Positions 1-39,070 of a stretch of DNA of 39,070 bases are shown piece by piece. The stretch's first letter is position 1. Each line of letters opens with the position of its first letter. Location: positions 1 through 39,070 of the forward strand of contig CBDDUX010000067.1 in assembly GCA_965234725.1 (NCBI GenBank), written 5' to 3'. The notes under the pieces were generated by a model. That model was given only the letters and a program-made list of their open reading frames with translations, had not been told where the DNA came from and searched no databases. The position numbers were made by a program, and so were the translations under genes. Source of the DNA: Thermoplasmatota archaeon. Lineage in GTDB: Archaea > Thermoplasmatota > Penumbrarchaeia > Penumbrarchaeales > Penumbrarchaeaceae.

Positions 1-77
1 CTGGGTCCGCTTTTATCCCATTGTCATTAATCAATATAAGACCGGAAATGGGATTAAAACTCGGAAAACCAAGGAAC

Positions 78-389
78 TCATGAGATCGAATCATTGAGGC
101 ATAGGTCCTTCTCTGTTAGTCCCAGGGTCTCGATACAAAAGGTCCTGATATCATCAACTGTCAATCCTTCCGGAAATTCGTCGATCTTGATGTGAAGAAT
201 TCCATCCTCGATACTATATGTCCCCTTTACCTCTCCACCAAATAATATGAACGGGATCTCAAATGAACCGTCATTGTAACCCATATTGATCCTTGCACCC
301 TGCTCCAATATCTGCTCCAGGGAAGTATTGTATCTGACCCCCATCTGAGGATCGATCGGTATCTGGAAGGTATTGTCATTTCCAAGCAT
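78..389 (-). CDS. Small acidic hypothetical protein (103 aa)
   Basis: ATG-initiated ORF with no competing ORF, globular-looking composition, and a TATA-like TTTATC about 25-30 nt upstream on the minus strand. No family recognised. Confidence 0.6.
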   Translation of the reverse strand: MLGNDNTFQIPIDPQMGVRYNTSLEQILEQGARINMGYNDGSFEIPFILFGGEVKGTYSIEDGILHIKIDEFPEGLTVDDIRTFCIETLGLTEKDLCLNDSIS

Positions 390-469
390 ACTAAATTCTA
401 TCAGATCAATGAGTAGATAAACATCGGTCCCCTAATACGCTATTTGATAATCCTCTTTACACGTTTAGA

Positions 470-3043
470 CTACTTTTTCCGAAAAGAAGCAACTAAGGTT
501 AATATTATCATTAGAAGGACAAGGACCAAAGGAATCAGACTTGATATCAGGAGGGCCACGTCATCCCCATGCAGTTTGTAGTGTTCCTTCTTCTCTTTAT
601 AATCAAATCTATGGAGGGAAGGATACATGTCCTGTGCTCCCTCCTCGCTTTCGATGACGTATGGAACATCAATAATTCCATCATTGTCTTCATCCAATGA
701 TGGATCTGTAAAATCCGACCAGTAATTCCCCTGGGTGGTTTCGGGGTCCTTGATGTACCAGTAATCTTCCTGATGCATGTCATAGGCCTGGGACCTGTCA
801 GTTTCCCTACTTCCGAGGATCCCGTTATTCTTAATGAAATGGTTTGCAAAGATCATGCATTCCCTGGAATAGCTTATACTGATCCCATACTTTACATTGT
901 AGATGATCTCATTTTGAGTTATGGTTATCCTATCGGATGAAAGGATCTGGATCCCGGATCCCTTGTTGAAACCGATCATACAATTCTCTACTCTTCCAGA
1001 ATTCGAATTGTTGAGGAACCTGATCCCATGACCCTTATTTTGAGAAACATTACATCCAAACAACATTACATTGTAGGAACTGTTGATATATATCCCTACA
1101 TCGCAGTTCTTGATATTGGAATCCCTTATGGATACTTCACTTGATTGCTCGAGGAAAAGACCGGTTTTGCCCATAACCTCATCTATCTCCAGTGAGTTCA
1201 ATTCAAATCCACTGCATCGGGATATCTTAAGACCATGTGAGATCTGCTTGAAGGTCAGGTTTAGAAGTGATAAATTGAAACATTCAATGAATTCCACCTC
1301 ACCAAAAAATACTAGGTTGGAAATGACCTTCTCTGTGAGGTTGTAAAAAAGTGTGTAGTATCCATCTTGGGGAATGGCAGATACATTACAATCGTGAAAG
1401 ATGTAGTGAATGGGTTTACCGTCCTGCAAATTACCCGTTGGAGCGGTTAAATTATATCCTTTCATACCAAATTGAAAACTGATCCTTCCTCCCTGGAAGC
1501 TATTATTGATAATACTGACATCATCACTTGACCACAGGTCGATCGGGGCACCTGCATTTATATTGTTATCGATGATTTGGACATCCGAGAAACCTGCCAG
1601 GACTATCCCAGTTTCAGCAGATTTGAGATCATTCTCATTGACATGGGCATTTATAATGGACATTAATTCGATGGAGGTAACCCTGGTTTGCACTCTATTA
1701 TTGGTTATCTCGGCCTCTGTAACTGTCTGAAGTCTGATACCACGTTTAGCTGAATTCACTTTTACATTGTCGATCCTTACTATATCAGAATCAGTGATAT
1801 AAATCGCACTCTCGCAATTCGAGAGGATACAGTTCGATATCTTGATGTTTGAGCTCCTTACAATAAGGATCGGATAATTTGTACCTATAATATTCAAATT
1901 TCTGATTGAAGCATTTATTACAGAGTCCAGGATAATCTGTTGGGACTCAGCCGGTATATTCACATCGGATAGATCCTTACCATATTCGTAGAAGATCGGC
2001 CCCCCATTCAGGGTATTGTTTTCAAATGAAATTCTGTCCAAATTCTCCAGAATGAAAATTCCAGTTCCATTTAACTCATTCAATTGGATATCCAACCCAA
2101 GGCAAGCGTATATCTCAAGATTATTATCAAGTGTGTTCAGTTCATTATTCCGGATCACGATTCCAGAGTTCCATACAAGGGTGATCCCACTGAATGATTC
2201 TATTGTATTATTCAGGACCTTACCCATTTCGGAACTTACCGTATATATGCCCCAACCATAGAAATCACCATGTAAAGGATCCATGCCCCTTGCGTTGATG
2301 GTATTATTAGTGATCACGAAATCATTTACATCCTCGATGACGATGGCTGCATTTCGGATCGACGTGATTGAATTGTTATTCATTGAAATGTGGTTATCTG
2401 AACTCATGCTAATACCATTGGATAGATCCTTGAAATCACATTTGTAGATCTCAATATCTTCGCTCCGGTAGATCTCGGCTCCCGAGGAACTTCCGTCCGA
2501 TCGGAACTCATTTCTCCGGATATTGATCCCATCTGAAGTATCTATGGTAAAGAGGTAATTGTTCGAATCTCCTGAAAGATCACAGCCGGTAATCTCGATA
2601 TCACTTGATTCTGAAATATAAAGTGGTATTCCCCGGTCTCCGAAAAACGAGTTGTTCTGAATAATGATATTTTTCGTATTCTCCATCAAGATTCCACTTG
2701 AGATTGAATACATCTCGATTTCCCTCGGGACCTCGGTAAATGTGCAATTGGAGATCCTTATATGAAGTGTTGTGGATTCGATCTTCAGGCCCATGGAACC
2801 GTTGGGATAGTCGATATCCAGGCCCTCGATGATGATGGGATCAGATTCGTTCCCGGACCCTATCCATCCATTTTCATCGGCTTTATCCAGGAGGTCCTCA
2901 TCACCGTTGATATCGATAACTCCGGAACCGGGTTCTGTTTCGAATTCCGATCCCTGGCCTTCGGAAACCGGTAATTGACCTATCATTGGGATCAACAAGA
3001 AAGGGATCGATATGAGAAGGAGAGTCCTCTTCCATTTCTCCAT
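470..3043 (-). CDS. Secreted, membrane-anchored right-handed beta-helix (NosD/CASH-like) surface protein
   Basis: N-terminal signal peptide, many I-x-I-x-N-N/C-x-I repeats, a GNYWSD...D.DGI.D.PY motif typical of archaeal NosD-like proteins, and a C-terminal TM helix followed by RKK. Confidence 0.88.
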   Translation of the reverse strand: MEKWKRTLLLISIPFLLIPMIGQLPVSEGQGSEFETEPGSGVIDINGDEDLLDKADENGWIGSGNESDPIIIEGLDIDYPNGSMGLKIESTTLHIRISNCTFTEVPREIEMYSISSGILMENTKNIIIQNNSFFGDRGIPLYISESSDIEITGCDLSGDSNNYLFTIDTSDGINIRRNEFRSDGSSSGAEIYRSEDIEIYKCDFKDLSNGISMSSDNHISMNNNSITSIRNAAIVIEDVNDFVITNNTINARGMDPLHGDFYGWGIYTVSSEMGKVLNNTIESFSGITLVWNSGIVIRNNELNTLDNNLEIYACLGLDIQLNELNGTGIFILENLDRISFENNTLNGGPIFYEYGKDLSDVNIPAESQQIILDSVINASIRNLNIIGTNYPILIVRSSNIKISNCILSNCESAIYITDSDIVRIDNVKVNSAKRGIRLQTVTEAEITNNRVQTRVTSIELMSIINAHVNENDLKSAETGIVLAGFSDVQIIDNNINAGAPIDLWSSDDVSIINNSFQGGRISFQFGMKGYNLTAPTGNLQDGKPIHYIFHDCNVSAIPQDGYYTLFYNLTEKVISNLVFFGEVEFIECFNLSLLNLTFKQISHGLKISRCSGFELNSLEIDEVMGKTGLFLEQSSEVSIRDSNIKNCDVGIYINSSYNVMLFGCNVSQNKGHGIRFLNNSNSGRVENCMIGFNKGSGIQILSSDRITITQNEIIYNVKYGISISYSRECMIFANHFIKNNGILGSRETDRSQAYDMHQEDYWYIKDPETTQGNYWSDFTDPSLDEDNDGIIDVPYVIESEEGAQDMYPSLHRFDYKEKKEHYKLHGDDVALLISSLIPLVLVLLMIILTLVASFRKK

Positions 3044-3172
3044 GTACTTTCAACCGAAGAACACTATATCATAGTTTTGACCCCAGCATGAAAATTCCAA
3101 TCTCCCATTCACAAGTATACCATAAATTATTAAACCTCGATAAGACTGGATAATGATCTGGAGGAATCAGGG

Positions 3173-6100
3173 ATGAGAAGGATCATGGCCTTCCTTCTTT
3201 CATTATTGCTATCCATACCGTTTTCTGCGGGAGTAAATAGCGATAGCCTTGATGCCCCTTCCCCATTACTGATCATCCCTGAGGGCCTGAACGGTCATGA
3301 ACCGATAGAGATCGATGGGAACGACGATCTGAACTCTACTGTTATCACAGAAGGGTGGGGTGGATCGGGGACAGTTGAGGACCCTTACGTTATCAAGGAC
3401 CTCTTCATCGATGGTAATGGGACCACTTACTGTTTGAGGATAATAAATATAACTATTCCTTTGAAAGTTTTGAATTGCACATTCATGAATTCCTCATATG
3501 TGTTTGCCAGCCTACACAATGGTTCAATTCAGATCATCAATTCATACCAGGTTACGATCACCAGGATCAGATCATACAATAATTATTACGGGATCTATCT
3601 CACCCGATCTTCCTTTATTTTTCTGGATGGCTCCACATTCCTAAATAATACTCGTGGGATAGATGTAATCTACTCGAATAATTTAACGATCTATGATTGT
3701 AATATCAATGATTCATCTTTTGAGAATATTGATATTTCTTTCTCAAAAGATGTATTCATATCGGGAATATCAGCAAGAGATGTAAGCAGGTATGGATGTC
3801 AGATTGACAACTCGGTTAATGTAACGATCAGATCATCTAACTATAGTGAATCAGAACTGGGTATCCGTATCTACCTTTCATCTTTTGTTAAAGTAATAGA
3901 TTGCATATTAACCGGTAATATGTATTGCATTAGATTGGACAACGCTGATAATGCATACATTGATGGGATCATATTGAATTATGGCAATTATCCTTATTTC
4001 AGAGGTTTTGAACTCTCTCAATCCAGAGATGTAGTAATCAAGAATGTTAAATCAAATGGAAGAGATAATTTATTCATTATAAACTCCTGTTCCATAGTTG
4101 CGATCTCTGATGTTCAATCCATAACATCTCAGAGAAGCATTATGGTCCAATGGAGCGAGGATGTTACCATTTCGAATGCTAACTCGATCTCATCGGAGGG
4201 CGAGGGTATCTTGGTTATTAATTCAAAAAGGATATCCATCACAGACAGCATTTTCATGAGCAGGTACAGAACACTGACCCTTTCCGGATGTGAAGATGTA
4301 ACATTTGGGAGGAGTCATCTGAGCAGTAATTTGGAGATATGTGTCATTATTGAATACAATGTGGGACCAGTCAGGTTCGAGGATCTTACAATAGAATCAC
4401 TCAATTATCCCTCATTTACATTTTATTCCATTCTTAACAACATACATTTTTCTAACATCTCAATAACAGGACAGGGAATGAATATCAAAGATCTTTTCTA
4501 TAATCTTCTATATCCACAATATCAGGGATATCTAAACAATTCCTTCAGGAATATCTCACTCAATGACAGACCCCTCCATATTTCCTGGAATGAGGACCTC
4601 GGAGGAAGGACCCTGACAGGGAATTTCTCGCAAATAATCCTTTTCAACTCGACCAATGCTATTTTCAACGGGCACAGTCTCATGAATTCGATCTCAGGAG
4701 TTACCGCCTATGATATCAGCAATATCTCCTTCCTAAATATGACGACCTCTGAAAACGATAAATATGGTTTTTTCTTGATCCATTCAAGGAATATCCGGAT
4801 AAGAAATTCAGAATCATTAGATAACGTTGGTATAGAGCAATATTTTTCGGATAATGTCTCAATTACCGGGAACAAATTCAAAGAGAACTGGAAATCCATC
4901 TATTCATCTTATTCTAATAATATACATGTGGAGGATAACAAATTCGATCATTCTGGATACATTGGTTTCTTAGGGCAGCAGATCATGTATTCTACAAATC
5001 ATTCCTCCAAGAGGAATGTATACACTGGTCCTGGCCATGCGGCAATTCAGATCAGCAGATCTGAAGTTACATTCATTGAAGAGTCTATTGAGACCCTCGA
5101 TTACGGGATCCTTGCATTCGACGATTCCAAGATGGATATTGAGGGATCTTCATTCAGTAATATCAAATTTTCAGCTATAGATATTTCCGACACAACAAGT
5201 GGCCAGAATGTCTCGGACTGCTCATTCATGGATTGTCAAATAGGAATCCATTGCGTTCAAACATCATATGTGAACATTGTTGACTCCTCTTTCGATTACT
5301 GTGAAACCGGAGTATCATTTTACACTTCAACGAACCTTACCATTGCCGATTCCATATTCTATGGAAACGATAAGGGGATAGCTCTTTCATCCAGTGATGG
5401 AGGTTTCATTAGTGGATCACTTTTCCTGGGGAATTATAATCATGGGATTGAATCTATAAATTCAAGATCATTTATTGTCTGGAATAACTCCTTCATATGG
5501 AACAATGGGATAACGGACACACCGGATCCGGAACGACAACAATGTCATGATAATTCGAAGAAGAATACCTGGTATAACAGAGAACTCTTTTCGGGAAACC
5601 ACTGGTCCGAACTAACATCCCCTGATGCAGATCTCAATAAGATAGTTGACATGTCTTACAAGATCGAAAGTGGCGGGGATTGGAGCAAATACCCACTTGT
5701 ATTCTCTCCGGTAGACCTTATCTCTCCTCCTATGAACCTTACAGCTACTGCTAATACAAACAATGTTTATCTCATCTGGGAGAAACCTCAATTGGAATAT
5801 CATGGAAAAACAATAGGATACAAGATCTACAGAGGGGCCTCACCCGATAGAATGGAAGAGATCTGGTCCCAACCAGGTCAATTAACAGAATTCACAGATC
5901 TGACACCGACTCCAGGTATTCTCTATTTCTATCTGGTCAGGGCTTATTGTTCATTCGGAATAGGTACACCTTCGAATATTGTTGAGGCAATATCCGACGT
6001 AACTCCTCCTGTGATAACCATTACCTCGCCTTCGATGGGTAAAGGATTCAATGTTAGGGATGTCCTTGTCCAGTGGATCGCAGAGGACCCTGAATCTAAC

Positions 6101-7759
6101 ATTGACGAATTCCTGCTCTCCCTCGATGGTGGTTCTTCTCTCCATCTTAAGAACGATTCCATGCTTCTCCTTGAAGGTTTGAATGAAGGATTGCATAGGG
6201 TCACCATCATTGCGATCAATGATAAGGATCTGGAAAGCAGTGCGAATGTTTCATTCATTATAGATGTCTCCAAACCGGACCTCTGGCTATCAGAAGAAGG
6301 TCCGATCTATTCCTCGGATCAGATGGTCGATATTTCCTGGACTTCCGATGATTCGATCACAGGGGTATATGGTTATTCCTACCGCATTGACGATGGAATT
6401 TGGCACAGTAACGGTATGTCGGAAACCCTCAGAACCTACCTCGTTGAAGGCCAACATAATGTGACGATATCATGCTTCGACATGGTCGGAAACACTGTTG
6501 AAGTCAATGCTGTAATATTTGTGGATATTACTGAACCGGAGGTTGAAATTACAAGTCCCGAACCTGGTTCTTACCTGAATTTCAAAAACATATCTCTCAC
6601 CCTCGATCTCAATGACGAGTTATCTGGAATATTTTTTCTCGAATATGACATCGACTCGACAGGTGAGGTCAAGGTCCAAGCGGCAGTAGAATTGATACTA
6701 CCATACCTTGCGGAAGGTCCTCATGAAGTTGTTGTCAGGTTATTCGATCGTTGCCTGAATTCCGCTGAGACTTCTATAAATTTCATTATAGATAGAACAT
6801 CTCCGAACATCGGCGATTTCGGACCACAGGGCACTGCCGTTCACTTGAATTCCAATGTTTTCATTGTGTTCAATGAAACCATTGACTATTCGGATTTCCG
6901 GTTCTCGATAGATATGAATGGAACATCCTCCTGGGATGGGAATCGTTTCATTTTCAATCCATATATCGATATGACTCCCGGAAATATGTATCAGGTCGAG
7001 GTCCATGTGAAGGACCTTGCAGGAAACGGTCCTATTTCCAGAAGATGGTACTTCACCACTACAGATAGGGGCACCGTGATCGGACATGTAATTGACAGGA
7101 ATGGTATTCCAATCAGTGGATTGCAAGTTGAGGTCGATGGAGAACCGATCACACAAACTGATGGATATGGCCATTTCTCAATGGATGTTCAAATGGGTGA
7201 GAGGAAGATAACGATCTCCGGACCCTCTATCACTAAGATTGATGTGGAAGTATTTGTCATGGCGGATTCCACGTCGGATCTTGGGGTATTGGAACCGAAG
7301 AACCCTTCGAATGATAATAGGATCCAGATGGGAACCTTGTTGATCGGATCTGTTATTGTTCTCATCATTATGTTATTAGCAATCTTGGTAATTGTGATCA
7401 AGAAGAGGAGGGATTCCAGGTTCGTTTTCTTCATAGATGATGAGAGACCGCATAAAGGAGGGAGTGGTGATGATGATCAGTTCGAGGAATTCTGGATCGA
7501 TCTCGGAGGTGAGGTCCTCACAGACCACTATCAGGTAATTGGTGTTCCCAGGTCCTCCAATCAACAGGAATTGAAGAAGGCATACCGAATGATGGCAGGC
7601 AAGTATCATCCTGACAGGGCCCTAATAGGTGGGGAGATGGGTGAGGAAGAGCTTTCGGACATGATGGCATTGTTGAACGAAGCGAAAGAGGTCCTTCTGA
7701 ATCCGGTGAGGAGGAACATGTACGATGCCTGGCTTCACGATAGGGAGCTGGAGATGTGA
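3173..7759 (+). CDS. Large surface protein: beta-helix (NosD-like), FN3, Ig-like repeats, TM helix and a cytoplasmic DnaJ (J) domain
   Basis: Signal peptide; beta-helix repeats ending in GNHWSE; FN3-like PPMNLTA..LIWEKP..GYKIYRG; D.T.P Ig-like repeats; TM segment GTLLIGSVIVLIIMLLAILVIVI-KKRR; C-terminal DHYQVIGV...LKKAYR...YHPDR...LNEAKEVL.NP..R..YD. Confidence 0.9.
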   Translation: MRRIMAFLLSLLLSIPFSAGVNSDSLDAPSPLLIIPEGLNGHEPIEIDGNDDLNSTVITEGWGGSGTVEDPYVIKDLFIDGNGTTYCLRIINITIPLKVLNCTFMNSSYVFASLHNGSIQIINSYQVTITRIRSYNNYYGIYLTRSSFIFLDGSTFLNNTRGIDVIYSNNLTIYDCNINDSSFENIDISFSKDVFISGISARDVSRYGCQIDNSVNVTIRSSNYSESELGIRIYLSSFVKVIDCILTGNMYCIRLDNADNAYIDGIILNYGNYPYFRGFELSQSRDVVIKNVKSNGRDNLFIINSCSIVAISDVQSITSQRSIMVQWSEDVTISNANSISSEGEGILVINSKRISITDSIFMSRYRTLTLSGCEDVTFGRSHLSSNLEICVIIEYNVGPVRFEDLTIESLNYPSFTFYSILNNIHFSNISITGQGMNIKDLFYNLLYPQYQGYLNNSFRNISLNDRPLHISWNEDLGGRTLTGNFSQIILFNSTNAIFNGHSLMNSISGVTAYDISNISFLNMTTSENDKYGFFLIHSRNIRIRNSESLDNVGIEQYFSDNVSITGNKFKENWKSIYSSYSNNIHVEDNKFDHSGYIGFLGQQIMYSTNHSSKRNVYTGPGHAAIQISRSEVTFIEESIETLDYGILAFDDSKMDIEGSSFSNIKFSAIDISDTTSGQNVSDCSFMDCQIGIHCVQTSYVNIVDSSFDYCETGVSFYTSTNLTIADSIFYGNDKGIALSSSDGGFISGSLFLGNYNHGIESINSRSFIVWNNSFIWNNGITDTPDPERQQCHDNSKKNTWYNRELFSGNHWSELTSPDADLNKIVDMSYKIESGGDWSKYPLVFSPVDLISPPMNLTATANTNNVYLIWEKPQLEYHGKTIGYKIYRGASPDRMEEIWSQPGQLTEFTDLTPTPGILYFYLVRAYCSFGIGTPSNIVEAISDVTPPVITITSPSMGKGFNVRDVLVQWIAEDPESNIDEFLLSLDGGSSLHLKNDSMLLLEGLNEGLHRVTIIAINDKDLESSANVSFIIDVSKPDLWLSEEGPIYSSDQMVDISWTSDDSITGVYGYSYRIDDGIWHSNGMSETLRTYLVEGQHNVTISCFDMVGNTVEVNAVIFVDITEPEVEITSPEPGSYLNFKNISLTLDLNDELSGIFFLEYDIDSTGEVKVQAAVELILPYLAEGPHEVVVRLFDRCLNSAETSINFIIDRTSPNIGDFGPQGTAVHLNSNVFIVFNETIDYSDFRFSIDMNGTSSWDGNRFIFNPYIDMTPGNMYQVEVHVKDLAGNGPISRRWYFTTTDRGTVIGHVIDRNGIPISGLQVEVDGEPITQTDGYGHFSMDVQMGERKITISGPSITKIDVEVFVMADSTSDLGVLEPKNPSNDNRIQMGTLLIGSVIVLIIMLLAILVIVIKKRRDSRFVFFIDDERPHKGGSGDDDQFEEFWIDLGGEVLTDHYQVIGVPRSSNQQELKKAYRMMAGKYHPDRALIGGEMGEEELSDMMALLNEAKEVLLNPVRRNMYDAWLHDRELEM

Positions 7760-9208
7760 TCAGTTCCTTTTTCTATAAGTATGATAGCTGATGTATTCCT
7801 TGTTCTTCAGCTGTTCAATGATAGATACCTGATATCGTCTGGAATCGCTCAAGGCTCCGGTGGTATGGAGGACCATCGCATCCGCCCCTCCTCCGCTGCC
7901 GTAATGCACAAGGAGTATCGATTCGTCAGGTCCGGCAATGTCCAGCGTATAGGCAAGCGAGATCAGAGTGGATGATGCAAGGGGATTTCCTATCATGGAG
8001 ATAACTTTCTTGAAGCCGAAATCATCCATGGGGTGCCCAAGCATCCTGGAGACCTTCCTTGCGAATCCCAATGTGGGGTAGTGTACTATCACATGGTCAA
8101 TGTCCTCTATTGATCTGTCCAACCGGATCAAAAGGAACCTTGTTGCGTTCACAACATGCCTGAAGTATGCTGGCGTTCCTTCGAACCTTCCGGATGTCGT
8201 GGGGTAATCAGATCCCATTGTCCACCACTGATCAGGTATGTCGCTCGTGAAGGATTCGAACCCGACCAATCTGGCGACCACATTATCGGAACCGAAAAGA
8301 AAGGCAGCAGCTCCGGAAGCGGCTCCAATGTCCATCTGGTCTTCTTCCCTTACACAGGGGGTGTCGGATCCTATGACCAGTGTCTTGTCCACCCCCATGA
8401 GATCATCTCCCACCAGGGTTACAGCATCAAGGATCGATGAGGTGGCACCTCTGGAGGAGGATTCGATATCGTAGGCCTTGACGTGAGGAGTGGCCCCAAT
8501 GGCTTCTGCGATCGAGATGGCGGATGGTTTCATTCGATATGGTTTGTTAACTGTTCCAAAGTATATGGAATCCACATCGCTTCCGGAAGCCCCGGCCATG
8601 TTCAGGGCCATCCTTGAGGCATCCACTCCCATTGTCAGCGTGTCCTGGTCGAAGTTATGAACGGTCTTTTCCTTGAAACCAGAGGACTCCTCGGAACTCC
8701 CCTCCTTCAAACCATGTTCCTGGTCCATGGTTCTCATGGGCAGCCTGAAATAGGGTACATGTACACCATATCCAACTATGCCTTTGCCCATCATTGAACC
8801 AATTTCAGGGTTATGGGTTTGAGGTCTTCCGCCCCTGAGTGGTCTGAAGACCGTTCCATAGTTGATCAAACCTTCAGGGGTGATCCCGAGCTTTCTGAAG
8901 GTCGGTTCCAGTTCCATCCCGATCCGAAGATCTTTCCCTTTAGTATCAGTTATCCTGGTGGGAAATGTCACATTGTCGATCTTCACCAATCCAGGTATCA
9001 TTTCTTTTCCCCCCTCCATTCTGCTGGAAAATGCGATCAATGTTGCCTGCCTTTGAAGATCATCGTAAGGAACCAGGATCAGGTTGGATCTTGATCCACA
9101 CCTGCTGCAGATCTCTTTTGGGGGAAAGGACCTCATTCCACATTGACATTCCGAGACCATCAACCTGTATGCTGCCTGAATGTTCCTCCATGATCGTGAT
9201 ATGCTCAA
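7760..9208 (-). CDS. DUF35 (Zn-ribbon/OB-fold) fused to an HMG-CoA-synthase-like domain with a degenerate active site
   Basis: N-terminal CxC...FPPKEICxxC and GMELEPTFRKL...I.YG..F match DUF35. The rest matches archaeal HMGCS (GIVGYGVHVPYFRL, D..TMGVDA, KPS...IAEAIG, GRF.G.PAYFRHV, YGSGGGADA). It overlaps the thiolase stop codon. Confidence 0.88.
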   Translation of the reverse strand: MSISRSWRNIQAAYRLMVSECQCGMRSFPPKEICSRCGSRSNLILVPYDDLQRQATLIAFSSRMEGGKEMIPGLVKIDNVTFPTRITDTKGKDLRIGMELEPTFRKLGITPEGLINYGTVFRPLRGGRPQTHNPEIGSMMGKGIVGYGVHVPYFRLPMRTMDQEHGLKEGSSEESSGFKEKTVHNFDQDTLTMGVDASRMALNMAGASGSDVDSIYFGTVNKPYRMKPSAISIAEAIGATPHVKAYDIESSSRGATSSILDAVTLVGDDLMGVDKTLVIGSDTPCVREEDQMDIGAASGAAAFLFGSDNVVARLVGFESFTSDIPDQWWTMGSDYPTTSGRFEGTPAYFRHVVNATRFLLIRLDRSIEDIDHVIVHYPTLGFARKVSRMLGHPMDDFGFKKVISMIGNPLASSTLISLAYTLDIAGPDESILLVHYGSGGGADAMVLHTTGALSDSRRYQVSIIEQLKNKEYISYHTYRKRN

Positions 9209-10437
9209 ATCCGACCCCCCTTCTTCATATGTTCCTCGGTCTCCAATAAAAGGACGGTGATATTGGATCCGGATCCTCCAACGTTATGGGCCAACCCGAC
9301 CTCTGGTTTCCTCCCAAGGCTTCTTTCAATGGGATATGGACTTTTTCCAGAAAGCTGTTGGAAGATCTCCCCTACCTGTCTGACACCTGTTGCTCCAACT
9401 GGATGTCCATCAGCTTTCAGTCCCCCACCCGTGTTGGTTATGAAAGTATGGCCTTTCCTCTCGTATGTGATATGACTCTCCTCCCCATGGGATTCAAAGG
9501 CCCTTTTCACCATCTCGGGTCCTTTTCCCCTTTCAGCCAATCCGAGGTCCTCGTATCCCATTACTTCCTGTATAATGTAGGCATCATGCATTTCAAAAAG
9601 ATCCACATCCTCAAGGGCCAGGGAGGTCCTTTGAAAAGCGATATCCTTTGCTTTCCTTGTCGCCCTGAGATCGGAAAGTGATCGTCTGCTATAGAGGCCA
9701 ATGGAATCTGTGCTCATTCCATAACCTGAAAGAAAGACGAATCTGTCTGTTATCTCTCTTGCTTTCTCTTCGGATGCAATGATCAATGCCGCAGCACCAT
9801 CGCTCACCGGGGAGCAGTCCAGAAGTCTGACAGGATCGGATATCACGGGGGCGTTCAGAACCATCTCCTGTGTTATCTGGTTCCGGAAATGTGCATGAGG
9901 GTTCTCCGAAGCATGCATATGGTTCTTCACAGAAATCAGTGTCATATCCTCATAATTTGCATTCTTGTTCTCATGGAGGTATCTCTGTGTCAGGATGGCG
10001 TTCAACGAGATGAAATCGAATTCATATAGACGTTCCCACTCGCTCGCTGCTGCCATGTAGGCTTTTCTGGCTGATCGGTCTGTTGCTTTTTCAGCTCCAC
10101 CAACAAGAACTAGGTCGCAGTCACCACTCTTGATGGCCCTAACAGCATTATAAACAGCAGCCCCACCGCTTGCACAGGCTGCTTCCACTCTTGTAATGGG
10201 GATGTCAAATCCCATCTCTTCAGCGAGATATGCCGAAAAATTTCCCTGATCGTTCATGATCTCGGGAACGAATGTTCCTATCACCATCTCGTCTATGTCC
10301 TCTCTCGAGATCTTCGCATCTCTTAAAGCGGCAATTCCCGCTTCTGCCACAAGAGAGATGAAGGACCGTTCGAAGAGCTCTCCGAATTTTGTCCTACCAG
10401 ATCCAATTACTACAACTTTTTTGAAATCAGAAGCCAT
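9205..10437 (-). CDS. Archaeal-type acetyl-CoA C-acetyltransferase (thiolase)
   Basis: Motifs EAACASGGAA (nucleophile Cys), CSPVSDGAAA, EMHDAY, GHPVGATG and HNVGGSG. Start placed at MASDFKKVV (10437), after a GGAG SD; the ORF track extends it to 10479. Confidence 0.92.
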   Translation of the reverse strand: MASDFKKVVVIGSGRTKFGELFERSFISLVAEAGIAALRDAKISREDIDEMVIGTFVPEIMNDQGNFSAYLAEEMGFDIPITRVEAACASGGAAVYNAVRAIKSGDCDLVLVGGAEKATDRSARKAYMAAASEWERLYEFDFISLNAILTQRYLHENKNANYEDMTLISVKNHMHASENPHAHFRNQITQEMVLNAPVISDPVRLLDCSPVSDGAAALIIASEEKAREITDRFVFLSGYGMSTDSIGLYSRRSLSDLRATRKAKDIAFQRTSLALEDVDLFEMHDAYIIQEVMGYEDLGLAERGKGPEMVKRAFESHGEESHITYERKGHTFITNTGGGLKADGHPVGATGVRQVGEIFQQLSGKSPYPIERSLGRKPEVGLAHNVGGSGSNITVLLLETEEHMKKGGRI

Positions 10438-10592
10438 TAATAAGTCTCCATATGTCTCTTTTTTTTTAGAATATGTCACATGTCAGTGATATGGGATAGA
10501 TAAAACTTACCATGTAACAAAGATAATAATTATCCCTCAAAAATTCTTTTTTCAGGTGAAATATTTTTTTAGGGGGATAACGATCATCACAT

Positions 10593-11753
10593 ATGGTCTC
10601 GGTAAAGGAAAGGACGGTCAAGGGAAAGAAATACCTCTACATATCCGCCACATCGTCATACAAAGGTCAGAAGAAGAGATTCGAGAAATCCCTGGGTCCT
10701 GTCGATTCCGATCCTAAGGAAATTGAGCATAAGACGGAGTTCTATTCTGACCTACTTGAACTTAAATCGGTTCTCTTCAAGATCTATCTTGAGGCCAAGG
10801 ACAAGGAATTCAAGTATCTCCCTCGTTTCTATTCGATCTACCTTTCAATGATCAGGAACTTCTATTCCCAGTTCCTTTCTGACCTGTATCCTTCTGAGCT
10901 GGAAAAATACAAGGAAGTACAGAATGTAAAGTATGTTCACCATACAACTGCGATGGAAGGAAATACCCTGACTCTGAGAGAAGCCGCCCTCATAATAGAA
11001 GACGGGATTGCACCAAAAGGAAAACAACTTAGGGAGATACACGAGGTTGAGAACTTCAAGAAGGTTCTCAGGTATCTCAGATCTTATAAAGGGGACGTCT
11101 CTCTCCCGTTTATCAAGAAGATCCATTATATGGTCCAGCAAAATATTGATGACGAGCAGGCCGGCAATCTCAGAAGGATAGAGGTGGGGGTCGTTGGTTC
11201 CAATTTCGAACCGCCTCCGGCCATATTCGTCGAGGATGAGATCAAAGAACTGGTAGAATGGTACAAGGATAATTCCGATCATCTGCACCCTTTCGAACTT
11301 GCAGGTATCTTTCATTACAGATTGGTCCAGATCCATCCTTTCGTAGATGGGAACGGGAGAGTGGCCAGAGAGCTTCTGAACTTCATCCTTGAGAGGAACG
11401 GGTATCCCCCTACTATATTGGAGGTGACCGATCGTGAGGATTATCTGAAGAGGCTCCAGAAAGCGGATGACGGTGATCCGGCTCCATTCCTTGAGCTTCT
11501 GGCGATCAAGATGATCACAGATTATGAGGATGTCATCATGTCATTTCAAAAGAGGGCCTTAAAAGATATAGAAACCCTGACAGACGGAGAGATGGCAGAG
11601 ATATTCCAGATGCTTGTATGGTTCATGCATTTGATGAGGGAGTTCGAGGTTGATATCCCTGCAGAAGCTAGGGAGAGGATCTCTTCGATCAAACGCTTCT
11701 TCGAGAGGGGAATGATCCATTCTGATCGAAATCAGATCATTCCAGAAACCTGA
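10593..11753 (+). CDS. Fic-domain protein (AMP transferase family)
   Basis: Canonical HPFVDGNGRVAR motif, upstream inhibitory-type TTAMEGN motif, and a basic N-terminal GKKYLY segment. Confidence 0.93.
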   Translation: MVSVKERTVKGKKYLYISATSSYKGQKKRFEKSLGPVDSDPKEIEHKTEFYSDLLELKSVLFKIYLEAKDKEFKYLPRFYSIYLSMIRNFYSQFLSDLYPSELEKYKEVQNVKYVHHTTAMEGNTLTLREAALIIEDGIAPKGKQLREIHEVENFKKVLRYLRSYKGDVSLPFIKKIHYMVQQNIDDEQAGNLRRIEVGVVGSNFEPPPAIFVEDEIKELVEWYKDNSDHLHPFELAGIFHYRLVQIHPFVDGNGRVARELLNFILERNGYPPTILEVTDREDYLKRLQKADDGDPAPFLELLAIKMITDYEDVIMSFQKRALKDIETLTDGEMAEIFQMLVWFMHLMREFEVDIPAEARERISSIKRFFERGMIHSDRNQIIPET

Positions 11754-11834
11754 TCCATAATTCATTTGAAAATACCATTAAGATGTGGATTGACCTTTTG
11801 ATTGAATATCTGATCTACATGGAGGATCATAGTT

Positions 11835-12161
11835 CTATGCCCGGTGTTTCCTATACCAGGCTGGAAGACCGATGTACCTGTAGTGGTCCTCTATCTGTTT
11901 TGAATAGATCGAGGCATAGAACTTGTTAAACTCTCCAACATGGAGAAGTCCTTTCTTTGTTGGGACTATCTTGTAGGTCCTCTCATCCCTTTCTATTTCG
12001 ATATAACCCTCGGAACCAAGGTGGTCCAGTATCCTTTCTGTCATATTATGGTTAGATCTAATGTGATGCATAATCTCCGATTTTGAAAGACCTATTGTTG
12101 ATTCAAGAAGAAGAAGCTCCAGTTTGCTTTCAAGGTCCTTCTGCTGAGGATCGATACCCAT
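11835..12161 (-). CDS. Winged-helix DNA-binding protein (108 aa)
   Basis: wHTH pattern GLSKSEIMHHI...ILDHLGSEGYI...YKIVPTKKG. Start moved to MGIDPQ (12161) because the longer ORF (to 12314) overlaps the upstream gene. Confidence 0.75.
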   Translation of the reverse strand: MGIDPQQKDLESKLELLLLESTIGLSKSEIMHHIRSNHNMTERILDHLGSEGYIEIERDERTYKIVPTKKGLLHVGEFNKFYASIYSKQIEDHYRYIGLPAWYRKHRA

Positions 12162-12246
12162 GGCCGAAGCTAATAGATTGAGCACAATGCATGAATAAAG
12201 GTTCATGTCCTTGTAGCTCCTCTTCTCCACGGTAATTACACTCCTT

Positions 12247-13092
12247 TCAAGGAAGTACATTCGGAAGCTCGGGCACAAATGGAATGAACTCGTACTTTCC
12301 GGTAGGTAGTTCAACAGCTATCTGAAGATTGATCCTTTGGTTATTGTGGCCTTTTAGCCAGATCTTTCCTTCTATTATCTTATCATATACCTCATTATCA
12401 ATACCCGCATAACTTGATGCTCCTTTTATGATCATGACAACCCGATGAGGGTAAGCTCTACCATTGGCTGTGATATCATCCAGGTCCCTTACAATGTTCT
12501 TAAGATCATCCATGGTTGGAGACCTTTTATATTCTCTTAGATAGAGAGAATATCCCGGATAACCGATCTTGAACATTCTGTAAATTATTGATGGCTTCTT
12601 CTGGATGAATGCATCAAAATGATATCTGTTCCCTTTTCGACCAACTGCATAAGCATCCTTTCTCAGTATCTCGGGTCGATTCTTCAGCAATCTGGTAAAG
12701 GTCTTATTGTTCTCTTTTAGATATTCCAGAAACCTGTCTGTCTTGTTCTTGCCTTTGGGGATCGAGTATTCTGGTGGTCCTTCCCTCATCGCTTTGATGG
12801 CAGAATACCTGAATGTGGATTCCTTCAAGAACCTTCTAAGTAGTGAAAGTAATCTCGCTGTAATGATGCCGGTTACAAAAAGTGATGCCAGCACCATTAC
12901 CATGAAGAAATTACCCTGTGAAAGGACTGCCAGAAGCAGGATGAAATACAGTATGATCGAGAACCATACGAAATAAAGAGCGAATTTTGATAAGAACAGG
13001 ATCTTCTCCGATCGTTCGGTGATCTCCTCAGCAAGGTTGAACGTTCCGGAGATAGGGTCCTCGACTCCTCTGTACAGTTGCCATCTTTTCAT
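12247..13092 (-). CDS. Membrane protein (2 N-terminal TM helices) with a possible degenerate PD-(D/E)XK/Mrr-like domain
   Basis: Two hydrophobic helices at about aa 30-80, then GRKGNRYHFDAFI...LYLREYKRSPTMDDL, which resembles the restriction-endonuclease-like core. GGTGA SD upstream. The fold call is by eye. Confidence 0.7.
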   Translation of the reverse strand: MKRWQLYRGVEDPISGTFNLAEEITERSEKILFLSKFALYFVWFSIILYFILLLAVLSQGNFFMVMVLASLFVTGIITARLLSLLRRFLKESTFRYSAIKAMREGPPEYSIPKGKNKTDRFLEYLKENNKTFTRLLKNRPEILRKDAYAVGRKGNRYHFDAFIQKKPSIIYRMFKIGYPGYSLYLREYKRSPTMDDLKNIVRDLDDITANGRAYPHRVVMIIKGASSYAGIDNEVYDKIIEGKIWLKGHNNQRINLQIAVELPTGKYEFIPFVPELPNVLP

Positions 13093-13243
13093 TGTAGATC
13101 ACCTATTTTAAATTCCAATAGAGATGGCTCCCGGTTCATCCTATTTAAAACCCAATGAAACATTCTTTCACAACTATCTGCCTCAAGAACGTTTCGACCT
13201 ATTATATATGATTTCTTTCGCCTGCTTCCTTTGGTGATAAAAA

Positions 13244-15406
13244 ATGACCGCAGGAAAAGGAAAGACCGGTGTTCTTCTGCCCCTGGTTCTGATCGGGGCT
13301 GTGTTTATGTCAGGGGTAGGGCTGTTTGGCCTTCTCCTACAGGCGGCCGACAGGGACAGTGGATCCGGGCAGACAGAGATCGAGAACAGCATTATGAACG
13401 AAGAGATATCGAATGCTCAAGAGGTTGCCCAGATCAGGTTCGATGAATCCTTCAATGAAGCTCAGAAGGCAAGGACCCATGTACCTGCTGAGAAATCACT
13501 TCCCATATCGAAGGGATTCGAGCAGCCAGATATGCCCTCTCTTCCCCAGGGAGAAGAGGAGACAACAAGATCCTCAGAGGAGGACCTTCTCTCTGAAGAT
13601 GGATTCATCTCGAAGGATTCATCTCCAGGTGCACCTGACATACAGGTCGCTGACTCCCTTTCACTTCTCAATGGCAAGGGAGACCTTCTTAAGGAGACAT
13701 GCACAACAGTGAAGGAGGGAGAAGTACCTGACAAGTTACCTTTCATCGAGATCGATGAGGAGGTCTCTATCCCGGTCACAGAAGATGGCGTGGATATTGA
13801 TGATGATCGGATCGAAGAGATTTCAGATGACCTTGAAGATGCCTCAAACGATATCGAGGACCTTCTCGGTGAGAATACACCGGAGACGACCAAGGCTGGT
13901 GTCAATGATGAAATCTCCGATAGTAATACCTGGGATATATCAAATTCAACCATCAGGGATAGCGACAATGATGGAAATCCCGAATGGAAATATGAGCTGA
14001 GAGTAGCTTATGGAATGATCAATAGGACCTTCCTAAATGGCACACTGGAATATGTTGTAGGATTCGAATATGAATATATGGATTCCAATGATGATGGGAT
14101 CCCTGAATATGAGAAGGCCGTCCATGTAAAGATAGCCAACTACACAGCGAGCGGAATAAAGCTTGCAGAGGGAGTGTCATATTCAGAGATACTGAAAAAT
14201 GATACCGATGACAGTGGGATAATTGATAGTGTGGAGATCAGGCATCTCTCATATGGATACCATGCCACTATCCTCAAAACGATAAGGAGCTACGCAGTAG
14301 CAGGCGAGCTGATAATGGATGATGCAGATGAAGACGGTATCTTCGAAGATAAGGAAGGAACCGCAGTTTTCTTCTACAAGCATGAGACAGTGAACCCCTC
14401 AGTAACTCTCAAGGAATCCATTGTGATCATTCACGGTAAGGAGACCGAGGATAGAGCAGAACTTTCAAAGCTTGCCTTCAACAGGATCAATACAACAATG
14501 GGAAAAACCATCCTGGAAGAGGGATACATCTGGTCCTATACCGAGAATGATGATTCAAAGAACCTGCTGATCATTGCCGGCAGGAACAATACAGTGACTG
14601 GGAAGCTCCAGTATGTGATCCTCAACGGTTCCGAGACCATTTTCGAGAATTCAACCGTCCATAGGTTGACCGCTTTCGCTGTGGAGAACTCCACCCTCCT
14701 CTTCGGAGGAACGAGATCTGATGCCGTAGCACTCGATTACACGGTAACTATCTCAGGCGATCAGAAAATAGAGAAGGGATTCCTAGCTGCTGCCCGGACC
14801 GATACCAGGACCACCGGGCTCGATGAGTCCTTCTTCCTGATATCCCTGGATAGGACAGAATTTTCGGATATTCTTGTAAATGAGAACTCGACCATTATTG
14901 CTGGTATGAATGTCACCACTGATGGACTGAACTCCACAATGGCCTTTTCCAACAAGATCTACATCGATGATGATTCAGACGGCAATCCCGAGTATGTGAA
15001 GGAATCCTGGGTAGTAGGGAGGACAGAGGACCATGACAAGGATGGCAATTCCGATAAGGAAGCATATGCAGTTCATTGGACGGAGATCAAGGACCAAGAT
15101 GATGACGGGAATCCAGAATGGAACCAGACTTTTTCAATGCTTGGATGGAAAACTGACAGTAATGACGATGGGAACATCGACATCGAGAGAGGACTGATAT
15201 CCAATGTAACAGCCTACGACTCGAATTCCAACGGTTTTGTCGAGCTAAAGGAGACCGGTATTGTGGGATTTGAGAAGAAGGACACAGACTCTGATGGAAC
15301 GATAGACAAGGAGAATTACCTTGGAGCCTGGGAGAAAGTCACCGATGTATATGATGACAGTAACGAGATAAACACCCAATCTGGAACATGGTCACATCAG
15401 GAGTGA
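13244..15406 (+). CDS. Secreted or membrane-anchored acidic protein with repeated DxDxDG(N/I)PE Ca2+-binding-like loops
   Basis: N-terminal hydrophobic helix, GGTGA SD, low-complexity acidic linker, and repeats such as DSDNDGNPE, DSNDDGIPE, DDDSDGNPE, DQDDDGNPE and DTDSDGTID. Confidence 0.82.
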   Translation: MTAGKGKTGVLLPLVLIGAVFMSGVGLFGLLLQAADRDSGSGQTEIENSIMNEEISNAQEVAQIRFDESFNEAQKARTHVPAEKSLPISKGFEQPDMPSLPQGEEETTRSSEEDLLSEDGFISKDSSPGAPDIQVADSLSLLNGKGDLLKETCTTVKEGEVPDKLPFIEIDEEVSIPVTEDGVDIDDDRIEEISDDLEDASNDIEDLLGENTPETTKAGVNDEISDSNTWDISNSTIRDSDNDGNPEWKYELRVAYGMINRTFLNGTLEYVVGFEYEYMDSNDDGIPEYEKAVHVKIANYTASGIKLAEGVSYSEILKNDTDDSGIIDSVEIRHLSYGYHATILKTIRSYAVAGELIMDDADEDGIFEDKEGTAVFFYKHETVNPSVTLKESIVIIHGKETEDRAELSKLAFNRINTTMGKTILEEGYIWSYTENDDSKNLLIIAGRNNTVTGKLQYVILNGSETIFENSTVHRLTAFAVENSTLLFGGTRSDAVALDYTVTISGDQKIEKGFLAAARTDTRTTGLDESFFLISLDRTEFSDILVNENSTIIAGMNVTTDGLNSTMAFSNKIYIDDDSDGNPEYVKESWVVGRTEDHDKDGNSDKEAYAVHWTEIKDQDDDGNPEWNQTFSMLGWKTDSNDDGNIDIERGLISNVTAYDSNSNGFVELKETGIVGFEKKDTDSDGTIDKENYLGAWEKVTDVYDDSNEINTQSGTWSHQE

Positions 15407-15437
15407 TCAAGTTCAAAATAAGAAGGAGGTAGAAGAA

Positions 15438-15887
15438 ATGAAAATGTTATTGTTTGGAGCCATGGCCGTCCTGATCCTCGGGGCGGGGTTAATGGCTGGA
15501 TGCATAGATCAGGTAGCCGACCCGGACCTGGAATTCCATATTCTGGAAGTTACGACGAATACAACGTCTCCTAATCCGGAGTCTGTGAAAGCTGACGGAG
15601 GATACCACTTCGTCTATGTCAAGGTGAGAGTTGAGAATGAGAACAAAGATGCGGACCTTACCATCGTTCCCAAGACCTTCACACTTGATGACAACTCCTC
15701 CACTGAAGTGAAGGGGAAGTACCTCGCCAACAACGATTTAAGGCGGATCGACTCGATCAGGGTTGATGCATTTGATGAGAAGATCTTCTGGGTCATATTC
15801 CAGGTCCCTGAGGATGAGAATATGCTCTACATGAGATACAGGGGAACCCTTGATGAACCTGTAGAGAAGAAGATGCCAGATTATTGA
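15438..15887 (+). CDS. Lipoprotein, DUF4352-like Ig fold
   Basis: Lipobox LMAGC, F(V)YVKVRVEN...F.L.D...IFQVP pattern, and GGAGG SD. Confidence 0.8.
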   Translation: MKMLLFGAMAVLILGAGLMAGCIDQVADPDLEFHILEVTTNTTSPNPESVKADGGYHFVYVKVRVENENKDADLTIVPKTFTLDDNSSTEVKGKYLANNDLRRIDSIRVDAFDEKIFWVIFQVPEDENMLYMRYRGTLDEPVEKKMPDY

Positions 15888-15916
15888 TCGGGCAATGAAA
15901 GACTGGACTTATATAC

Positions 15917-15955
15917 GTCGGGAGGTTCTTATGAGTCTCCCGGCCACTTTTTTTT
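15917..15955 (+). terminator. Stem-loop plus T8 tract after the 13244-15887 gene pair
   Basis: GTCGGGAGGTTC-TTAT-GAGTCTCCCGGC (12-bp stem including G-U pairs), followed by TTTTTTTT at 15948-15955. Confidence 0.7.
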
Positions 15956-16052
15956 GACATTTCTGGTGCATATTTAGGGCGAAGATGAAAATAAGGAGGC
16001 CAGAGTTAAATAAATCCTTAAACGATATTCATCAGCTATAGGAGTGTAATAG

Positions 16053-19000
16053 ATGAAAATATTCTCTCTGATCAGGTTGGCTACCCTGTTGATCACTCTC
16101 TCACTTTCCATTAATTACATTCCTAGCTCCGAGGGAGATGAGGTCCAAATTGATCCTGGGACCTCAAACGGTCCGGTCCTGTGGACCCATAAGGGGCCGA
16201 TACCTATATCCCTCCTTGATGATGAATTCTCCAATGGTGATGATTCCAATACTGACCACATCATCGTTCAATTCCGAGGTCCTGTAGGGGACAGACAAAT
16301 TGAATTGTTGAAGAATTCCGGTCTTCAAGTTATGGACTACTTTCCGGATAATGCATATGTTGTTAGAACCAATGGAATGTCCCGATCCATGATCGGACGA
16401 CTTCCAGGTGTCACAGGGACATCTCCTTTCTATTCAGGACTGAAGGTCCATCCAAATATAATGCGGTCATTCCAGGAAGGAAAGGACCCTTTCAGTGAAT
16501 TCCATTCAATTACCATTGAAACGTTTACCTCTGAATCGATCGAATGGGATCTGTCCGATATAGGAGTAATATTCGAAAGGACAAAGGATACCAGATATGT
16601 TGTTTACAGGCCCCTCCCCACACTGGATAGGTTGCTTGGGATAGAAGGAATAAAGTGGATCGAGCCTAGATCCGAGATGGTCCTGATGAATGACGTTGCA
16701 TCAGGGATAATCGATGTTGATACTGTATGGGATGATCTTGGTCTTGATGGGACAGGTCAGGTAGTGGGTATATCAGATACAGGTATCGATACAGGAGTGG
16801 ACAACCACGCGGTTAACGGAGATATGCATCTTGATCTTGATAATAGGATTGTGATCACAGATTGGTCCGGTTCCGGTCCGGATGATGATAATGGCCATGG
16901 AACCCACGTAACCGGGTCTGTGGCGGGTGACGGGACAAGGTCCAATGGTAATATCAAGGGAATGGCCTACAATTCTACCATCTATTTCCAGGCTCTTGAG
17001 ACAGATTCGGGGTTTCTCAATTCTCCCTCTAACCTCAGTCAGCTCTTCACACAGGCCTACAATAACGGGGCAAGGATACATACGAATTCCTGGGGTTCGG
17101 ATGCTTCAGTTCTTTGGGGTGCATACACAGCCGAATCATACGATGTGGACTGGTCAATGTTCACTTCACCGGACCTTCTGATCTTGTTTGCAGCTGGTAA
17201 CGATGGAAATGATGCCAACTCTAACGGTAAAGTGGACCAGAATTCCGTATCTCCACCCTCAACTGCCAAATCAGCTTTGACCGTTGGAGCATCCGAGAAC
17301 CTTAGAGGTGTCGGAGGATATCAGGGTTCATGGGGTGCAGGCTGGCCGGCGGATTTTCCAGCAAATCCCCTTGCATCTGACAGACCTTCGAATAATTCAA
17401 ACGGGATCGCCGCCTTCTCCTCGAGAGGCCCTCTTGACGATGGCAGGTTAAAACCTGATATTGTTGCACCGGGGACCAATATACTATCCACTAGATCGAC
17501 CGTGGGTTCGAGTACCGGGTGGGGTTTCTACAATAGTACTTACATCTACTTCGGTGGGACCTCCATGTCAACCCCGATCACAGCCGGTATGGCTGCTTTG
17601 GTCAGACAATATTACAATCAGACCGTGGGATTGGATTCCCCCTCTGCGTCGCTTCTCAAGGCCACAATAATCAACGGTGCGACCGATCTTACTCCTGGTC
17701 AGTATGGAACCGCCAATCCGACCACACAGGAGATCCATTCCCGCCCGGATGTGGATCAGGGTTGGGGGCGGATCAACATGAAGGATTCCGTTGACCCGGA
17801 CGGTAGATCCCTATCTTTCATTGACAACACAAGCGGCGTTTCCACCGGAAAGAACCTTACAAGGATGTTCAGGGTTATATCATCCGATGAAGAGCTAAGA
17901 ATGACCTTGGCCTGGTCCGATTACCCTGGATCTCTCTTCTCCGGGAAACAGCTGATCAACGATCTGGACCTTGTCCTTTATGCCCCCAATGGAACGATTT
18001 ACAGAGGAAACGACTTCACTTACCCTTTTCATGACTCGACCGATTCTATCAATCCCGTTGAGGGGATATCTATCAGATCACCATCTTTAGGATGGTGGAA
18101 GGTAGTTGTCGAGGGTACCAATATTCCCCGGGGCCCTCAGCATTTCTCCCTTGTTGCAACCGGAAATATGACAGATATGATATCCAATATGCTTGTTCTC
18201 GACAGGTTCTTTTACTCAACCGATGAGGATACCGTTTTGATATCCCTATCCTCCAGGGACCACTCGGGAGAGGGATCATTGAGCGTTCATATTTCATCTA
18301 CCTCGGATCCCGCTGGTAAGAACATCACATTATTCGAGGAATCAACGCTGGGAGCATTTACAGGGACCTTCATTACCACCAATGCGACGACAATGGATAC
18401 AGGTAAGCTATATGTTTCCCACGATGATATGATCACCGTTGAATTCGATTCACCGTTCGGATTCTTCTATAAGACCAATGCAACTGCAAAGAGGCCAATG
18501 AAAGCTGGCCTCATATTACTTGATGAGAATAAATTGATATATTCCAGATATGAAACGGTAAGATTACTCGGTTACGGAGATCCTGCCCAAGAGATCGAAT
18601 GGACCGTTCTGGGATCGGATCTTCCATGGATCGGCCTATTCGATGATGGCATCCCTTCCCACGGTGACCCCAATGCCAGTGATGGCGAATACAATGTTCT
18701 ATTTTACATATCAAATGAATACCACGCAGATGGGAACATCACTCTTAGGGTCAGGGACCCATATCTCGGCAATCTCTATTACGAGCAATTCCAGATCAAG
18801 ATAGATCCCACCAGACCAGGAGCACCAAAGGATCTGGAGGCCTCCCCCCTCCCACAGGGAAATTCAGTACGCTTGAGATGGAACCGGTCACCAACGGTTG
18901 GAGTCCATCATTACACTGTCTTTATCAACATGACCGATATCCCACCGGATCTGGATATTTCAGGTTGGTTGGACTACTCGAATACCACTGGACCGGAAAA

Positions 19001-20807
19001 TAGTTCAATTGTTACAGGTCTGGCAGATGGGACCCTTTATCATTTCAGGGTGGCCTCGGTCGGAGCAGGTGGGAATATTTCCTCCCCTTCACTCTGGGCC
19101 AGTGCAACACCCTATGATGTCAGATCACCAACGATAACTTTCACCGGTCCCCCCCTCGTCTTCTCAGGGATAGCAACTATTGAATTCCAGGCAGATCAGG
19201 ATCTGGAACATCTCGAACTTCAATACTACGAAGATATCGACGGGGATGGTATTGCGAATGATAACGGGACCTTTCTTCCCGCTGTGAACTCGACCGGTCC
19301 GGATGCATCATGGGACACCAGGTCCTCCGCGGGAGGACCCGGTGAATTGGATCGGATGATACTCAGATGGAGGGGACATGATGAGGTTCCGAATATTTCC
19401 GACTGGATAATAATGGGTGGATTCGGCATTGACAACACAGGACCTCCTTATCTTGAACTATCCACCTTCCCCCCACGGGTTACCAATGGGACCACTTTCG
19501 ATCTCATAGGGAACACGGAGCCACTTGCAAGTGTAGAAGCCACATTGAACGATGTTCCGTTGGGAACCTTTTCCGCAGGGATGACTGGTATATTCGATCT
19601 GAGTATCGATCTGAGGGAAGGAAGGAACTACCTCAACCTTACAGCCTATGATCTCCACGGTGCAGGACCGACAACTTCAGATCACATCTTCACAAGGGAT
19701 ACCCGGGACCCGGTAGCTTCCATAAGACAGATCGAAGATGAGATCGAGATCAAATGCAACTGCACCTCATTTACCTCAAATTCATTTGACTTTGGATCGG
19801 ATCCAGATTTCAATGATTTGGCAAACCAGACCTGGGCCCTTATTGATCCGTTCGGTGCCACAACTTTTCATTATGGGAGGACAATAGGCTCCACATTCGA
19901 GCTCACAGGTACCTATTCCTTGACTCTCAAGGTTTGGGACCATGCAATGAACTGGGACCAAACAGCTGTATCATTCATTGTTGTTGATCGAACACCCCCT
20001 GTTCCAGTGATATCCGGTCCGATCACCGGCGATGAAGATACAACATATCAGTTCTCCATTGAGGGTTCATCGGATAACGATCCCAATCTATTTTCATCCG
20101 GGAATGCGCAGGTGCTTTGGGTGTTCGAGGGACCTTTTGATTTCTTCGAGACATCTGACCGGTACGATCCCTACATTCTATTCCCGGAACCGGGAGAATA
20201 CACCATTACTCTCAGGGTGGTCGACGGTGGAAGGAACAATGCCAGTGTGATCAGGACCATAAACATTCGCGATACAACCCCTCCTCAGATAGAGATAGTG
20301 GGAAAAAGGGTGTTCGATCCGAGAGAGGAAGCCCTCTTCAACGTCACAGTTTTGGATAATTCCCCTGCAGGTTCCCCTGGTCCCACATATCTATGGCAAC
20401 TGATCTATCTTGATGGAGGCTCGGATGCCCCGATATCAACATCGGAGGAGGACCATTTTCTAGTAACATTGATGGATCCGGGTAACTATACCCTAAAATT
20501 GACGGTTTGGGATGATTCCGATAACGGAAGGAATAGTTCTCTTCAGCTTCTTGTCAGAAAACCCATTGTTATAAAAGAACGGGATAATGGGTCCGATGAC
20601 TCAATTCCCTACACATATATTGCAATAGGTGTCATCGTCATTGGTATCGTGCTTTTAATGGCGGTAGGTTTCCTCATAGCCGGAAGGAGGAGATATTCCA
20701 CTGATGAGGATATGGAATGGGAGGACGAGGATGAAGATATCGACGATCTGGATGATATCGAGGATGAAGATGAGATAGATTGGGAGGATGACGAAGATTG
20801 GGAATAA
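16053..20807 (+). CDS. Membrane-anchored S8 subtilisin-like serine protease (Kp-43-like) with FN3 and PKD/Ig domains
   Basis: Catalytic triad motifs DTGID, HGTHVTG and GTSMSTP; oxyanion motif FAAGN; IHTNSWG; signal peptide and propeptide; C-terminal TM helix and acidic tail. Confidence 0.95.
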   Translation: MKIFSLIRLATLLITLSLSINYIPSSEGDEVQIDPGTSNGPVLWTHKGPIPISLLDDEFSNGDDSNTDHIIVQFRGPVGDRQIELLKNSGLQVMDYFPDNAYVVRTNGMSRSMIGRLPGVTGTSPFYSGLKVHPNIMRSFQEGKDPFSEFHSITIETFTSESIEWDLSDIGVIFERTKDTRYVVYRPLPTLDRLLGIEGIKWIEPRSEMVLMNDVASGIIDVDTVWDDLGLDGTGQVVGISDTGIDTGVDNHAVNGDMHLDLDNRIVITDWSGSGPDDDNGHGTHVTGSVAGDGTRSNGNIKGMAYNSTIYFQALETDSGFLNSPSNLSQLFTQAYNNGARIHTNSWGSDASVLWGAYTAESYDVDWSMFTSPDLLILFAAGNDGNDANSNGKVDQNSVSPPSTAKSALTVGASENLRGVGGYQGSWGAGWPADFPANPLASDRPSNNSNGIAAFSSRGPLDDGRLKPDIVAPGTNILSTRSTVGSSTGWGFYNSTYIYFGGTSMSTPITAGMAALVRQYYNQTVGLDSPSASLLKATIINGATDLTPGQYGTANPTTQEIHSRPDVDQGWGRINMKDSVDPDGRSLSFIDNTSGVSTGKNLTRMFRVISSDEELRMTLAWSDYPGSLFSGKQLINDLDLVLYAPNGTIYRGNDFTYPFHDSTDSINPVEGISIRSPSLGWWKVVVEGTNIPRGPQHFSLVATGNMTDMISNMLVLDRFFYSTDEDTVLISLSSRDHSGEGSLSVHISSTSDPAGKNITLFEESTLGAFTGTFITTNATTMDTGKLYVSHDDMITVEFDSPFGFFYKTNATAKRPMKAGLILLDENKLIYSRYETVRLLGYGDPAQEIEWTVLGSDLPWIGLFDDGIPSHGDPNASDGEYNVLFYISNEYHADGNITLRVRDPYLGNLYYEQFQIKIDPTRPGAPKDLEASPLPQGNSVRLRWNRSPTVGVHHYTVFINMTDIPPDLDISGWLDYSNTTGPENSSIVTGLADGTLYHFRVASVGAGGNISSPSLWASATPYDVRSPTITFTGPPLVFSGIATIEFQADQDLEHLELQYYEDIDGDGIANDNGTFLPAVNSTGPDASWDTRSSAGGPGELDRMILRWRGHDEVPNISDWIIMGGFGIDNTGPPYLELSTFPPRVTNGTTFDLIGNTEPLASVEATLNDVPLGTFSAGMTGIFDLSIDLREGRNYLNLTAYDLHGAGPTTSDHIFTRDTRDPVASIRQIEDEIEIKCNCTSFTSNSFDFGSDPDFNDLANQTWALIDPFGATTFHYGRTIGSTFELTGTYSLTLKVWDHAMNWDQTAVSFIVVDRTPPVPVISGPITGDEDTTYQFSIEGSSDNDPNLFSSGNAQVLWVFEGPFDFFETSDRYDPYILFPEPGEYTITLRVVDGGRNNASVIRTINIRDTTPPQIEIVGKRVFDPREEALFNVTVLDNSPAGSPGPTYLWQLIYLDGGSDAPISTSEEDHFLVTLMDPGNYTLKLTVWDDSDNGRNSSLQLLVRKPIVIKERDNGSDDSIPYTYIAIGVIVIGIVLLMAVGFLIAGRRRYSTDEDMEWEDEDEDIDDLDDIEDEDEIDWEDDEDWE

Positions 20808-20829
20808 GTATTATTTTATTAGGTTATTC

Positions 20830-21909
20830 TTAAAGCCAGTTTTTTCTCTTGAAATAAAAGAGCATTCCGACGAAAATTAAAGCCATTACGGATATCACCG
20901 CCGGGTAACCGTAGTACCACCCTAGCTCGGGCATGTTCAGTGGTGAGGAATCCGGCTGGAAGTTCATACCGTATATCCCGGCAATGAAAGTTAGTGGGAT
21001 GAAGATCGTGGCAATTATTGTCAGGACCTTCATTACCTCGTTCATCTTATTAGATACAAGAGACATGTAAAGGTCCATTAATCCCGTAGCCATATCTCTA
21101 AGGCTTTCCAGGGAATCCATGACCTGAATAGTATGGTCGTATACATCCTTCAGGTACGGTTTAACCTCCTCTCCCATGAGGGGTGAATCTTCCCTGATGA
21201 GGCCGTTGACCACCTCCCTCATGGGCCAGATCGATCTTCTATGCTGTATCAACCTTCTTTTCATCGAATGTGTGGATCGAAGACATTCACTATCAGGGTT
21301 AATGCTGAGTCTATCCTCCACTTCCTGAATACTATCTCCAATTTCCTCCAGGATCGGAAAGTAATTATCAACAACAGCATCAATAAGAGTGTATGCAAGG
21401 TAATCAGATCCCATTGATCTTATCTTGCCTCTCTTCATCCTTATCCTTTCCCGAATGGGATCGAAAACGTCTCCTTTCAATTCCTGGAATGATAGAACAA
21501 AACCCTTTCCCAAGATCAGACTTATCTGTTCATGATCATTTCCTTTCTTTTTGCCCGTTTTCACCATCTTGAGAACCATGAAGATGTGTTCTGGAAAGAA
21601 CTCCACTTTAGGTCTCTGGCCAGTGTTCATTATATCCTCCATGATCAGGGGATGGATTGAAAAGATGTCCCTTATCCTCTCCATTAGACCTGTATCATGA
21701 AGTCCATTTATATTGATCCATGAAACCTTTCCTTCAACAGGAAGAACCTTCAATTTTTCAATATCTGTGATCCTTTCCTCTTTGAGATCCGACTCGTCAT
21801 ATGATATGAGATCTACTGTGACCTTCTTCAACCTCTTTTCACCCACGTGAACGAGGGTTCCAGGTGGAAGACCTGGTTCCATTGACCTCCACAACGATAG
21901 CCTTCCCAT
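20830..21909 (-). CDS. corA: Magnesium/cobalt transporter CorA
   Basis: GLPPGTLVHVG, HPLIMEDI.NT.QRPK, MNEVMKVLTIIATIFIPLTFIAGIYGMNF (GMN signature) and MPEL.W.YGYP. The start may lie at 21909 or 21927. Confidence 0.95.
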   Translation of the reverse strand: MGRLSLWRSMEPGLPPGTLVHVGEKRLKKVTVDLISYDESDLKEERITDIEKLKVLPVEGKVSWININGLHDTGLMERIRDIFSIHPLIMEDIMNTGQRPKVEFFPEHIFMVLKMVKTGKKKGNDHEQISLILGKGFVLSFQELKGDVFDPIRERIRMKRGKIRSMGSDYLAYTLIDAVVDNYFPILEEIGDSIQEVEDRLSINPDSECLRSTHSMKRRLIQHRRSIWPMREVVNGLIREDSPLMGEEVKPYLKDVYDHTIQVMDSLESLRDMATGLMDLYMSLVSNKMNEVMKVLTIIATIFIPLTFIAGIYGMNFQPDSSPLNMPELGWYYGYPAVISVMALIFVGMLFYFKRKNWL

Positions 21910-21941
21910 CCATATCCCCCACTTCAATAGATATACCCATT

Positions 21942-21974
21942 TAAAAAGATAGGCCCGGTATCACCGGACCTATC
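21942..21974 (-). terminator. Hairpin plus T-tract downstream of the gamma-CA gene
   Basis: On the + strand, GATAGGCCCGGT-ATC-ACCGGACCTATC is preceded by AAAAA. On the minus strand this reads as a stem followed by TTTTT. Confidence 0.55.
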
Positions 21975-21997
21975 CATTGAGGATGGATATAAAGCGG

Positions 21998-22528
21998 TCA
22001 GTCCAGTCTCTTTAGTCCTTTGGGGTATCTCCTAGCTAGGTCCGGGTAGATTGCCTTGAATCCTATCCAGGTCTCCTTGAGTTCATCGCTTATCTTCCTT
22101 TTTGGGGCAGCGGGTATCCCCGCAACGATCATTTCTTCCTCAATTTCAGACCTGGTCTTGACCACCGACCCTTCAGCCACGAAAGCCCACTTTCCCACAT
22201 GTGAGAAATCAGAGACAACAGCTCCCATTCCGATCACTGCAAGATCATCGATGGTGCAATTGTGTATGACACATCCGTGGCCCAGGGTGACATCATTTCC
22301 AATGGTCGTGATATCTCCCGGTCTAGCATGGATGACAACATTTTCTTCGATGGAGGTCCTGTCTCCAACGATTATCTTGCCATAGTCACCCCTGACTACA
22401 GCTCCCGGACCGATATAGATATCCTCTCCAAGGATCACATCCCCCACTACAGTAGCTGTCTCGAAGACGAAGCTCCCCTTCCCTATGACAGGTGTCCTGC
22501 CCTCAAATGAATATATGCCCATTTTCAA
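21998..22528 (-). CDS. Gamma-carbonic-anhydrase-like (YrdA/CaiE/PaaY family) hexapeptide-repeat protein
   Basis: GDV..G....I.PGAVVRGD, hexapeptide repeats, and three His ligands in VIHA, LGHG and VIHN. Confidence 0.92.
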   Translation of the reverse strand: MKMGIYSFEGRTPVIGKGSFVFETATVVGDVILGEDIYIGPGAVVRGDYGKIIVGDRTSIEENVVIHARPGDITTIGNDVTLGHGCVIHNCTIDDLAVIGMGAVVSDFSHVGKWAFVAEGSVVKTRSEIEEEMIVAGIPAAPKRKISDELKETWIGFKAIYPDLARRYPKGLKRLD

Positions 22529-22531
22529 CCC

Positions 22532-23371
22532 TCATTTATTCTCTGCCATGGAGACAGTCATCTGTGGGAATGGTATTTCAATCCCCATCTTCGAGAAGGT
22601 CATTGGGATATCCTTTTTTAACATGCCCCAAAGGTCCCAATAGTTTTCCGTCTTGGTCCATGGCCTGAGCCGAAGATTGATCGCGGAATCTCCAAGGTCC
22701 GTTACAATAACATCCATTGGTGGATCTGTAATGACCAGTCCGGTCTTCAACATGATCTGTTTTGCCACCATGATCGCAACATCCAGGTCTGTTCCGTAGG
22801 CTACCCCTACATTGATGTCGACCCTTCTGATGGGCATCCTTGTGTAGTTCACTATAGGAGAACCCCATACCTGTCTGTTGGGTATGGTGATGTATTTATT
22901 ATCAGGGGTCAGGAGTTCTGTTGACATTACGTTCAGTCCGGTAACCTTTCCCATATGCCCTGACACTTCGACAACCTCATCCATTCTTATAGGTCTCAAT
23001 GTAGCCAGCCATACTCCAGCAAACATATTATTGAGAGAGTCCTGCATACCGAAGGCGATTATCAAACCCAGAGCAGCAGAAAGGCCGATGAAAACACCGC
23101 TAACTTCTATACCCAGGGTTCCAATTGCGAATATGAAAACGGCTATGTAAAGGATAACCGAGATCATTTTCCCCAGGAAATCGACCATGAGTTTTGGCAT
23201 CTTGGTCTTCTTCATGGATGATTTGAACATAACAACGATCAATCTGGCAACAAATATTCCCAGTATTAATACCACTATTGCCGTTATAAGCTGAACATAA
23301 GTGATCTTAAGGATCGGTATCTGTCCTTCAAGTGTATCCACAATATCAAATTTTGGCCCCAATTTATTCAC
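22532..23371 (-). CDS. mscS: Small-conductance mechanosensitive channel
   Basis: Three TM helices, AFGMQDSLNNMFAG, TPDNKYITIPN, RRVDINVGVAYGTD and GIEIPFPQ. Confidence 0.93.
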   Translation of the reverse strand: MNKLGPKFDIVDTLEGQIPILKITYVQLITAIVVLILGIFVARLIVVMFKSSMKKTKMPKLMVDFLGKMISVILYIAVFIFAIGTLGIEVSGVFIGLSAALGLIIAFGMQDSLNNMFAGVWLATLRPIRMDEVVEVSGHMGKVTGLNVMSTELLTPDNKYITIPNRQVWGSPIVNYTRMPIRRVDINVGVAYGTDLDVAIMVAKQIMLKTGLVITDPPMDVIVTDLGDSAINLRLRPWTKTENYWDLWGMLKKDIPMTFSKMGIEIPFPQMTVSMAENK

Positions 23372-23467
23372 CCCTAAGCAACAGAATCAATGAAAAGTAA
23401 TTAAAACATTACCTTTGACCCTTACAATGCAGGTTTATATGAGTTCCTATATGAACTTGTCCTTGTT

Positions 23468-23692
23468 ATGGAACCAATGAAGAATTGCCCCAACTGTGGA
23501 TCACCTTTAGGATCTTTTCAAGGTATCCAGCATGGTTGTATGGAGGGAGATTTTGAAATAATGTACGGGAGGGATATCTGTCCGATCTGCAAAGAGGGAT
23601 GTTATGCATGGAGATTTGACAATTCACCAGGAAACCAGGGCATGTATCAAGGAAAATGCTGTTCTTGTGAGATGATTCAGAAGAATGGATGA
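23468..23692 (+). CDS. Small Cys-rich zinc-finger-like protein (74 aa)
   Basis: CPNCG, CPIC and CCSC motifs. TATA-like TTTATAT at about 23434-23440 fits a leaderless start. Confidence 0.65.
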   Translation: MEPMKNCPNCGSPLGSFQGIQHGCMEGDFEIMYGRDICPICKEGCYAWRFDNSPGNQGMYQGKCCSCEMIQKNG

Positions 23693-23779
23693 TATTTTTT
23701 AACTTCATATTCTTAAGGAAATTATTCAGGTATTTTCAGATCCACATTTCTTCTGACCTTCGAGTATTGATCAATAAAG

Positions 23780-24322
23780 TCAAACGTCATCTTCGTGGTA
23801 TTTGTATGTGATCTCCAGATTATAGGAGAAGCCTCTATCAGCGACCCCTCTCCAAAATATTGGACCGATCCACTGGTCAGGACCTGCAACGATAGTAACG
23901 GGAATGTTGAGATTCCATCTTTGTGCCATATATTCGGTGCCATCCCATGTCACCGTGATGGAAGTTGTGAATGGTGATTCGGGACTTGCAGTTCCTCCAT
24001 TTGCAGTTCCAGTTGCATTCCCATCAATTTCCGAAAGGGTCATCTGGCCAACCTGATCCGGATCCGTTCCTTCTTCCCCATCATTTACGGTTATATTGAC
24101 CATGATCTCTATCACATCACCGAAATCCAGGGGAATTTCCACGGTCACCTCGGTTTCAACGGGTTCGATCTGAGCAAGATCTGATTGCGTTCCTGTTAGA
24201 TTTAGCTGACCACTGTTAACTTTAGGTTCCTTGCTTCCTCCTGAGCTTTCTCCTGAGCCCATACAACCGGCAAGCAAGGTCAACACCGAGATCGAAGCGA
24301 GTAAAACCAATCTTTTGTCCAT
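23780..24322 (-). CDS. Lipoprotein of unknown function
   Basis: Lipobox LLAGC after a basic/hydrophobic signal, and GGTGA SD. Confidence 0.82.
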   Translation of the reverse strand: MDKRLVLLASISVLTLLAGCMGSGESSGGSKEPKVNSGQLNLTGTQSDLAQIEPVETEVTVEIPLDFGDVIEIMVNITVNDGEEGTDPDQVGQMTLSEIDGNATGTANGGTASPESPFTTSITVTWDGTEYMAQRWNLNIPVTIVAGPDQWIGPIFWRGVADRGFSYNLEITYKYHEDDV

Positions 24323-24430
24323 GATATCACCCTGGCAATTATATCATCATAATCCCTTTGTGCGATAATAAATCATTTGGTCGCAGCAGGGAAACAAAGG
24401 GATCAAGATGGTTTATCCATTTAATGTAAA

Positions 24431-25951
24431 TCAGAGATCGATATCGTATATGTTGGAGTATTTTTTCTTGAGGTAGTCGATGAAATGGTCCTCGTTGAGA
24501 GGTTCCCCTGTTACCTTCTTAACAAGGTCGTCAGCTGAATAGAGTTTTCCATATTGGTGAATATTCTCCCTCAACCACTTGAGAAGAGGCTGGAGATCTC
24601 CCTTTTCAATATGGGACCCAAGATCCATGATATCTCTTACTGCCGTATCATAGAATTGAGCCGAATAGAGATTTCCAAGTGAATATGTTGGGAAATAACC
24701 CACGACCCCCATGGCCCAGTGAATATCCTGCAGGCACCCCTGAGCATCATTTTCGATCTCCAGACCGAGGTACTTTTCATAGAGTTCGTTCCATGCTTGT
24801 GGGATCTCGGACACCTTCAACTTATCCTCCATCAGGTCCTTTTCGATCTCGAACCGAACCAGGATATGCATTGAATAGGTGACCTCGTCCGCCTCCACTC
24901 TTATTGGTGACAAACTGATATGGTTGATAGCCCTATGGAAATCATCGAGGTTCACATCCCTCATTGATGGAAAAGCAACCTGAAGGTCCGGGAAATAGGC
25001 CTTCCAGAAGTTCTCGGACCTTCCTACAATGTTTTCCCAGAGTCTTGATTGTGATTCATGGATCCCAAGGGAAATCGGTTCAGCTAGTGGTGTAAGGTAA
25101 TTTTCTTTCTTGAAACCCTGTTCATAAAGGGCATGTCCCGCTTCATGTATGGTAGAGAAGAGGCCGGGTCTAAGGTCATTCTCATCATATCTCAAGGTTA
25201 CCCTGACATCATCAAGAGATCCCGCAGTGAAGGGATGAGCCGACGTATCCACTCTGCCCCGTTCAAGATCATACCCCATTTTCTGCATGATGGCCGTGTA
25301 GAATTCTTTCTGTACACCTATGGGATAATTTCTCTTGAGAACATCCTGATCATCATTACTGCAAATGTCTGTGAGTCTGGATACAAGTGGCTTTAATTTT
25401 TCACCGAGATCATGGAATATTCCGGTCAATCTTTGACTTTTCATGTATGGTTCGAACTCATCAATAAGTGCGTCGTAGGGCGAATCCTCGTAACCAACAT
25501 GTTCAGCTACCTGCTTCTTCAGTGAAATTACCCTTTCAAGAACCTCTTTGAAAATTGAGAAATCAGACCTCTTCCTTGCCTTGACCCATACACCGGTTGC
25601 TACCGGTTCCAATCCGGAGAGTTCCCTTATGAGTGAACTTGGTATGGCCGCCGCCCTTGTGTGACTTCTAGTTATCTCTCTGACTATTGCTGCTTTTTCT
25701 CCTGTCAATTCAATCTTGGATAGATCATGAAGTAGTCCCTTCATCTCCTTTGATATGAGCCTTTCGTGTGCGATCCCAGAGATGAGCGATTGCTGTTCAC
25801 CTCTCATGTCAACGGAACCAGGCGGCATATACGTGTTCTGATCCCACATGAGAATGCTTCCTATCTGTCCCAAGCGGACTATATCCGAATACCTGAAGAC
25901 AAGTTCATTATAAGGATCCACATCCATTCCTCGAGGCTGTATAAATTTCAT
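24431..25951 (-). CDS. Carboxypeptidase, peptidase family M32
   Basis: Motifs HPF, DVRVT, HEAGHALYEQG, HESQSRLWEN, IRVEADE, GCLQDIHW and GYFPTY.LG. The true start may be 25927. Confidence 0.95.
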   Translation of the reverse strand: MKFIQPRGMDVDPYNELVFRYSDIVRLGQIGSILMWDQNTYMPPGSVDMRGEQQSLISGIAHERLISKEMKGLLHDLSKIELTGEKAAIVREITRSHTRAAAIPSSLIRELSGLEPVATGVWVKARKRSDFSIFKEVLERVISLKKQVAEHVGYEDSPYDALIDEFEPYMKSQRLTGIFHDLGEKLKPLVSRLTDICSNDDQDVLKRNYPIGVQKEFYTAIMQKMGYDLERGRVDTSAHPFTAGSLDDVRVTLRYDENDLRPGLFSTIHEAGHALYEQGFKKENYLTPLAEPISLGIHESQSRLWENIVGRSENFWKAYFPDLQVAFPSMRDVNLDDFHRAINHISLSPIRVEADEVTYSMHILVRFEIEKDLMEDKLKVSEIPQAWNELYEKYLGLEIENDAQGCLQDIHWAMGVVGYFPTYSLGNLYSAQFYDTAVRDIMDLGSHIEKGDLQPLLKWLRENIHQYGKLYSADDLVKKVTGEPLNEDHFIDYLKKKYSNIYDIDL

Positions 25952-26389
25952 ATGAATTATAATTCACCCTTGTATAAACTCCAAATCTTTTGGGAGGATC
26001 ATTCAGATGGGACCTATTGCGTGGTGGGGTTCATTGGTCAATTTGGATATTGGTCAACAGAATACAGTAGGCTTGCCTGAGGGGTTGTGACAAGGTCCTG
26101 ATGATCATAGAGTAGATGAAGGAAGTAAATTTTTCAATCCAGTTGAAATGAAATGGATCCCCCACCCTCTTGATATCAATACCTAATATCATCAATATCG
26201 GGATTCGACAATCATAATCAATAAAGGAAAAAAAGGTCCATATTAAGAAATGACGGACCGAAATCCATAAATATACCCTTATGTAGATTCGGGTTTTTTA
26301 TGTTGTTGTTATATAACAATAAGCTCATTTTTAATATTGCCCGAAAGAAAAAGGTGAGACATTGATCGGAGGTCGAATGGCCGGCCTCA

Positions 26390-26499
26390 GACCGATGGGG
26401 CTCTGGACGTGGGGTTAAGAAGAGAGAAATGAATGCGTGAATGAACATGGAAGAGCTGTCAAGGCCCTCCCTCCGCCCCGGTGGGGGAGGGCCGCTATT
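26390..26499. repeat. ~110-nt non-coding element, copy 1 (direct repeat of 37643-37750), ending in a GC-rich hairpin
   Basis: GACCGATGG..CTCTGGACGTGGGGTTAAGAAGAGAGA..TGAATGCGTGAATGAACATGGAAGAGCTG.CAAGGCCCTCCC...GGGGAGGGCCGCTATT is shared with copy 2. Confidence 0.92.
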
Positions 26500-26527
26500 G
26501 TTCATGTTCTAATCCAATATGATATGA

Positions 26528-26563
26528 TGGAAATCATGCTAATTGTGGAAATGATACTAATTG
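26528..26563. repeat. Tandem 18-bp direct repeat (candidate protein-binding site)
   Basis: TGGAAATCATGCTAATTG followed directly by TGGAAATGATACTAATTG (16/18 identical). Confidence 0.6.
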
Positions 26564-26683
26564 ATTTTTCACATCAAATTCAGAAAAAGGAACAGAAGAG
26601 AATATTTTAAAAATACCTGTTCATACCAATGAAAAAACGGATATATAGAAATGTTCATTTTATCTATTGGTTGGGGGTAAGAG

Positions 26684-26989
26684 TTGGCAGGAGTAGGGTC
26701 AAAGGAAAGGCTGTCAAAATACGACGTTGGCGTCGCAGTTCTTTCCTACCTAGTCAAGATAAAAGAGGAGGGGAGGTCCAGGGCAACCACTAGAGAGATA
26801 AGTAGAAAACCATCGGAATTCATAGAGAGCACCCAAAGACAGCAGAGGATCAAGGAGATGCTTGAAGGATTCGAGGAGCAAGGATTCGTAAAATCTGAAA
26901 CCTTCGATATGGGAACTGTCTGGGAAATAACAGATGAAGGTTACAGCTGGTACAAGACAATTGCCAAGCAATTCATGTCAATTTTCTAA
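26684..26989 (+). CDS. Winged-helix DNA-binding protein (101 aa)
   Basis: VLSYL...ATTREIS...RIKEMLEGFEEQGFV...WEITDEG. TTG start after GGGGG, with A-rich BRE and ATATATA about 40 nt upstream. Confidence 0.8.
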   Translation: MAGVGSKERLSKYDVGVAVLSYLVKIKEEGRSRATTREISRKPSEFIESTQRQQRIKEMLEGFEEQGFVKSETFDMGTVWEITDEGYSWYKTIAKQFMSIF

Positions 26990-27004
26990 TGTTTTTTCAA
27001 ATCA

Positions 27005-30000
27005 TCAACCTATTTTTTCTGAGTGATCATCTTCTTGTGTCCCTTGAAGGGGACCTTTATTTTCTTTCCGATTTTTTAAGACCATCAAACCAAAGAATAC
27101 CAAGCAGATAATCAAGAAGAGACTTAAGATAGTCAACATTAAACCTACAGGACGTTGGTCCTCTCTTTCACTTCCTTCTCCATCCAGAGGTATATCAGTA
27201 GATGATTTCACTGTAATATTGAATGTTATCGATGTAATATCTTTTCCATCTGTTACACTTATTTCAATCGTATTATTTCCGATATCTTCAGGTCCAGGTT
27301 CCCAGGTCATAATCGATGTTGAACTGGAAAGGTCCACTCCATCTGGACTTTGGACTAATTCCAATACAAGAGCAGATTGATCAATCAAATCAGGGTCCAT
27401 TGTGCTCAATTCAATGGTCAATTTCTTTCCAACATCTATCTCCCAGTCACCTGGATCAGTGAGTGTGGGGGGCGTGTTCACATGGAAACTGTGGACTCCA
27501 TCTTGGCAGTAACCGGATGACCTTTGATCCTTTGGAACCACTGTCCAGAAGTACTCTTCTCCTTTGAGCAATATTTCAGGTTTATATTCTGTAATCACCG
27601 TTGACTCCAGGATCAAATGCTCTTCCTTCAATTCTTCTACTTCTACCCAGTTTGTTCCGATATATAGATCGAAGAGGACCTCCTCTCCTTCCGGATCGGC
27701 CCCCTCCCATTTCAATACGATATCAGATGATTTGTATGACTTTCCATGTTCCGGTGATAGTAGTCTTGCAGTAGGAGCCGGATCGGGAACAATGAACAGG
27801 TCGAAATCATGACGGATCAATACATTTCCATCCGAGGCCTGGACTGTAATTGTCGTGAAAAATGTATTGTTCTGGAGCATTGTCAAACCCTTTGTATCTG
27901 CTTCCCAGGAGATCTCTCCGGAGAATGGATCGATGAAGATCGAAGAATATGGGAAGGAACTGATCGAATATTCCAACACATCCATAGAGTCTTGATCGAA
28001 TGCTTCCATCTGGAAACTGAATTCCTCTCCTTCTCTGAGAGTAGTTCCGTTGAAAACTTTTTTCCATACTGGCTTGTCATTTGTATTTAATACAGTCAGT
28101 GTGAAATTGTGGAAATCGGTTCCCTCCTTTCCGTCCGAGATCGAAATATTCACAAAGTATGAACCTACATCCTCATTTCTTGGTATTCCAGAAAGCCTGC
28201 GGGTATCCTTATTGAACTCCAACCAATTGGCATTTGTCTTCATAGTCCAGTTCAAGCTATCTCCATCAGGATCATAAGCAGAATAACTAATGAGATAATA
28301 ATCATCTTCAATGGCCTCAATATCATCCAATGTGGAGATTGAGGGATCTCTATTGGTTTGATATATATTTAGGACAAATCTTGACCAATCCCAACCACCA
28401 TTTCCATCATTGACAGATACATTGATATGATATTCTCCAGTATGTTCGCTAGTTGGTGTTCCACTTAATATCCCAGTATGAGGGCCCATTTCAAGGAATG
28501 GGACTTTCGGCGAATAGGACCATGAAATTACACCCAGCCCATCCTGGTCTGAGTTATAATCCGAATAGTAGAATTCTCCCGTACTTATCTCCTCGATATC
28601 ATCGGTCAAAATCACTGGTGGTATATTGATTACAGTAAGAATGAATTCATGTCTATCAAAATGTCCCAGATCATCTGATATGTTGATCATTATTTGATAT
28701 TCACCAACGTGGGAATTTGTTGGAGTTCCCGAAAGGATTTTCTTATTGCTATTCCAGGTTAACCAGGAAGAAGCCGATCCAAGATCGATATCCCATTGTT
28801 GAGGCTCAATAATCCCTCTATAACTGTATTTTACTTCATAGAACTGGTTTTCTGTGGCCTCTTGATCATCTTCCTGGGGAAATAATGTAATATGATCTTG
28901 CACCAGGAGTTTAGAAAAGATGTTAGGACTCTTCCTTGAATAAACAGTAATATTCTTCCACGGTATCGAATCACATGTCGGATGCAGTGTATCTATACAA
29001 GATCCAAGTGTGAAATTCCCCCGATAATGGCCAGTATTCTTTCCAGTCTCTTTTAACATCAGAGGTAATTGAGACTCCGTCCCTTCTGTTTCGATGATAG
29101 CAAATGCCTGATCAATATGCGATGTATTCCCATCTATACCAATCAATTCAACGAATATCCTACCTCCTTTCAATGCCTTTGTGATCGGAGTGTCGAATGA
29201 ATTGTTAGGATAAAGCCTGATAGATGTAGTAGTTAGCTGTTCAGAAGCTTTATTAGTTGAAATGATAAACACTTTTCCTCGATTGTATCTACTTAATGTG
29301 TTGTCAAATTGTGGCATTCCGACCTTGATCTCTGGATAACCATCACCATTGATATCTCCAGCCATGGATAGTTCATTGAACCCAGCAGGAATATCATTCG
29401 TATCAGTCCCAAAGAATATGAAATCCGAGTCTGTTAAACTCATGTTCCCTTTCCAGTTTGTCGAGTTACCATTTATTACATATACATTCCCATCTTGGAT
29501 ATTATTGTAACTATGATAAGGTGCTCCTATCGCGATGTCATCATACCCATCGAGGTTCAGATCACCGACTATGGTCACAGATGTTCCTGCATTTTCAGTA
29601 TCAGATCCCAAATATATCCTATCAGCTGTATCTACATTGGTATTCTCATCAAATTCCGTTTTCTTTCCAAGGAAAAGATATACCTTTCCATTAAAATCAT
29701 CAGAGCGATTTGCTCCGATTAGAATATCATTGAATCCATCACCATTGATGTCTCCTCTCCCTCCAACCATGCTGCCTTGATCCTCTATTTTAGTGCATAG
29801 AAAGGATCCATTGCAATATGTTTCGATATTCCCCCCCTTTTCCCAACCTTTACTTCTCCCCAATAACAGGTAATTTTCCACTTTGGAAGAAATTTTTGAA
29901 TAATTGGATAAATAACGACTTCCAATAATCATATCATCGAATCCATCACCATTGATGTCACCAAGTCCGGTCCCAGTACCCGGCCAACCCAGCATCTCCA

Positions 30001-30772
30001 TCTGTTGTGAACCCTCATATGAGTAATGCTGTGAGCTCAAGACCTCATTATTGACCCATCCAATACTCCTTCCAAAAACGATGTAGACGATACCTGCATC
30101 AATCTTTCCCTCTGCATCATGGCCGTAGGCACCGATGATGAAATCATCATATGAATCATTATTTAGATCACCCACGCCAGTGGTTAACCATCCAGCTCCA
30201 TCACCCTGGTTTTCACCGATGAAAGAAGCATCAGCATTTGAGGTATTGATCTCCTTCTGCCAACCATCATCTTTTCCAAAGAAAAGGTACACCTTTCCTC
30301 TATCAATCTTTCCACCTGAGTTGAAATTTCCATCACACATCAATATATCATCAAATCCATCACCATTGATATCTCCTGCAATTGAACCAAAACCAAGTTT
30401 TGCCCCCCCTGGGGTTTCCATCACGAATTTCACATCTGCATTTGATACAGAATCATCCCTTTTCAATCCCACACCCCTCCCAAAGGTCAGAAAAACCAAA
30501 GAAGGATTTATTCCAGGTCCCATTGCATCAGCTATCACGTCATCAAAACCATCCCCATTGACATCTCCAGATCCAAGACTGAACCTTCCATAGGTCATAC
30601 TTCCGATATCACCTTCAATACTGCACCAGGCGTTTGACATTGGATTGATCTGTGTTGTGAATATTTTTTCGAATATATCATGAACCTCTTCCATATTTGT
30701 CTCATTAAGAGCAATAGAAATTGAGGATATTACTGATAGAGTTGCCACTATTAATCCTATATTCAATCTCAT
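27005..30772 (-). CDS. Surface protein with 7 FG-GAP (integrin-alpha-like) repeats, cadherin/Ig-like stalk and C-terminal TM helix
   Basis: Seven GD(V/I/L)NxDG(F/Y)xD-type repeats with G.VY.F.G strands, LSGTP...VG.Y.I.I.VSD Ig repeats, signal peptide and C-terminal TM helix. Confidence 0.93.
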   Translation of the reverse strand: MRLNIGLIVATLSVISSISIALNETNMEEVHDIFEKIFTTQINPMSNAWCSIEGDIGSMTYGRFSLGSGDVNGDGFDDVIADAMGPGINPSLVFLTFGRGVGLKRDDSVSNADVKFVMETPGGAKLGFGSIAGDINGDGFDDILMCDGNFNSGGKIDRGKVYLFFGKDDGWQKEINTSNADASFIGENQGDGAGWLTTGVGDLNNDSYDDFIIGAYGHDAEGKIDAGIVYIVFGRSIGWVNNEVLSSQHYSYEGSQQMEMLGWPGTGTGLGDINGDGFDDMIIGSRYLSNYSKISSKVENYLLLGRSKGWEKGGNIETYCNGSFLCTKIEDQGSMVGGRGDINGDGFNDILIGANRSDDFNGKVYLFLGKKTEFDENTNVDTADRIYLGSDTENAGTSVTIVGDLNLDGYDDIAIGAPYHSYNNIQDGNVYVINGNSTNWKGNMSLTDSDFIFFGTDTNDIPAGFNELSMAGDINGDGYPEIKVGMPQFDNTLSRYNRGKVFIISTNKASEQLTTTSIRLYPNNSFDTPITKALKGGRIFVELIGIDGNTSHIDQAFAIIETEGTESQLPLMLKETGKNTGHYRGNFTLGSCIDTLHPTCDSIPWKNITVYSRKSPNIFSKLLVQDHITLFPQEDDQEATENQFYEVKYSYRGIIEPQQWDIDLGSASSWLTWNSNKKILSGTPTNSHVGEYQIMINISDDLGHFDRHEFILTVINIPPVILTDDIEEISTGEFYYSDYNSDQDGLGVISWSYSPKVPFLEMGPHTGILSGTPTSEHTGEYHINVSVNDGNGGWDWSRFVLNIYQTNRDPSISTLDDIEAIEDDYYLISYSAYDPDGDSLNWTMKTNANWLEFNKDTRRLSGIPRNEDVGSYFVNISISDGKEGTDFHNFTLTVLNTNDKPVWKKVFNGTTLREGEEFSFQMEAFDQDSMDVLEYSISSFPYSSIFIDPFSGEISWEADTKGLTMLQNNTFFTTITVQASDGNVLIRHDFDLFIVPDPAPTARLLSPEHGKSYKSSDIVLKWEGADPEGEEVLFDLYIGTNWVEVEELKEEHLILESTVITEYKPEILLKGEEYFWTVVPKDQRSSGYCQDGVHSFHVNTPPTLTDPGDWEIDVGKKLTIELSTMDPDLIDQSALVLELVQSPDGVDLSSSTSIMTWEPGPEDIGNNTIEISVTDGKDITSITFNITVKSSTDIPLDGEGSEREDQRPVGLMLTILSLFLIICLVFFGLMVLKNRKENKGPLQGTQEDDHSEKIG

Positions 30773-30805
30773 TTTACTCCCTTCCTTTTTCCCTTTTTTC
30801 CCATG

Positions 30806-31723
30806 TTATCCTGTCCATATGACTTTGAACATATTGCCCTCCAGTTGGATCAGACTGATCGTGTATTCTCCTCTCACCTTTGCCCGGGAATGCTTTGCAA
30901 ATTCAATTGCATCCTTGGTGAATCCTTTTGAGGATAATATTCCGATCTCGAGTGGATATTTTGACCAGTTCAAGACTTCTTCACAATCGGCTTTGAACTC
31001 ACCAATATCTTTGACCGTGACCTCTTTCTTATAATATTTCATAAGAATTACTTCGGTCCTGAAGAAGAACCTCAAGATCATCAGAACGAATATGGTAAGT
31101 ACAATGAACTCAAGGACTCCTAGTAGAATGAAATTGATGATCGAGTCAAATTGAGAATATATTATTGCTTCAACAAAGATGGTAGCGAGCAAGAACAGGA
31201 TCAATGCTATGGTGACAATGTAAATTAGCGAATTCTGATTGTTCTTGTAATAGATATCAAACGTATGTGATTTCCCATTTCTTTTTACAGTTTTCTTGAG
31301 GAATCCTTTGAAATCATTGATCCCAAGATAGAAAACATCGTCAAGCCTGTTGATCAGGTCCTCCAATATCTTATCCTTGTTAACAGGGAACATCTCCATC
31401 TTGACCTTGAACCTGATGGGTTTGATCTTGTCAGTGATCTTCATGAACGGTTTGAAGAACTTCAGGACTGATGTTAAAAGGATCAGACCAAAGAAGAATA
31501 CTGAAAAAGCACCGAAGATGCACAATTCATCCAGGATCCAGGTATCAGGATCGATCGCCCACAGAATAAATACCGCTGTGAAAAAAACAACCGATAGTCC
31601 CTCCATAAGTATGGAGAAAAGGAAAAATGGTATCTTGCTCGATATCTTAAAAAGGTCGTCTCCTAGCGTAGTTACCTTTGTGGTATCAAATGCTTGAAAG
31701 GAGTTGTCCTTCTTATCTGACAC
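30806..31723 (-). CDS. 4-TM membrane protein with an Mrr-like (PD-(D/E)XK) domain interrupted by a TM hairpin
   Basis: GKSHTFDIY, then two TM helices, then VILMKYYKKEVTVKDI...GILSSKGFTKDAIEFAK (Mrr-type S.xGFT..A motif). GTG start with TATA-like TTATAAT about 25-30 nt upstream. Confidence 0.78.
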   Translation of the reverse strand: MSDKKDNSFQAFDTTKVTTLGDDLFKISSKIPFFLFSILMEGLSVVFFTAVFILWAIDPDTWILDELCIFGAFSVFFFGLILLTSVLKFFKPFMKITDKIKPIRFKVKMEMFPVNKDKILEDLINRLDDVFYLGINDFKGFLKKTVKRNGKSHTFDIYYKNNQNSLIYIVTIALILFLLATIFVEAIIYSQFDSIINFILLGVLEFIVLTIFVLMILRFFFRTEVILMKYYKKEVTVKDIGEFKADCEEVLNWSKYPLEIGILSSKGFTKDAIEFAKHSRAKVRGEYTISLIQLEGNMFKVIWTG

Positions 31724-31750
31724 AGTAGTACATTACATTCCTGTATATTA

Positions 31751-31785
31751 TAAGGGGGTGTGGAATTCAATTCCACACCTCTTTA
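31751..31785. promoter_or_regulatory. Palindromic candidate operator between divergent promoters
   Basis: Perfect 11-1-11 inverted repeat GGTGTGGAATT-C-AATTCCACACC at 31757-31779, extending imperfectly to 31751-31785. Confidence 0.65.
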
Positions 31786-31866
31786 ATTGTGATACAATGG
31801 TGTTCACTATCATTCATTCCGGGTATATATCCCGATTAGGACAATATCCTTCTCGAGGTGTATCAA

Positions 31867-31956
31867 ATGAGCAACATCGGAATGAAAACAAACGGAAATG
31901 ACGCATGTGTATGGCTGAGAAATGTGAACAAATGCTTCCCTGTCTATAGCAGGTGA
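31867..31956 (+). CDS. Array peptide 1: MSNIGMKTNGNDACVWLRNVNKCFPVYSR (29 aa)
   Basis: GAGGTG SD at 31855-31860, TATA-like TATATAT at 31824-31830, and the shared C-terminal motif. Confidence 0.85.
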   Translation: MSNIGMKTNGNDACVWLRNVNKCFPVYSR

Positions 31957-31992
31957 ATGAACGGGAGATCATCGTTATAGGAGGGATGCAAA

Positions 31993-32067
31993 ATGAATGG
32001 AAAAGAAAATGTAAATGATGTCTGGCTGAGAAATGTGAACAAATCCTTCCCTGTTTATTACAGGTGA
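31993..32067 (+). CDS. Array peptide 2: MNGKENVNDVWLRNVNKSFPVYYR (24 aa)
   Basis: GGAGG SD about 8 nt upstream and the shared C-terminal motif. Confidence 0.85.
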   Translation: MNGKENVNDVWLRNVNKSFPVYYR

Positions 32068-32097
32068 AAGAAACCGAGGTAGTAAGGAGGGAAGAAA

Positions 32098-32187
32098 ATG
32101 AGCAATATGGGAATGAGATCATGTGGAAACGGCGCGGAACCCTGGATCAGGAACGTCAACAAGAGCTATCCGATCTACTTCAGGTGA
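32098..32187 (+). CDS. Array peptide 3: MSNMGMRSCGNGAEPWIRNVNKSYPIYFR (29 aa)
   Basis: AGGAGG SD. The motif is kept through synonymous codon changes, and the MSNxGM...GN N-terminus is shared with peptide 1. Confidence 0.85.
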   Translation: MSNMGMRSCGNGAEPWIRNVNKSYPIYFR

Positions 32188-32211
32188 TCGGAAAAGAAGG
32201 TGGTGAAAAAG

Positions 32212-32280
32212 ATGGAAATCTCGGGTTCGGAAAAATGGTTGAGGAACGTGAACAGATATTACCCTCTCTTCATGAGGTAG
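32212..32280 (+). CDS. Array peptide 4: MEISGSEKWLRNVNRYYPLFMR (22 aa)
   Basis: GGTGGTGA SD, shared C-terminal motif, TAG stop. Confidence 0.83.
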   Translation: MEISGSEKWLRNVNRYYPLFMR

Positions 32281-32307
32281 TATCGGTAACCAGCAGGAGG
32301 GAAGTAA

Positions 32308-32376
32308 ATGGAAGAAAACGTGTCAACGGTCTGCATGAGAAATCTCAGAAAAAATTATCCAGTATTTCCAAGGTAA
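32308..32376 (+). CDS. Array peptide 5 (divergent): MEENVSTVCMRNLRKNYPVFPR (22 aa)
   Basis: AGGAGG SD. RN....YPVF.R-stop falls in the same register as peptides 1-4. TAA stop. Confidence 0.75.
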   Translation: MEENVSTVCMRNLRKNYPVFPR

Positions 32377-32428
32377 TCAGGTTAAATATTCACTATCCAA
32401 TGTTATTCGAGGATGGATCCCAAAAAAG

Positions 32429-32497
32429 TGATCTCGATCGATCCTTCATGGAAGGGATGGAGGATCGATCGGATCATACAACTTATGATCATTTTTT
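32429..32497 (+). terminator. Double hairpin plus T-tract closing the peptide array
   Basis: CGATCGATCCTTCAT (32435-32449) pairs with ATGGAGGATCGATCG (32457-32471). It is followed by GATCATA-CAACT-TATGATC (32472-32490) and TTTTTT (32492-32497). Confidence 0.6.
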
Positions 32498-32535
32498 CGT
32501 TGATAATAATAAAACTTTTTTAAGGGGGTTGAAGA

Positions 32536-35500
32536 ATGAATAAGATCTTGTATTTAATTGCGGCCATTTCAATGATAACATTACCCTTTGGGGTATTGGA
32601 TCAGAATGCAGATAGCAGTAATGTTTTACAAACCGAACCCTGTCGAGGACTAAACGAATGGGATTCAAGTCATTCTATCTCCGAGGCTGTGACCGCTTCT
32701 TTCTTGGGCCAGAATAATGAGACAAAATCAGGATACTCAACATCAATCGTCGGTGATCTGGACGGTGATGGATATGACGATATTGCCATATCTGCAATCG
32801 AAAGCAATATCAGTTCAGGACACTCAGGTCAGGTGTATATATATTTTGGAAGAAAAACGGGATGGCAGTATAATATGTCCCTTCTTGATGCGGATGCGTC
32901 ATTTCACGGTGAACGAACTGGTGACAGGATCGGTACATCTGTATCCGGAGCGGGTGATGTAAACAGGGATGGATTCGAGGACTTACTCATTGGGACCCAT
33001 GCTTATCCCGGTGGGAATAATAAAGGAAAAACTTACCTATTTTTCGGAAAGCCAAAGGACCAGTGGAATATGGGTGTGAACATAAGCAGTTCCGATGCAT
33101 CATTTATTGGACAATCCCAGGGGGACATGGCGGGTGAGGTTTCTGGTGTGGGTGATGTCAACGATGATGGTTTCTCTGATTTCATGATAGGCGCATCGAG
33201 GCATGGATCCGGGAAAGGAATAAGTTATCTATTTTTTGGAAAAGATTCTGGATGGTCCAATGAGATGGGTGTCACAACAGCAAACGCATCTTACGTAGGG
33301 GAATCAGAGGGAGACATGTCAGGTTACAGGATTTGCGGTGTGGGGAATGTCAACCGGGATGATTACGATGATATTTTGATCAGCGCCCCTGGTAGAAATG
33401 AAAACCAGGGAAAGACCTATCTGGTCCTTGGAATGGAAACCGGTTGGTCAAAAAACAATCCCTTATCTGTAGCTAATGCTTCATTTATTGGTGAAGTTAA
33501 AGGGGATCGATCCGGGATGGCAATTTCCGGATGGGGTGATGCGAATGGTGATGGTATAGATGATATCCTCATTGGGGCGGGTTATAATGATGAGGGTGGT
33601 AAGGATTCGGGTCAATCATACCTGATCTTCGGAAGGCTCTATGGATGGAAGAAGGATATGTTACTTTCAGATTCTGATGCATCCTTCATAGGATCTCCAG
33701 GAAGTCTTTCAGGATGGGCATTATCAATATCAGGAGATATCAACAGTGATACATTGGATGACCTTGTCATTAGCGGTCCTGATTACATTATCGGGACGGA
33801 AAAGATTGGAATTGTCTATATGGTCTATGGCAGGGAATCCAATTGGAGCATGGACATGGACCTCGTAAATTCTAATGCAGTCTTTATCGGTGAGAATGTT
33901 TCAGATTCCTTCGGATATTCTCTATCAACAAGCGGAGATGTAAATGGTGATGGTAATGAAGATATCCTTATCGGAGCACCTTTAAATGATAAGGGTGGAC
34001 TGGATTCGGGTCAAACATATTTGGTCCTGGGAAAAGGTTTCTCCTGGAGGATGAATACACCTCTCTCTCTCGCTGATTCCTCTTTCGTAGGAGAAAATCC
34101 AAGAGATTTCTTTGGATATGAATGTGCTGTAGTTGGGGATGTAAATGGTGACGGATTCAATGATTGGGTAGTATGTGCATACCTTAATGACGAATCATAT
34201 GAGGATGCGGGCCAGGTATACCTATTTCTAGGGAGAGAAAATAATTGGGGACATGATTTTAACATATCCAATGCAGATGCTTCTTTCCTGGGAGAGAATC
34301 ATGGAGATAATATCGGTCCAATGTGTGGTTCTGGAGATGTTAATAATGACGGATTCGATGATTTCTTGATAAGTTCACCATGGAATGATCAAAGTGGGAC
34401 AAATGCAGGGAAAGTATACCTTATATTAGGTAAGAAGAACGGTTGGGAAATGGACACGCCTCTTTCAGAAGCTGATGCTTCCTTTTTAGGAGAGAACGCT
34501 GAAGATGAGGCAGGAATAGGGACCAGTATTCAAGGAGATGTAAACGGAGACGGATTCGATGATATTCTCATAGGTGCTCCATATAATGACGAAAGTATCA
34601 ACGATGCAGGAAAAACATATCTATTATTCGGAAAGGATGGAGGATGGGTTAACAATATTAGCCTTTCCCAGGCTGATGCATCTTATCTTGGAGTTAATTC
34701 GGGAGCATCATCAGGGATGACTCCATGCATTCAAGGAGATATAAATGGAGATGGATTTGATGACATCCTCATACCAAATCGTCCTGGTCTTGATTCACGG
34801 ATTGGTGAAGTATATTTGATTTTTGGAAAGAGTTTCGGATTTATGAAAAACAAGTCATTGTTATTGTCGGATGCTTCATTTATTGAAGAATTTCAGGCAG
34901 ATCGCTTTGGTGGAATGGAAGGTCCAGCTGGAGATATAAATGGTGATGGACTTGATGATATTTTAATAACTGCTGGGACAGCCACTAGTAATGGAAAAGC
35001 GACGGGAAAAGCTTATCTCTATTTTGGAAGGAGCTCCGGCTGGAAAATGAAGATCAATGTTTCTGAAGCAGATGTCACATTTATTGGGGAGAACGATGGT
35101 GATTATATCGTTGTAGCAACAGGAGATGGAGATCTTAATGATGACGGATATGACGATATTATCATTGGAGCTCCCTACAATAGTAATGCTGGGTATCTGT
35201 ATGGCAACACTTATGTTATCTTCGGACAACCTAGTGGTTATCCAAGGAATTATTCACTGAGCGAGGCGGATGCTTCTTTTGTGGGCTTGAGATATTATAA
35301 TTTGGCCGGAATGTCTTGTTATATTTTGGGAGATGTGAATAATGATGGATTCGATGACTTCTTTACAACTTCAATATTCAATAATAATGGAGGTTTATAT
35401 GAAGGGAAGGGATATCTTATATACGGTCGAAAATTTCTTGGAGCAAGACCACAGATCACTCTCAACAAGACCTACATTTCAAGTCAACTTGACGGCAATA

Positions 35501-37626
35501 GATCCATAAAGGGAGAGCTCGAGATCAAATGGGAGGCCTGGGATGAGGAGAGTGCGGATGATCTATCCATCTCAATTTTCTATAGACGCGGAGAAACTGG
35601 TTGGAAATTGATCGCAAACAATCTGGAAAACACTGGGTCCTATATCTGGAATACAAATAAACCTAGAGTGAAAGATGGATCCAAATATTATATCATGGTC
35701 AAGGCTGAAGATGAAAATGAACAGATCAGTTCTTCGGAATTGGATTTCAGTTTCAGGATCGATAATCCGGATCCTCCATCGATAAGGATATTATCTCCAG
35801 GTCTTGGAGAGATCATCACTGGCCAGTCAACGGTTGAATGGAGGGCGGAGGATGATGAGGACCAGGGAATAGACCTGAAAGTTGACCTTTTCTTCTCAGA
35901 AGATAGCGGTGAGAATTATACTCTCCTTGCTTCGGACCTTAAATATTCGGATTCTTTCACATATGATACATCCGATTATCCGGATGGCTATTATTATCGG
36001 TTCAAATTGACGGTCAGGGATACTTCCGGTCTTGAAACCAGTATCGAGACGATGAACATCCAGTTCCTCAATGATCCCAAGATAGAGATCCTTCTACCAA
36101 TGGAAGGCGATGTTATTTCAGAAATCTACAAGATCAGATGGATCGCCTCGGATCCAGGGGATTTCGATCCGGATCTTCTCGTATCTATATGGTTATCATG
36201 GGATATGGGTCAGAGTTATGATCTGGTAATGAAGGACCGTCTAAATACTGGTGAATACGAGATAGATACAACTGAATATCCAGATAGCAAGGAATGTATG
36301 CTGAAAATGGAGGTCAGTGATCCATCTGGGAAGAACCATACAGCAGTGTCAGATGTATTCACCATTCTGAATACAGATCCTCCGAAAGTAGTTTTCACAG
36401 GACCTCCAACAGGTGAGGTTTATTCCAAGACTATCAAATTAACCTGGAATGCTACAGATGATGAGGATGGTCCGGGAGCTCTTCTCTATTCATTGTATTA
36501 TCAATTCCATGGAGATGAGATGTGGTACCAACTTGAACACTTACAGCCAAATAACGGATTTCTCGATCTGGACACATTAAGCCTTGTAACAGGTGATGGG
36601 AAATATACCCTTATGATAAGGGTGCAGGATACCTATCTTGAGGTATCAGAACCCTCATATCTGGAGATAGAGGTCTATAATCCCGATTACCCCGAGATAA
36701 AATATCCGTTTGGTCCTTACTTCCCCATAAGAGATGGGATTGCCGATTTTGAATGGTATGCAACTGATCCTGATCCCGGAGAGGAAGATCAGCTTCTGGT
36801 TTGGTACTATGTATCCATCGATGGTGAAGAATGGACAACCATGGTGGATGGCATATTGAATGAAAACCAGCTATCCATGGATGTTTCCGGTCTTCAGGAT
36901 GATGAATATTTTGTCAAGATGAAGGTATCCGACGATCAGCCCGGTGAAAATGAGAGGTCTGTAGAGGTTGTCCTTGATCAGAAAATGGTTCTAAATAACC
37001 AAAATGATCCGCCGGAGGTGGAAGTTATTGAAGGTCCCAGCTCAGATGTGGAATATTCGAATGATATTACCTTCACATGGACTGGATCGGATCCTGATGG
37101 GGACGACATATCATATACACTATTTTATAGGCTAAAGGACAGCTCGAATTGGATACCAATACCAGGAGCTCAGGACATAAAAGAAACAACCTATACTTGG
37201 AACGTTTCCAAGTTAGATGAAGGATTTTATCAGGTGAAGATCGTTGGGAAGGAGGATTATATTGAGGAGCTTGAGAGTGAATGGATCTCCGAGGAGTTCT
37301 ATGTGAAACCAGTGAAACTTGATATTGGGAACGAGGATCGGGAGGTCACCGTGAATTACGGACTTCTCATAGGTATCGCAGCTGGATTCACAGTACTTGT
37401 AATGGTGATCGTATGGATACTTTTCCTTAATGCAAGGAAAAGGGAAACCAGTGAGATAGTGCATCCGGACGATCTTGATCCAAGTAATCAGGAAGGATCT
37501 AAGGAAGCAGTCCCAGATGAAATCAATGAAGGGGATCTGGATGAGGTTTTCACTCCACCTCCTGATCCATTAACCACTTTGGAGGGAACTCCACAGGATT
37601 CTGAGGGAGGTAACTTGGAGGAATGA
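32536..37626 (+). CDS. Surface protein with 14 FG-GAP repeats (probably two 7-bladed propellers), Ig-like stalk and C-terminal TM helix
   Basis: Fourteen G(D/N)xNxDGxxD-type repeats with ADASF.GE and G.TYL.FG, repeated N.DPP...I.W.A.D Ig-like units, signal peptide, TM helix and acidic tail. Confidence 0.93.
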   Translation: MNKILYLIAAISMITLPFGVLDQNADSSNVLQTEPCRGLNEWDSSHSISEAVTASFLGQNNETKSGYSTSIVGDLDGDGYDDIAISAIESNISSGHSGQVYIYFGRKTGWQYNMSLLDADASFHGERTGDRIGTSVSGAGDVNRDGFEDLLIGTHAYPGGNNKGKTYLFFGKPKDQWNMGVNISSSDASFIGQSQGDMAGEVSGVGDVNDDGFSDFMIGASRHGSGKGISYLFFGKDSGWSNEMGVTTANASYVGESEGDMSGYRICGVGNVNRDDYDDILISAPGRNENQGKTYLVLGMETGWSKNNPLSVANASFIGEVKGDRSGMAISGWGDANGDGIDDILIGAGYNDEGGKDSGQSYLIFGRLYGWKKDMLLSDSDASFIGSPGSLSGWALSISGDINSDTLDDLVISGPDYIIGTEKIGIVYMVYGRESNWSMDMDLVNSNAVFIGENVSDSFGYSLSTSGDVNGDGNEDILIGAPLNDKGGLDSGQTYLVLGKGFSWRMNTPLSLADSSFVGENPRDFFGYECAVVGDVNGDGFNDWVVCAYLNDESYEDAGQVYLFLGRENNWGHDFNISNADASFLGENHGDNIGPMCGSGDVNNDGFDDFLISSPWNDQSGTNAGKVYLILGKKNGWEMDTPLSEADASFLGENAEDEAGIGTSIQGDVNGDGFDDILIGAPYNDESINDAGKTYLLFGKDGGWVNNISLSQADASYLGVNSGASSGMTPCIQGDINGDGFDDILIPNRPGLDSRIGEVYLIFGKSFGFMKNKSLLLSDASFIEEFQADRFGGMEGPAGDINGDGLDDILITAGTATSNGKATGKAYLYFGRSSGWKMKINVSEADVTFIGENDGDYIVVATGDGDLNDDGYDDIIIGAPYNSNAGYLYGNTYVIFGQPSGYPRNYSLSEADASFVGLRYYNLAGMSCYILGDVNNDGFDDFFTTSIFNNNGGLYEGKGYLIYGRKFLGARPQITLNKTYISSQLDGNRSIKGELEIKWEAWDEESADDLSISIFYRRGETGWKLIANNLENTGSYIWNTNKPRVKDGSKYYIMVKAEDENEQISSSELDFSFRIDNPDPPSIRILSPGLGEIITGQSTVEWRAEDDEDQGIDLKVDLFFSEDSGENYTLLASDLKYSDSFTYDTSDYPDGYYYRFKLTVRDTSGLETSIETMNIQFLNDPKIEILLPMEGDVISEIYKIRWIASDPGDFDPDLLVSIWLSWDMGQSYDLVMKDRLNTGEYEIDTTEYPDSKECMLKMEVSDPSGKNHTAVSDVFTILNTDPPKVVFTGPPTGEVYSKTIKLTWNATDDEDGPGALLYSLYYQFHGDEMWYQLEHLQPNNGFLDLDTLSLVTGDGKYTLMIRVQDTYLEVSEPSYLEIEVYNPDYPEIKYPFGPYFPIRDGIADFEWYATDPDPGEEDQLLVWYYVSIDGEEWTTMVDGILNENQLSMDVSGLQDDEYFVKMKVSDDQPGENERSVEVVLDQKMVLNNQNDPPEVEVIEGPSSDVEYSNDITFTWTGSDPDGDDISYTLFYRLKDSSNWIPIPGAQDIKETTYTWNVSKLDEGFYQVKIVGKEDYIEELESEWISEEFYVKPVKLDIGNEDREVTVNYGLLIGIAAGFTVLVMVIVWILFLNARKRETSEIVHPDDLDPSNQEGSKEAVPDEINEGDLDEVFTPPPDPLTTLEGTPQDSEGGNLEE

Positions 37627-37642
37627 TCACATATCGGTCCTT

Positions 37643-37750
37643 GACCGATGGCACTCTGGACGTGGGGTTAAGAAGAGAGATTTGAATGCGTGAATGAACA
37701 TGGAAGAGCTGCCAAGGCCCTCCCCATCCCGGTAGGGGAGGGCCGCTATT
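37643..37750. repeat. ~110-nt non-coding element, copy 2 (direct repeat of 26390-26499)
   Basis: Near-identical to copy 1. Differences are five substitutions in the 5' part and a different hairpin interior; the GGCCCTCCC/GGGAGGGCC stem is retained. Confidence 0.92.
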
Positions 37751-37849
37751 ACCTTGATTGAAATTTCTGAGGCAACTTTACAATCTCTCATGGATCCTCT
37801 CGAGGTTCTCCGAGACGATCTTTCTCTGGACCTTCGGAGCTCCTTCCCT

Positions 37850-38827
37850 TTACCCTTGTCTTATTATTGAGTATTTGTAGATCCCCTTCGAAACATCCTT
37901 GGATATCTTCCCTCTATTTTCCAGGAACCTGATATGTGCCAAAGCTTCTCCCAGGGCGAACCATTTCTGCATTATGGGGAAGTCCTCGAATTTCTTTATC
38001 GTCAGGTCCCAGGTCATTTGAGAAGCGATCTCAAATCCGGTCATGGATCCTCCTCCAACGATACTTATAACCTCATCTGCCCTTTGAATGTGGTGATGGA
38101 TCAACTCATCTATCCTCCTTTCATGGTCTTCTATTAATGACCGATGGCCAGGCAGAGTGGTCTCTACATCAAGGTCCTTCACCATTTCTAATGATTTGAT
38201 ATAATCCGAAAGGGGATCTCCTTCCCCATCCCAGAGAGAGATATTTGGAGTGATGCCCCCTAGTATATGGTCACCGGAAAACAGCACCTTGTTCTTCTCA
38301 TCGTAAAGACACATATGTCCGTCAGTATGGCCCGGAGTATGGACGGCTTTCAGGTCATAGGACCCTATGTGGAAATCTTCTCCATCCATCACTCTGTGAA
38401 GATCCATTGGTCCGAGAGGGCCGTATTTATACCCGGGATGCTTTTTAATGGAATCTTCGGGGTTCAGGTCGGGAAATCCATTTTCCACCGCAAAGGAATG
38501 CATTTTGGTCCAGTATTCCGATTCCTCAATTGCTTCAATATCTTCCTTGCCAAGGTAGACCTTGTTCTTACCCTTCGAGATATATGGTGCCAGGCCCAAA
38601 TGGTCGGCATGAAGGTGGGTCACGAAAACATCTGTGACGGAGAGATCGATCTCCAGCATAGACAATTCATGGTCCAGGACCTCGATACATTCCGATCTGT
38701 TCATCCCAGTATCCACGATCAGATTCCTATCCTCTCCCATAATAACATATGAATTCACCGATCGGAGAGGATTCCTTGGAAGCGGAAGTTCTATCCTGAA
38801 AATTCCTTGAAGGACCTCCTGGGCCAT
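37850..38827 (-). CDS. Metallo-beta-lactamase-fold hydrolase with a C-terminal wHTH-like extension
   Basis: THLHADHLG, HTPGHTDGH, FSGDHIL..ITPN and LPGH. Start placed at MAQEVLQG (38827); the upstream in-frame extension looks non-coding. Confidence 0.92.
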   Translation of the reverse strand: MAQEVLQGIFRIELPLPRNPLRSVNSYVIMGEDRNLIVDTGMNRSECIEVLDHELSMLEIDLSVTDVFVTHLHADHLGLAPYISKGKNKVYLGKEDIEAIEESEYWTKMHSFAVENGFPDLNPEDSIKKHPGYKYGPLGPMDLHRVMDGEDFHIGSYDLKAVHTPGHTDGHMCLYDEKNKVLFSGDHILGGITPNISLWDGEGDPLSDYIKSLEMVKDLDVETTLPGHRSLIEDHERRIDELIHHHIQRADEVISIVGGGSMTGFEIASQMTWDLTIKKFEDFPIMQKWFALGEALAHIRFLENRGKISKDVSKGIYKYSIIRQG

Positions 38828-38865
38828 AAACGATGGAATACCAACTGGGTATTGAACATTGCCCT

Positions 38866-39012
38866 TAAGGGAAAAGGAGAAGGAGGAGCGGTTCACCTTT
38901 TTGGGTGTGGGGGATAGATGAAGAGGGTTCCATGGGGAATGCCTGGATGAAGATATCAGGTGTTCCGCATCCTCCTTTGGGGTCCTTTTTCCCCTTATTG
39001 AACAGTTCAATA
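38866..39012. other. Long imperfect fold-back followed by an 8-1-8 palindrome
   Basis: TAAGGGAAAAGGA.AAGGAGGA-GCGG-TT-CACCT pairs with AGGTG-TT-CCGC-A-TCCTCCTT...TCCTTTTTCCCCTTA. TATTGAAC-A-GTTCAATA lies at 38996-39012. Confidence 0.5.
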
Positions 39013-39070
39013 TTATTTTGTACCCCTTTAGGAAGATTGAAAGGGTTAAGAGAGCAAGTTTTAAATAACG

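Follow-up and report, generated by a model that had tools for sequence, protein, structure and literature searches.

The locus and its promoter region

In the window (the whole 39,070-nt stretch of Thermoplasmatota DNA analysed here), five very short genes stand in tandem on one strand, a gene for a 305-aa membrane protein lies on the other, and beyond the latter follows the gene of a small winged helix-turn-helix (wHTH) protein; a giant FG-GAP gene is found on each arm (Table 1). The arrangement at the heart of the original prediction, with the peptide array head-to-head with the membrane-protein gene across a palindrome, was confirmed. The starts of the membrane-protein gene and of peptide gene 1 are separated by 143 nt in the window sequence, and this gap, predicted at about 140 nt, indeed holds two outward-facing TATA boxes and three palindromes. 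The main palindrome is placed between the two boxes; no other perfect palindrome in the 39-kb window has arms of 11 nt or more around a loop of 3 nt or less (30 mononucleotide shuffles of the window yielded 0.033 such palindromes on average and never more than 1). Its exact sequence is present as a single copy in the 3.5-Mb genome; the best other near-match (C4:8740, 3 mismatches), considered as a second operator copy, sits inside a 464-aa ORF and was discarded.

For the main palindrome and the two TATA boxes, it is conservation that speaks decisively against chance. In all four aligned loci, GGGGTGTGGAATT and the TC.ACAC arm of the palindrome as well as the GGGT.TATA block of the array promoter are invariant, and a TATA-like block is found at the equivalent place upstream of the membrane gene. 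In the three other aligned loci, the two smaller elements lack palindromic symmetry; while all three are there as predicted in the window, it is the main one that is conserved (4/4 assessable loci), and its retention bears out the idea that both arms belong to a single conserved divergent unit.

Downstream of the array, a hairpin followed by a T6 run is the probable end of the array transcript. A T-run is also present 3′ of the array in two further genomes (G001, G021), and the FG-GAP gene beyond the hairpin and T6 run in the window has TATA-like and Shine-Dalgarno (SD) signals of its own. A Rfam scan of positions 31600–32600 gave nothing but two sub-threshold matches to miRNA models.

Table 1. 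Features of the locus, with positions in the window; coordinates of the peptide genes take in the stop codons.
Feature	Position	Strand	Description
Small winged-helix gene	26684–26989	+	101 aa, predicted PadR/MarR-like fold
FG-GAP giant gene	27005–30772	-	FG-GAP repeats (E 1.9e-37)
Membrane-protein gene	30806–31723	-	GTG start, 305 aa; ORF read from sequence
Membrane-gene TATA box	31744–31753	-	TATATTATAA; about 21–30 nt 5′ of GTG start, near-leaderless
Main palindrome	31757–31779	unstranded	Perfect 11-1-11, GGTGTGGAATT-C-AATTCCACACC; candidate operator, abuts BRE/TATA of membrane-gene promoter
Small palindrome	31786–31798		ATTGT-GAT-ACAAT, from sequence
Small palindrome	31820–31834		CGGGTATATATCCCG, from sequence
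Peptide-array TATA box	31824–31830	+	TATATAT, conserved GGG just before
Peptide gene 1	31867–31956	+	29 aa, C-terminus WLRNVNKCFPVYSR-stop; G001 orthologue with 86% identity at equivalent array position
Peptide gene 2	31993–32067	+	24 aa
Peptide gene 3	32098–32187	+	29 aa; 83% identity to G001 position 3
Peptide gene 4	32212–32280	+	22 aa
Peptide gene 5	32308–32376	+	22 aa, most divergent of the five, ends CMRNLRKNYPVFPR-stop
Hairpin	32435–32471	+	15-nt arms; from inverted-repeat search and sequence
T6 run	32492–32497	+	Follows the hairpin
FG-GAP giant gene	32536–37626	+	FG-GAP repeats (E 1e-73)

The peptide genes

Each of the five peptide ORFs is preceded by an SD site of the GGAGG, GAGGTG or GGTGG type, and across the loci the arrays comprise four to five tandem SD-led genes for peptides of 22–31 aa. 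The peptides are variable at the N-terminus and conserved at the C-terminus (consensus W-[LIM]-R-N-V-N-[KR]-x-[FY]-P-x-[YF]-x-R), with the conservation packed into the last 14 codons before the stop. Judged by their pattern of conservation, these small ORFs are real coding genes, since third codon positions are the most variable (mean variability of 0.17, 0.20 and 0.32 at positions 1, 2 and 3, with third positions varying freely even at the invariant R, N and P residues), four residues are invariant, and the order of the paralogues is kept between two species, where all five peptides of genome G000 have their best G001 match at the identical array position. In a strain contig of 95% identity, indels sum to 6 nt within peptide 1 vs. 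1 nt in a spacer.

The peptides feature neither a signal sequence nor a hydrophobic stretch, and their GRAVY values (−1.27 to −0.21 for 17/17 peptides) and net charge (+2 to +4) point in the same direction, so that they probably stay on the cytoplasmic side. Their terminal Arg codon is AGG in 18/18 cases, while the internal invariant Arg is split between AGA and AGG; a role of the terminal AGG as rare codon was ruled out, as AGG is the commonest Arg codon (48% genome-wide). The C-terminal Arg had also raised a link to the M32 carboxypeptidase gene of the window (24431–25951), which was rejected because G001 has a Kelch-repeat gene there instead.

Searches of the five peptides against Pfam and NCBIfam (E ≤ 10) gave no meaningful family, and the ESM Atlas, queried with one 31-aa peptide, returned just unnamed clusters of 20–22-aa proteins. 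The peptide motif is absent elsewhere in the window's own genome. Strong matches to a model built on five peptides were restricted to 3 of 41 relatives, and a 17-peptide model, run on 401 genomes of the phylum, found strong matches in just three of them and, besides these, a single weak match within a 446-aa frame.

The membrane protein

A Kyte-Doolittle scan and the AF2 model agree on four hydrophobic helices in the 305-aa protein, arranged as two transmembrane hairpins (about residues 31–89 and 166–220); according to the positive-inside pattern and hydropathy, the extracellular loops comprise just 4–5 residues. The second hairpin splits a cytoplasmic restriction-endonuclease-like (REase-like) domain between beta-2 and beta-3, and the other hairpin tethers this domain. 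In the model, the soluble blocks reach a pLDDT of 73–91 and have an alpha-beta-beta-beta-alpha-beta core. The best VIA-align match was 1y88_A (AF1548; Z 10.3, rmsd 3.7 over 109 residues, model residues 117..301), followed by NucS (Z 8.5), Can2 (8.2), Rpb5 (8.0) and Card1 (7.7), with R.BspD6I within 7.3–8.5; the matches to AF1548, NucS, Can2, Card1 and Rpb5 all span residues of about 113–305. Foldseek placed MspJI on top (E 8.7e-3, probability 0.99), and defence nucleases, i.e., MspJI, Can2, Card1, Cdn1 and NucC, are among the structural neighbours.

With respect to the active site, an alignment of 22 family members (A3) revealed D or E at the beta-2 Asp (D156) in 19/22 and Lys or Arg in beta-3 in 21/22 members, while the residue two positions before the latter, the acid of the ExK motif, is hydrophobic in 22/22, which makes nuclease activity doubtful. 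The canonical D...(D/E)-x-K motif is thus incomplete, yet an acidic residue at position 110, kept in 22/22 members of the same alignment, may leave room for a variant site. Conserved acidic residues lie within the membrane helices as well (E185 and E205, alignment A2); they would also be compatible with a protein that exports basic peptides or serves as a channel for them.

At the sequence level, the window protein matched zero Pfam families at E ≤ 10 and likewise none in NCBIfam, PADLOC and PHROGs (E ≤ 0.01) held no family for it or its relatives (five relatives in the case of PADLOC), and the family profile picked up no PDB sequence under E 0.6. A distant family member (P0030) matched Mrr_cat with an E-value of 0.0028 and 18.2 bits, below the cut-off of 21, and ESM Atlas neighbours with Mrr_cat scored 0.80–0.87, which is below 0.9 and makes them leads only. 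The predicted label “Mrr-like” consequently holds at the fold level, by the similarity to AF1548, with weak support from the P0030 match, but not at the level of Pfam families or of the ExK acid. Homologues are rare, with 10 proteins in a collection of 5.8 billion and 23 representatives in one of 1.84 billion.

The winged-helix protein

The AF2 model of the 101-aa protein (H-H-H-beta-beta-H, pLDDT 71) shows three helices, a beta-wing and a C-terminal helix (H12-28, H36-41, H49-66, E69-74, E77-82, H84-100) and, as a model, fits a winged helix-turn-helix fold with a C-terminal dimerisation helix. Foldseek listed PadR-like proteins, AF1382, AspA and MarR on top (TMq 0.62–0.68, best E 1.3e-3), and the set comprising 1xma, 2qvo, 3l7w, 4rs8, 3elk and 5dym was matched with TMq of 0.56–0.68 at a probability of 1.00. 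PadR, MarR or other HTH models of Pfam and NCBIfam gave no match (E ≤ 10), and among PADLOC models (2023 library) LmuC was reached at E 0.023 only. The family comprises merely 16 clusters in 5.8 billion proteins, and the gene is 77–91% identical in the relatives.

As a candidate regulator, which it had been proposed to be, this gene turned out to be a very good one: its product has a predicted PadR/MarR-type fold, and the four (of 41) related genomes that carry it are precisely those with the membrane gene, to which it is adjacent in 5/5 loci readable on that side. Upstream of the wHTH genes, a conserved copy of the palindrome was not found, so that it is co-occurrence that links regulator and operator.

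Distribution of the cassette and related gene pairs

The cassette of peptide array, membrane protein and wHTH protein is conserved and undescribed, and it occurs in a few uncultured marine-sediment archaea. The carriers comprise four related genomes and a handful of metagenome fragments; because these genomes are related, the co-occurrence counts overstate independence. Array and palindrome stand head-to-head with the membrane gene in all four loci with a readable upstream side (G000, G001, G021 and the metagenome contig L026), which span two Thermoplasmatota genera and one metagenome contig. In G021, G023 and L026, the wHTH gene and the membrane gene converge and meet with a 0-nt gap, and in G000 and G001 one FG-GAP gene lies between them. 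A literature search for a described equivalent gave nothing relevant among listings and abstract openings, and no part of the cassette matched a known peptide, defence or RNA family in Pfam, NCBIfam, PADLOC, PHROGs or Rfam.

The membrane protein, the wHTH gene and the peptide motif occur together across genomes, whereas the FG-GAP genes, which had been counted in on both arms, are present in the window but outside the conserved unit and confined to one genus. In the second genus, the wHTH gene directly abuts the membrane gene and no co-directional gene follows the array; in G021, the T-run is succeeded by a convergent gene. The FG-GAP genes are therefore a genus-specific neighbourhood outside the cassette. 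Over the four loci, neighbouring genes encode FG-GAP proteins, a PAS histidine kinase, a Kelch protein, hydrogenase-like subunits and a metallo-beta-lactamase-fold protein.

A paralogous pair of membrane REase-like and wHTH genes is located in the same window (11835–13092), beside a Fic/DOC gene, and the same pairing appeared in 5/5 examined weak-match loci of other genomes, always with the small winged-helix gene adjacent. This recurrence ties the two proteins functionally. The paralogous pairs (REase-like plus HTH_45 wHTH) share an N-terminal transmembrane hairpin and a C-terminal REase-like domain with the cassette protein (hhalign of A3 vs. P0053: probability 78%, E 1.9e-5), but their genes are co-directional and operon-like and the second transmembrane hairpin is missing. 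SD-led peptide arrays were not found in their flanks (up to 1.5 kb), which indicates that the two proteins can work without such peptides. We know of no archaeal “membrane REase-like + winged-helix” gene pair with a described function.

Discussion

Regarding function, we infer that the likeliest reading of the locus is a regulator-controlled divergent promoter that drives the peptides. The fuller account that we tentatively favor, at somewhat less than even confidence, is a lineage-restricted accessory cassette, in which the wHTH protein controls the divergent promoter and basic cytoplasmic peptides act together with the membrane protein. A wHTH dimer would occupy the conserved palindrome that abuts the promoter of the membrane gene and in this way set the output of both divergent promoters. 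The peptides would remain on the cytoplasmic side and could there modulate the membrane-tethered nuclease-fold domain, counteract it as antidotes or bind it as ligands. A bolder and rather doubtful formulation would make this the first archaeal cassette to pair a set of unmodified ribosomal micro-peptides with a membrane-tethered, catalytically remodelled REase-fold partner, with five non-redundant basic peptides gating, neutralising or being sensed by a membrane effector under control of a PadR-like repressor, and the whole representing one branch of a wider and so far undescribed class of archaeal two-gene switches made of a membrane REase-fold protein and a winged-helix protein.

Several other scenarios have to be weighed against the accessory cassette. 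If the peptides were exported, the array could encode a multi-component secreted antimicrobial or signalling set, with the membrane protein as exporter, immunity protein or receptor and the wHTH protein as regulator. Four to five SD-led leaderless genes for cationic 22–31-aa peptides next to an integral membrane protein and an HTH regulator do resemble multi-peptide leaderless bacteriocin loci or peptide-pheromone cassettes; each paralogue is conserved in its own position, as expected of a multi-component product, the distribution over closely related genomes is patchy (two of five in the window's genus and two of seven in the second), and the acidic residues in the membrane helices are conserved. 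We nevertheless regard export as unlikely. None of the loci harbors a signal peptide, a transporter gene or a TPR or Rgg-type receptor, the minimal extracellular loops would make the membrane protein a poor outside sensor, the nuclease-fold domain would be left with no evident role, and the peptides are hydrophilic, whereas GRAVY values of +0.4 to +0.7 are given for the aureocin A70 and garvicin KS peptides in a review table (PMC6131525). The same patchiness, together with the differing neighborhoods in the two genera, the defence nucleases among the structural neighbours and the Fic/DOC gene beside the paralogous pair, could also speak for a conflict module of the toxin-antitoxin or anti-virus type, where a membrane-tethered nuclease-fold effector or toxin would be held by the wHTH protein as transcriptional controller or antitoxin and neutralised or triggered by the peptides. 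Such a module appears quite improbable, considering that no component matches a model of the 2023 PADLOC library at E ≤ 0.01, tblastn against plasmid and phage collections gave no match, the window is devoid of mobile-element genes, and the hydrophobic residue in place of the ExK acid casts doubt on nuclease activity.

Tandem short precursor-like genes are likewise a feature of RiPPs, and modification by enzymes encoded elsewhere, e.g., cross-linking at the two aromatic-x-Arg triads, might be envisaged; the invariant R, N and P, the C-terminal R and the triads W-L-R and Y/F-x-R would suit recognition by an enzyme, and the aromatic-x-R triads may parallel three-residue cyclophane peptides. Yet no radical-SAM, YcaO, P450, peptidase or transporter gene adjoins the array in the four loci, and a variable N-terminus combined with a conserved C-terminus is the opposite of most RiPPs, leaving this a remote prospect. 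Hardly any weight can be given to a role in cis, with the small ORFs as leader or arrest peptides through which expression of the FG-GAP adhesin gene further downstream is tuned, despite the conservation centred on the last codons up to the stop, the uniform terminal AGG next to a split internal Arg codon, and the FG-GAP gene that follows the array in G000 and G001. Four to five ORFs with a strong SD site each do not look like the single uORF of TnaC-like peptides, the hairpin and T-run part the array from an FG-GAP gene equipped with its own signals, and G021 lacks a co-directional downstream gene altogether. Tuning of adhesin expression, which the original prediction had also considered, is consequently an unlikely core function, as the FG-GAP genes are not part of the locus in the second genus.

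Genes of 22–31 codons escape routine annotation and, to our knowledge, very few small-peptide systems have been described in archaea. In this context, the locus represents a clean, conserved and experimentally tractable example, offering a unique operator-like palindrome, a specific regulator candidate, a new split-nuclease-fold family of membrane proteins and five individually conserved peptides. If the peptides are ligands or antidotes of the membrane protein, the cassette would constitute a new type of peptide-controlled membrane module and provide a first handle on the wider archaeal “membrane REase-like + winged-helix” pairs; if they are exported, it would become a candidate case of signalling or antagonism by ribosomal peptides among sediment Thermoplasmatota.

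Parts of the cassette can be related to known systems. With Mrr/AF1548-type PD-(D/E)xK domains (PDB 1y88; Mrr_cat PF04471), the 305-aa protein shares the core fold, the beta-2 D/E and the beta-3 K/R, but its domain is interrupted by one hairpin and tethered by a second, and it departs from them at the ExK acid throughout the family. PadR/MarR-type regulators (1xma, 3l7w, 5dym, TA0346 3elk, AF1382 2qvo, AspA 4rs8) are similar to the cassette wHTH protein in their size of about 100 aa, their fold, an adjoining membrane-protein gene and a palindromic candidate operator, and differ from it with regard to Pfam, where none of the PadR, MarR or HTH models recognises the cassette protein. In the Rgg-SHP/RRNPP pheromone cassettes of Bacillota, a short peptide gene is divergent from its partner and the conserved C-terminal part is likely the active one. 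The cassette resembles them in both the divergent arrangement and the conserved C-terminal part, but features neither a TPR/Rgg receptor nor a hydrophobic or signal-bearing precursor, and its partner, a membrane protein, exposes hardly any surface to the outside of the cell. Finally, aureocin A70, garvicin KS and the cereucins are encoded by three to five tandem genes for cationic leaderless peptides of about 30 aa along with a membrane protein and an HTH regulator; for aureocin A70, these are four peptides of 30–31 aa with a charge of +4 or +5, the integral-membrane immunity protein AurI and the HTH regulator AurR (PMC6131525). While the archaeal host, the hydrophilic and proline-containing peptides, the missing ABC transporter and the nuclease-fold domain on the membrane protein set the cassette apart from leaderless bacteriocin loci, its tandem genes for leaderless, cationic peptides follow the gene layout of this class, in which the peptides measure about 27–44 aa.

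Locus Layout and Conservation

The window is one complete contig (39,070 nt) of a 3.54-Mb genome with a completeness of 97.7%, and the sequencing runs containing this stretch are mostly labeled as marine-sediment metagenome. A membrane-protein gene and five short ORFs, each preceded at the usual spacing by a GGAGG/GAGGTG-type ribosome-binding site, lie head to head across a 143-nt gap. This layout and all motifs within the gap were recovered where the original prediction had placed them, as were FG-GAP repeats in both giant genes flanking the cassette, i.e., the unit of peptide array, membrane-protein gene and winged-helix gene. The large palindrome abuts the BRE/TATA of the membrane gene, with the peptide TATA box ∼45 nt downstream of it; it is the sole one of that size in the window (1 observed, whereas 30 shuffles averaged 0.033) and has no further exact copy anywhere in the genome.

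Coordinates of the cassette and related features, in the window unless a genome or contig is named.
Feature	Position	Strand/orientation	Details	Basis
Winged-helix gene	26684-26989	+	101 aa	
Membrane-protein ORF	30806-31723	-	305 codons, GTG start	
TATA-like box of membrane gene	31744-31753	facing membrane gene	TATATTATAA	sequence
Perfect palindrome	31757-31779	intergenic gap	GGTGTGGAATT-C-AATTCCACACC	sequence
Small palindrome	31786-31798	intergenic gap	ATTGT-GAT-ACAAT	sequence
Small palindrome	31820-31834	intergenic gap	CGGGTATATATCCCG, encloses second TATA box	sequence
Five short peptide ORFs	31867-31956, 31993-32067, 32098-32187, 32212-32280, 32308-32376	+		sequence
Terminal AGG codons	31951-31953, 32062-32064, 32182-32184, 32275-32277, 32371-32373	+		
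Hairpin with T6 run	32435-32497		15-nt arms; between array and FG-GAP gene	sequence
Paralogous membrane-protein gene	12247-13092	-	281 aa	
Paralogous winged-helix gene	11835-12314	-		
Fic/DOC gene	10593-11753	+	adjoins the paralogous pair	
Array in G001 (same genus)			5 peptides	
Array in G021 (other genus, same family)			4 peptides + SD-led 45-codon ORF, C-terminus weakly similar	
Array on metagenome contig L026			3 peptides + one truncated by contig end	

Among 41 related genomes, the membrane protein is present in four, namely the window's genome (G000), G001, G021 and G023, the last two from another genus of the family, and the winged-helix protein has exactly the same carriers. The upstream side of the membrane gene is readable in G000, G001, G021 and L026 (G023 was omitted, its contig ending within the gene), and all four loci feature the divergent array, both TATA boxes and the palindrome, with GGGGTGTGGAATT and a TC.ACAC arm invariant in the palindrome region. 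Downstream, the winged-helix gene follows in 5/5 readable loci, either convergent with zero spacer (G021, G023, L026) or separated by one FG-GAP gene (G000, G001). The original observation is confirmed and its interpretation finds partial support, with the regulator, the co-regulation of the two arms and the fold holding up. A 17-peptide model run on 401 genomes sampled from the phylum found arrays in three, identical to the three known array-bearing genomes, and one further weak singleton inside a long ORF.

Two elements of the original prediction were not upheld. In the other aligned loci, the two smaller motifs do not form palindromes. Likewise, FG-GAP genes, formerly linked to the unit via adhesin expression, flank the cassette in the window's genus only; G021 and G023 carry a PAS histidine kinase gene on the regulator side instead, and a convergent gene lies behind the G021 array. 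In G000, the hairpin and T6 run precede the FG-GAP gene, which has TATA-like and SD signals of its own. Giant surface proteins are unusually abundant on the contig (470-7759, 16053-20807, 27005-30772, 32536-37626), namely a pair of NosD/beta-helix proteins, one of them ending in a DnaJ domain, an S8 subtilase carrying PKD domains and the two FG-GAP proteins, and the FG-GAP neighbors may simply reflect this surface-protein island.

The 658-aa PAS/PAS histidine kinase gene is divergent from the winged-helix gene (G021 locus L018, 3600-5576, -; G023 locus L020, 8477-10450, -), and a sensory input to the cassette by this route is conceivable on the basis of these two related genomes. The G001 membrane gene is split over two contig ends (C31, C60; loci L019, L021) covering residues 1-133 and 109-305, most simply by an assembly break within one gene rather than as two genes. 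Elsewhere in the window (7760-10479, -), a thiolase gene lies beside a gene with weak, sub-threshold matches to ACP_syn_III_C and zf-ChsH2 (rubredoxin-like zinc ribbon); this may be the archaeal acetoacetyl-CoA thiolase/HMG-CoA synthase/DUF35 arrangement, which would fit an archaeal host.

The Peptide Genes

The last 14 residues of the five window peptides align as W-[LI]-R-N-V-N-K-x-[FY]-P-x-[YF]-x-R, followed by the stop, and a six-frame scan found this motif nowhere else in the genome. Mean variability over 18 aligned cores was 0.17, 0.20 and 0.32 at codon positions 1, 2 and 3, and the codons of invariant Arg, Asn and Pro vary freely in their third position, the hallmark of selection on the protein sequence; judged by this pattern, the short ORFs are real protein-coding genes. 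Across the 17 typical peptides, four positions never vary, namely R, N, P and the C-terminal R. Each of the five G000 peptides is matched best by the G001 peptide at the corresponding array position (50-86% identity); the paralogs are therefore old and have been maintained one by one, rather than arising by recent amplification. The one strain contig aligned in full, 2,079 nt from run X2 and ∼95% identical, covers the entire head-to-head stretch; its indels add up to 6 nt within the variable half of peptide 1, 1 nt within a spacer and 3 nt downstream of the array. All peptides are hydrophilic and basic (GRAVY -1.27 to -0.21, net charge +2 to +4), contain neither a hydrophobic segment nor a signal sequence, and matched no family in Pfam, NCBIfam or Rfam. 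At the end of the G021 array (L018 7557-7694, +), the 45-codon ORF terminates in ...LRLLNMNGPRWAR-stop with faint likeness to the peptide core and may represent a divergent fifth member.

The last sense codon is AGG in all 18 peptides of the window, L018, L019 and L026 arrays. Because AGG is uniform here yet mixed elsewhere, with AGA and AGG about equally used at the internal invariant Arg, AGG accounting for 48% of Arg codons genome-wide and AGA (47) commoner than AGG (29) in long ORFs with terminal Arg, this suggests an extra nucleotide-level constraint at the junction AGG-T(A/G)(A/G).

A Membrane-Tethered Nuclease Fold and Its Winged-Helix Partner

The membrane-protein family is tiny, with 10 clusters among 5.8 billion proteins (identity at least 56% throughout) and 23 members at E ≤ 0.001 when all 1.84 billion representatives were searched with HMMER; no model matched in Pfam, NCBIfam, PADLOC or PHROGs. 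Two transmembrane hairpins are placed at residues ∼31-89 and 166-220 by hydropathy and by the AF2 model, with outside loops of 4-5 residues and inside loops rich in Lys/Arg, and the confidently modeled soluble residues 110-160 and 221-305 jointly make up one alpha-beta-beta-beta-alpha-beta domain. Some distant members lack the second hairpin, and their domain is contiguous; one such member, P0030, matched Pfam Mrr_cat below threshold. The closest structure is the archaeal Mrr-like AF1548 (1y88_A; Z 10.3, rmsd 3.7, 109 residues, model 117..301), followed by NucS, Can2, Card1, Cdn1, Rpb5 and R.BspD6I at Z 7.3-8.5, a range to be read in light of best Z values of 7-8 being common and interspersed Z-8 rows being bare helical hairpins. 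Independently, Foldseek listed MspJI, Rpb5, EndoMS, SfsA and AF1548 among its matches, none reaching E ≤ 0.001. Of the 22 aligned family sequences, 19 have D/E at the site of the beta-2 Asp, 21 keep the beta-3 Lys/Arg and 22 an acidic residue at position 110, but the position two residues ahead of the beta-3 Lys/Arg, where an acid is expected, is hydrophobic in all 22. Canonical nuclease catalysis is doubtful from these residues. The description “Mrr-like” consequently stands for the fold, not for demonstrated family membership.

The winged-helix family is just as small, with 16 clusters (identity at least 62% throughout). The model (pLDDT 71) predicts a winged helix plus C-terminal helix, nearest to small PadR-type proteins, AF1382, the centromere-binding AspA and MarR (TMq 0.56-0.68, best E 1.3e-3). 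Given this fold and its constant company with the membrane gene, the protein remains a good candidate for the regulator, as originally proposed.

Outside the four carriers, weak profile matches to the family model occurred at 10 places. Six, matching the C-terminal domain, were translated, and neighborhoods were examined in five, leaving out L035 and four matches to the hydrophobic region. In all five, which belong to other Thermoplasmatota genomes, a membrane protein with a similar C-terminal domain is followed by an HTH_45 winged-helix gene. The window itself carries such a pair. Its membrane protein begins with a transmembrane hairpin, ends in an REase-like domain and matches the family profile (hhalign probability 78%, E 1.9e-5), and its winged-helix protein matches the family of these HTH_45 partners (E 2.8e-36). 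Since every examined locus and the window pair show it, the combination is a recurrent, undescribed archaeal pair; all annotations of its members read “hypothetical.” No SD-led peptide array was found in flanks of up to 1.5 kb beside the five loci; the array is a feature of one branch.

Proposed Working of the Cassette

Three-part co-occurrence, a single conserved and unique palindrome between divergent promoters, and protein-level selection on five distinct peptides form the established basis for a proposal. A winged-helix dimer would bind the palindrome and set both promoters, the hydrophilic, leaderless peptides would remain in the cytoplasm, and their target there would be the membrane-tethered nuclease-fold domain, for which they would serve as modulators, antidotes or ligands. 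As a whole, we consider this reading plausible, if tentative and short of probable.

Alternatively, the peptides could be exported as antimicrobials or signals, with the membrane protein serving as exporter, immunity protein or receptor; the layout resembles aureocin A70-type loci (PMC6131525), but the peptides are hydrophilic and a transporter or receptor gene is absent, rendering this option rather unlikely. A patchy distribution and defense nucleases among the structural neighbors would suit a toxin-antitoxin or defense-like module, which is nevertheless unlikely in view of the incomplete nuclease motif and the lack of a PADLOC match. That the peptides are RiPP precursors with unlinked modifying enzymes seems improbable, and that they act in cis as leaders of the FG-GAP gene is hardly credible. 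No described equivalent of the cassette was found in Pfam, NCBIfam, PADLOC, PHROGs or Rfam, nor in the titles and abstract openings of the literature searched. Its components fall in known superfamilies (winged helix, PD-(D/E)xK fold), and its layout resembles bacterial cassettes of peptide, membrane protein and regulator; novelty lies in the peptides as a family, in the split, membrane-tethered nuclease fold and in the two being combined.

Follow-up and report, generated by a model that had tools for sequence, protein, structure and literature searches.

A tandem array of micro-peptide genes linked to a predicted winged-helix regulator and a membrane protein in a Thermoplasmatota archaeon

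A 39,070-nucleotide stretch of Thermoplasmatota DNA (the window, in whose positions all feature coordinates are given unless another locus is named) contains five consecutive micro-peptide genes whose shared C-terminal core is conserved as peptide. An earlier reading, made from the sequence only, had treated this array as free-standing. We find that it is accompanied by a divergently transcribed membrane-protein gene, the gene for a winged-helix regulator and a palindromic operator. Our tentative interpretation is that the peptides are translated, remain in the cytoplasm and form part of a three-part transcription switch. As to how they might act in it, we tentatively favor a SinI-like role: intracellular anti-regulators that would copy the tail of the regulator.

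No family library describes the array or the module, nor does the literature searched, which consisted mostly of papers outside subscription and without their supplements. We lean, a little past even, toward one of two outcomes: an undescribed archaeal switch, in which peptides titrate the regulator or free it from a dead-nuclease membrane dock and so control surface proteins, or the first archaeal termination-arrest peptides, acting as an inducible trap for tRNA and ribosomes. Either, if true, would add to archaeal small-protein regulation a kind that the literature searched does not contain. To our knowledge, regulation by peptides has hardly been studied in archaea, and annotation usually passes over genes this small. 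Because the peptides come with candidate partners and a 23-bp operator, the system could be rebuilt from three small synthetic parts even though the organism is uncultured.

The micro-peptide array and its conservation

The five genes lie on the forward strand at 31867..31956 (29 aa, stop TGA), 31993..32067 (24 aa, TGA), 32098..32187 (29 aa, TGA), 32212..32280 (22 aa counted from the ATG behind its Shine-Dalgarno site, TAG) and 32308..32376 (22 aa, TAA), the last having the most diverged core. Their description in the sequence-only reading was confirmed throughout: five consecutive ORFs of 22–29 aa, with the translations and stops given, a Shine-Dalgarno-like site before each and a gap-free alignment of the last 14 residues (the core). 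The five-ORF array is not due to chance. Core motif matches in all six frames of the whole 3.54-Mb genome (G000) are confined to these five ORFs, the next-best match to a peptide HMM has an E value of 0.27, and among 1,993 Shine-Dalgarno-led ORFs of 18–45 codons the array is the only tandem run of at least three. The cores carry a charge of +3 to +4. The peptides have no signal sequence, as had been stated, their longest hydrophobic run being five residues. They also belong to no known family by Pfam, PDB-sequence and Rfam searches: Pfam gave zero matches to the five peptides at E 0.01, the peptide profile found nothing below E 0.99 among PDB sequences, and the array matched no Rfam family at its threshold, two miRNA matches falling far below theirs.

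We scanned the genome and its Thermoplasmatota relatives with a motif and HMM, as had been proposed earlier. Besides G000 itself, the profile found arrays in two further genomes, which brings the count to 3 of the 37 genomes in the class; a sample of 401 genomes from the phylum yielded the same three, a narrow range that limits the finding. One of these relatives (G001) has five orthologous peptide genes; the other (G021) has four and a longer, divergent fifth. A degenerate form of the pattern matched seven metagenome stretches, five by chance and two real: L034, where three peptide genes are complete and a fourth runs off the contig, and L031, which has a single complete gene, the terminal part of another and a longer gene of a second type (type B). 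Other phyla were covered through the partner proteins only. The type-B genes, 42–43 aa, close the arrays of G021 (L003:1907-2038, +) and L031 (L031:118-246, +) and are not present in G000 or G001. Their products keep Arg3, Pro10, an aromatic residue at position 12 and the terminal Arg, next to a conserved N-terminal part of their own, and one of the two genes ends in AGA. The single viral match to the degenerate pattern lies at 1001-1041 of a viral contig (L050).

Conservation was assessed over the 18 complete type-A cores from G000, G001, G021, L034 and L031. Arg3, Asn4, Pro10 and Arg14 never vary, and every core has Phe or Tyr at positions 9 and 12; Cys is missing from 12 of the 18 peptides. 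Identity at the first, second and third codon positions is 0.79, 0.76 and 0.56, respectively. The dN/dS-type comparison among copies that had been suggested was run as pN/pS and gave pN of 0.21 against pS of 0.66 over all pairs, which are not independent of one another, and 0.15 against 0.52 for the G000–G001 orthologues, the core of gene 1 differing by one non-synonymous and two synonymous changes. In the other two frames, pS/pN is 0.22/0.36 and 0.39/0.28. The cores are under purifying selection, in the peptide frame only, in agreement with the earlier claim that selection acts on the peptide and not on a DNA repeat. The type of stop codon is free, with TGA, TAG and TAA all occurring, the N-termini are free and the distance from core to stop is fixed, so a changing stop codon at a constant position, claimed from the five genes, holds for all 18 cores.

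Two other ways of reading the DNA were tried and rejected. A 159-aa frame (32064-32543, +) overlaps the array and is open in both G000 and G001, and a gene caller could annotate it instead of peptides 3–5. Its pN/pS is 0.74, against 0.35 in the peptide frame, and it is interrupted by stops in G021, L034 and L031, behaving as a shadow frame. A read-through polyprotein fails on the spacers, which contain in-frame stops; they have equal lengths in G000 and G001, all multiples of three, and are multiples of three in those two genomes only. Since the spacers of G021 are 15–17 nt long, the frame relation is not kept. No consensus RNA structure was found over the cores. Frame-specific constraint, a shadow frame that is broken elsewhere and the lack of a shared RNA structure together identify the peptide as the selected unit.

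The codon of the terminal Arg is itself fixed, AGG being used in 18 of 18 cores. Third-position changes number 0 at Arg14, compared with 2, 3 and 7 at Arg3, Asn4 and Pro10, and across the genome 38 of the 129 Arg codons before a stop are AGG, a share of 62% where a C-ending codon precedes. G000 yielded one tRNA-Arg(CCT) gene. We rejected a DNA junction motif at the gene ends, as the C before AGG is accounted for by genome-wide context (2,404 of 2,797); that context leaves AGG itself unaccounted for. It is plausible that a free C-terminal Arg is important. The fixed codon leaves open that the Arg matters on the ribosome, as peptidyl-tRNA, and not in the released peptide.

Promoters, operator and partner genes

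Upstream of the array lies a TATA-like box (31823..31830, +), presumably its promoter element, whose position before the first ATG is kept in G000, G001, G021 and L034; the box had been noted before, and its conservation at four loci bears it out. The divergent membrane-protein gene has a TATA-like box of its own (31746..31753, −), also of presumed function, and its transcript is probably leaderless. At the other end of the array, a hairpin (32430..32475, +; z −3.7) is a candidate transcript end. Of the hairpin and T-tract proposed earlier, the hairpin is real, but a bacterial-type terminator scan returned 0 sites, the T run lies ~16 nt beyond the stem and the counterpart in G001 folds no better than shuffles (z −0.4). 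The G000 genome holds no second copy of the hairpin, and the arrays of G021 and L031 are followed by unrelated hairpins. The proposal that the array is a transcription unit of its own is supported.

Between the divergent promoters is a 23-bp palindrome (31757..31779), a predicted binding site for the winged-helix protein. G001, G021 and L034 have conserved copies of it, and it directly adjoins the TATA-like box of the membrane-protein gene. Its distance to the TATA-like box of the array is 44 nt in G000 and G001 and 23 nt in G021 and L034, a shift of two helical turns. With a matrix built from the four array-side copies, the array-side operator is the top-scoring site of the whole G000 genome. 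The three best sites there (38.5, 28.0 and 25.4 bits) are all intergenic and adjoin TATA-like boxes; the fourth-best (18.5 bits) lies within a gene. The two secondary sites (C22:6466-6488 and C25:3170-3192) each precede a gene for a secreted protein, of FG-GAP or NosD-like beta-helix type. Both are kept in G001 (C131:10652 and C132:24514), one before the orthologous gene and one in a homologous promoter before a different secreted protein. A genome without the module (G003) has one operator match, at three mismatches and inside a gene, and a search of module-less genomes for orthologous promoters free of the operator returned short matches only. The operator copies may mark a candidate small regulon, and their co-occurrence with the winged-helix protein suggests that this protein reads them.

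The putative regulator is a 101-aa winged-helix protein of PadR/MarR-like fold (26684..26989, +), encoded convergently with the membrane-protein gene and 75–94% identical among 16 relatives. Foldseek places its structural model with the PadR/MarR-like proteins (E about 0.002, TM-score up to 0.68), and it matched no family at curated thresholds. With PadR/MarR-type regulators (for example, 1xma, 3elk and AF1382, 2qvo) it has in common the fold and a palindromic site beside promoters, whereas its fixed pairing with a membrane protein and a peptide array sets it apart. In G000 and G001 alone, the regulator gene is separated from the membrane-protein gene by a gene for an FG-GAP/Ig surface protein (27005..30772, −), which is probably co-transcribed with the membrane-protein gene; it is absent at that place in G021, G023 and L034. 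Upstream of the regulator gene, a GC-rich, inverted-repeat-like stretch (26218-26505, −) holds a 95-codon ORF without a family match and is possibly a repeat element.

Of the 37 genomes of the class, four contain the membrane protein, and the same four contain the regulator. The array is present in three of those four, and in the fourth (G023) the contig ends inside the membrane-protein gene; contig L034 shows the same linkage. As the four genomes are close kin, this co-occurrence is a matter of linkage and not a statistical test, and it may reflect a single gain. In a survey of neighboring genes, another of the checks proposed earlier, the divergent membrane protein was constant and the gene 3′ of the array varied, being an FG-GAP surface protein in G000 and G001 and a convergent gene in G021 and L031. 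The array is therefore tied to the genes upstream of it.

The membrane protein itself (305 aa; 30806..31723, −), divergent from the array, combines four predicted membrane-spanning helices with a restriction-endonuclease-like (PD-(D/E)xK) domain. In its structural model (pLDDT 66), two N-terminal membrane helices are followed by the nuclease-like domain, into which a second helical pair is inserted, and the loops between the membrane helices are short. The best fold match is AF1548 (1y88; Z 10.3, rmsd 3.7, 109 aligned residues), followed by NucS (2vld; Z 8.5) and Can2. The best Foldseek E value was 0.009, with no match at E 0.001, and Pfam and PADLOC assigned no family. Judged by this model, the protein appears to carry a restriction-endonuclease-like fold. 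Its core fold is that of Mrr-like and other restriction-endonuclease-fold proteins (AF1548, NucS and the Can2/Card1 nuclease domains), and its Atlas leads at 0.80–0.89 include Mrr_cat clusters; unlike the Mrr-like families (Pfam Mrr_cat, NA-iREase1), it has four membrane helices, two of them inserted in the nuclease core, and no Pfam match. Among 14 relatives, with the catalytic motif placed by the model, Asp156 is acidic in 13 and Lys229 basic in 13, and the complete D...(D/E/Q)xK set was not found in any. Position 227, two before the motif Lys, is acidic or Gln in 0 of 14, so the domain is probably not a nuclease, or at least an inactive one.

A profile search returned 23 relatives of the membrane protein, and the DNA context was read for one of them, at L053. 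A convergent winged-helix gene at this locus is 46% identical to the regulator, and a similar palindrome lies beside the TATA box of the membrane-protein gene, in the same layout as here. The divergent slot is occupied by a small Asn/Gln-rich ORF, which lacks a standard start, together with an 88-aa membrane ORF. The Asn/Gln-rich ORF (L053:5631-5804, −) has two internal repeats and a strong Shine-Dalgarno site, without an ATG, GTG or TTG start, and its Atlas leads are hypothetical proteins of 40–61 aa scoring below 0.9. Its likeness to the peptides is a weak lead (shuffle p 0.0055, for a pair chosen by eye), and the peptide profile found nothing at E 1 in the genome concerned. When the regulator profile was run against 401 genomes of the class of L053, two more genomes emerged (G929 and G1013), in which the regulator's partner is a membrane protein with two helices instead of four, recognized by hhalign with probabilities of 97% and 76%, and an NYN ribonuclease gene occupies the divergent slot. 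None of these three distant loci that share the regulator and the membrane protein has type-A-like peptides. Their gene content indicates that the regulator–membrane pair is older than the array, which is one of several occupants of the slot. The stretch around the pair in G929 (L061, G929:C4:145000-157000), a Thermoplasmatota genome, resembles a defense island, with genes for a viperin-like radical SAM protein, a CARF–winged-helix protein, two NYN proteins, a DUF5678 protein and a Mokosh-like helicase.

Candidate functions of the peptides

The class of ligand, inhibitor or antidote, put forward before any partner had been named, is still the most likely one, and candidate partners can now be given. 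Within it we rank mimicry of the regulator's tail first. The winged-helix protein would bind the palindrome as a dimer and control the membrane-protein gene, the peptide array and the surface-protein genes, and the membrane protein, with its inactive-looking nuclease domain, would serve as a sensor or as a membrane dock for the regulator. In what is the weakest step of this scheme, the basic core of the peptides would copy the C-terminal helix of the regulator, so that a peptide could either stand in for the second subunit, in the manner of SinI and SinR, or compete with the regulator tail for the site that holds it. A feedback loop would result, in which having several gene copies would increase the dose or adjust affinity and the N-termini would be spacers that can be dispensed with. 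If this is correct, the peptides would be a minimal dominant-negative inhibitor of a winged-helix regulator, or would show what inactive nuclease folds anchored in a membrane can be used for.

In PadR/MarR-type proteins the C-terminal helix is commonly the dimer interface, and it is for this reason, together with the precedent of SinI, that tail mimicry is ranked first. The SinI–SinR heterodimer forms through residues conserved between the two proteins, with SinI disabling SinR (PMC3163267). SinI of Bacillus subtilis is a small protein that resembles the C-terminal oligomerization helices of its regulator and is encoded beside it, and the regulon includes surface or matrix genes; here, too, the array and the regulator share a locus, as SinI-type anti-regulators would, and the candidate regulon comprises secreted and surface proteins. 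The two systems differ in that SinI and SinR share two helices, as opposed to about nine residues of one helix in our case, and in that the helix-turn-helix domain of SinR belongs to another family than the winged helix (PMC3163267). The mimics proposed here are 22–31 aa long, stand four to five in a row and have a membrane protein as third partner. Family searches gave no homology to SinI or SinR: the five peptides matched no Pfam family, and no SinI or SinR model is among the 16 families listed for the regulator.

The resemblance consists of a shared pattern, W-x-[KR]-x-[IV]-x-[KR]-x-[FY], which starts 14 residues from the stop in the cores and 13 in the regulator. The likeness was noticed beforehand, and the tests of it are therefore post hoc. 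Aligned by hhalign, the first nine core positions of the peptide profile fall on the last helix of the regulator, weakly (E 0.082, probability 0.7%). When the peptide profile is anchored at C-termini, the regulator ranks 3rd, 6th and 4th of 2,491 proteins over 9, 12 and 13 positions, respectively; unanchored, 48 of the 2,491 score as well as it does. Such a window would turn up by chance in the two partner proteins with a probability of 0.018, 0.15 and 0.13 for the same three lengths. In the reverse direction, a nine-position profile of the regulator tail places peptides 2, 3 and 1 at the top of 1,891 Shine-Dalgarno-led short ORFs and peptide 4 sixth, with peptide 5 only 40th; the ranks of peptide 5 span 40 to 783. 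For 15 of the 18 cores, no more than 8 of 1,886 background ORFs do equally well. In a single-sequence comparison, random six-frame segments within 8–19 kb score level with the best peptide. Pro10, the aromatic residue at 12 and Arg14 have no counterpart in the regulator tail, and proline is a helix breaker. The two type-B peptides show no resemblance to the tail, and the fixity of the AGG codon is not explained by tail mimicry. We also considered whether the peptides resemble the conserved motif of the membrane protein and dropped the idea, since profile alignment gave nothing.

It is the AGG codon that gives weight to the main rival, termination arrest, which we nevertheless consider unlikely. 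Ribosomes would stall at the stop with peptidyl-tRNA-Arg in the P site, and the induced five-gene mRNA would trap ribosomes and the single tRNA-Arg(CCU), slowing growth. Such peptides would be expected to be conserved only in the stretch next to the stop, at a set distance from it; here that stretch is the last 14 residues, and the N-termini and the type of stop vary freely. AGG in 18 of 18 cores without a third-position change, against the background of 38 in 129, and the NYN ribonuclease gene in the same slot at two distant loci point the same way. SpeFL, too, stalls while its final Arg occupies the P site; it depends on aromatic residues close to its C-terminus and works with any of the three stops (10.1101/604074). 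Overexpression of TnaC halts growth through the trapping of one tRNA (PMC11890864). SpeFL, TnaC and PepNL are, like the genes described here, short ORFs with conserved residues at a fixed distance from the stop, but they are single bacterial leader ORFs that control a downstream gene, as known arrest peptides mostly are (PMC11890864), whereas here the ORFs form a tandem archaeal array. No co-oriented downstream gene is fixed, the gene being convergent in G021 and L031. The SpeFL sensor motif HIRRXXH occurs in 0 of 18 peptides, and the aromatic residues are spaced differently (−9, −7, −5 and −4 in SpeFL; −14, −6 and −3 here). One type-B peptide ends in AGA, the AGG signal comes from few independent lineages, and arrest leaves the likeness to the regulator tail unexplained. 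If it did apply, these would be the first arrest peptides from archaea.

We also doubt, and place next, that the peptides are ligands of the membrane protein, acting from inside or exported by another route as a cell-density signal. A free C-terminal P-x-aromatic-x-R would be recognized, and the likeness to the regulator tail would be coincidence. The strict linkage to the membrane protein and the C-terminal clustering of invariant residues fit such a ligand, as do the degenerate nuclease motif of that protein and the secreted and surface proteins encoded by the operator-bearing genes, which are typical outputs of signaling. A signal sequence is missing, however, as is any transporter or protease conserved across the loci; the model offers only short loops between the membrane helices, and distant relatives of the membrane protein come without peptides. 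The HbYX proteasome-activating C-terminal peptides are similar in being archaeal and in having a short motif with aromatics near a free C-terminus. They differ from the peptides here, in which the penultimate residue is Tyr in 2 of 18 (Tyr or Phe in 5 of 18) and the fixed residues are at −1, −3 and −5.

The variable cargo of the slot, which is the NYN nuclease in G929 and G1013 and the Asn/Gln-rich ORF with a small membrane protein in G401, would also be expected if the peptides were stress or defense effectors that hit an unrelated target, the regulator and membrane protein merely controlling a cargo slot. The position of the G929 copy among viperin-like, CARF and Mokosh-like helicase genes accords with this, and the G929 regulator matches the PADLOC model LmuC at 6e-7. 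We consider it quite improbable for the array, because the neighborhoods in the clade of G000 consist of housekeeping and surface-protein genes, no relative was found on plasmids and no relative of the regulator in viral contigs; PADLOC, run on three proteins of the G000 window, gave 0 families for the membrane protein and for the regulator only a weak match to LmuC (E 0.023).

RiPP pathways often have short precursors, encoded in tandem, that share a conserved aromatic-rich segment, and PqqA-like precursors have an ExxxY core. The sequence-only reading had accordingly listed RiPP-like precursors as an option while seeing no modifying enzyme in the window. The second observation was borne out and extends to the neighbors at the other loci, and the first finds no support: the genes next to the array in G000, G001, G021, L031 and L034 include no modifying enzyme, transporter or protease, although the two metagenome contigs (L031 and L034) are only 1.6 kb long, which limits the reading of their neighbors. 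There is also no conserved leader, Cys is absent from 12 of 18 peptides, the PqqA-type motif occurs in 0 of 18, and the two extra operator sites precede secreted proteins and not peptide-maturation enzymes. We thus consider it very unlikely that the peptides are RiPP precursors matured by a modifying enzyme encoded elsewhere in the genome. Finally, it is extremely improbable that no peptides are made and that the locus is a DNA or RNA repeat or a single protein in the 159-aa frame, which is open in G000 and G001 across spacers in multiples of three, given the pN/pS of 0.74 against 0.35, the stops at the three other loci and the lack of RNA structure or an Rfam match.

Other genes of the window

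At 10593-11753 (+) and 11835-13092 (−), a Fic-domain gene adjoins a weak winged-helix ORF and a 281-aa ORF without a Pfam match. Further upstream, at 3173-7759 (+), the window encodes a 1,528-aa protein with beta-helix, fn3 and Ig-like domains and a C-terminal DnaJ domain, an unusual pairing of surface domains with a J-domain in one protein.

Follow-up and report, generated by a model that had tools for sequence, protein, structure and literature searches.

Five tandem micro-protein genes divergent from a membrane-protein gene in a Thermoplasmatota archaeon

The array and its relatives

The window, that is the whole stretch of 39,070 nt analysed here (contig CBDDUX010000067.1, assembly GCA_965234725.1), comes from a Thermoplasmatota archaeon of the Penumbrarchaeaceae. 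Five ATG-started ORFs of 29, 24, 29, 22 and 22 aa lie on its forward strand at 31867–32376. Micro-ORF 1 (31867–31956, +) belongs to the long class, begins with MSNIGMK, carries the core WLRNVNKCFPVYSR and stops with TGA; its 29 aa are counted from the SD-supported ATG, and an alternative 32-aa form would start from a GTG at 31858. Micro-ORF 2 (31993–32067, +) encodes 24 aa with the core WLRNVNKSFPVYYR and stops with TGA, as does micro-ORF 3 (32098–32187, +), which is again of the 29-aa long class and carries the core WIRNVNKSYPIYFR. The two 22-aa peptides follow. Micro-ORF 4 (32212–32280, +) has the core WLRNVNRYYPLFMR, the stop TAG and an alternative 26-aa GTG form from 32200, and micro-ORF 5 (32308–32376, +), the most divergent of the five, has the core CMRNLRKNYPVFPR and the stop TAA.

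The C-terminal cores of the window peptides follow W[LI]RNVN[KR]x[FY]P[VIL][YF]xR-stop. In the family as a whole, the tail comprises 14 residues in a register fixed to the stop, with an aromatic residue or Cys at −14, Arg at −12, Asn at −11, a basic residue at −8, Phe or Tyr at −6, Pro at −5, Tyr or Phe at −3 and Arg at −1. The N-terminus varies in sequence and length, the conserved part being these last 14 residues, and the long-class copies also keep an N-terminal M-x-x-hydrophobic-G motif across lineages. A degenerate DNA pattern of the core gave four matches in the window against 0.00 expected (100 shuffles), a count that excludes copy 5, which was found by a peptide regex. No further array copies were found within the 39 kb; one extra regex match (15941–15964, −) is without ORF context.

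SD-like sites (GAGGTG, AGGAGG, AGGAGG, AGGTG and AGGAGG for ORFs 1 to 5) are found 6–9 nt 5′ of all five ATGs. Counted over the three loci described below, a site of at least 5 nt at a spacing of 5–9 nt precedes 13 of 15 starts; as background, 179 of the 1866 ATG triplets in the window satisfy a looser SD criterion (3–12 nt). The preliminary description of this DNA had claimed five ORFs of 22–29 aa with aligned 14-residue tails, an SD for each of them, no signal sequence, and a stop codon that changes in identity (TGA, TGA, TGA, TAG, TAA) while its place stays constant. All of this was recovered, with the residues exactly as given there. The array is a small operon of five separately initiated micro-protein genes, which are paralogues in one family.

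The GRAVY values of the peptides range from −0.21 to −1.27 and their net charge from +2 to +4 (16 of 16 in both cases), and the AF2 model of a peptide, at pLDDT 57, is without secondary structure. The peptides are hydrophilic, cationic, aromatic-rich and predicted not to fold alone.

The genome scan with the core motif suggested in the preliminary description was carried out once over 185,579 species genomes and yielded two related arrays, L001 and L003, both in Thermoplasmatota MAGs; the window and L001 are close relatives among the three loci. A match in Paenibacillus (L002) was rejected as a chance match of the DNA pattern, its frame being full of stops and lacking the terminal x-R-stop; by our own arithmetic, about 0.5 matches to this 41-bit pattern are expected by chance in the collection. 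The peptide profile search covered 1.84 billion representative proteins and gave the clusters P0011 and P0012. The micro-protein family is rare and its known distribution very narrow: it comprises three genomes and, in protein sets of metagenome scale, two clusters of the peptides and ten of the partner.

Searches for relatives of known kind were negative. For five of five peptides, 0 families were returned by Pfam (E ≤ 10) and by NCBIfam (E ≤ 1, precursor models included); PADLOC gave 0 matches for the two of five peptides tested, and tblastn of the 32-aa form against phages gave none. Rfam returned for the region only two sub-threshold matches (E 0.29 and 0.55), to eukaryotic families and outside the ORFs. 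An Atlas search with a 31-aa peptide retrieved nothing but unnamed clusters of short proteins, which had about 100 of 256 features in common with it. No description was found among the papers that full-text searches listed on small proteins in Thermoplasmatota and on archaeal tandem small ORFs, and the string LRNVNK has no occurrence in full-text literature. As suspected from the sequence at the outset, the five-peptide family matches no described family.

Flanking signals and the divergent gene

A TATA-like box, GGGTATATAT (31821–31830, +), lies about 37 nt 5′ of the first ATG as a candidate archaeal promoter. It is identical in L001 and similar (GGGTTTATAA) in L003, and we infer that it serves as the promoter of the array. 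At the other end, a hairpin (about 32428–32478, z −2.9) followed by a T6 tract (32492–32497) makes 32428–32497 (+) a candidate transcript end. The T6 is kept in L001; in L003 a T5 lies directly 3′ of the last ORF, and a further hairpin with a T-run is also present. A scan for terminators and promoters of bacterial type returned 0 sites. The TATA-like box and the hairpin with T-tract had both been pointed out before, together with the proposal that the array is its own transcript; the flanking signals and the comparison of loci support this, and the array looks like a separate transcription unit.

Between the two divergent promoters lies a palindrome, GGTGTGGAATT-C-AATTCCACACC (31757–31779), a candidate operator whose arms of 17 nt are 88% complementary. 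The block AAGGGGTGTGGAATTnAAnTCyACAC, with its GGTGT...ACACC palindrome, is conserved at three of three loci. The array and the divergent 305-aa gene share a compact control region with this palindrome.

Two RNA hairpins are predicted within the array. In hairpin 1 (31933–31990, +; −23.6 kcal/mol, z −4.5), the F-P-V-Y codons of ORF 1 are paired with the SD of ORF 2, and in hairpin 2 (32046–32094, +; −23.3 kcal/mol, z −5.1), the F-P-V-Y-Y codons of ORF 2 are paired with the SD of ORF 3. The L001 counterparts have z −3.6 and −3.8, respectively. Both hairpins are absent from L003, the junctions of which lack SD-sequestering hairpins (z −0.9 to +0.9). The palindrome, these hairpins and the divergent membrane-protein partner had been overlooked in the preliminary description.

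The gene for the 305-aa protein (30806–31723, −) is adjacent and divergent to the array in three of three loci. Protein identity is 80% over 133 aa of the L001 copy and 59% in L003. Four membrane helices and a soluble domain of about residues 95–160 and 221–305 are predicted; the AF2 model (pLDDT 66) places helices at 21–57, 62–90, 166–189 and 195–220, and the soluble part runs alpha-beta-beta, helix hairpin, then beta-alpha-beta-alpha-beta-beta. The top Foldseek matches were of the restriction-endonuclease fold (MspJI, EndoMS, the Rpb5 N-domain and AF1548), with a best E of 0.03 and 0 matches at E ≤ 0.001. Atlas leads pointed to Mrr_cat with scores of 0.80–0.89 (lead threshold 0.9), Mrr_cat being found on 15–100% of cluster members. 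Pfam gave no match at E ≤ 0.001, Mrr (PF04471) included, and the PDB sequence search gave only ribosomal protein L3 at E 0.51. The catalytic signature of the Mrr type is D ... (E/Q)xK. Reading the family alignment by eye, we found D156 nearly invariant and (E/Q)xK not present, the strand after the inserted helix pair having hydrophobic-x-K/R (L-M-K, I-I-K). The restriction-endonuclease (Mrr)-like signal of the soluble domain is weak, and the domain is probably non-catalytic. The single-sequence search and the profile search with the 305-aa alignment returned the identical 10 proteins, which means that remote relatives were not reached; tblastn of the protein against plasmids gave no match.

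When the neighbouring genes were tabulated, as had also been suggested, the 305-aa gene was constant in three of three loci and the remainder differed: the window and L001 have giant FG-GAP proteins, and L003 has respiratory-complex subunits together with a PAS histidine kinase. The downstream FG-GAP orthologue has 53% protein identity between the window and L001, against a mean column identity of 84% in the aligned-region DNA. The array and the 305-aa gene form a conserved two-part module in surroundings that vary. Co-folding of the L003 305-aa protein with the peptide family (score 0.00, mark 0.32) spoke neither for nor against binding. The idea that the peptides mimic the 305-aa linker PIRFKVKxExFPV was dropped at a profile-profile probability of 0.2%.

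Selection on the peptides and the invariant last codon

Of the 14 codon columns that make up the core in the window's five copies, 5 vary at codon position 1, 6 at position 2 and 13 at position 3. The dN/dS-type check among the copies gave pN values of 0.19–0.33 against a pS of at least 0.65, i.e., saturated, in nine of the ten pairs. Peptides 2 and 3 had been described as differing mostly synonymously. This is roughly right, since 8.5 of the changes in their cores are synonymous against 6.5 that are non-synonymous; pS is saturated and pN is 0.19. Over 14 copies in the three genomes, invariant residues are encoded by changing codons (AGA 7 and AGG 7 for R−12, AAT 9 and AAC 5 for N−11, four codons for P−5), and the stops are TAA 7, TGA 4 and TAG 3 at a fixed position.

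The comparison of homologous loci points in the same direction. The ortholog of micro-ORF 1 in L001 (10229–10318, −) keeps its frame, SD and stop position; that of micro-ORF 2 has TAA as stop at an unchanged position, and that of micro-ORF 3 has TAG. Between the orthologues of the window and L001, 20 differences fall on codon position 1, 22 on position 2 and 38 on position 3, out of 126 sites, and the inter-ORF spacers differ at 55 of 132 sites. Taken together, these patterns show that the ORFs are real genes and that purifying selection acts on the peptide. The earlier statement that selection is on the peptide and not on a DNA repeat is upheld by third-position variation, synonymous turnover and a stop kept in place. 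Read-through of the five ORFs, which share a frame in the window and in L001, into one protein was rejected on two in-frame stops between ORF 1 and ORF 2 and on the use of all three stop codons.

All 15 copies at the three loci have AGG as their final sense codon. At −12, the 14 canonical copies are evenly divided between AGA and AGG, as given above, and AGG makes up 46% of the Arg codons in the long genes of the window. With AGG fixed at one position and alternating with AGA at the other, part of the invariance of R-stop may be set at the RNA, tRNA or termination level. It had been proposed that the free C-terminal Arg of the peptides matters. The fixed AGG complicates that proposal, which calls for qualification.

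Readings of function and comparison with known systems

Our preferred explanation, which we hold tentatively and rate a little short of an even chance, is that the hydrophilic, cationic and unstructured peptides work in trans, by way of their C-terminal 14-mer and probably together with the membrane protein inherited alongside them. The peptides would remain cytoplasmic as short linear-motif ligands, the 14-mer docking onto a protein partner for which the co-inherited 305-aa membrane protein is the prime candidate. In this role they might modulate, inhibit in the manner of an antidote, or signal to a membrane-tethered regulator, and that regulator might recognise the palindrome. Five diverged copies would provide dosage and graded affinities, and in the window lineage the SD-hiding hairpins would couple the translation of ORFs 1, 2 and 3. 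Against this reading stand the weak fold assignment of the partner, an association that rests on three loci of which the window and L001 are close relatives, and the fact that adjacency alone is weak evidence for interaction. A stronger version, in which the array and its partner are an archaeal peptide control circuit where diverged cytoplasmic micro-proteins tune a membrane-tethered, catalytically dead protein of the restriction-endonuclease fold that recognises the GGTGT...ACACC palindrome, seems to us decidedly unlikely. If true, it would be a self-contained switch of peptides and a membrane-anchored DNA-binding protein without bacterial or eukaryotic counterpart.

The invariant AGG and the rigid distance between motif and stop are also predicted by cis-acting termination or arrest. 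Here the nascent 14-mer, filling the exit tunnel, would delay or prevent termination at the stop, with a small molecule as a possible trigger; the ribosome waiting there would cover the 5′ arm of the next hairpin and free the next SD, and the extent of translation along the array would thereby be set. We consider this unlikely, though several observations fit it. Conservation coincides exactly with the final 14 residues, at a constant distance from the stop, the N-terminus being variable, and AGG fixed at the end while the Arg codon at −12 alternates argues for a constraint at the codon or tRNA level. The F-P-V-Y codons are joined by hairpins to the next SD at junctions 1→2 and 2→3 in both the window and L001 (z −3.6 to −5.1). 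The whole peptides, at 22–31 aa, would fit inside the ribosome exit tunnel. In bacteria, short peptides that block termination at a stop codon are documented, e.g., PepNL in E. coli (excerpts of PMC11890864). On the other side, a stall-controlled, conserved gene 3′ of the array was looked for at the three loci and none was found: the L003 array is followed by a T-rich stretch and a gene in convergent orientation, and the hairpin and T6 stand between the array and the FG-GAP gene in the window and L001. The SD-sequestering hairpins are not in L003, and AGG-stop is also kept by the final ORF of every array, which has no downstream ORF to couple. We know of no arrest peptides arranged, as here, in five tandem copies. 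Moreover, the N-terminal motif of the long class is conserved across lineages, which suggests that the finished product is under selection.

The peptides might also be precursors of a RiPP or a peptide cofactor, the 14-mer being the core, its aromatics cross-linked by enzymes encoded elsewhere in the genome. Several such systems typically have tandem multi-copy precursors of 20–30 aa that share a conserved aromatic core, and the array resembles them in this organisation, in a core with many W, F and Y residues in which P, N and R are invariant, and in peptides that have no signal sequence and no predicted fold of their own. We scanned 22 window ORFs (of 44 of at least 90 aa, overlapping alternatives excluded) and 13 ORFs in L001 and L003 for radical-SAM, YcaO, lanthipeptide synthetase, ATP-grasp, P450 and RRE-type proteins and found none, in line with the earlier remark that the window holds no modifying enzyme. 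This result at three loci weakens the precursor reading. The precursor models of NCBIfam were without match at E ≤ 1, the sole co-conserved neighbour is the 305-aa membrane protein, which is unlike any known maturase, and the N-terminal parts, at 8–17 aa, are short and variable for a leader. We rate precursors of this kind as quite improbable.

Slimmer still is the chance that the peptides are exported without a leader as antimicrobials or cell-cell signals, an archaeal counterpart of multi-peptide leaderless bacteriocins or phenol-soluble modulins, with the membrane protein as exporter, immunity protein or receptor. The outward features agree: unannotated tandem ORFs of about 20–30 aa with their own SDs, encoding leaderless cationic peptides beside a membrane-protein gene. 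According to the available portions of PMC6131525, aureocin A70 consists of four peptides of 30–31 aa with charges of +4 to +5 and has an integral membrane immunity protein, AurI; further members of its type came from unannotated genes, and a table excerpt gives GRAVY values of +0.40 to +0.71 for multi-peptide leaderless bacteriocins. The array peptides are all on the negative side of this scale (16 of 16, as given above), are not predicted to be helical by AF2, and are conserved in a C-terminal linear motif, not along an amphipathic face; no ABC transporter is found in the module at the three loci.

Finally, the reading as a DNA or RNA repeat, or as a portion of a longer overlapping ORF, is close to refuted and almost certainly wrong: a 159-aa ORF (32064–32543, +) and an antisense 102-aa ORF (31814–32122, −) are open in the window, have counterparts of 152 and 112 aa in L001 and lie in a purine-rich region, but no ORF of at least 80 aa crosses the array in L003, the window/L001 differences are most frequent at position 3 in the frame of the peptides (24, 26, 37 of 93), which corresponds to position 1 in that of the 159-aa ORF (37, 24, 26) and by arithmetic to position 2 of the antisense frame, Rfam has no family at or near gathering score for the region, and a non-coding repeat would not predict synonymous turnover at invariant residues, retained SDs and a retained stop place.

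Genes of less than 30 aa are systematically missed in annotation, and archaeal micro-proteins with a known role are very few. Here, comparative sequence evidence alone makes a strong case for five unannotated ORFs of 22–29 aa as genes, defines the epitope residue by residue, and indicates a candidate partner and a candidate operator, by which the locus becomes a directly testable system. Peptides that regulate a membrane-anchored nuclease-fold protein, or that stall archaeal ribosomes at stops, would, if true, be the first in archaea; in the latter case, tandem termination-stalling peptides would be the first archaeal arrest peptides.

Among known C-terminal epitopes, the HbYX motif of proteasome activators has hydrophobic-Tyr-any as the last three residues with Tyr penultimate (excerpts of PMC12352868), and the FtsZ C-terminal peptide of B. 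subtilis has the variable region NRNKRG (excerpts of PMC4835091). In both, as would be the case in the array, a short C-terminal peptide with an aromatic residue and a free carboxylate serves as the epitope. Mimicry of HbYX was rejected, since no more than 2 of 14 copies have Tyr as the penultimate residue; their conserved aromatic stands at −3, and the last residue is always Arg. That loss of the terminal Arg would uncover an HbYX-like end is pure speculation. The stretch LRNVNK is similar to the basic N-R-N-K run in the tail of B. subtilis FtsZ, a likeness of about six residues to a bacterial protein. An M32 carboxypeptidase gene lies 6 kb from the array in the window and was not seen in the portions of L001 and L003 examined.

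PqqA-type precursors come in multiple copies, and radical-SAM enzymes cross-link aromatic cores. RiPP and cofactor arrays of this sort resemble the present one in multi-copy genes of 20–30 aa with a conserved aromatic core, and differ from it in that no maturase, RRE or transporter was found in three of three loci and no precursor model matched. The staphylococcal PSM-alpha operon is a comparable tandem small-peptide system. Leaderless bacteriocins (aureocin A70, garvicin KS, cereucins) share with the array three to five tandem, independently translated genes of about 20–34 aa for cationic peptides that lack leader and signal sequences; these genes likewise lie next to one for a membrane protein and frequently escape annotation (as far as the available portions of PMC6131525 go). 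The array differs from them in its hydrophilic, non-helical peptides, its archaeal host and a partner that is a four-helix protein with a weak Mrr-like signal, and neither an ABC transporter nor sequence similarity connects the two.

TnaC and SpeFL are further termination-arrest peptides. The array differs from arrest peptides in having five tandem paralogues against one leader, no conserved downstream gene and no sequence similarity. It is like PepNL in its short ORFs and in conserved residues within about 14 of the C-terminus, in register with the stop (excerpts of PMC11890864). Beyond this likeness, the array has a fixed last codon and hairpins that a stop-bound ribosome would open.

In Rgg/SHP and other RNPP-type systems of Firmicutes, peptide and receptor genes are divergent, the operator is palindromic and the functional part of the peptide is C-terminal. 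In the array, unlike in these systems, the partner is not an HTH/TPR regulator (no Pfam match), the peptides are hydrophilic and no exporter or importer is nearby. Like them, it has peptide genes divergent from a presumed partner, a palindrome between the two and a C-terminal functional part.

The five micro-ORFs and their coding character

Five ATG-started ORFs of 29, 24, 29, 22 and 22 aa were found at 31867–32376 of the forward strand. Their C-terminal 14-mers (the core, numbered back from the stop) are, in order, WLRNVNKCFPVYSR, WLRNVNKSFPVYYR, WIRNVNKSYPIYFR, WLRNVNRYYPLFMR and CMRNLRKNYPVFPR, followed by the stop codons TGA (31954–31956), TGA (32065–32067), TGA (32185–32187), TAG (32278–32280) and TAA (32374–32376), all on the forward strand. 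The corresponding SD-like sites, GAGGTG, AGGAGG, AGGAGG, AGGTG and AGGAGG, each lie 6–9 nt before the start. ORF listing, core alignment and SD positions thus confirmed the preliminary description of tails, SD sites and stops. A degenerate DNA pattern of the core had four matches in the window, where 100 shuffles gave an expectation of 0.00, while the more divergent fifth copy was picked up by the peptide regex, which revealed no further copies elsewhere in the 39 kb. Across the window and the related arrays of two Thermoplasmatota MAGs (L001 and L003), 13 of 15 starts are preceded at 5–9 nt by an SD-like site of 5 nt or more; as background, 179 of all 1866 ATGs in the window pass a looser 3–12 nt criterion. 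The five window ORFs share a single reading frame, with stop-to-stop spacings of 111, 120, 93 and 96 nt, as do those of the L001 array (9803–10318, reverse strand) but not those of L003. One read-through protein is ruled out by the in-frame stops between the ORFs.

The micro-ORFs are very probably real translated genes. In the window's five copies, the number of variable core columns (of 14) is 5 at codon position 1, 6 at position 2 and 13 at position 3. Nine of ten copy pairs show saturation at synonymous sites (pS at least 0.65) with pN of 0.19–0.33, while pair 1–2, a recent duplicate (pS 0.12, pN 0.09), is uninformative either way. In the 14 canonical copies of the three arrays, R-12 is encoded by AGA (7) or AGG (7), N-11 by AAT (9) or AAC (5) and P-5 by four different codons, and the stop changes identity (TAA 7, TGA 4, TAG 3) at a fixed position. 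Comparison of window and L001 ORFs gave differences at 20, 22 and 38 of 126 sites for codon positions 1, 2 and 3, and 55 of 132 sites differ in the inter-ORF spacers. Taken together, the third-position excess, the saturated pS against low pN, the synonymous turnover and the fixed stop bear out the earlier view that selection acts on the peptide. A non-coding repeat, or some other frame, is hardly credible: overlapping ORFs of 159 aa (forward) and 102 aa (antisense) were rejected, as no ORF of 80 aa or more covers the L003 array and the variable sites coincide with first codon positions of the 159-aa frame, against coding in that frame.

All 15 micro-ORFs of the three loci have AGG as their final sense codon, whereas in 14 long window genes AGG accounts for 46% of the Arg codons. 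Since R-12 alternates between AGA and AGG while R-1 is always AGG, some or all of the constraint on R-stop appears to come from the codon, the tRNA or the stop context. This qualifies the proposal that the free C-terminal Arg matters. AGG plus TRA is also reminiscent of an SD core, yet it is retained in the final ORF of every array, where nothing lies downstream. TC often follows the stop to give AGGTRATC, a sequence resembling one complementary to the 3′ end of 16S rRNA. The F-P-V-Y codons of ORFs 1 and 2 form hairpins with the SD of the following ORF (junctions 1→2 and 2→3). With z −3.6 to −5.1 these are strong in both the window and L001, but L003 lacks them; they would couple translation in one lineage.

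Distribution and anatomy of the peptide family

The DNA pattern of the core was searched in one genome per species for 185,579 species and gave three loci, a lower bound as the pattern is strict. L001, from a Thermoplasmatales MAG, carries a five-ORF array orthologous to that of the window. L003 carries four canonical copies and a divergent 43-aa ORF (7563–7694, forward strand) ending in ...LRLLNMNGPRWAR-stop, which retains L-13, R-12, N-9, P-5, W-3 and R-1 with the SD context of the fourth copy. This ORF is a diverged member of the family, much extended at its N-terminus. The third locus, in Paenibacillus (10001–10036, reverse strand; WMRNVNRRFPLF-stop), was dismissed as a chance match, its frame being full of stops and the x-R end absent; this is consistent with the ~0.5 chance matches expected by our arithmetic.

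With the caveat that gene callers seldom report ORFs under 30 aa, a profile search with the 14 peptides against 1.84 billion representatives gave two proteins at E ≤ 0.001, both long-class peptides of 30–31 aa ending in the motif, and in no case was the motif the tail of a longer protein. No match to the peptides or array region was found in Pfam, NCBIfam, PADLOC or phages, nor in Rfam at threshold, and literature searches found no published description of the array, in agreement with the preliminary description, which recognised no known family. The known distribution is very narrow.

Two size classes are seen, long copies of 29–31 aa and short copies of 22–26 aa, of which the former have a second conserved motif, N-terminal M-x-x-hydrophobic-G, followed by a G/N/D-rich stretch. 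Hydrophilicity (GRAVY −0.21 to −1.27) and a net positive charge (+2 to +4) are common to the 16 peptides examined, and none has a hydrophobic segment or, as already stated, a signal sequence. AF2 on the family alignment gave pLDDT 57 without secondary structure. Given this hydrophilicity and the lack of hydrophobic segments and predicted structure, the conserved part is best read as a C-terminally anchored linear motif. An M32 (Taq-type) carboxypeptidase is encoded ~6 kb from the array (24431–25951, reverse strand). Were the terminal Arg removed, the peptides would end in hydrophobic-Tyr/Phe-x; this is only a thought, because no M32 enzyme was seen in the examined parts of L001 and L003.

The putative partner gene and its surroundings

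The sole neighbour common to all three loci is a divergently transcribed gene for a 305-aa membrane protein (30806–31723, reverse strand), 59% identical in L003 (6108–7025, reverse strand) and partial in L001 (80% identity over 133 aa). In the window and L001, giant FG-GAP surface proteins flank the module of array and partner gene on both sides (window: 27005–30772, reverse, and 32536–37626, forward); the window giants have C-terminal membrane anchors and acidic cytoplasmic tails. The L003 flanks encode respiratory-complex subunits, a PAS histidine kinase and a convergent membrane-anchored protein (about 7860–8040, reverse strand), which by our reading also ends in a membrane anchor and acidic tail. 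Between window and L001, mean column identity of the aligned DNA region is 84% against only 53% protein identity for the downstream FG-GAP orthologue, and the module is thus markedly better conserved than its surroundings.

The 143-bp region between array and partner gene has one TATA-like box per direction, a palindrome GGTGTGGAATT-C-AATTCCACACC (31757–31779) and a block, AAGGGGTGTGGAATTnAAnTCyACAC, kept in 3/3 loci. A hairpin and T6 follow the window array, T6 is retained in L001, and L003 has T5 plus an additional hairpin and T-run; these features fit the separate transcript proposed earlier. A bacterial-type terminator and promoter scan gave 0 sites, as expected for an archaeal host.

The partner has no match in Pfam, NCBIfam, PADLOC, PDB sequences or plasmids, and its relatives form only 10 clusters among 5.8 billion proteins, all named ones being "hypothetical"; the peptide and partner families are both undescribed. 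AF2 (pLDDT 66, pTM 0.52) predicts four long helices (21–57, 62–90, 166–189 and 195–220) and a soluble part in the order alpha-beta-beta, helix pair, beta-alpha-beta-alpha-beta-beta. The best Foldseek matches in the PDB are restriction-endonuclease-fold proteins (MspJI, EndoMS, the Rpb5 N-domain and AF1548), all at E of at least 0.03 and 0 at E ≤ 0.001, and Mrr_cat clusters appear in the Atlas at 0.80–0.89, under the 0.9 lead threshold. As the fold matches are weak and the (E/Q)xK signature is absent by our reading of the alignment, the fold assignment is only a lead and the soluble domain is probably not a nuclease. Conservation is highest in the segment PIRFKVKxExFPV (residues 96–114, 12 invariant residues), which is predicted to be disordered (pLDDT <50); its likeness to the peptide FPV[YF] was not significant by profile comparison.

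Elsewhere in the window, a 1528-aa protein (3173–7759, forward strand) unusually pairs surface-type repeats (right-handed beta-helix/NosD, fn3 and Ig-like domains) with a chaperone-recruiting C-terminal DnaJ (J) domain (residues 1451–1518). A Fic/DOC domain protein (10593–11753, forward strand; PADLOC PDC-S04, E 1.8e-29; SoFic, E 1.7e-26) is a candidate defence or toxin-type AMPylase. An archaeal mevalonate-pathway pair (7760–10479, reverse strand) comprises a thiolase gene overlapped by that of a 482-aa HMG-CoA synthase, which matches its model only from about residue 142 and so has an N-terminal extension of ~140 aa.

Mode of action and comparison with known systems

Our best-supported, still tentative reading is that the peptides are finished products which would act in trans through the C-terminal 14-mer, with the co-inherited membrane protein as the most likely candidate for the partner that they would engage. 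The fixed register of the core to the stop, the invariant last AGG and the junction hairpins speak for cis-acting termination-stalling or coupling peptides, yet this reading is unlikely, since a conserved downstream gene is absent and an N-terminal motif is conserved as well. That they are precursors of a RiPP or cofactor, matured by enzymes from other parts of the genome, is rather doubtful; no maturase was found in any of the three loci, and the earlier remark that no modifying enzyme lies nearby is thus extended to L001 and L003. Exported leaderless peptides are more doubtful still, for the organisation is like that of aureocin A70 but the hydropathy is opposite.

Compared with known systems, the array is nearest to multi-peptide leaderless operons in organisation and to termination-arrest peptides or C-terminal docking motifs in conservation logic, and membership tests place it in none of these three classes. 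The HbYX motif fails with a penultimate Tyr in only 2/14 copies, the bacteriocin class on hydropathy and the RiPP class for want of local enzymes. That these are real genes is strongly argued, their epitope is sharply delimited and the system lends itself to testing; in kind, the array is a tandem set of micro-protein genes, each translated on its own, next to the gene of a membrane protein.
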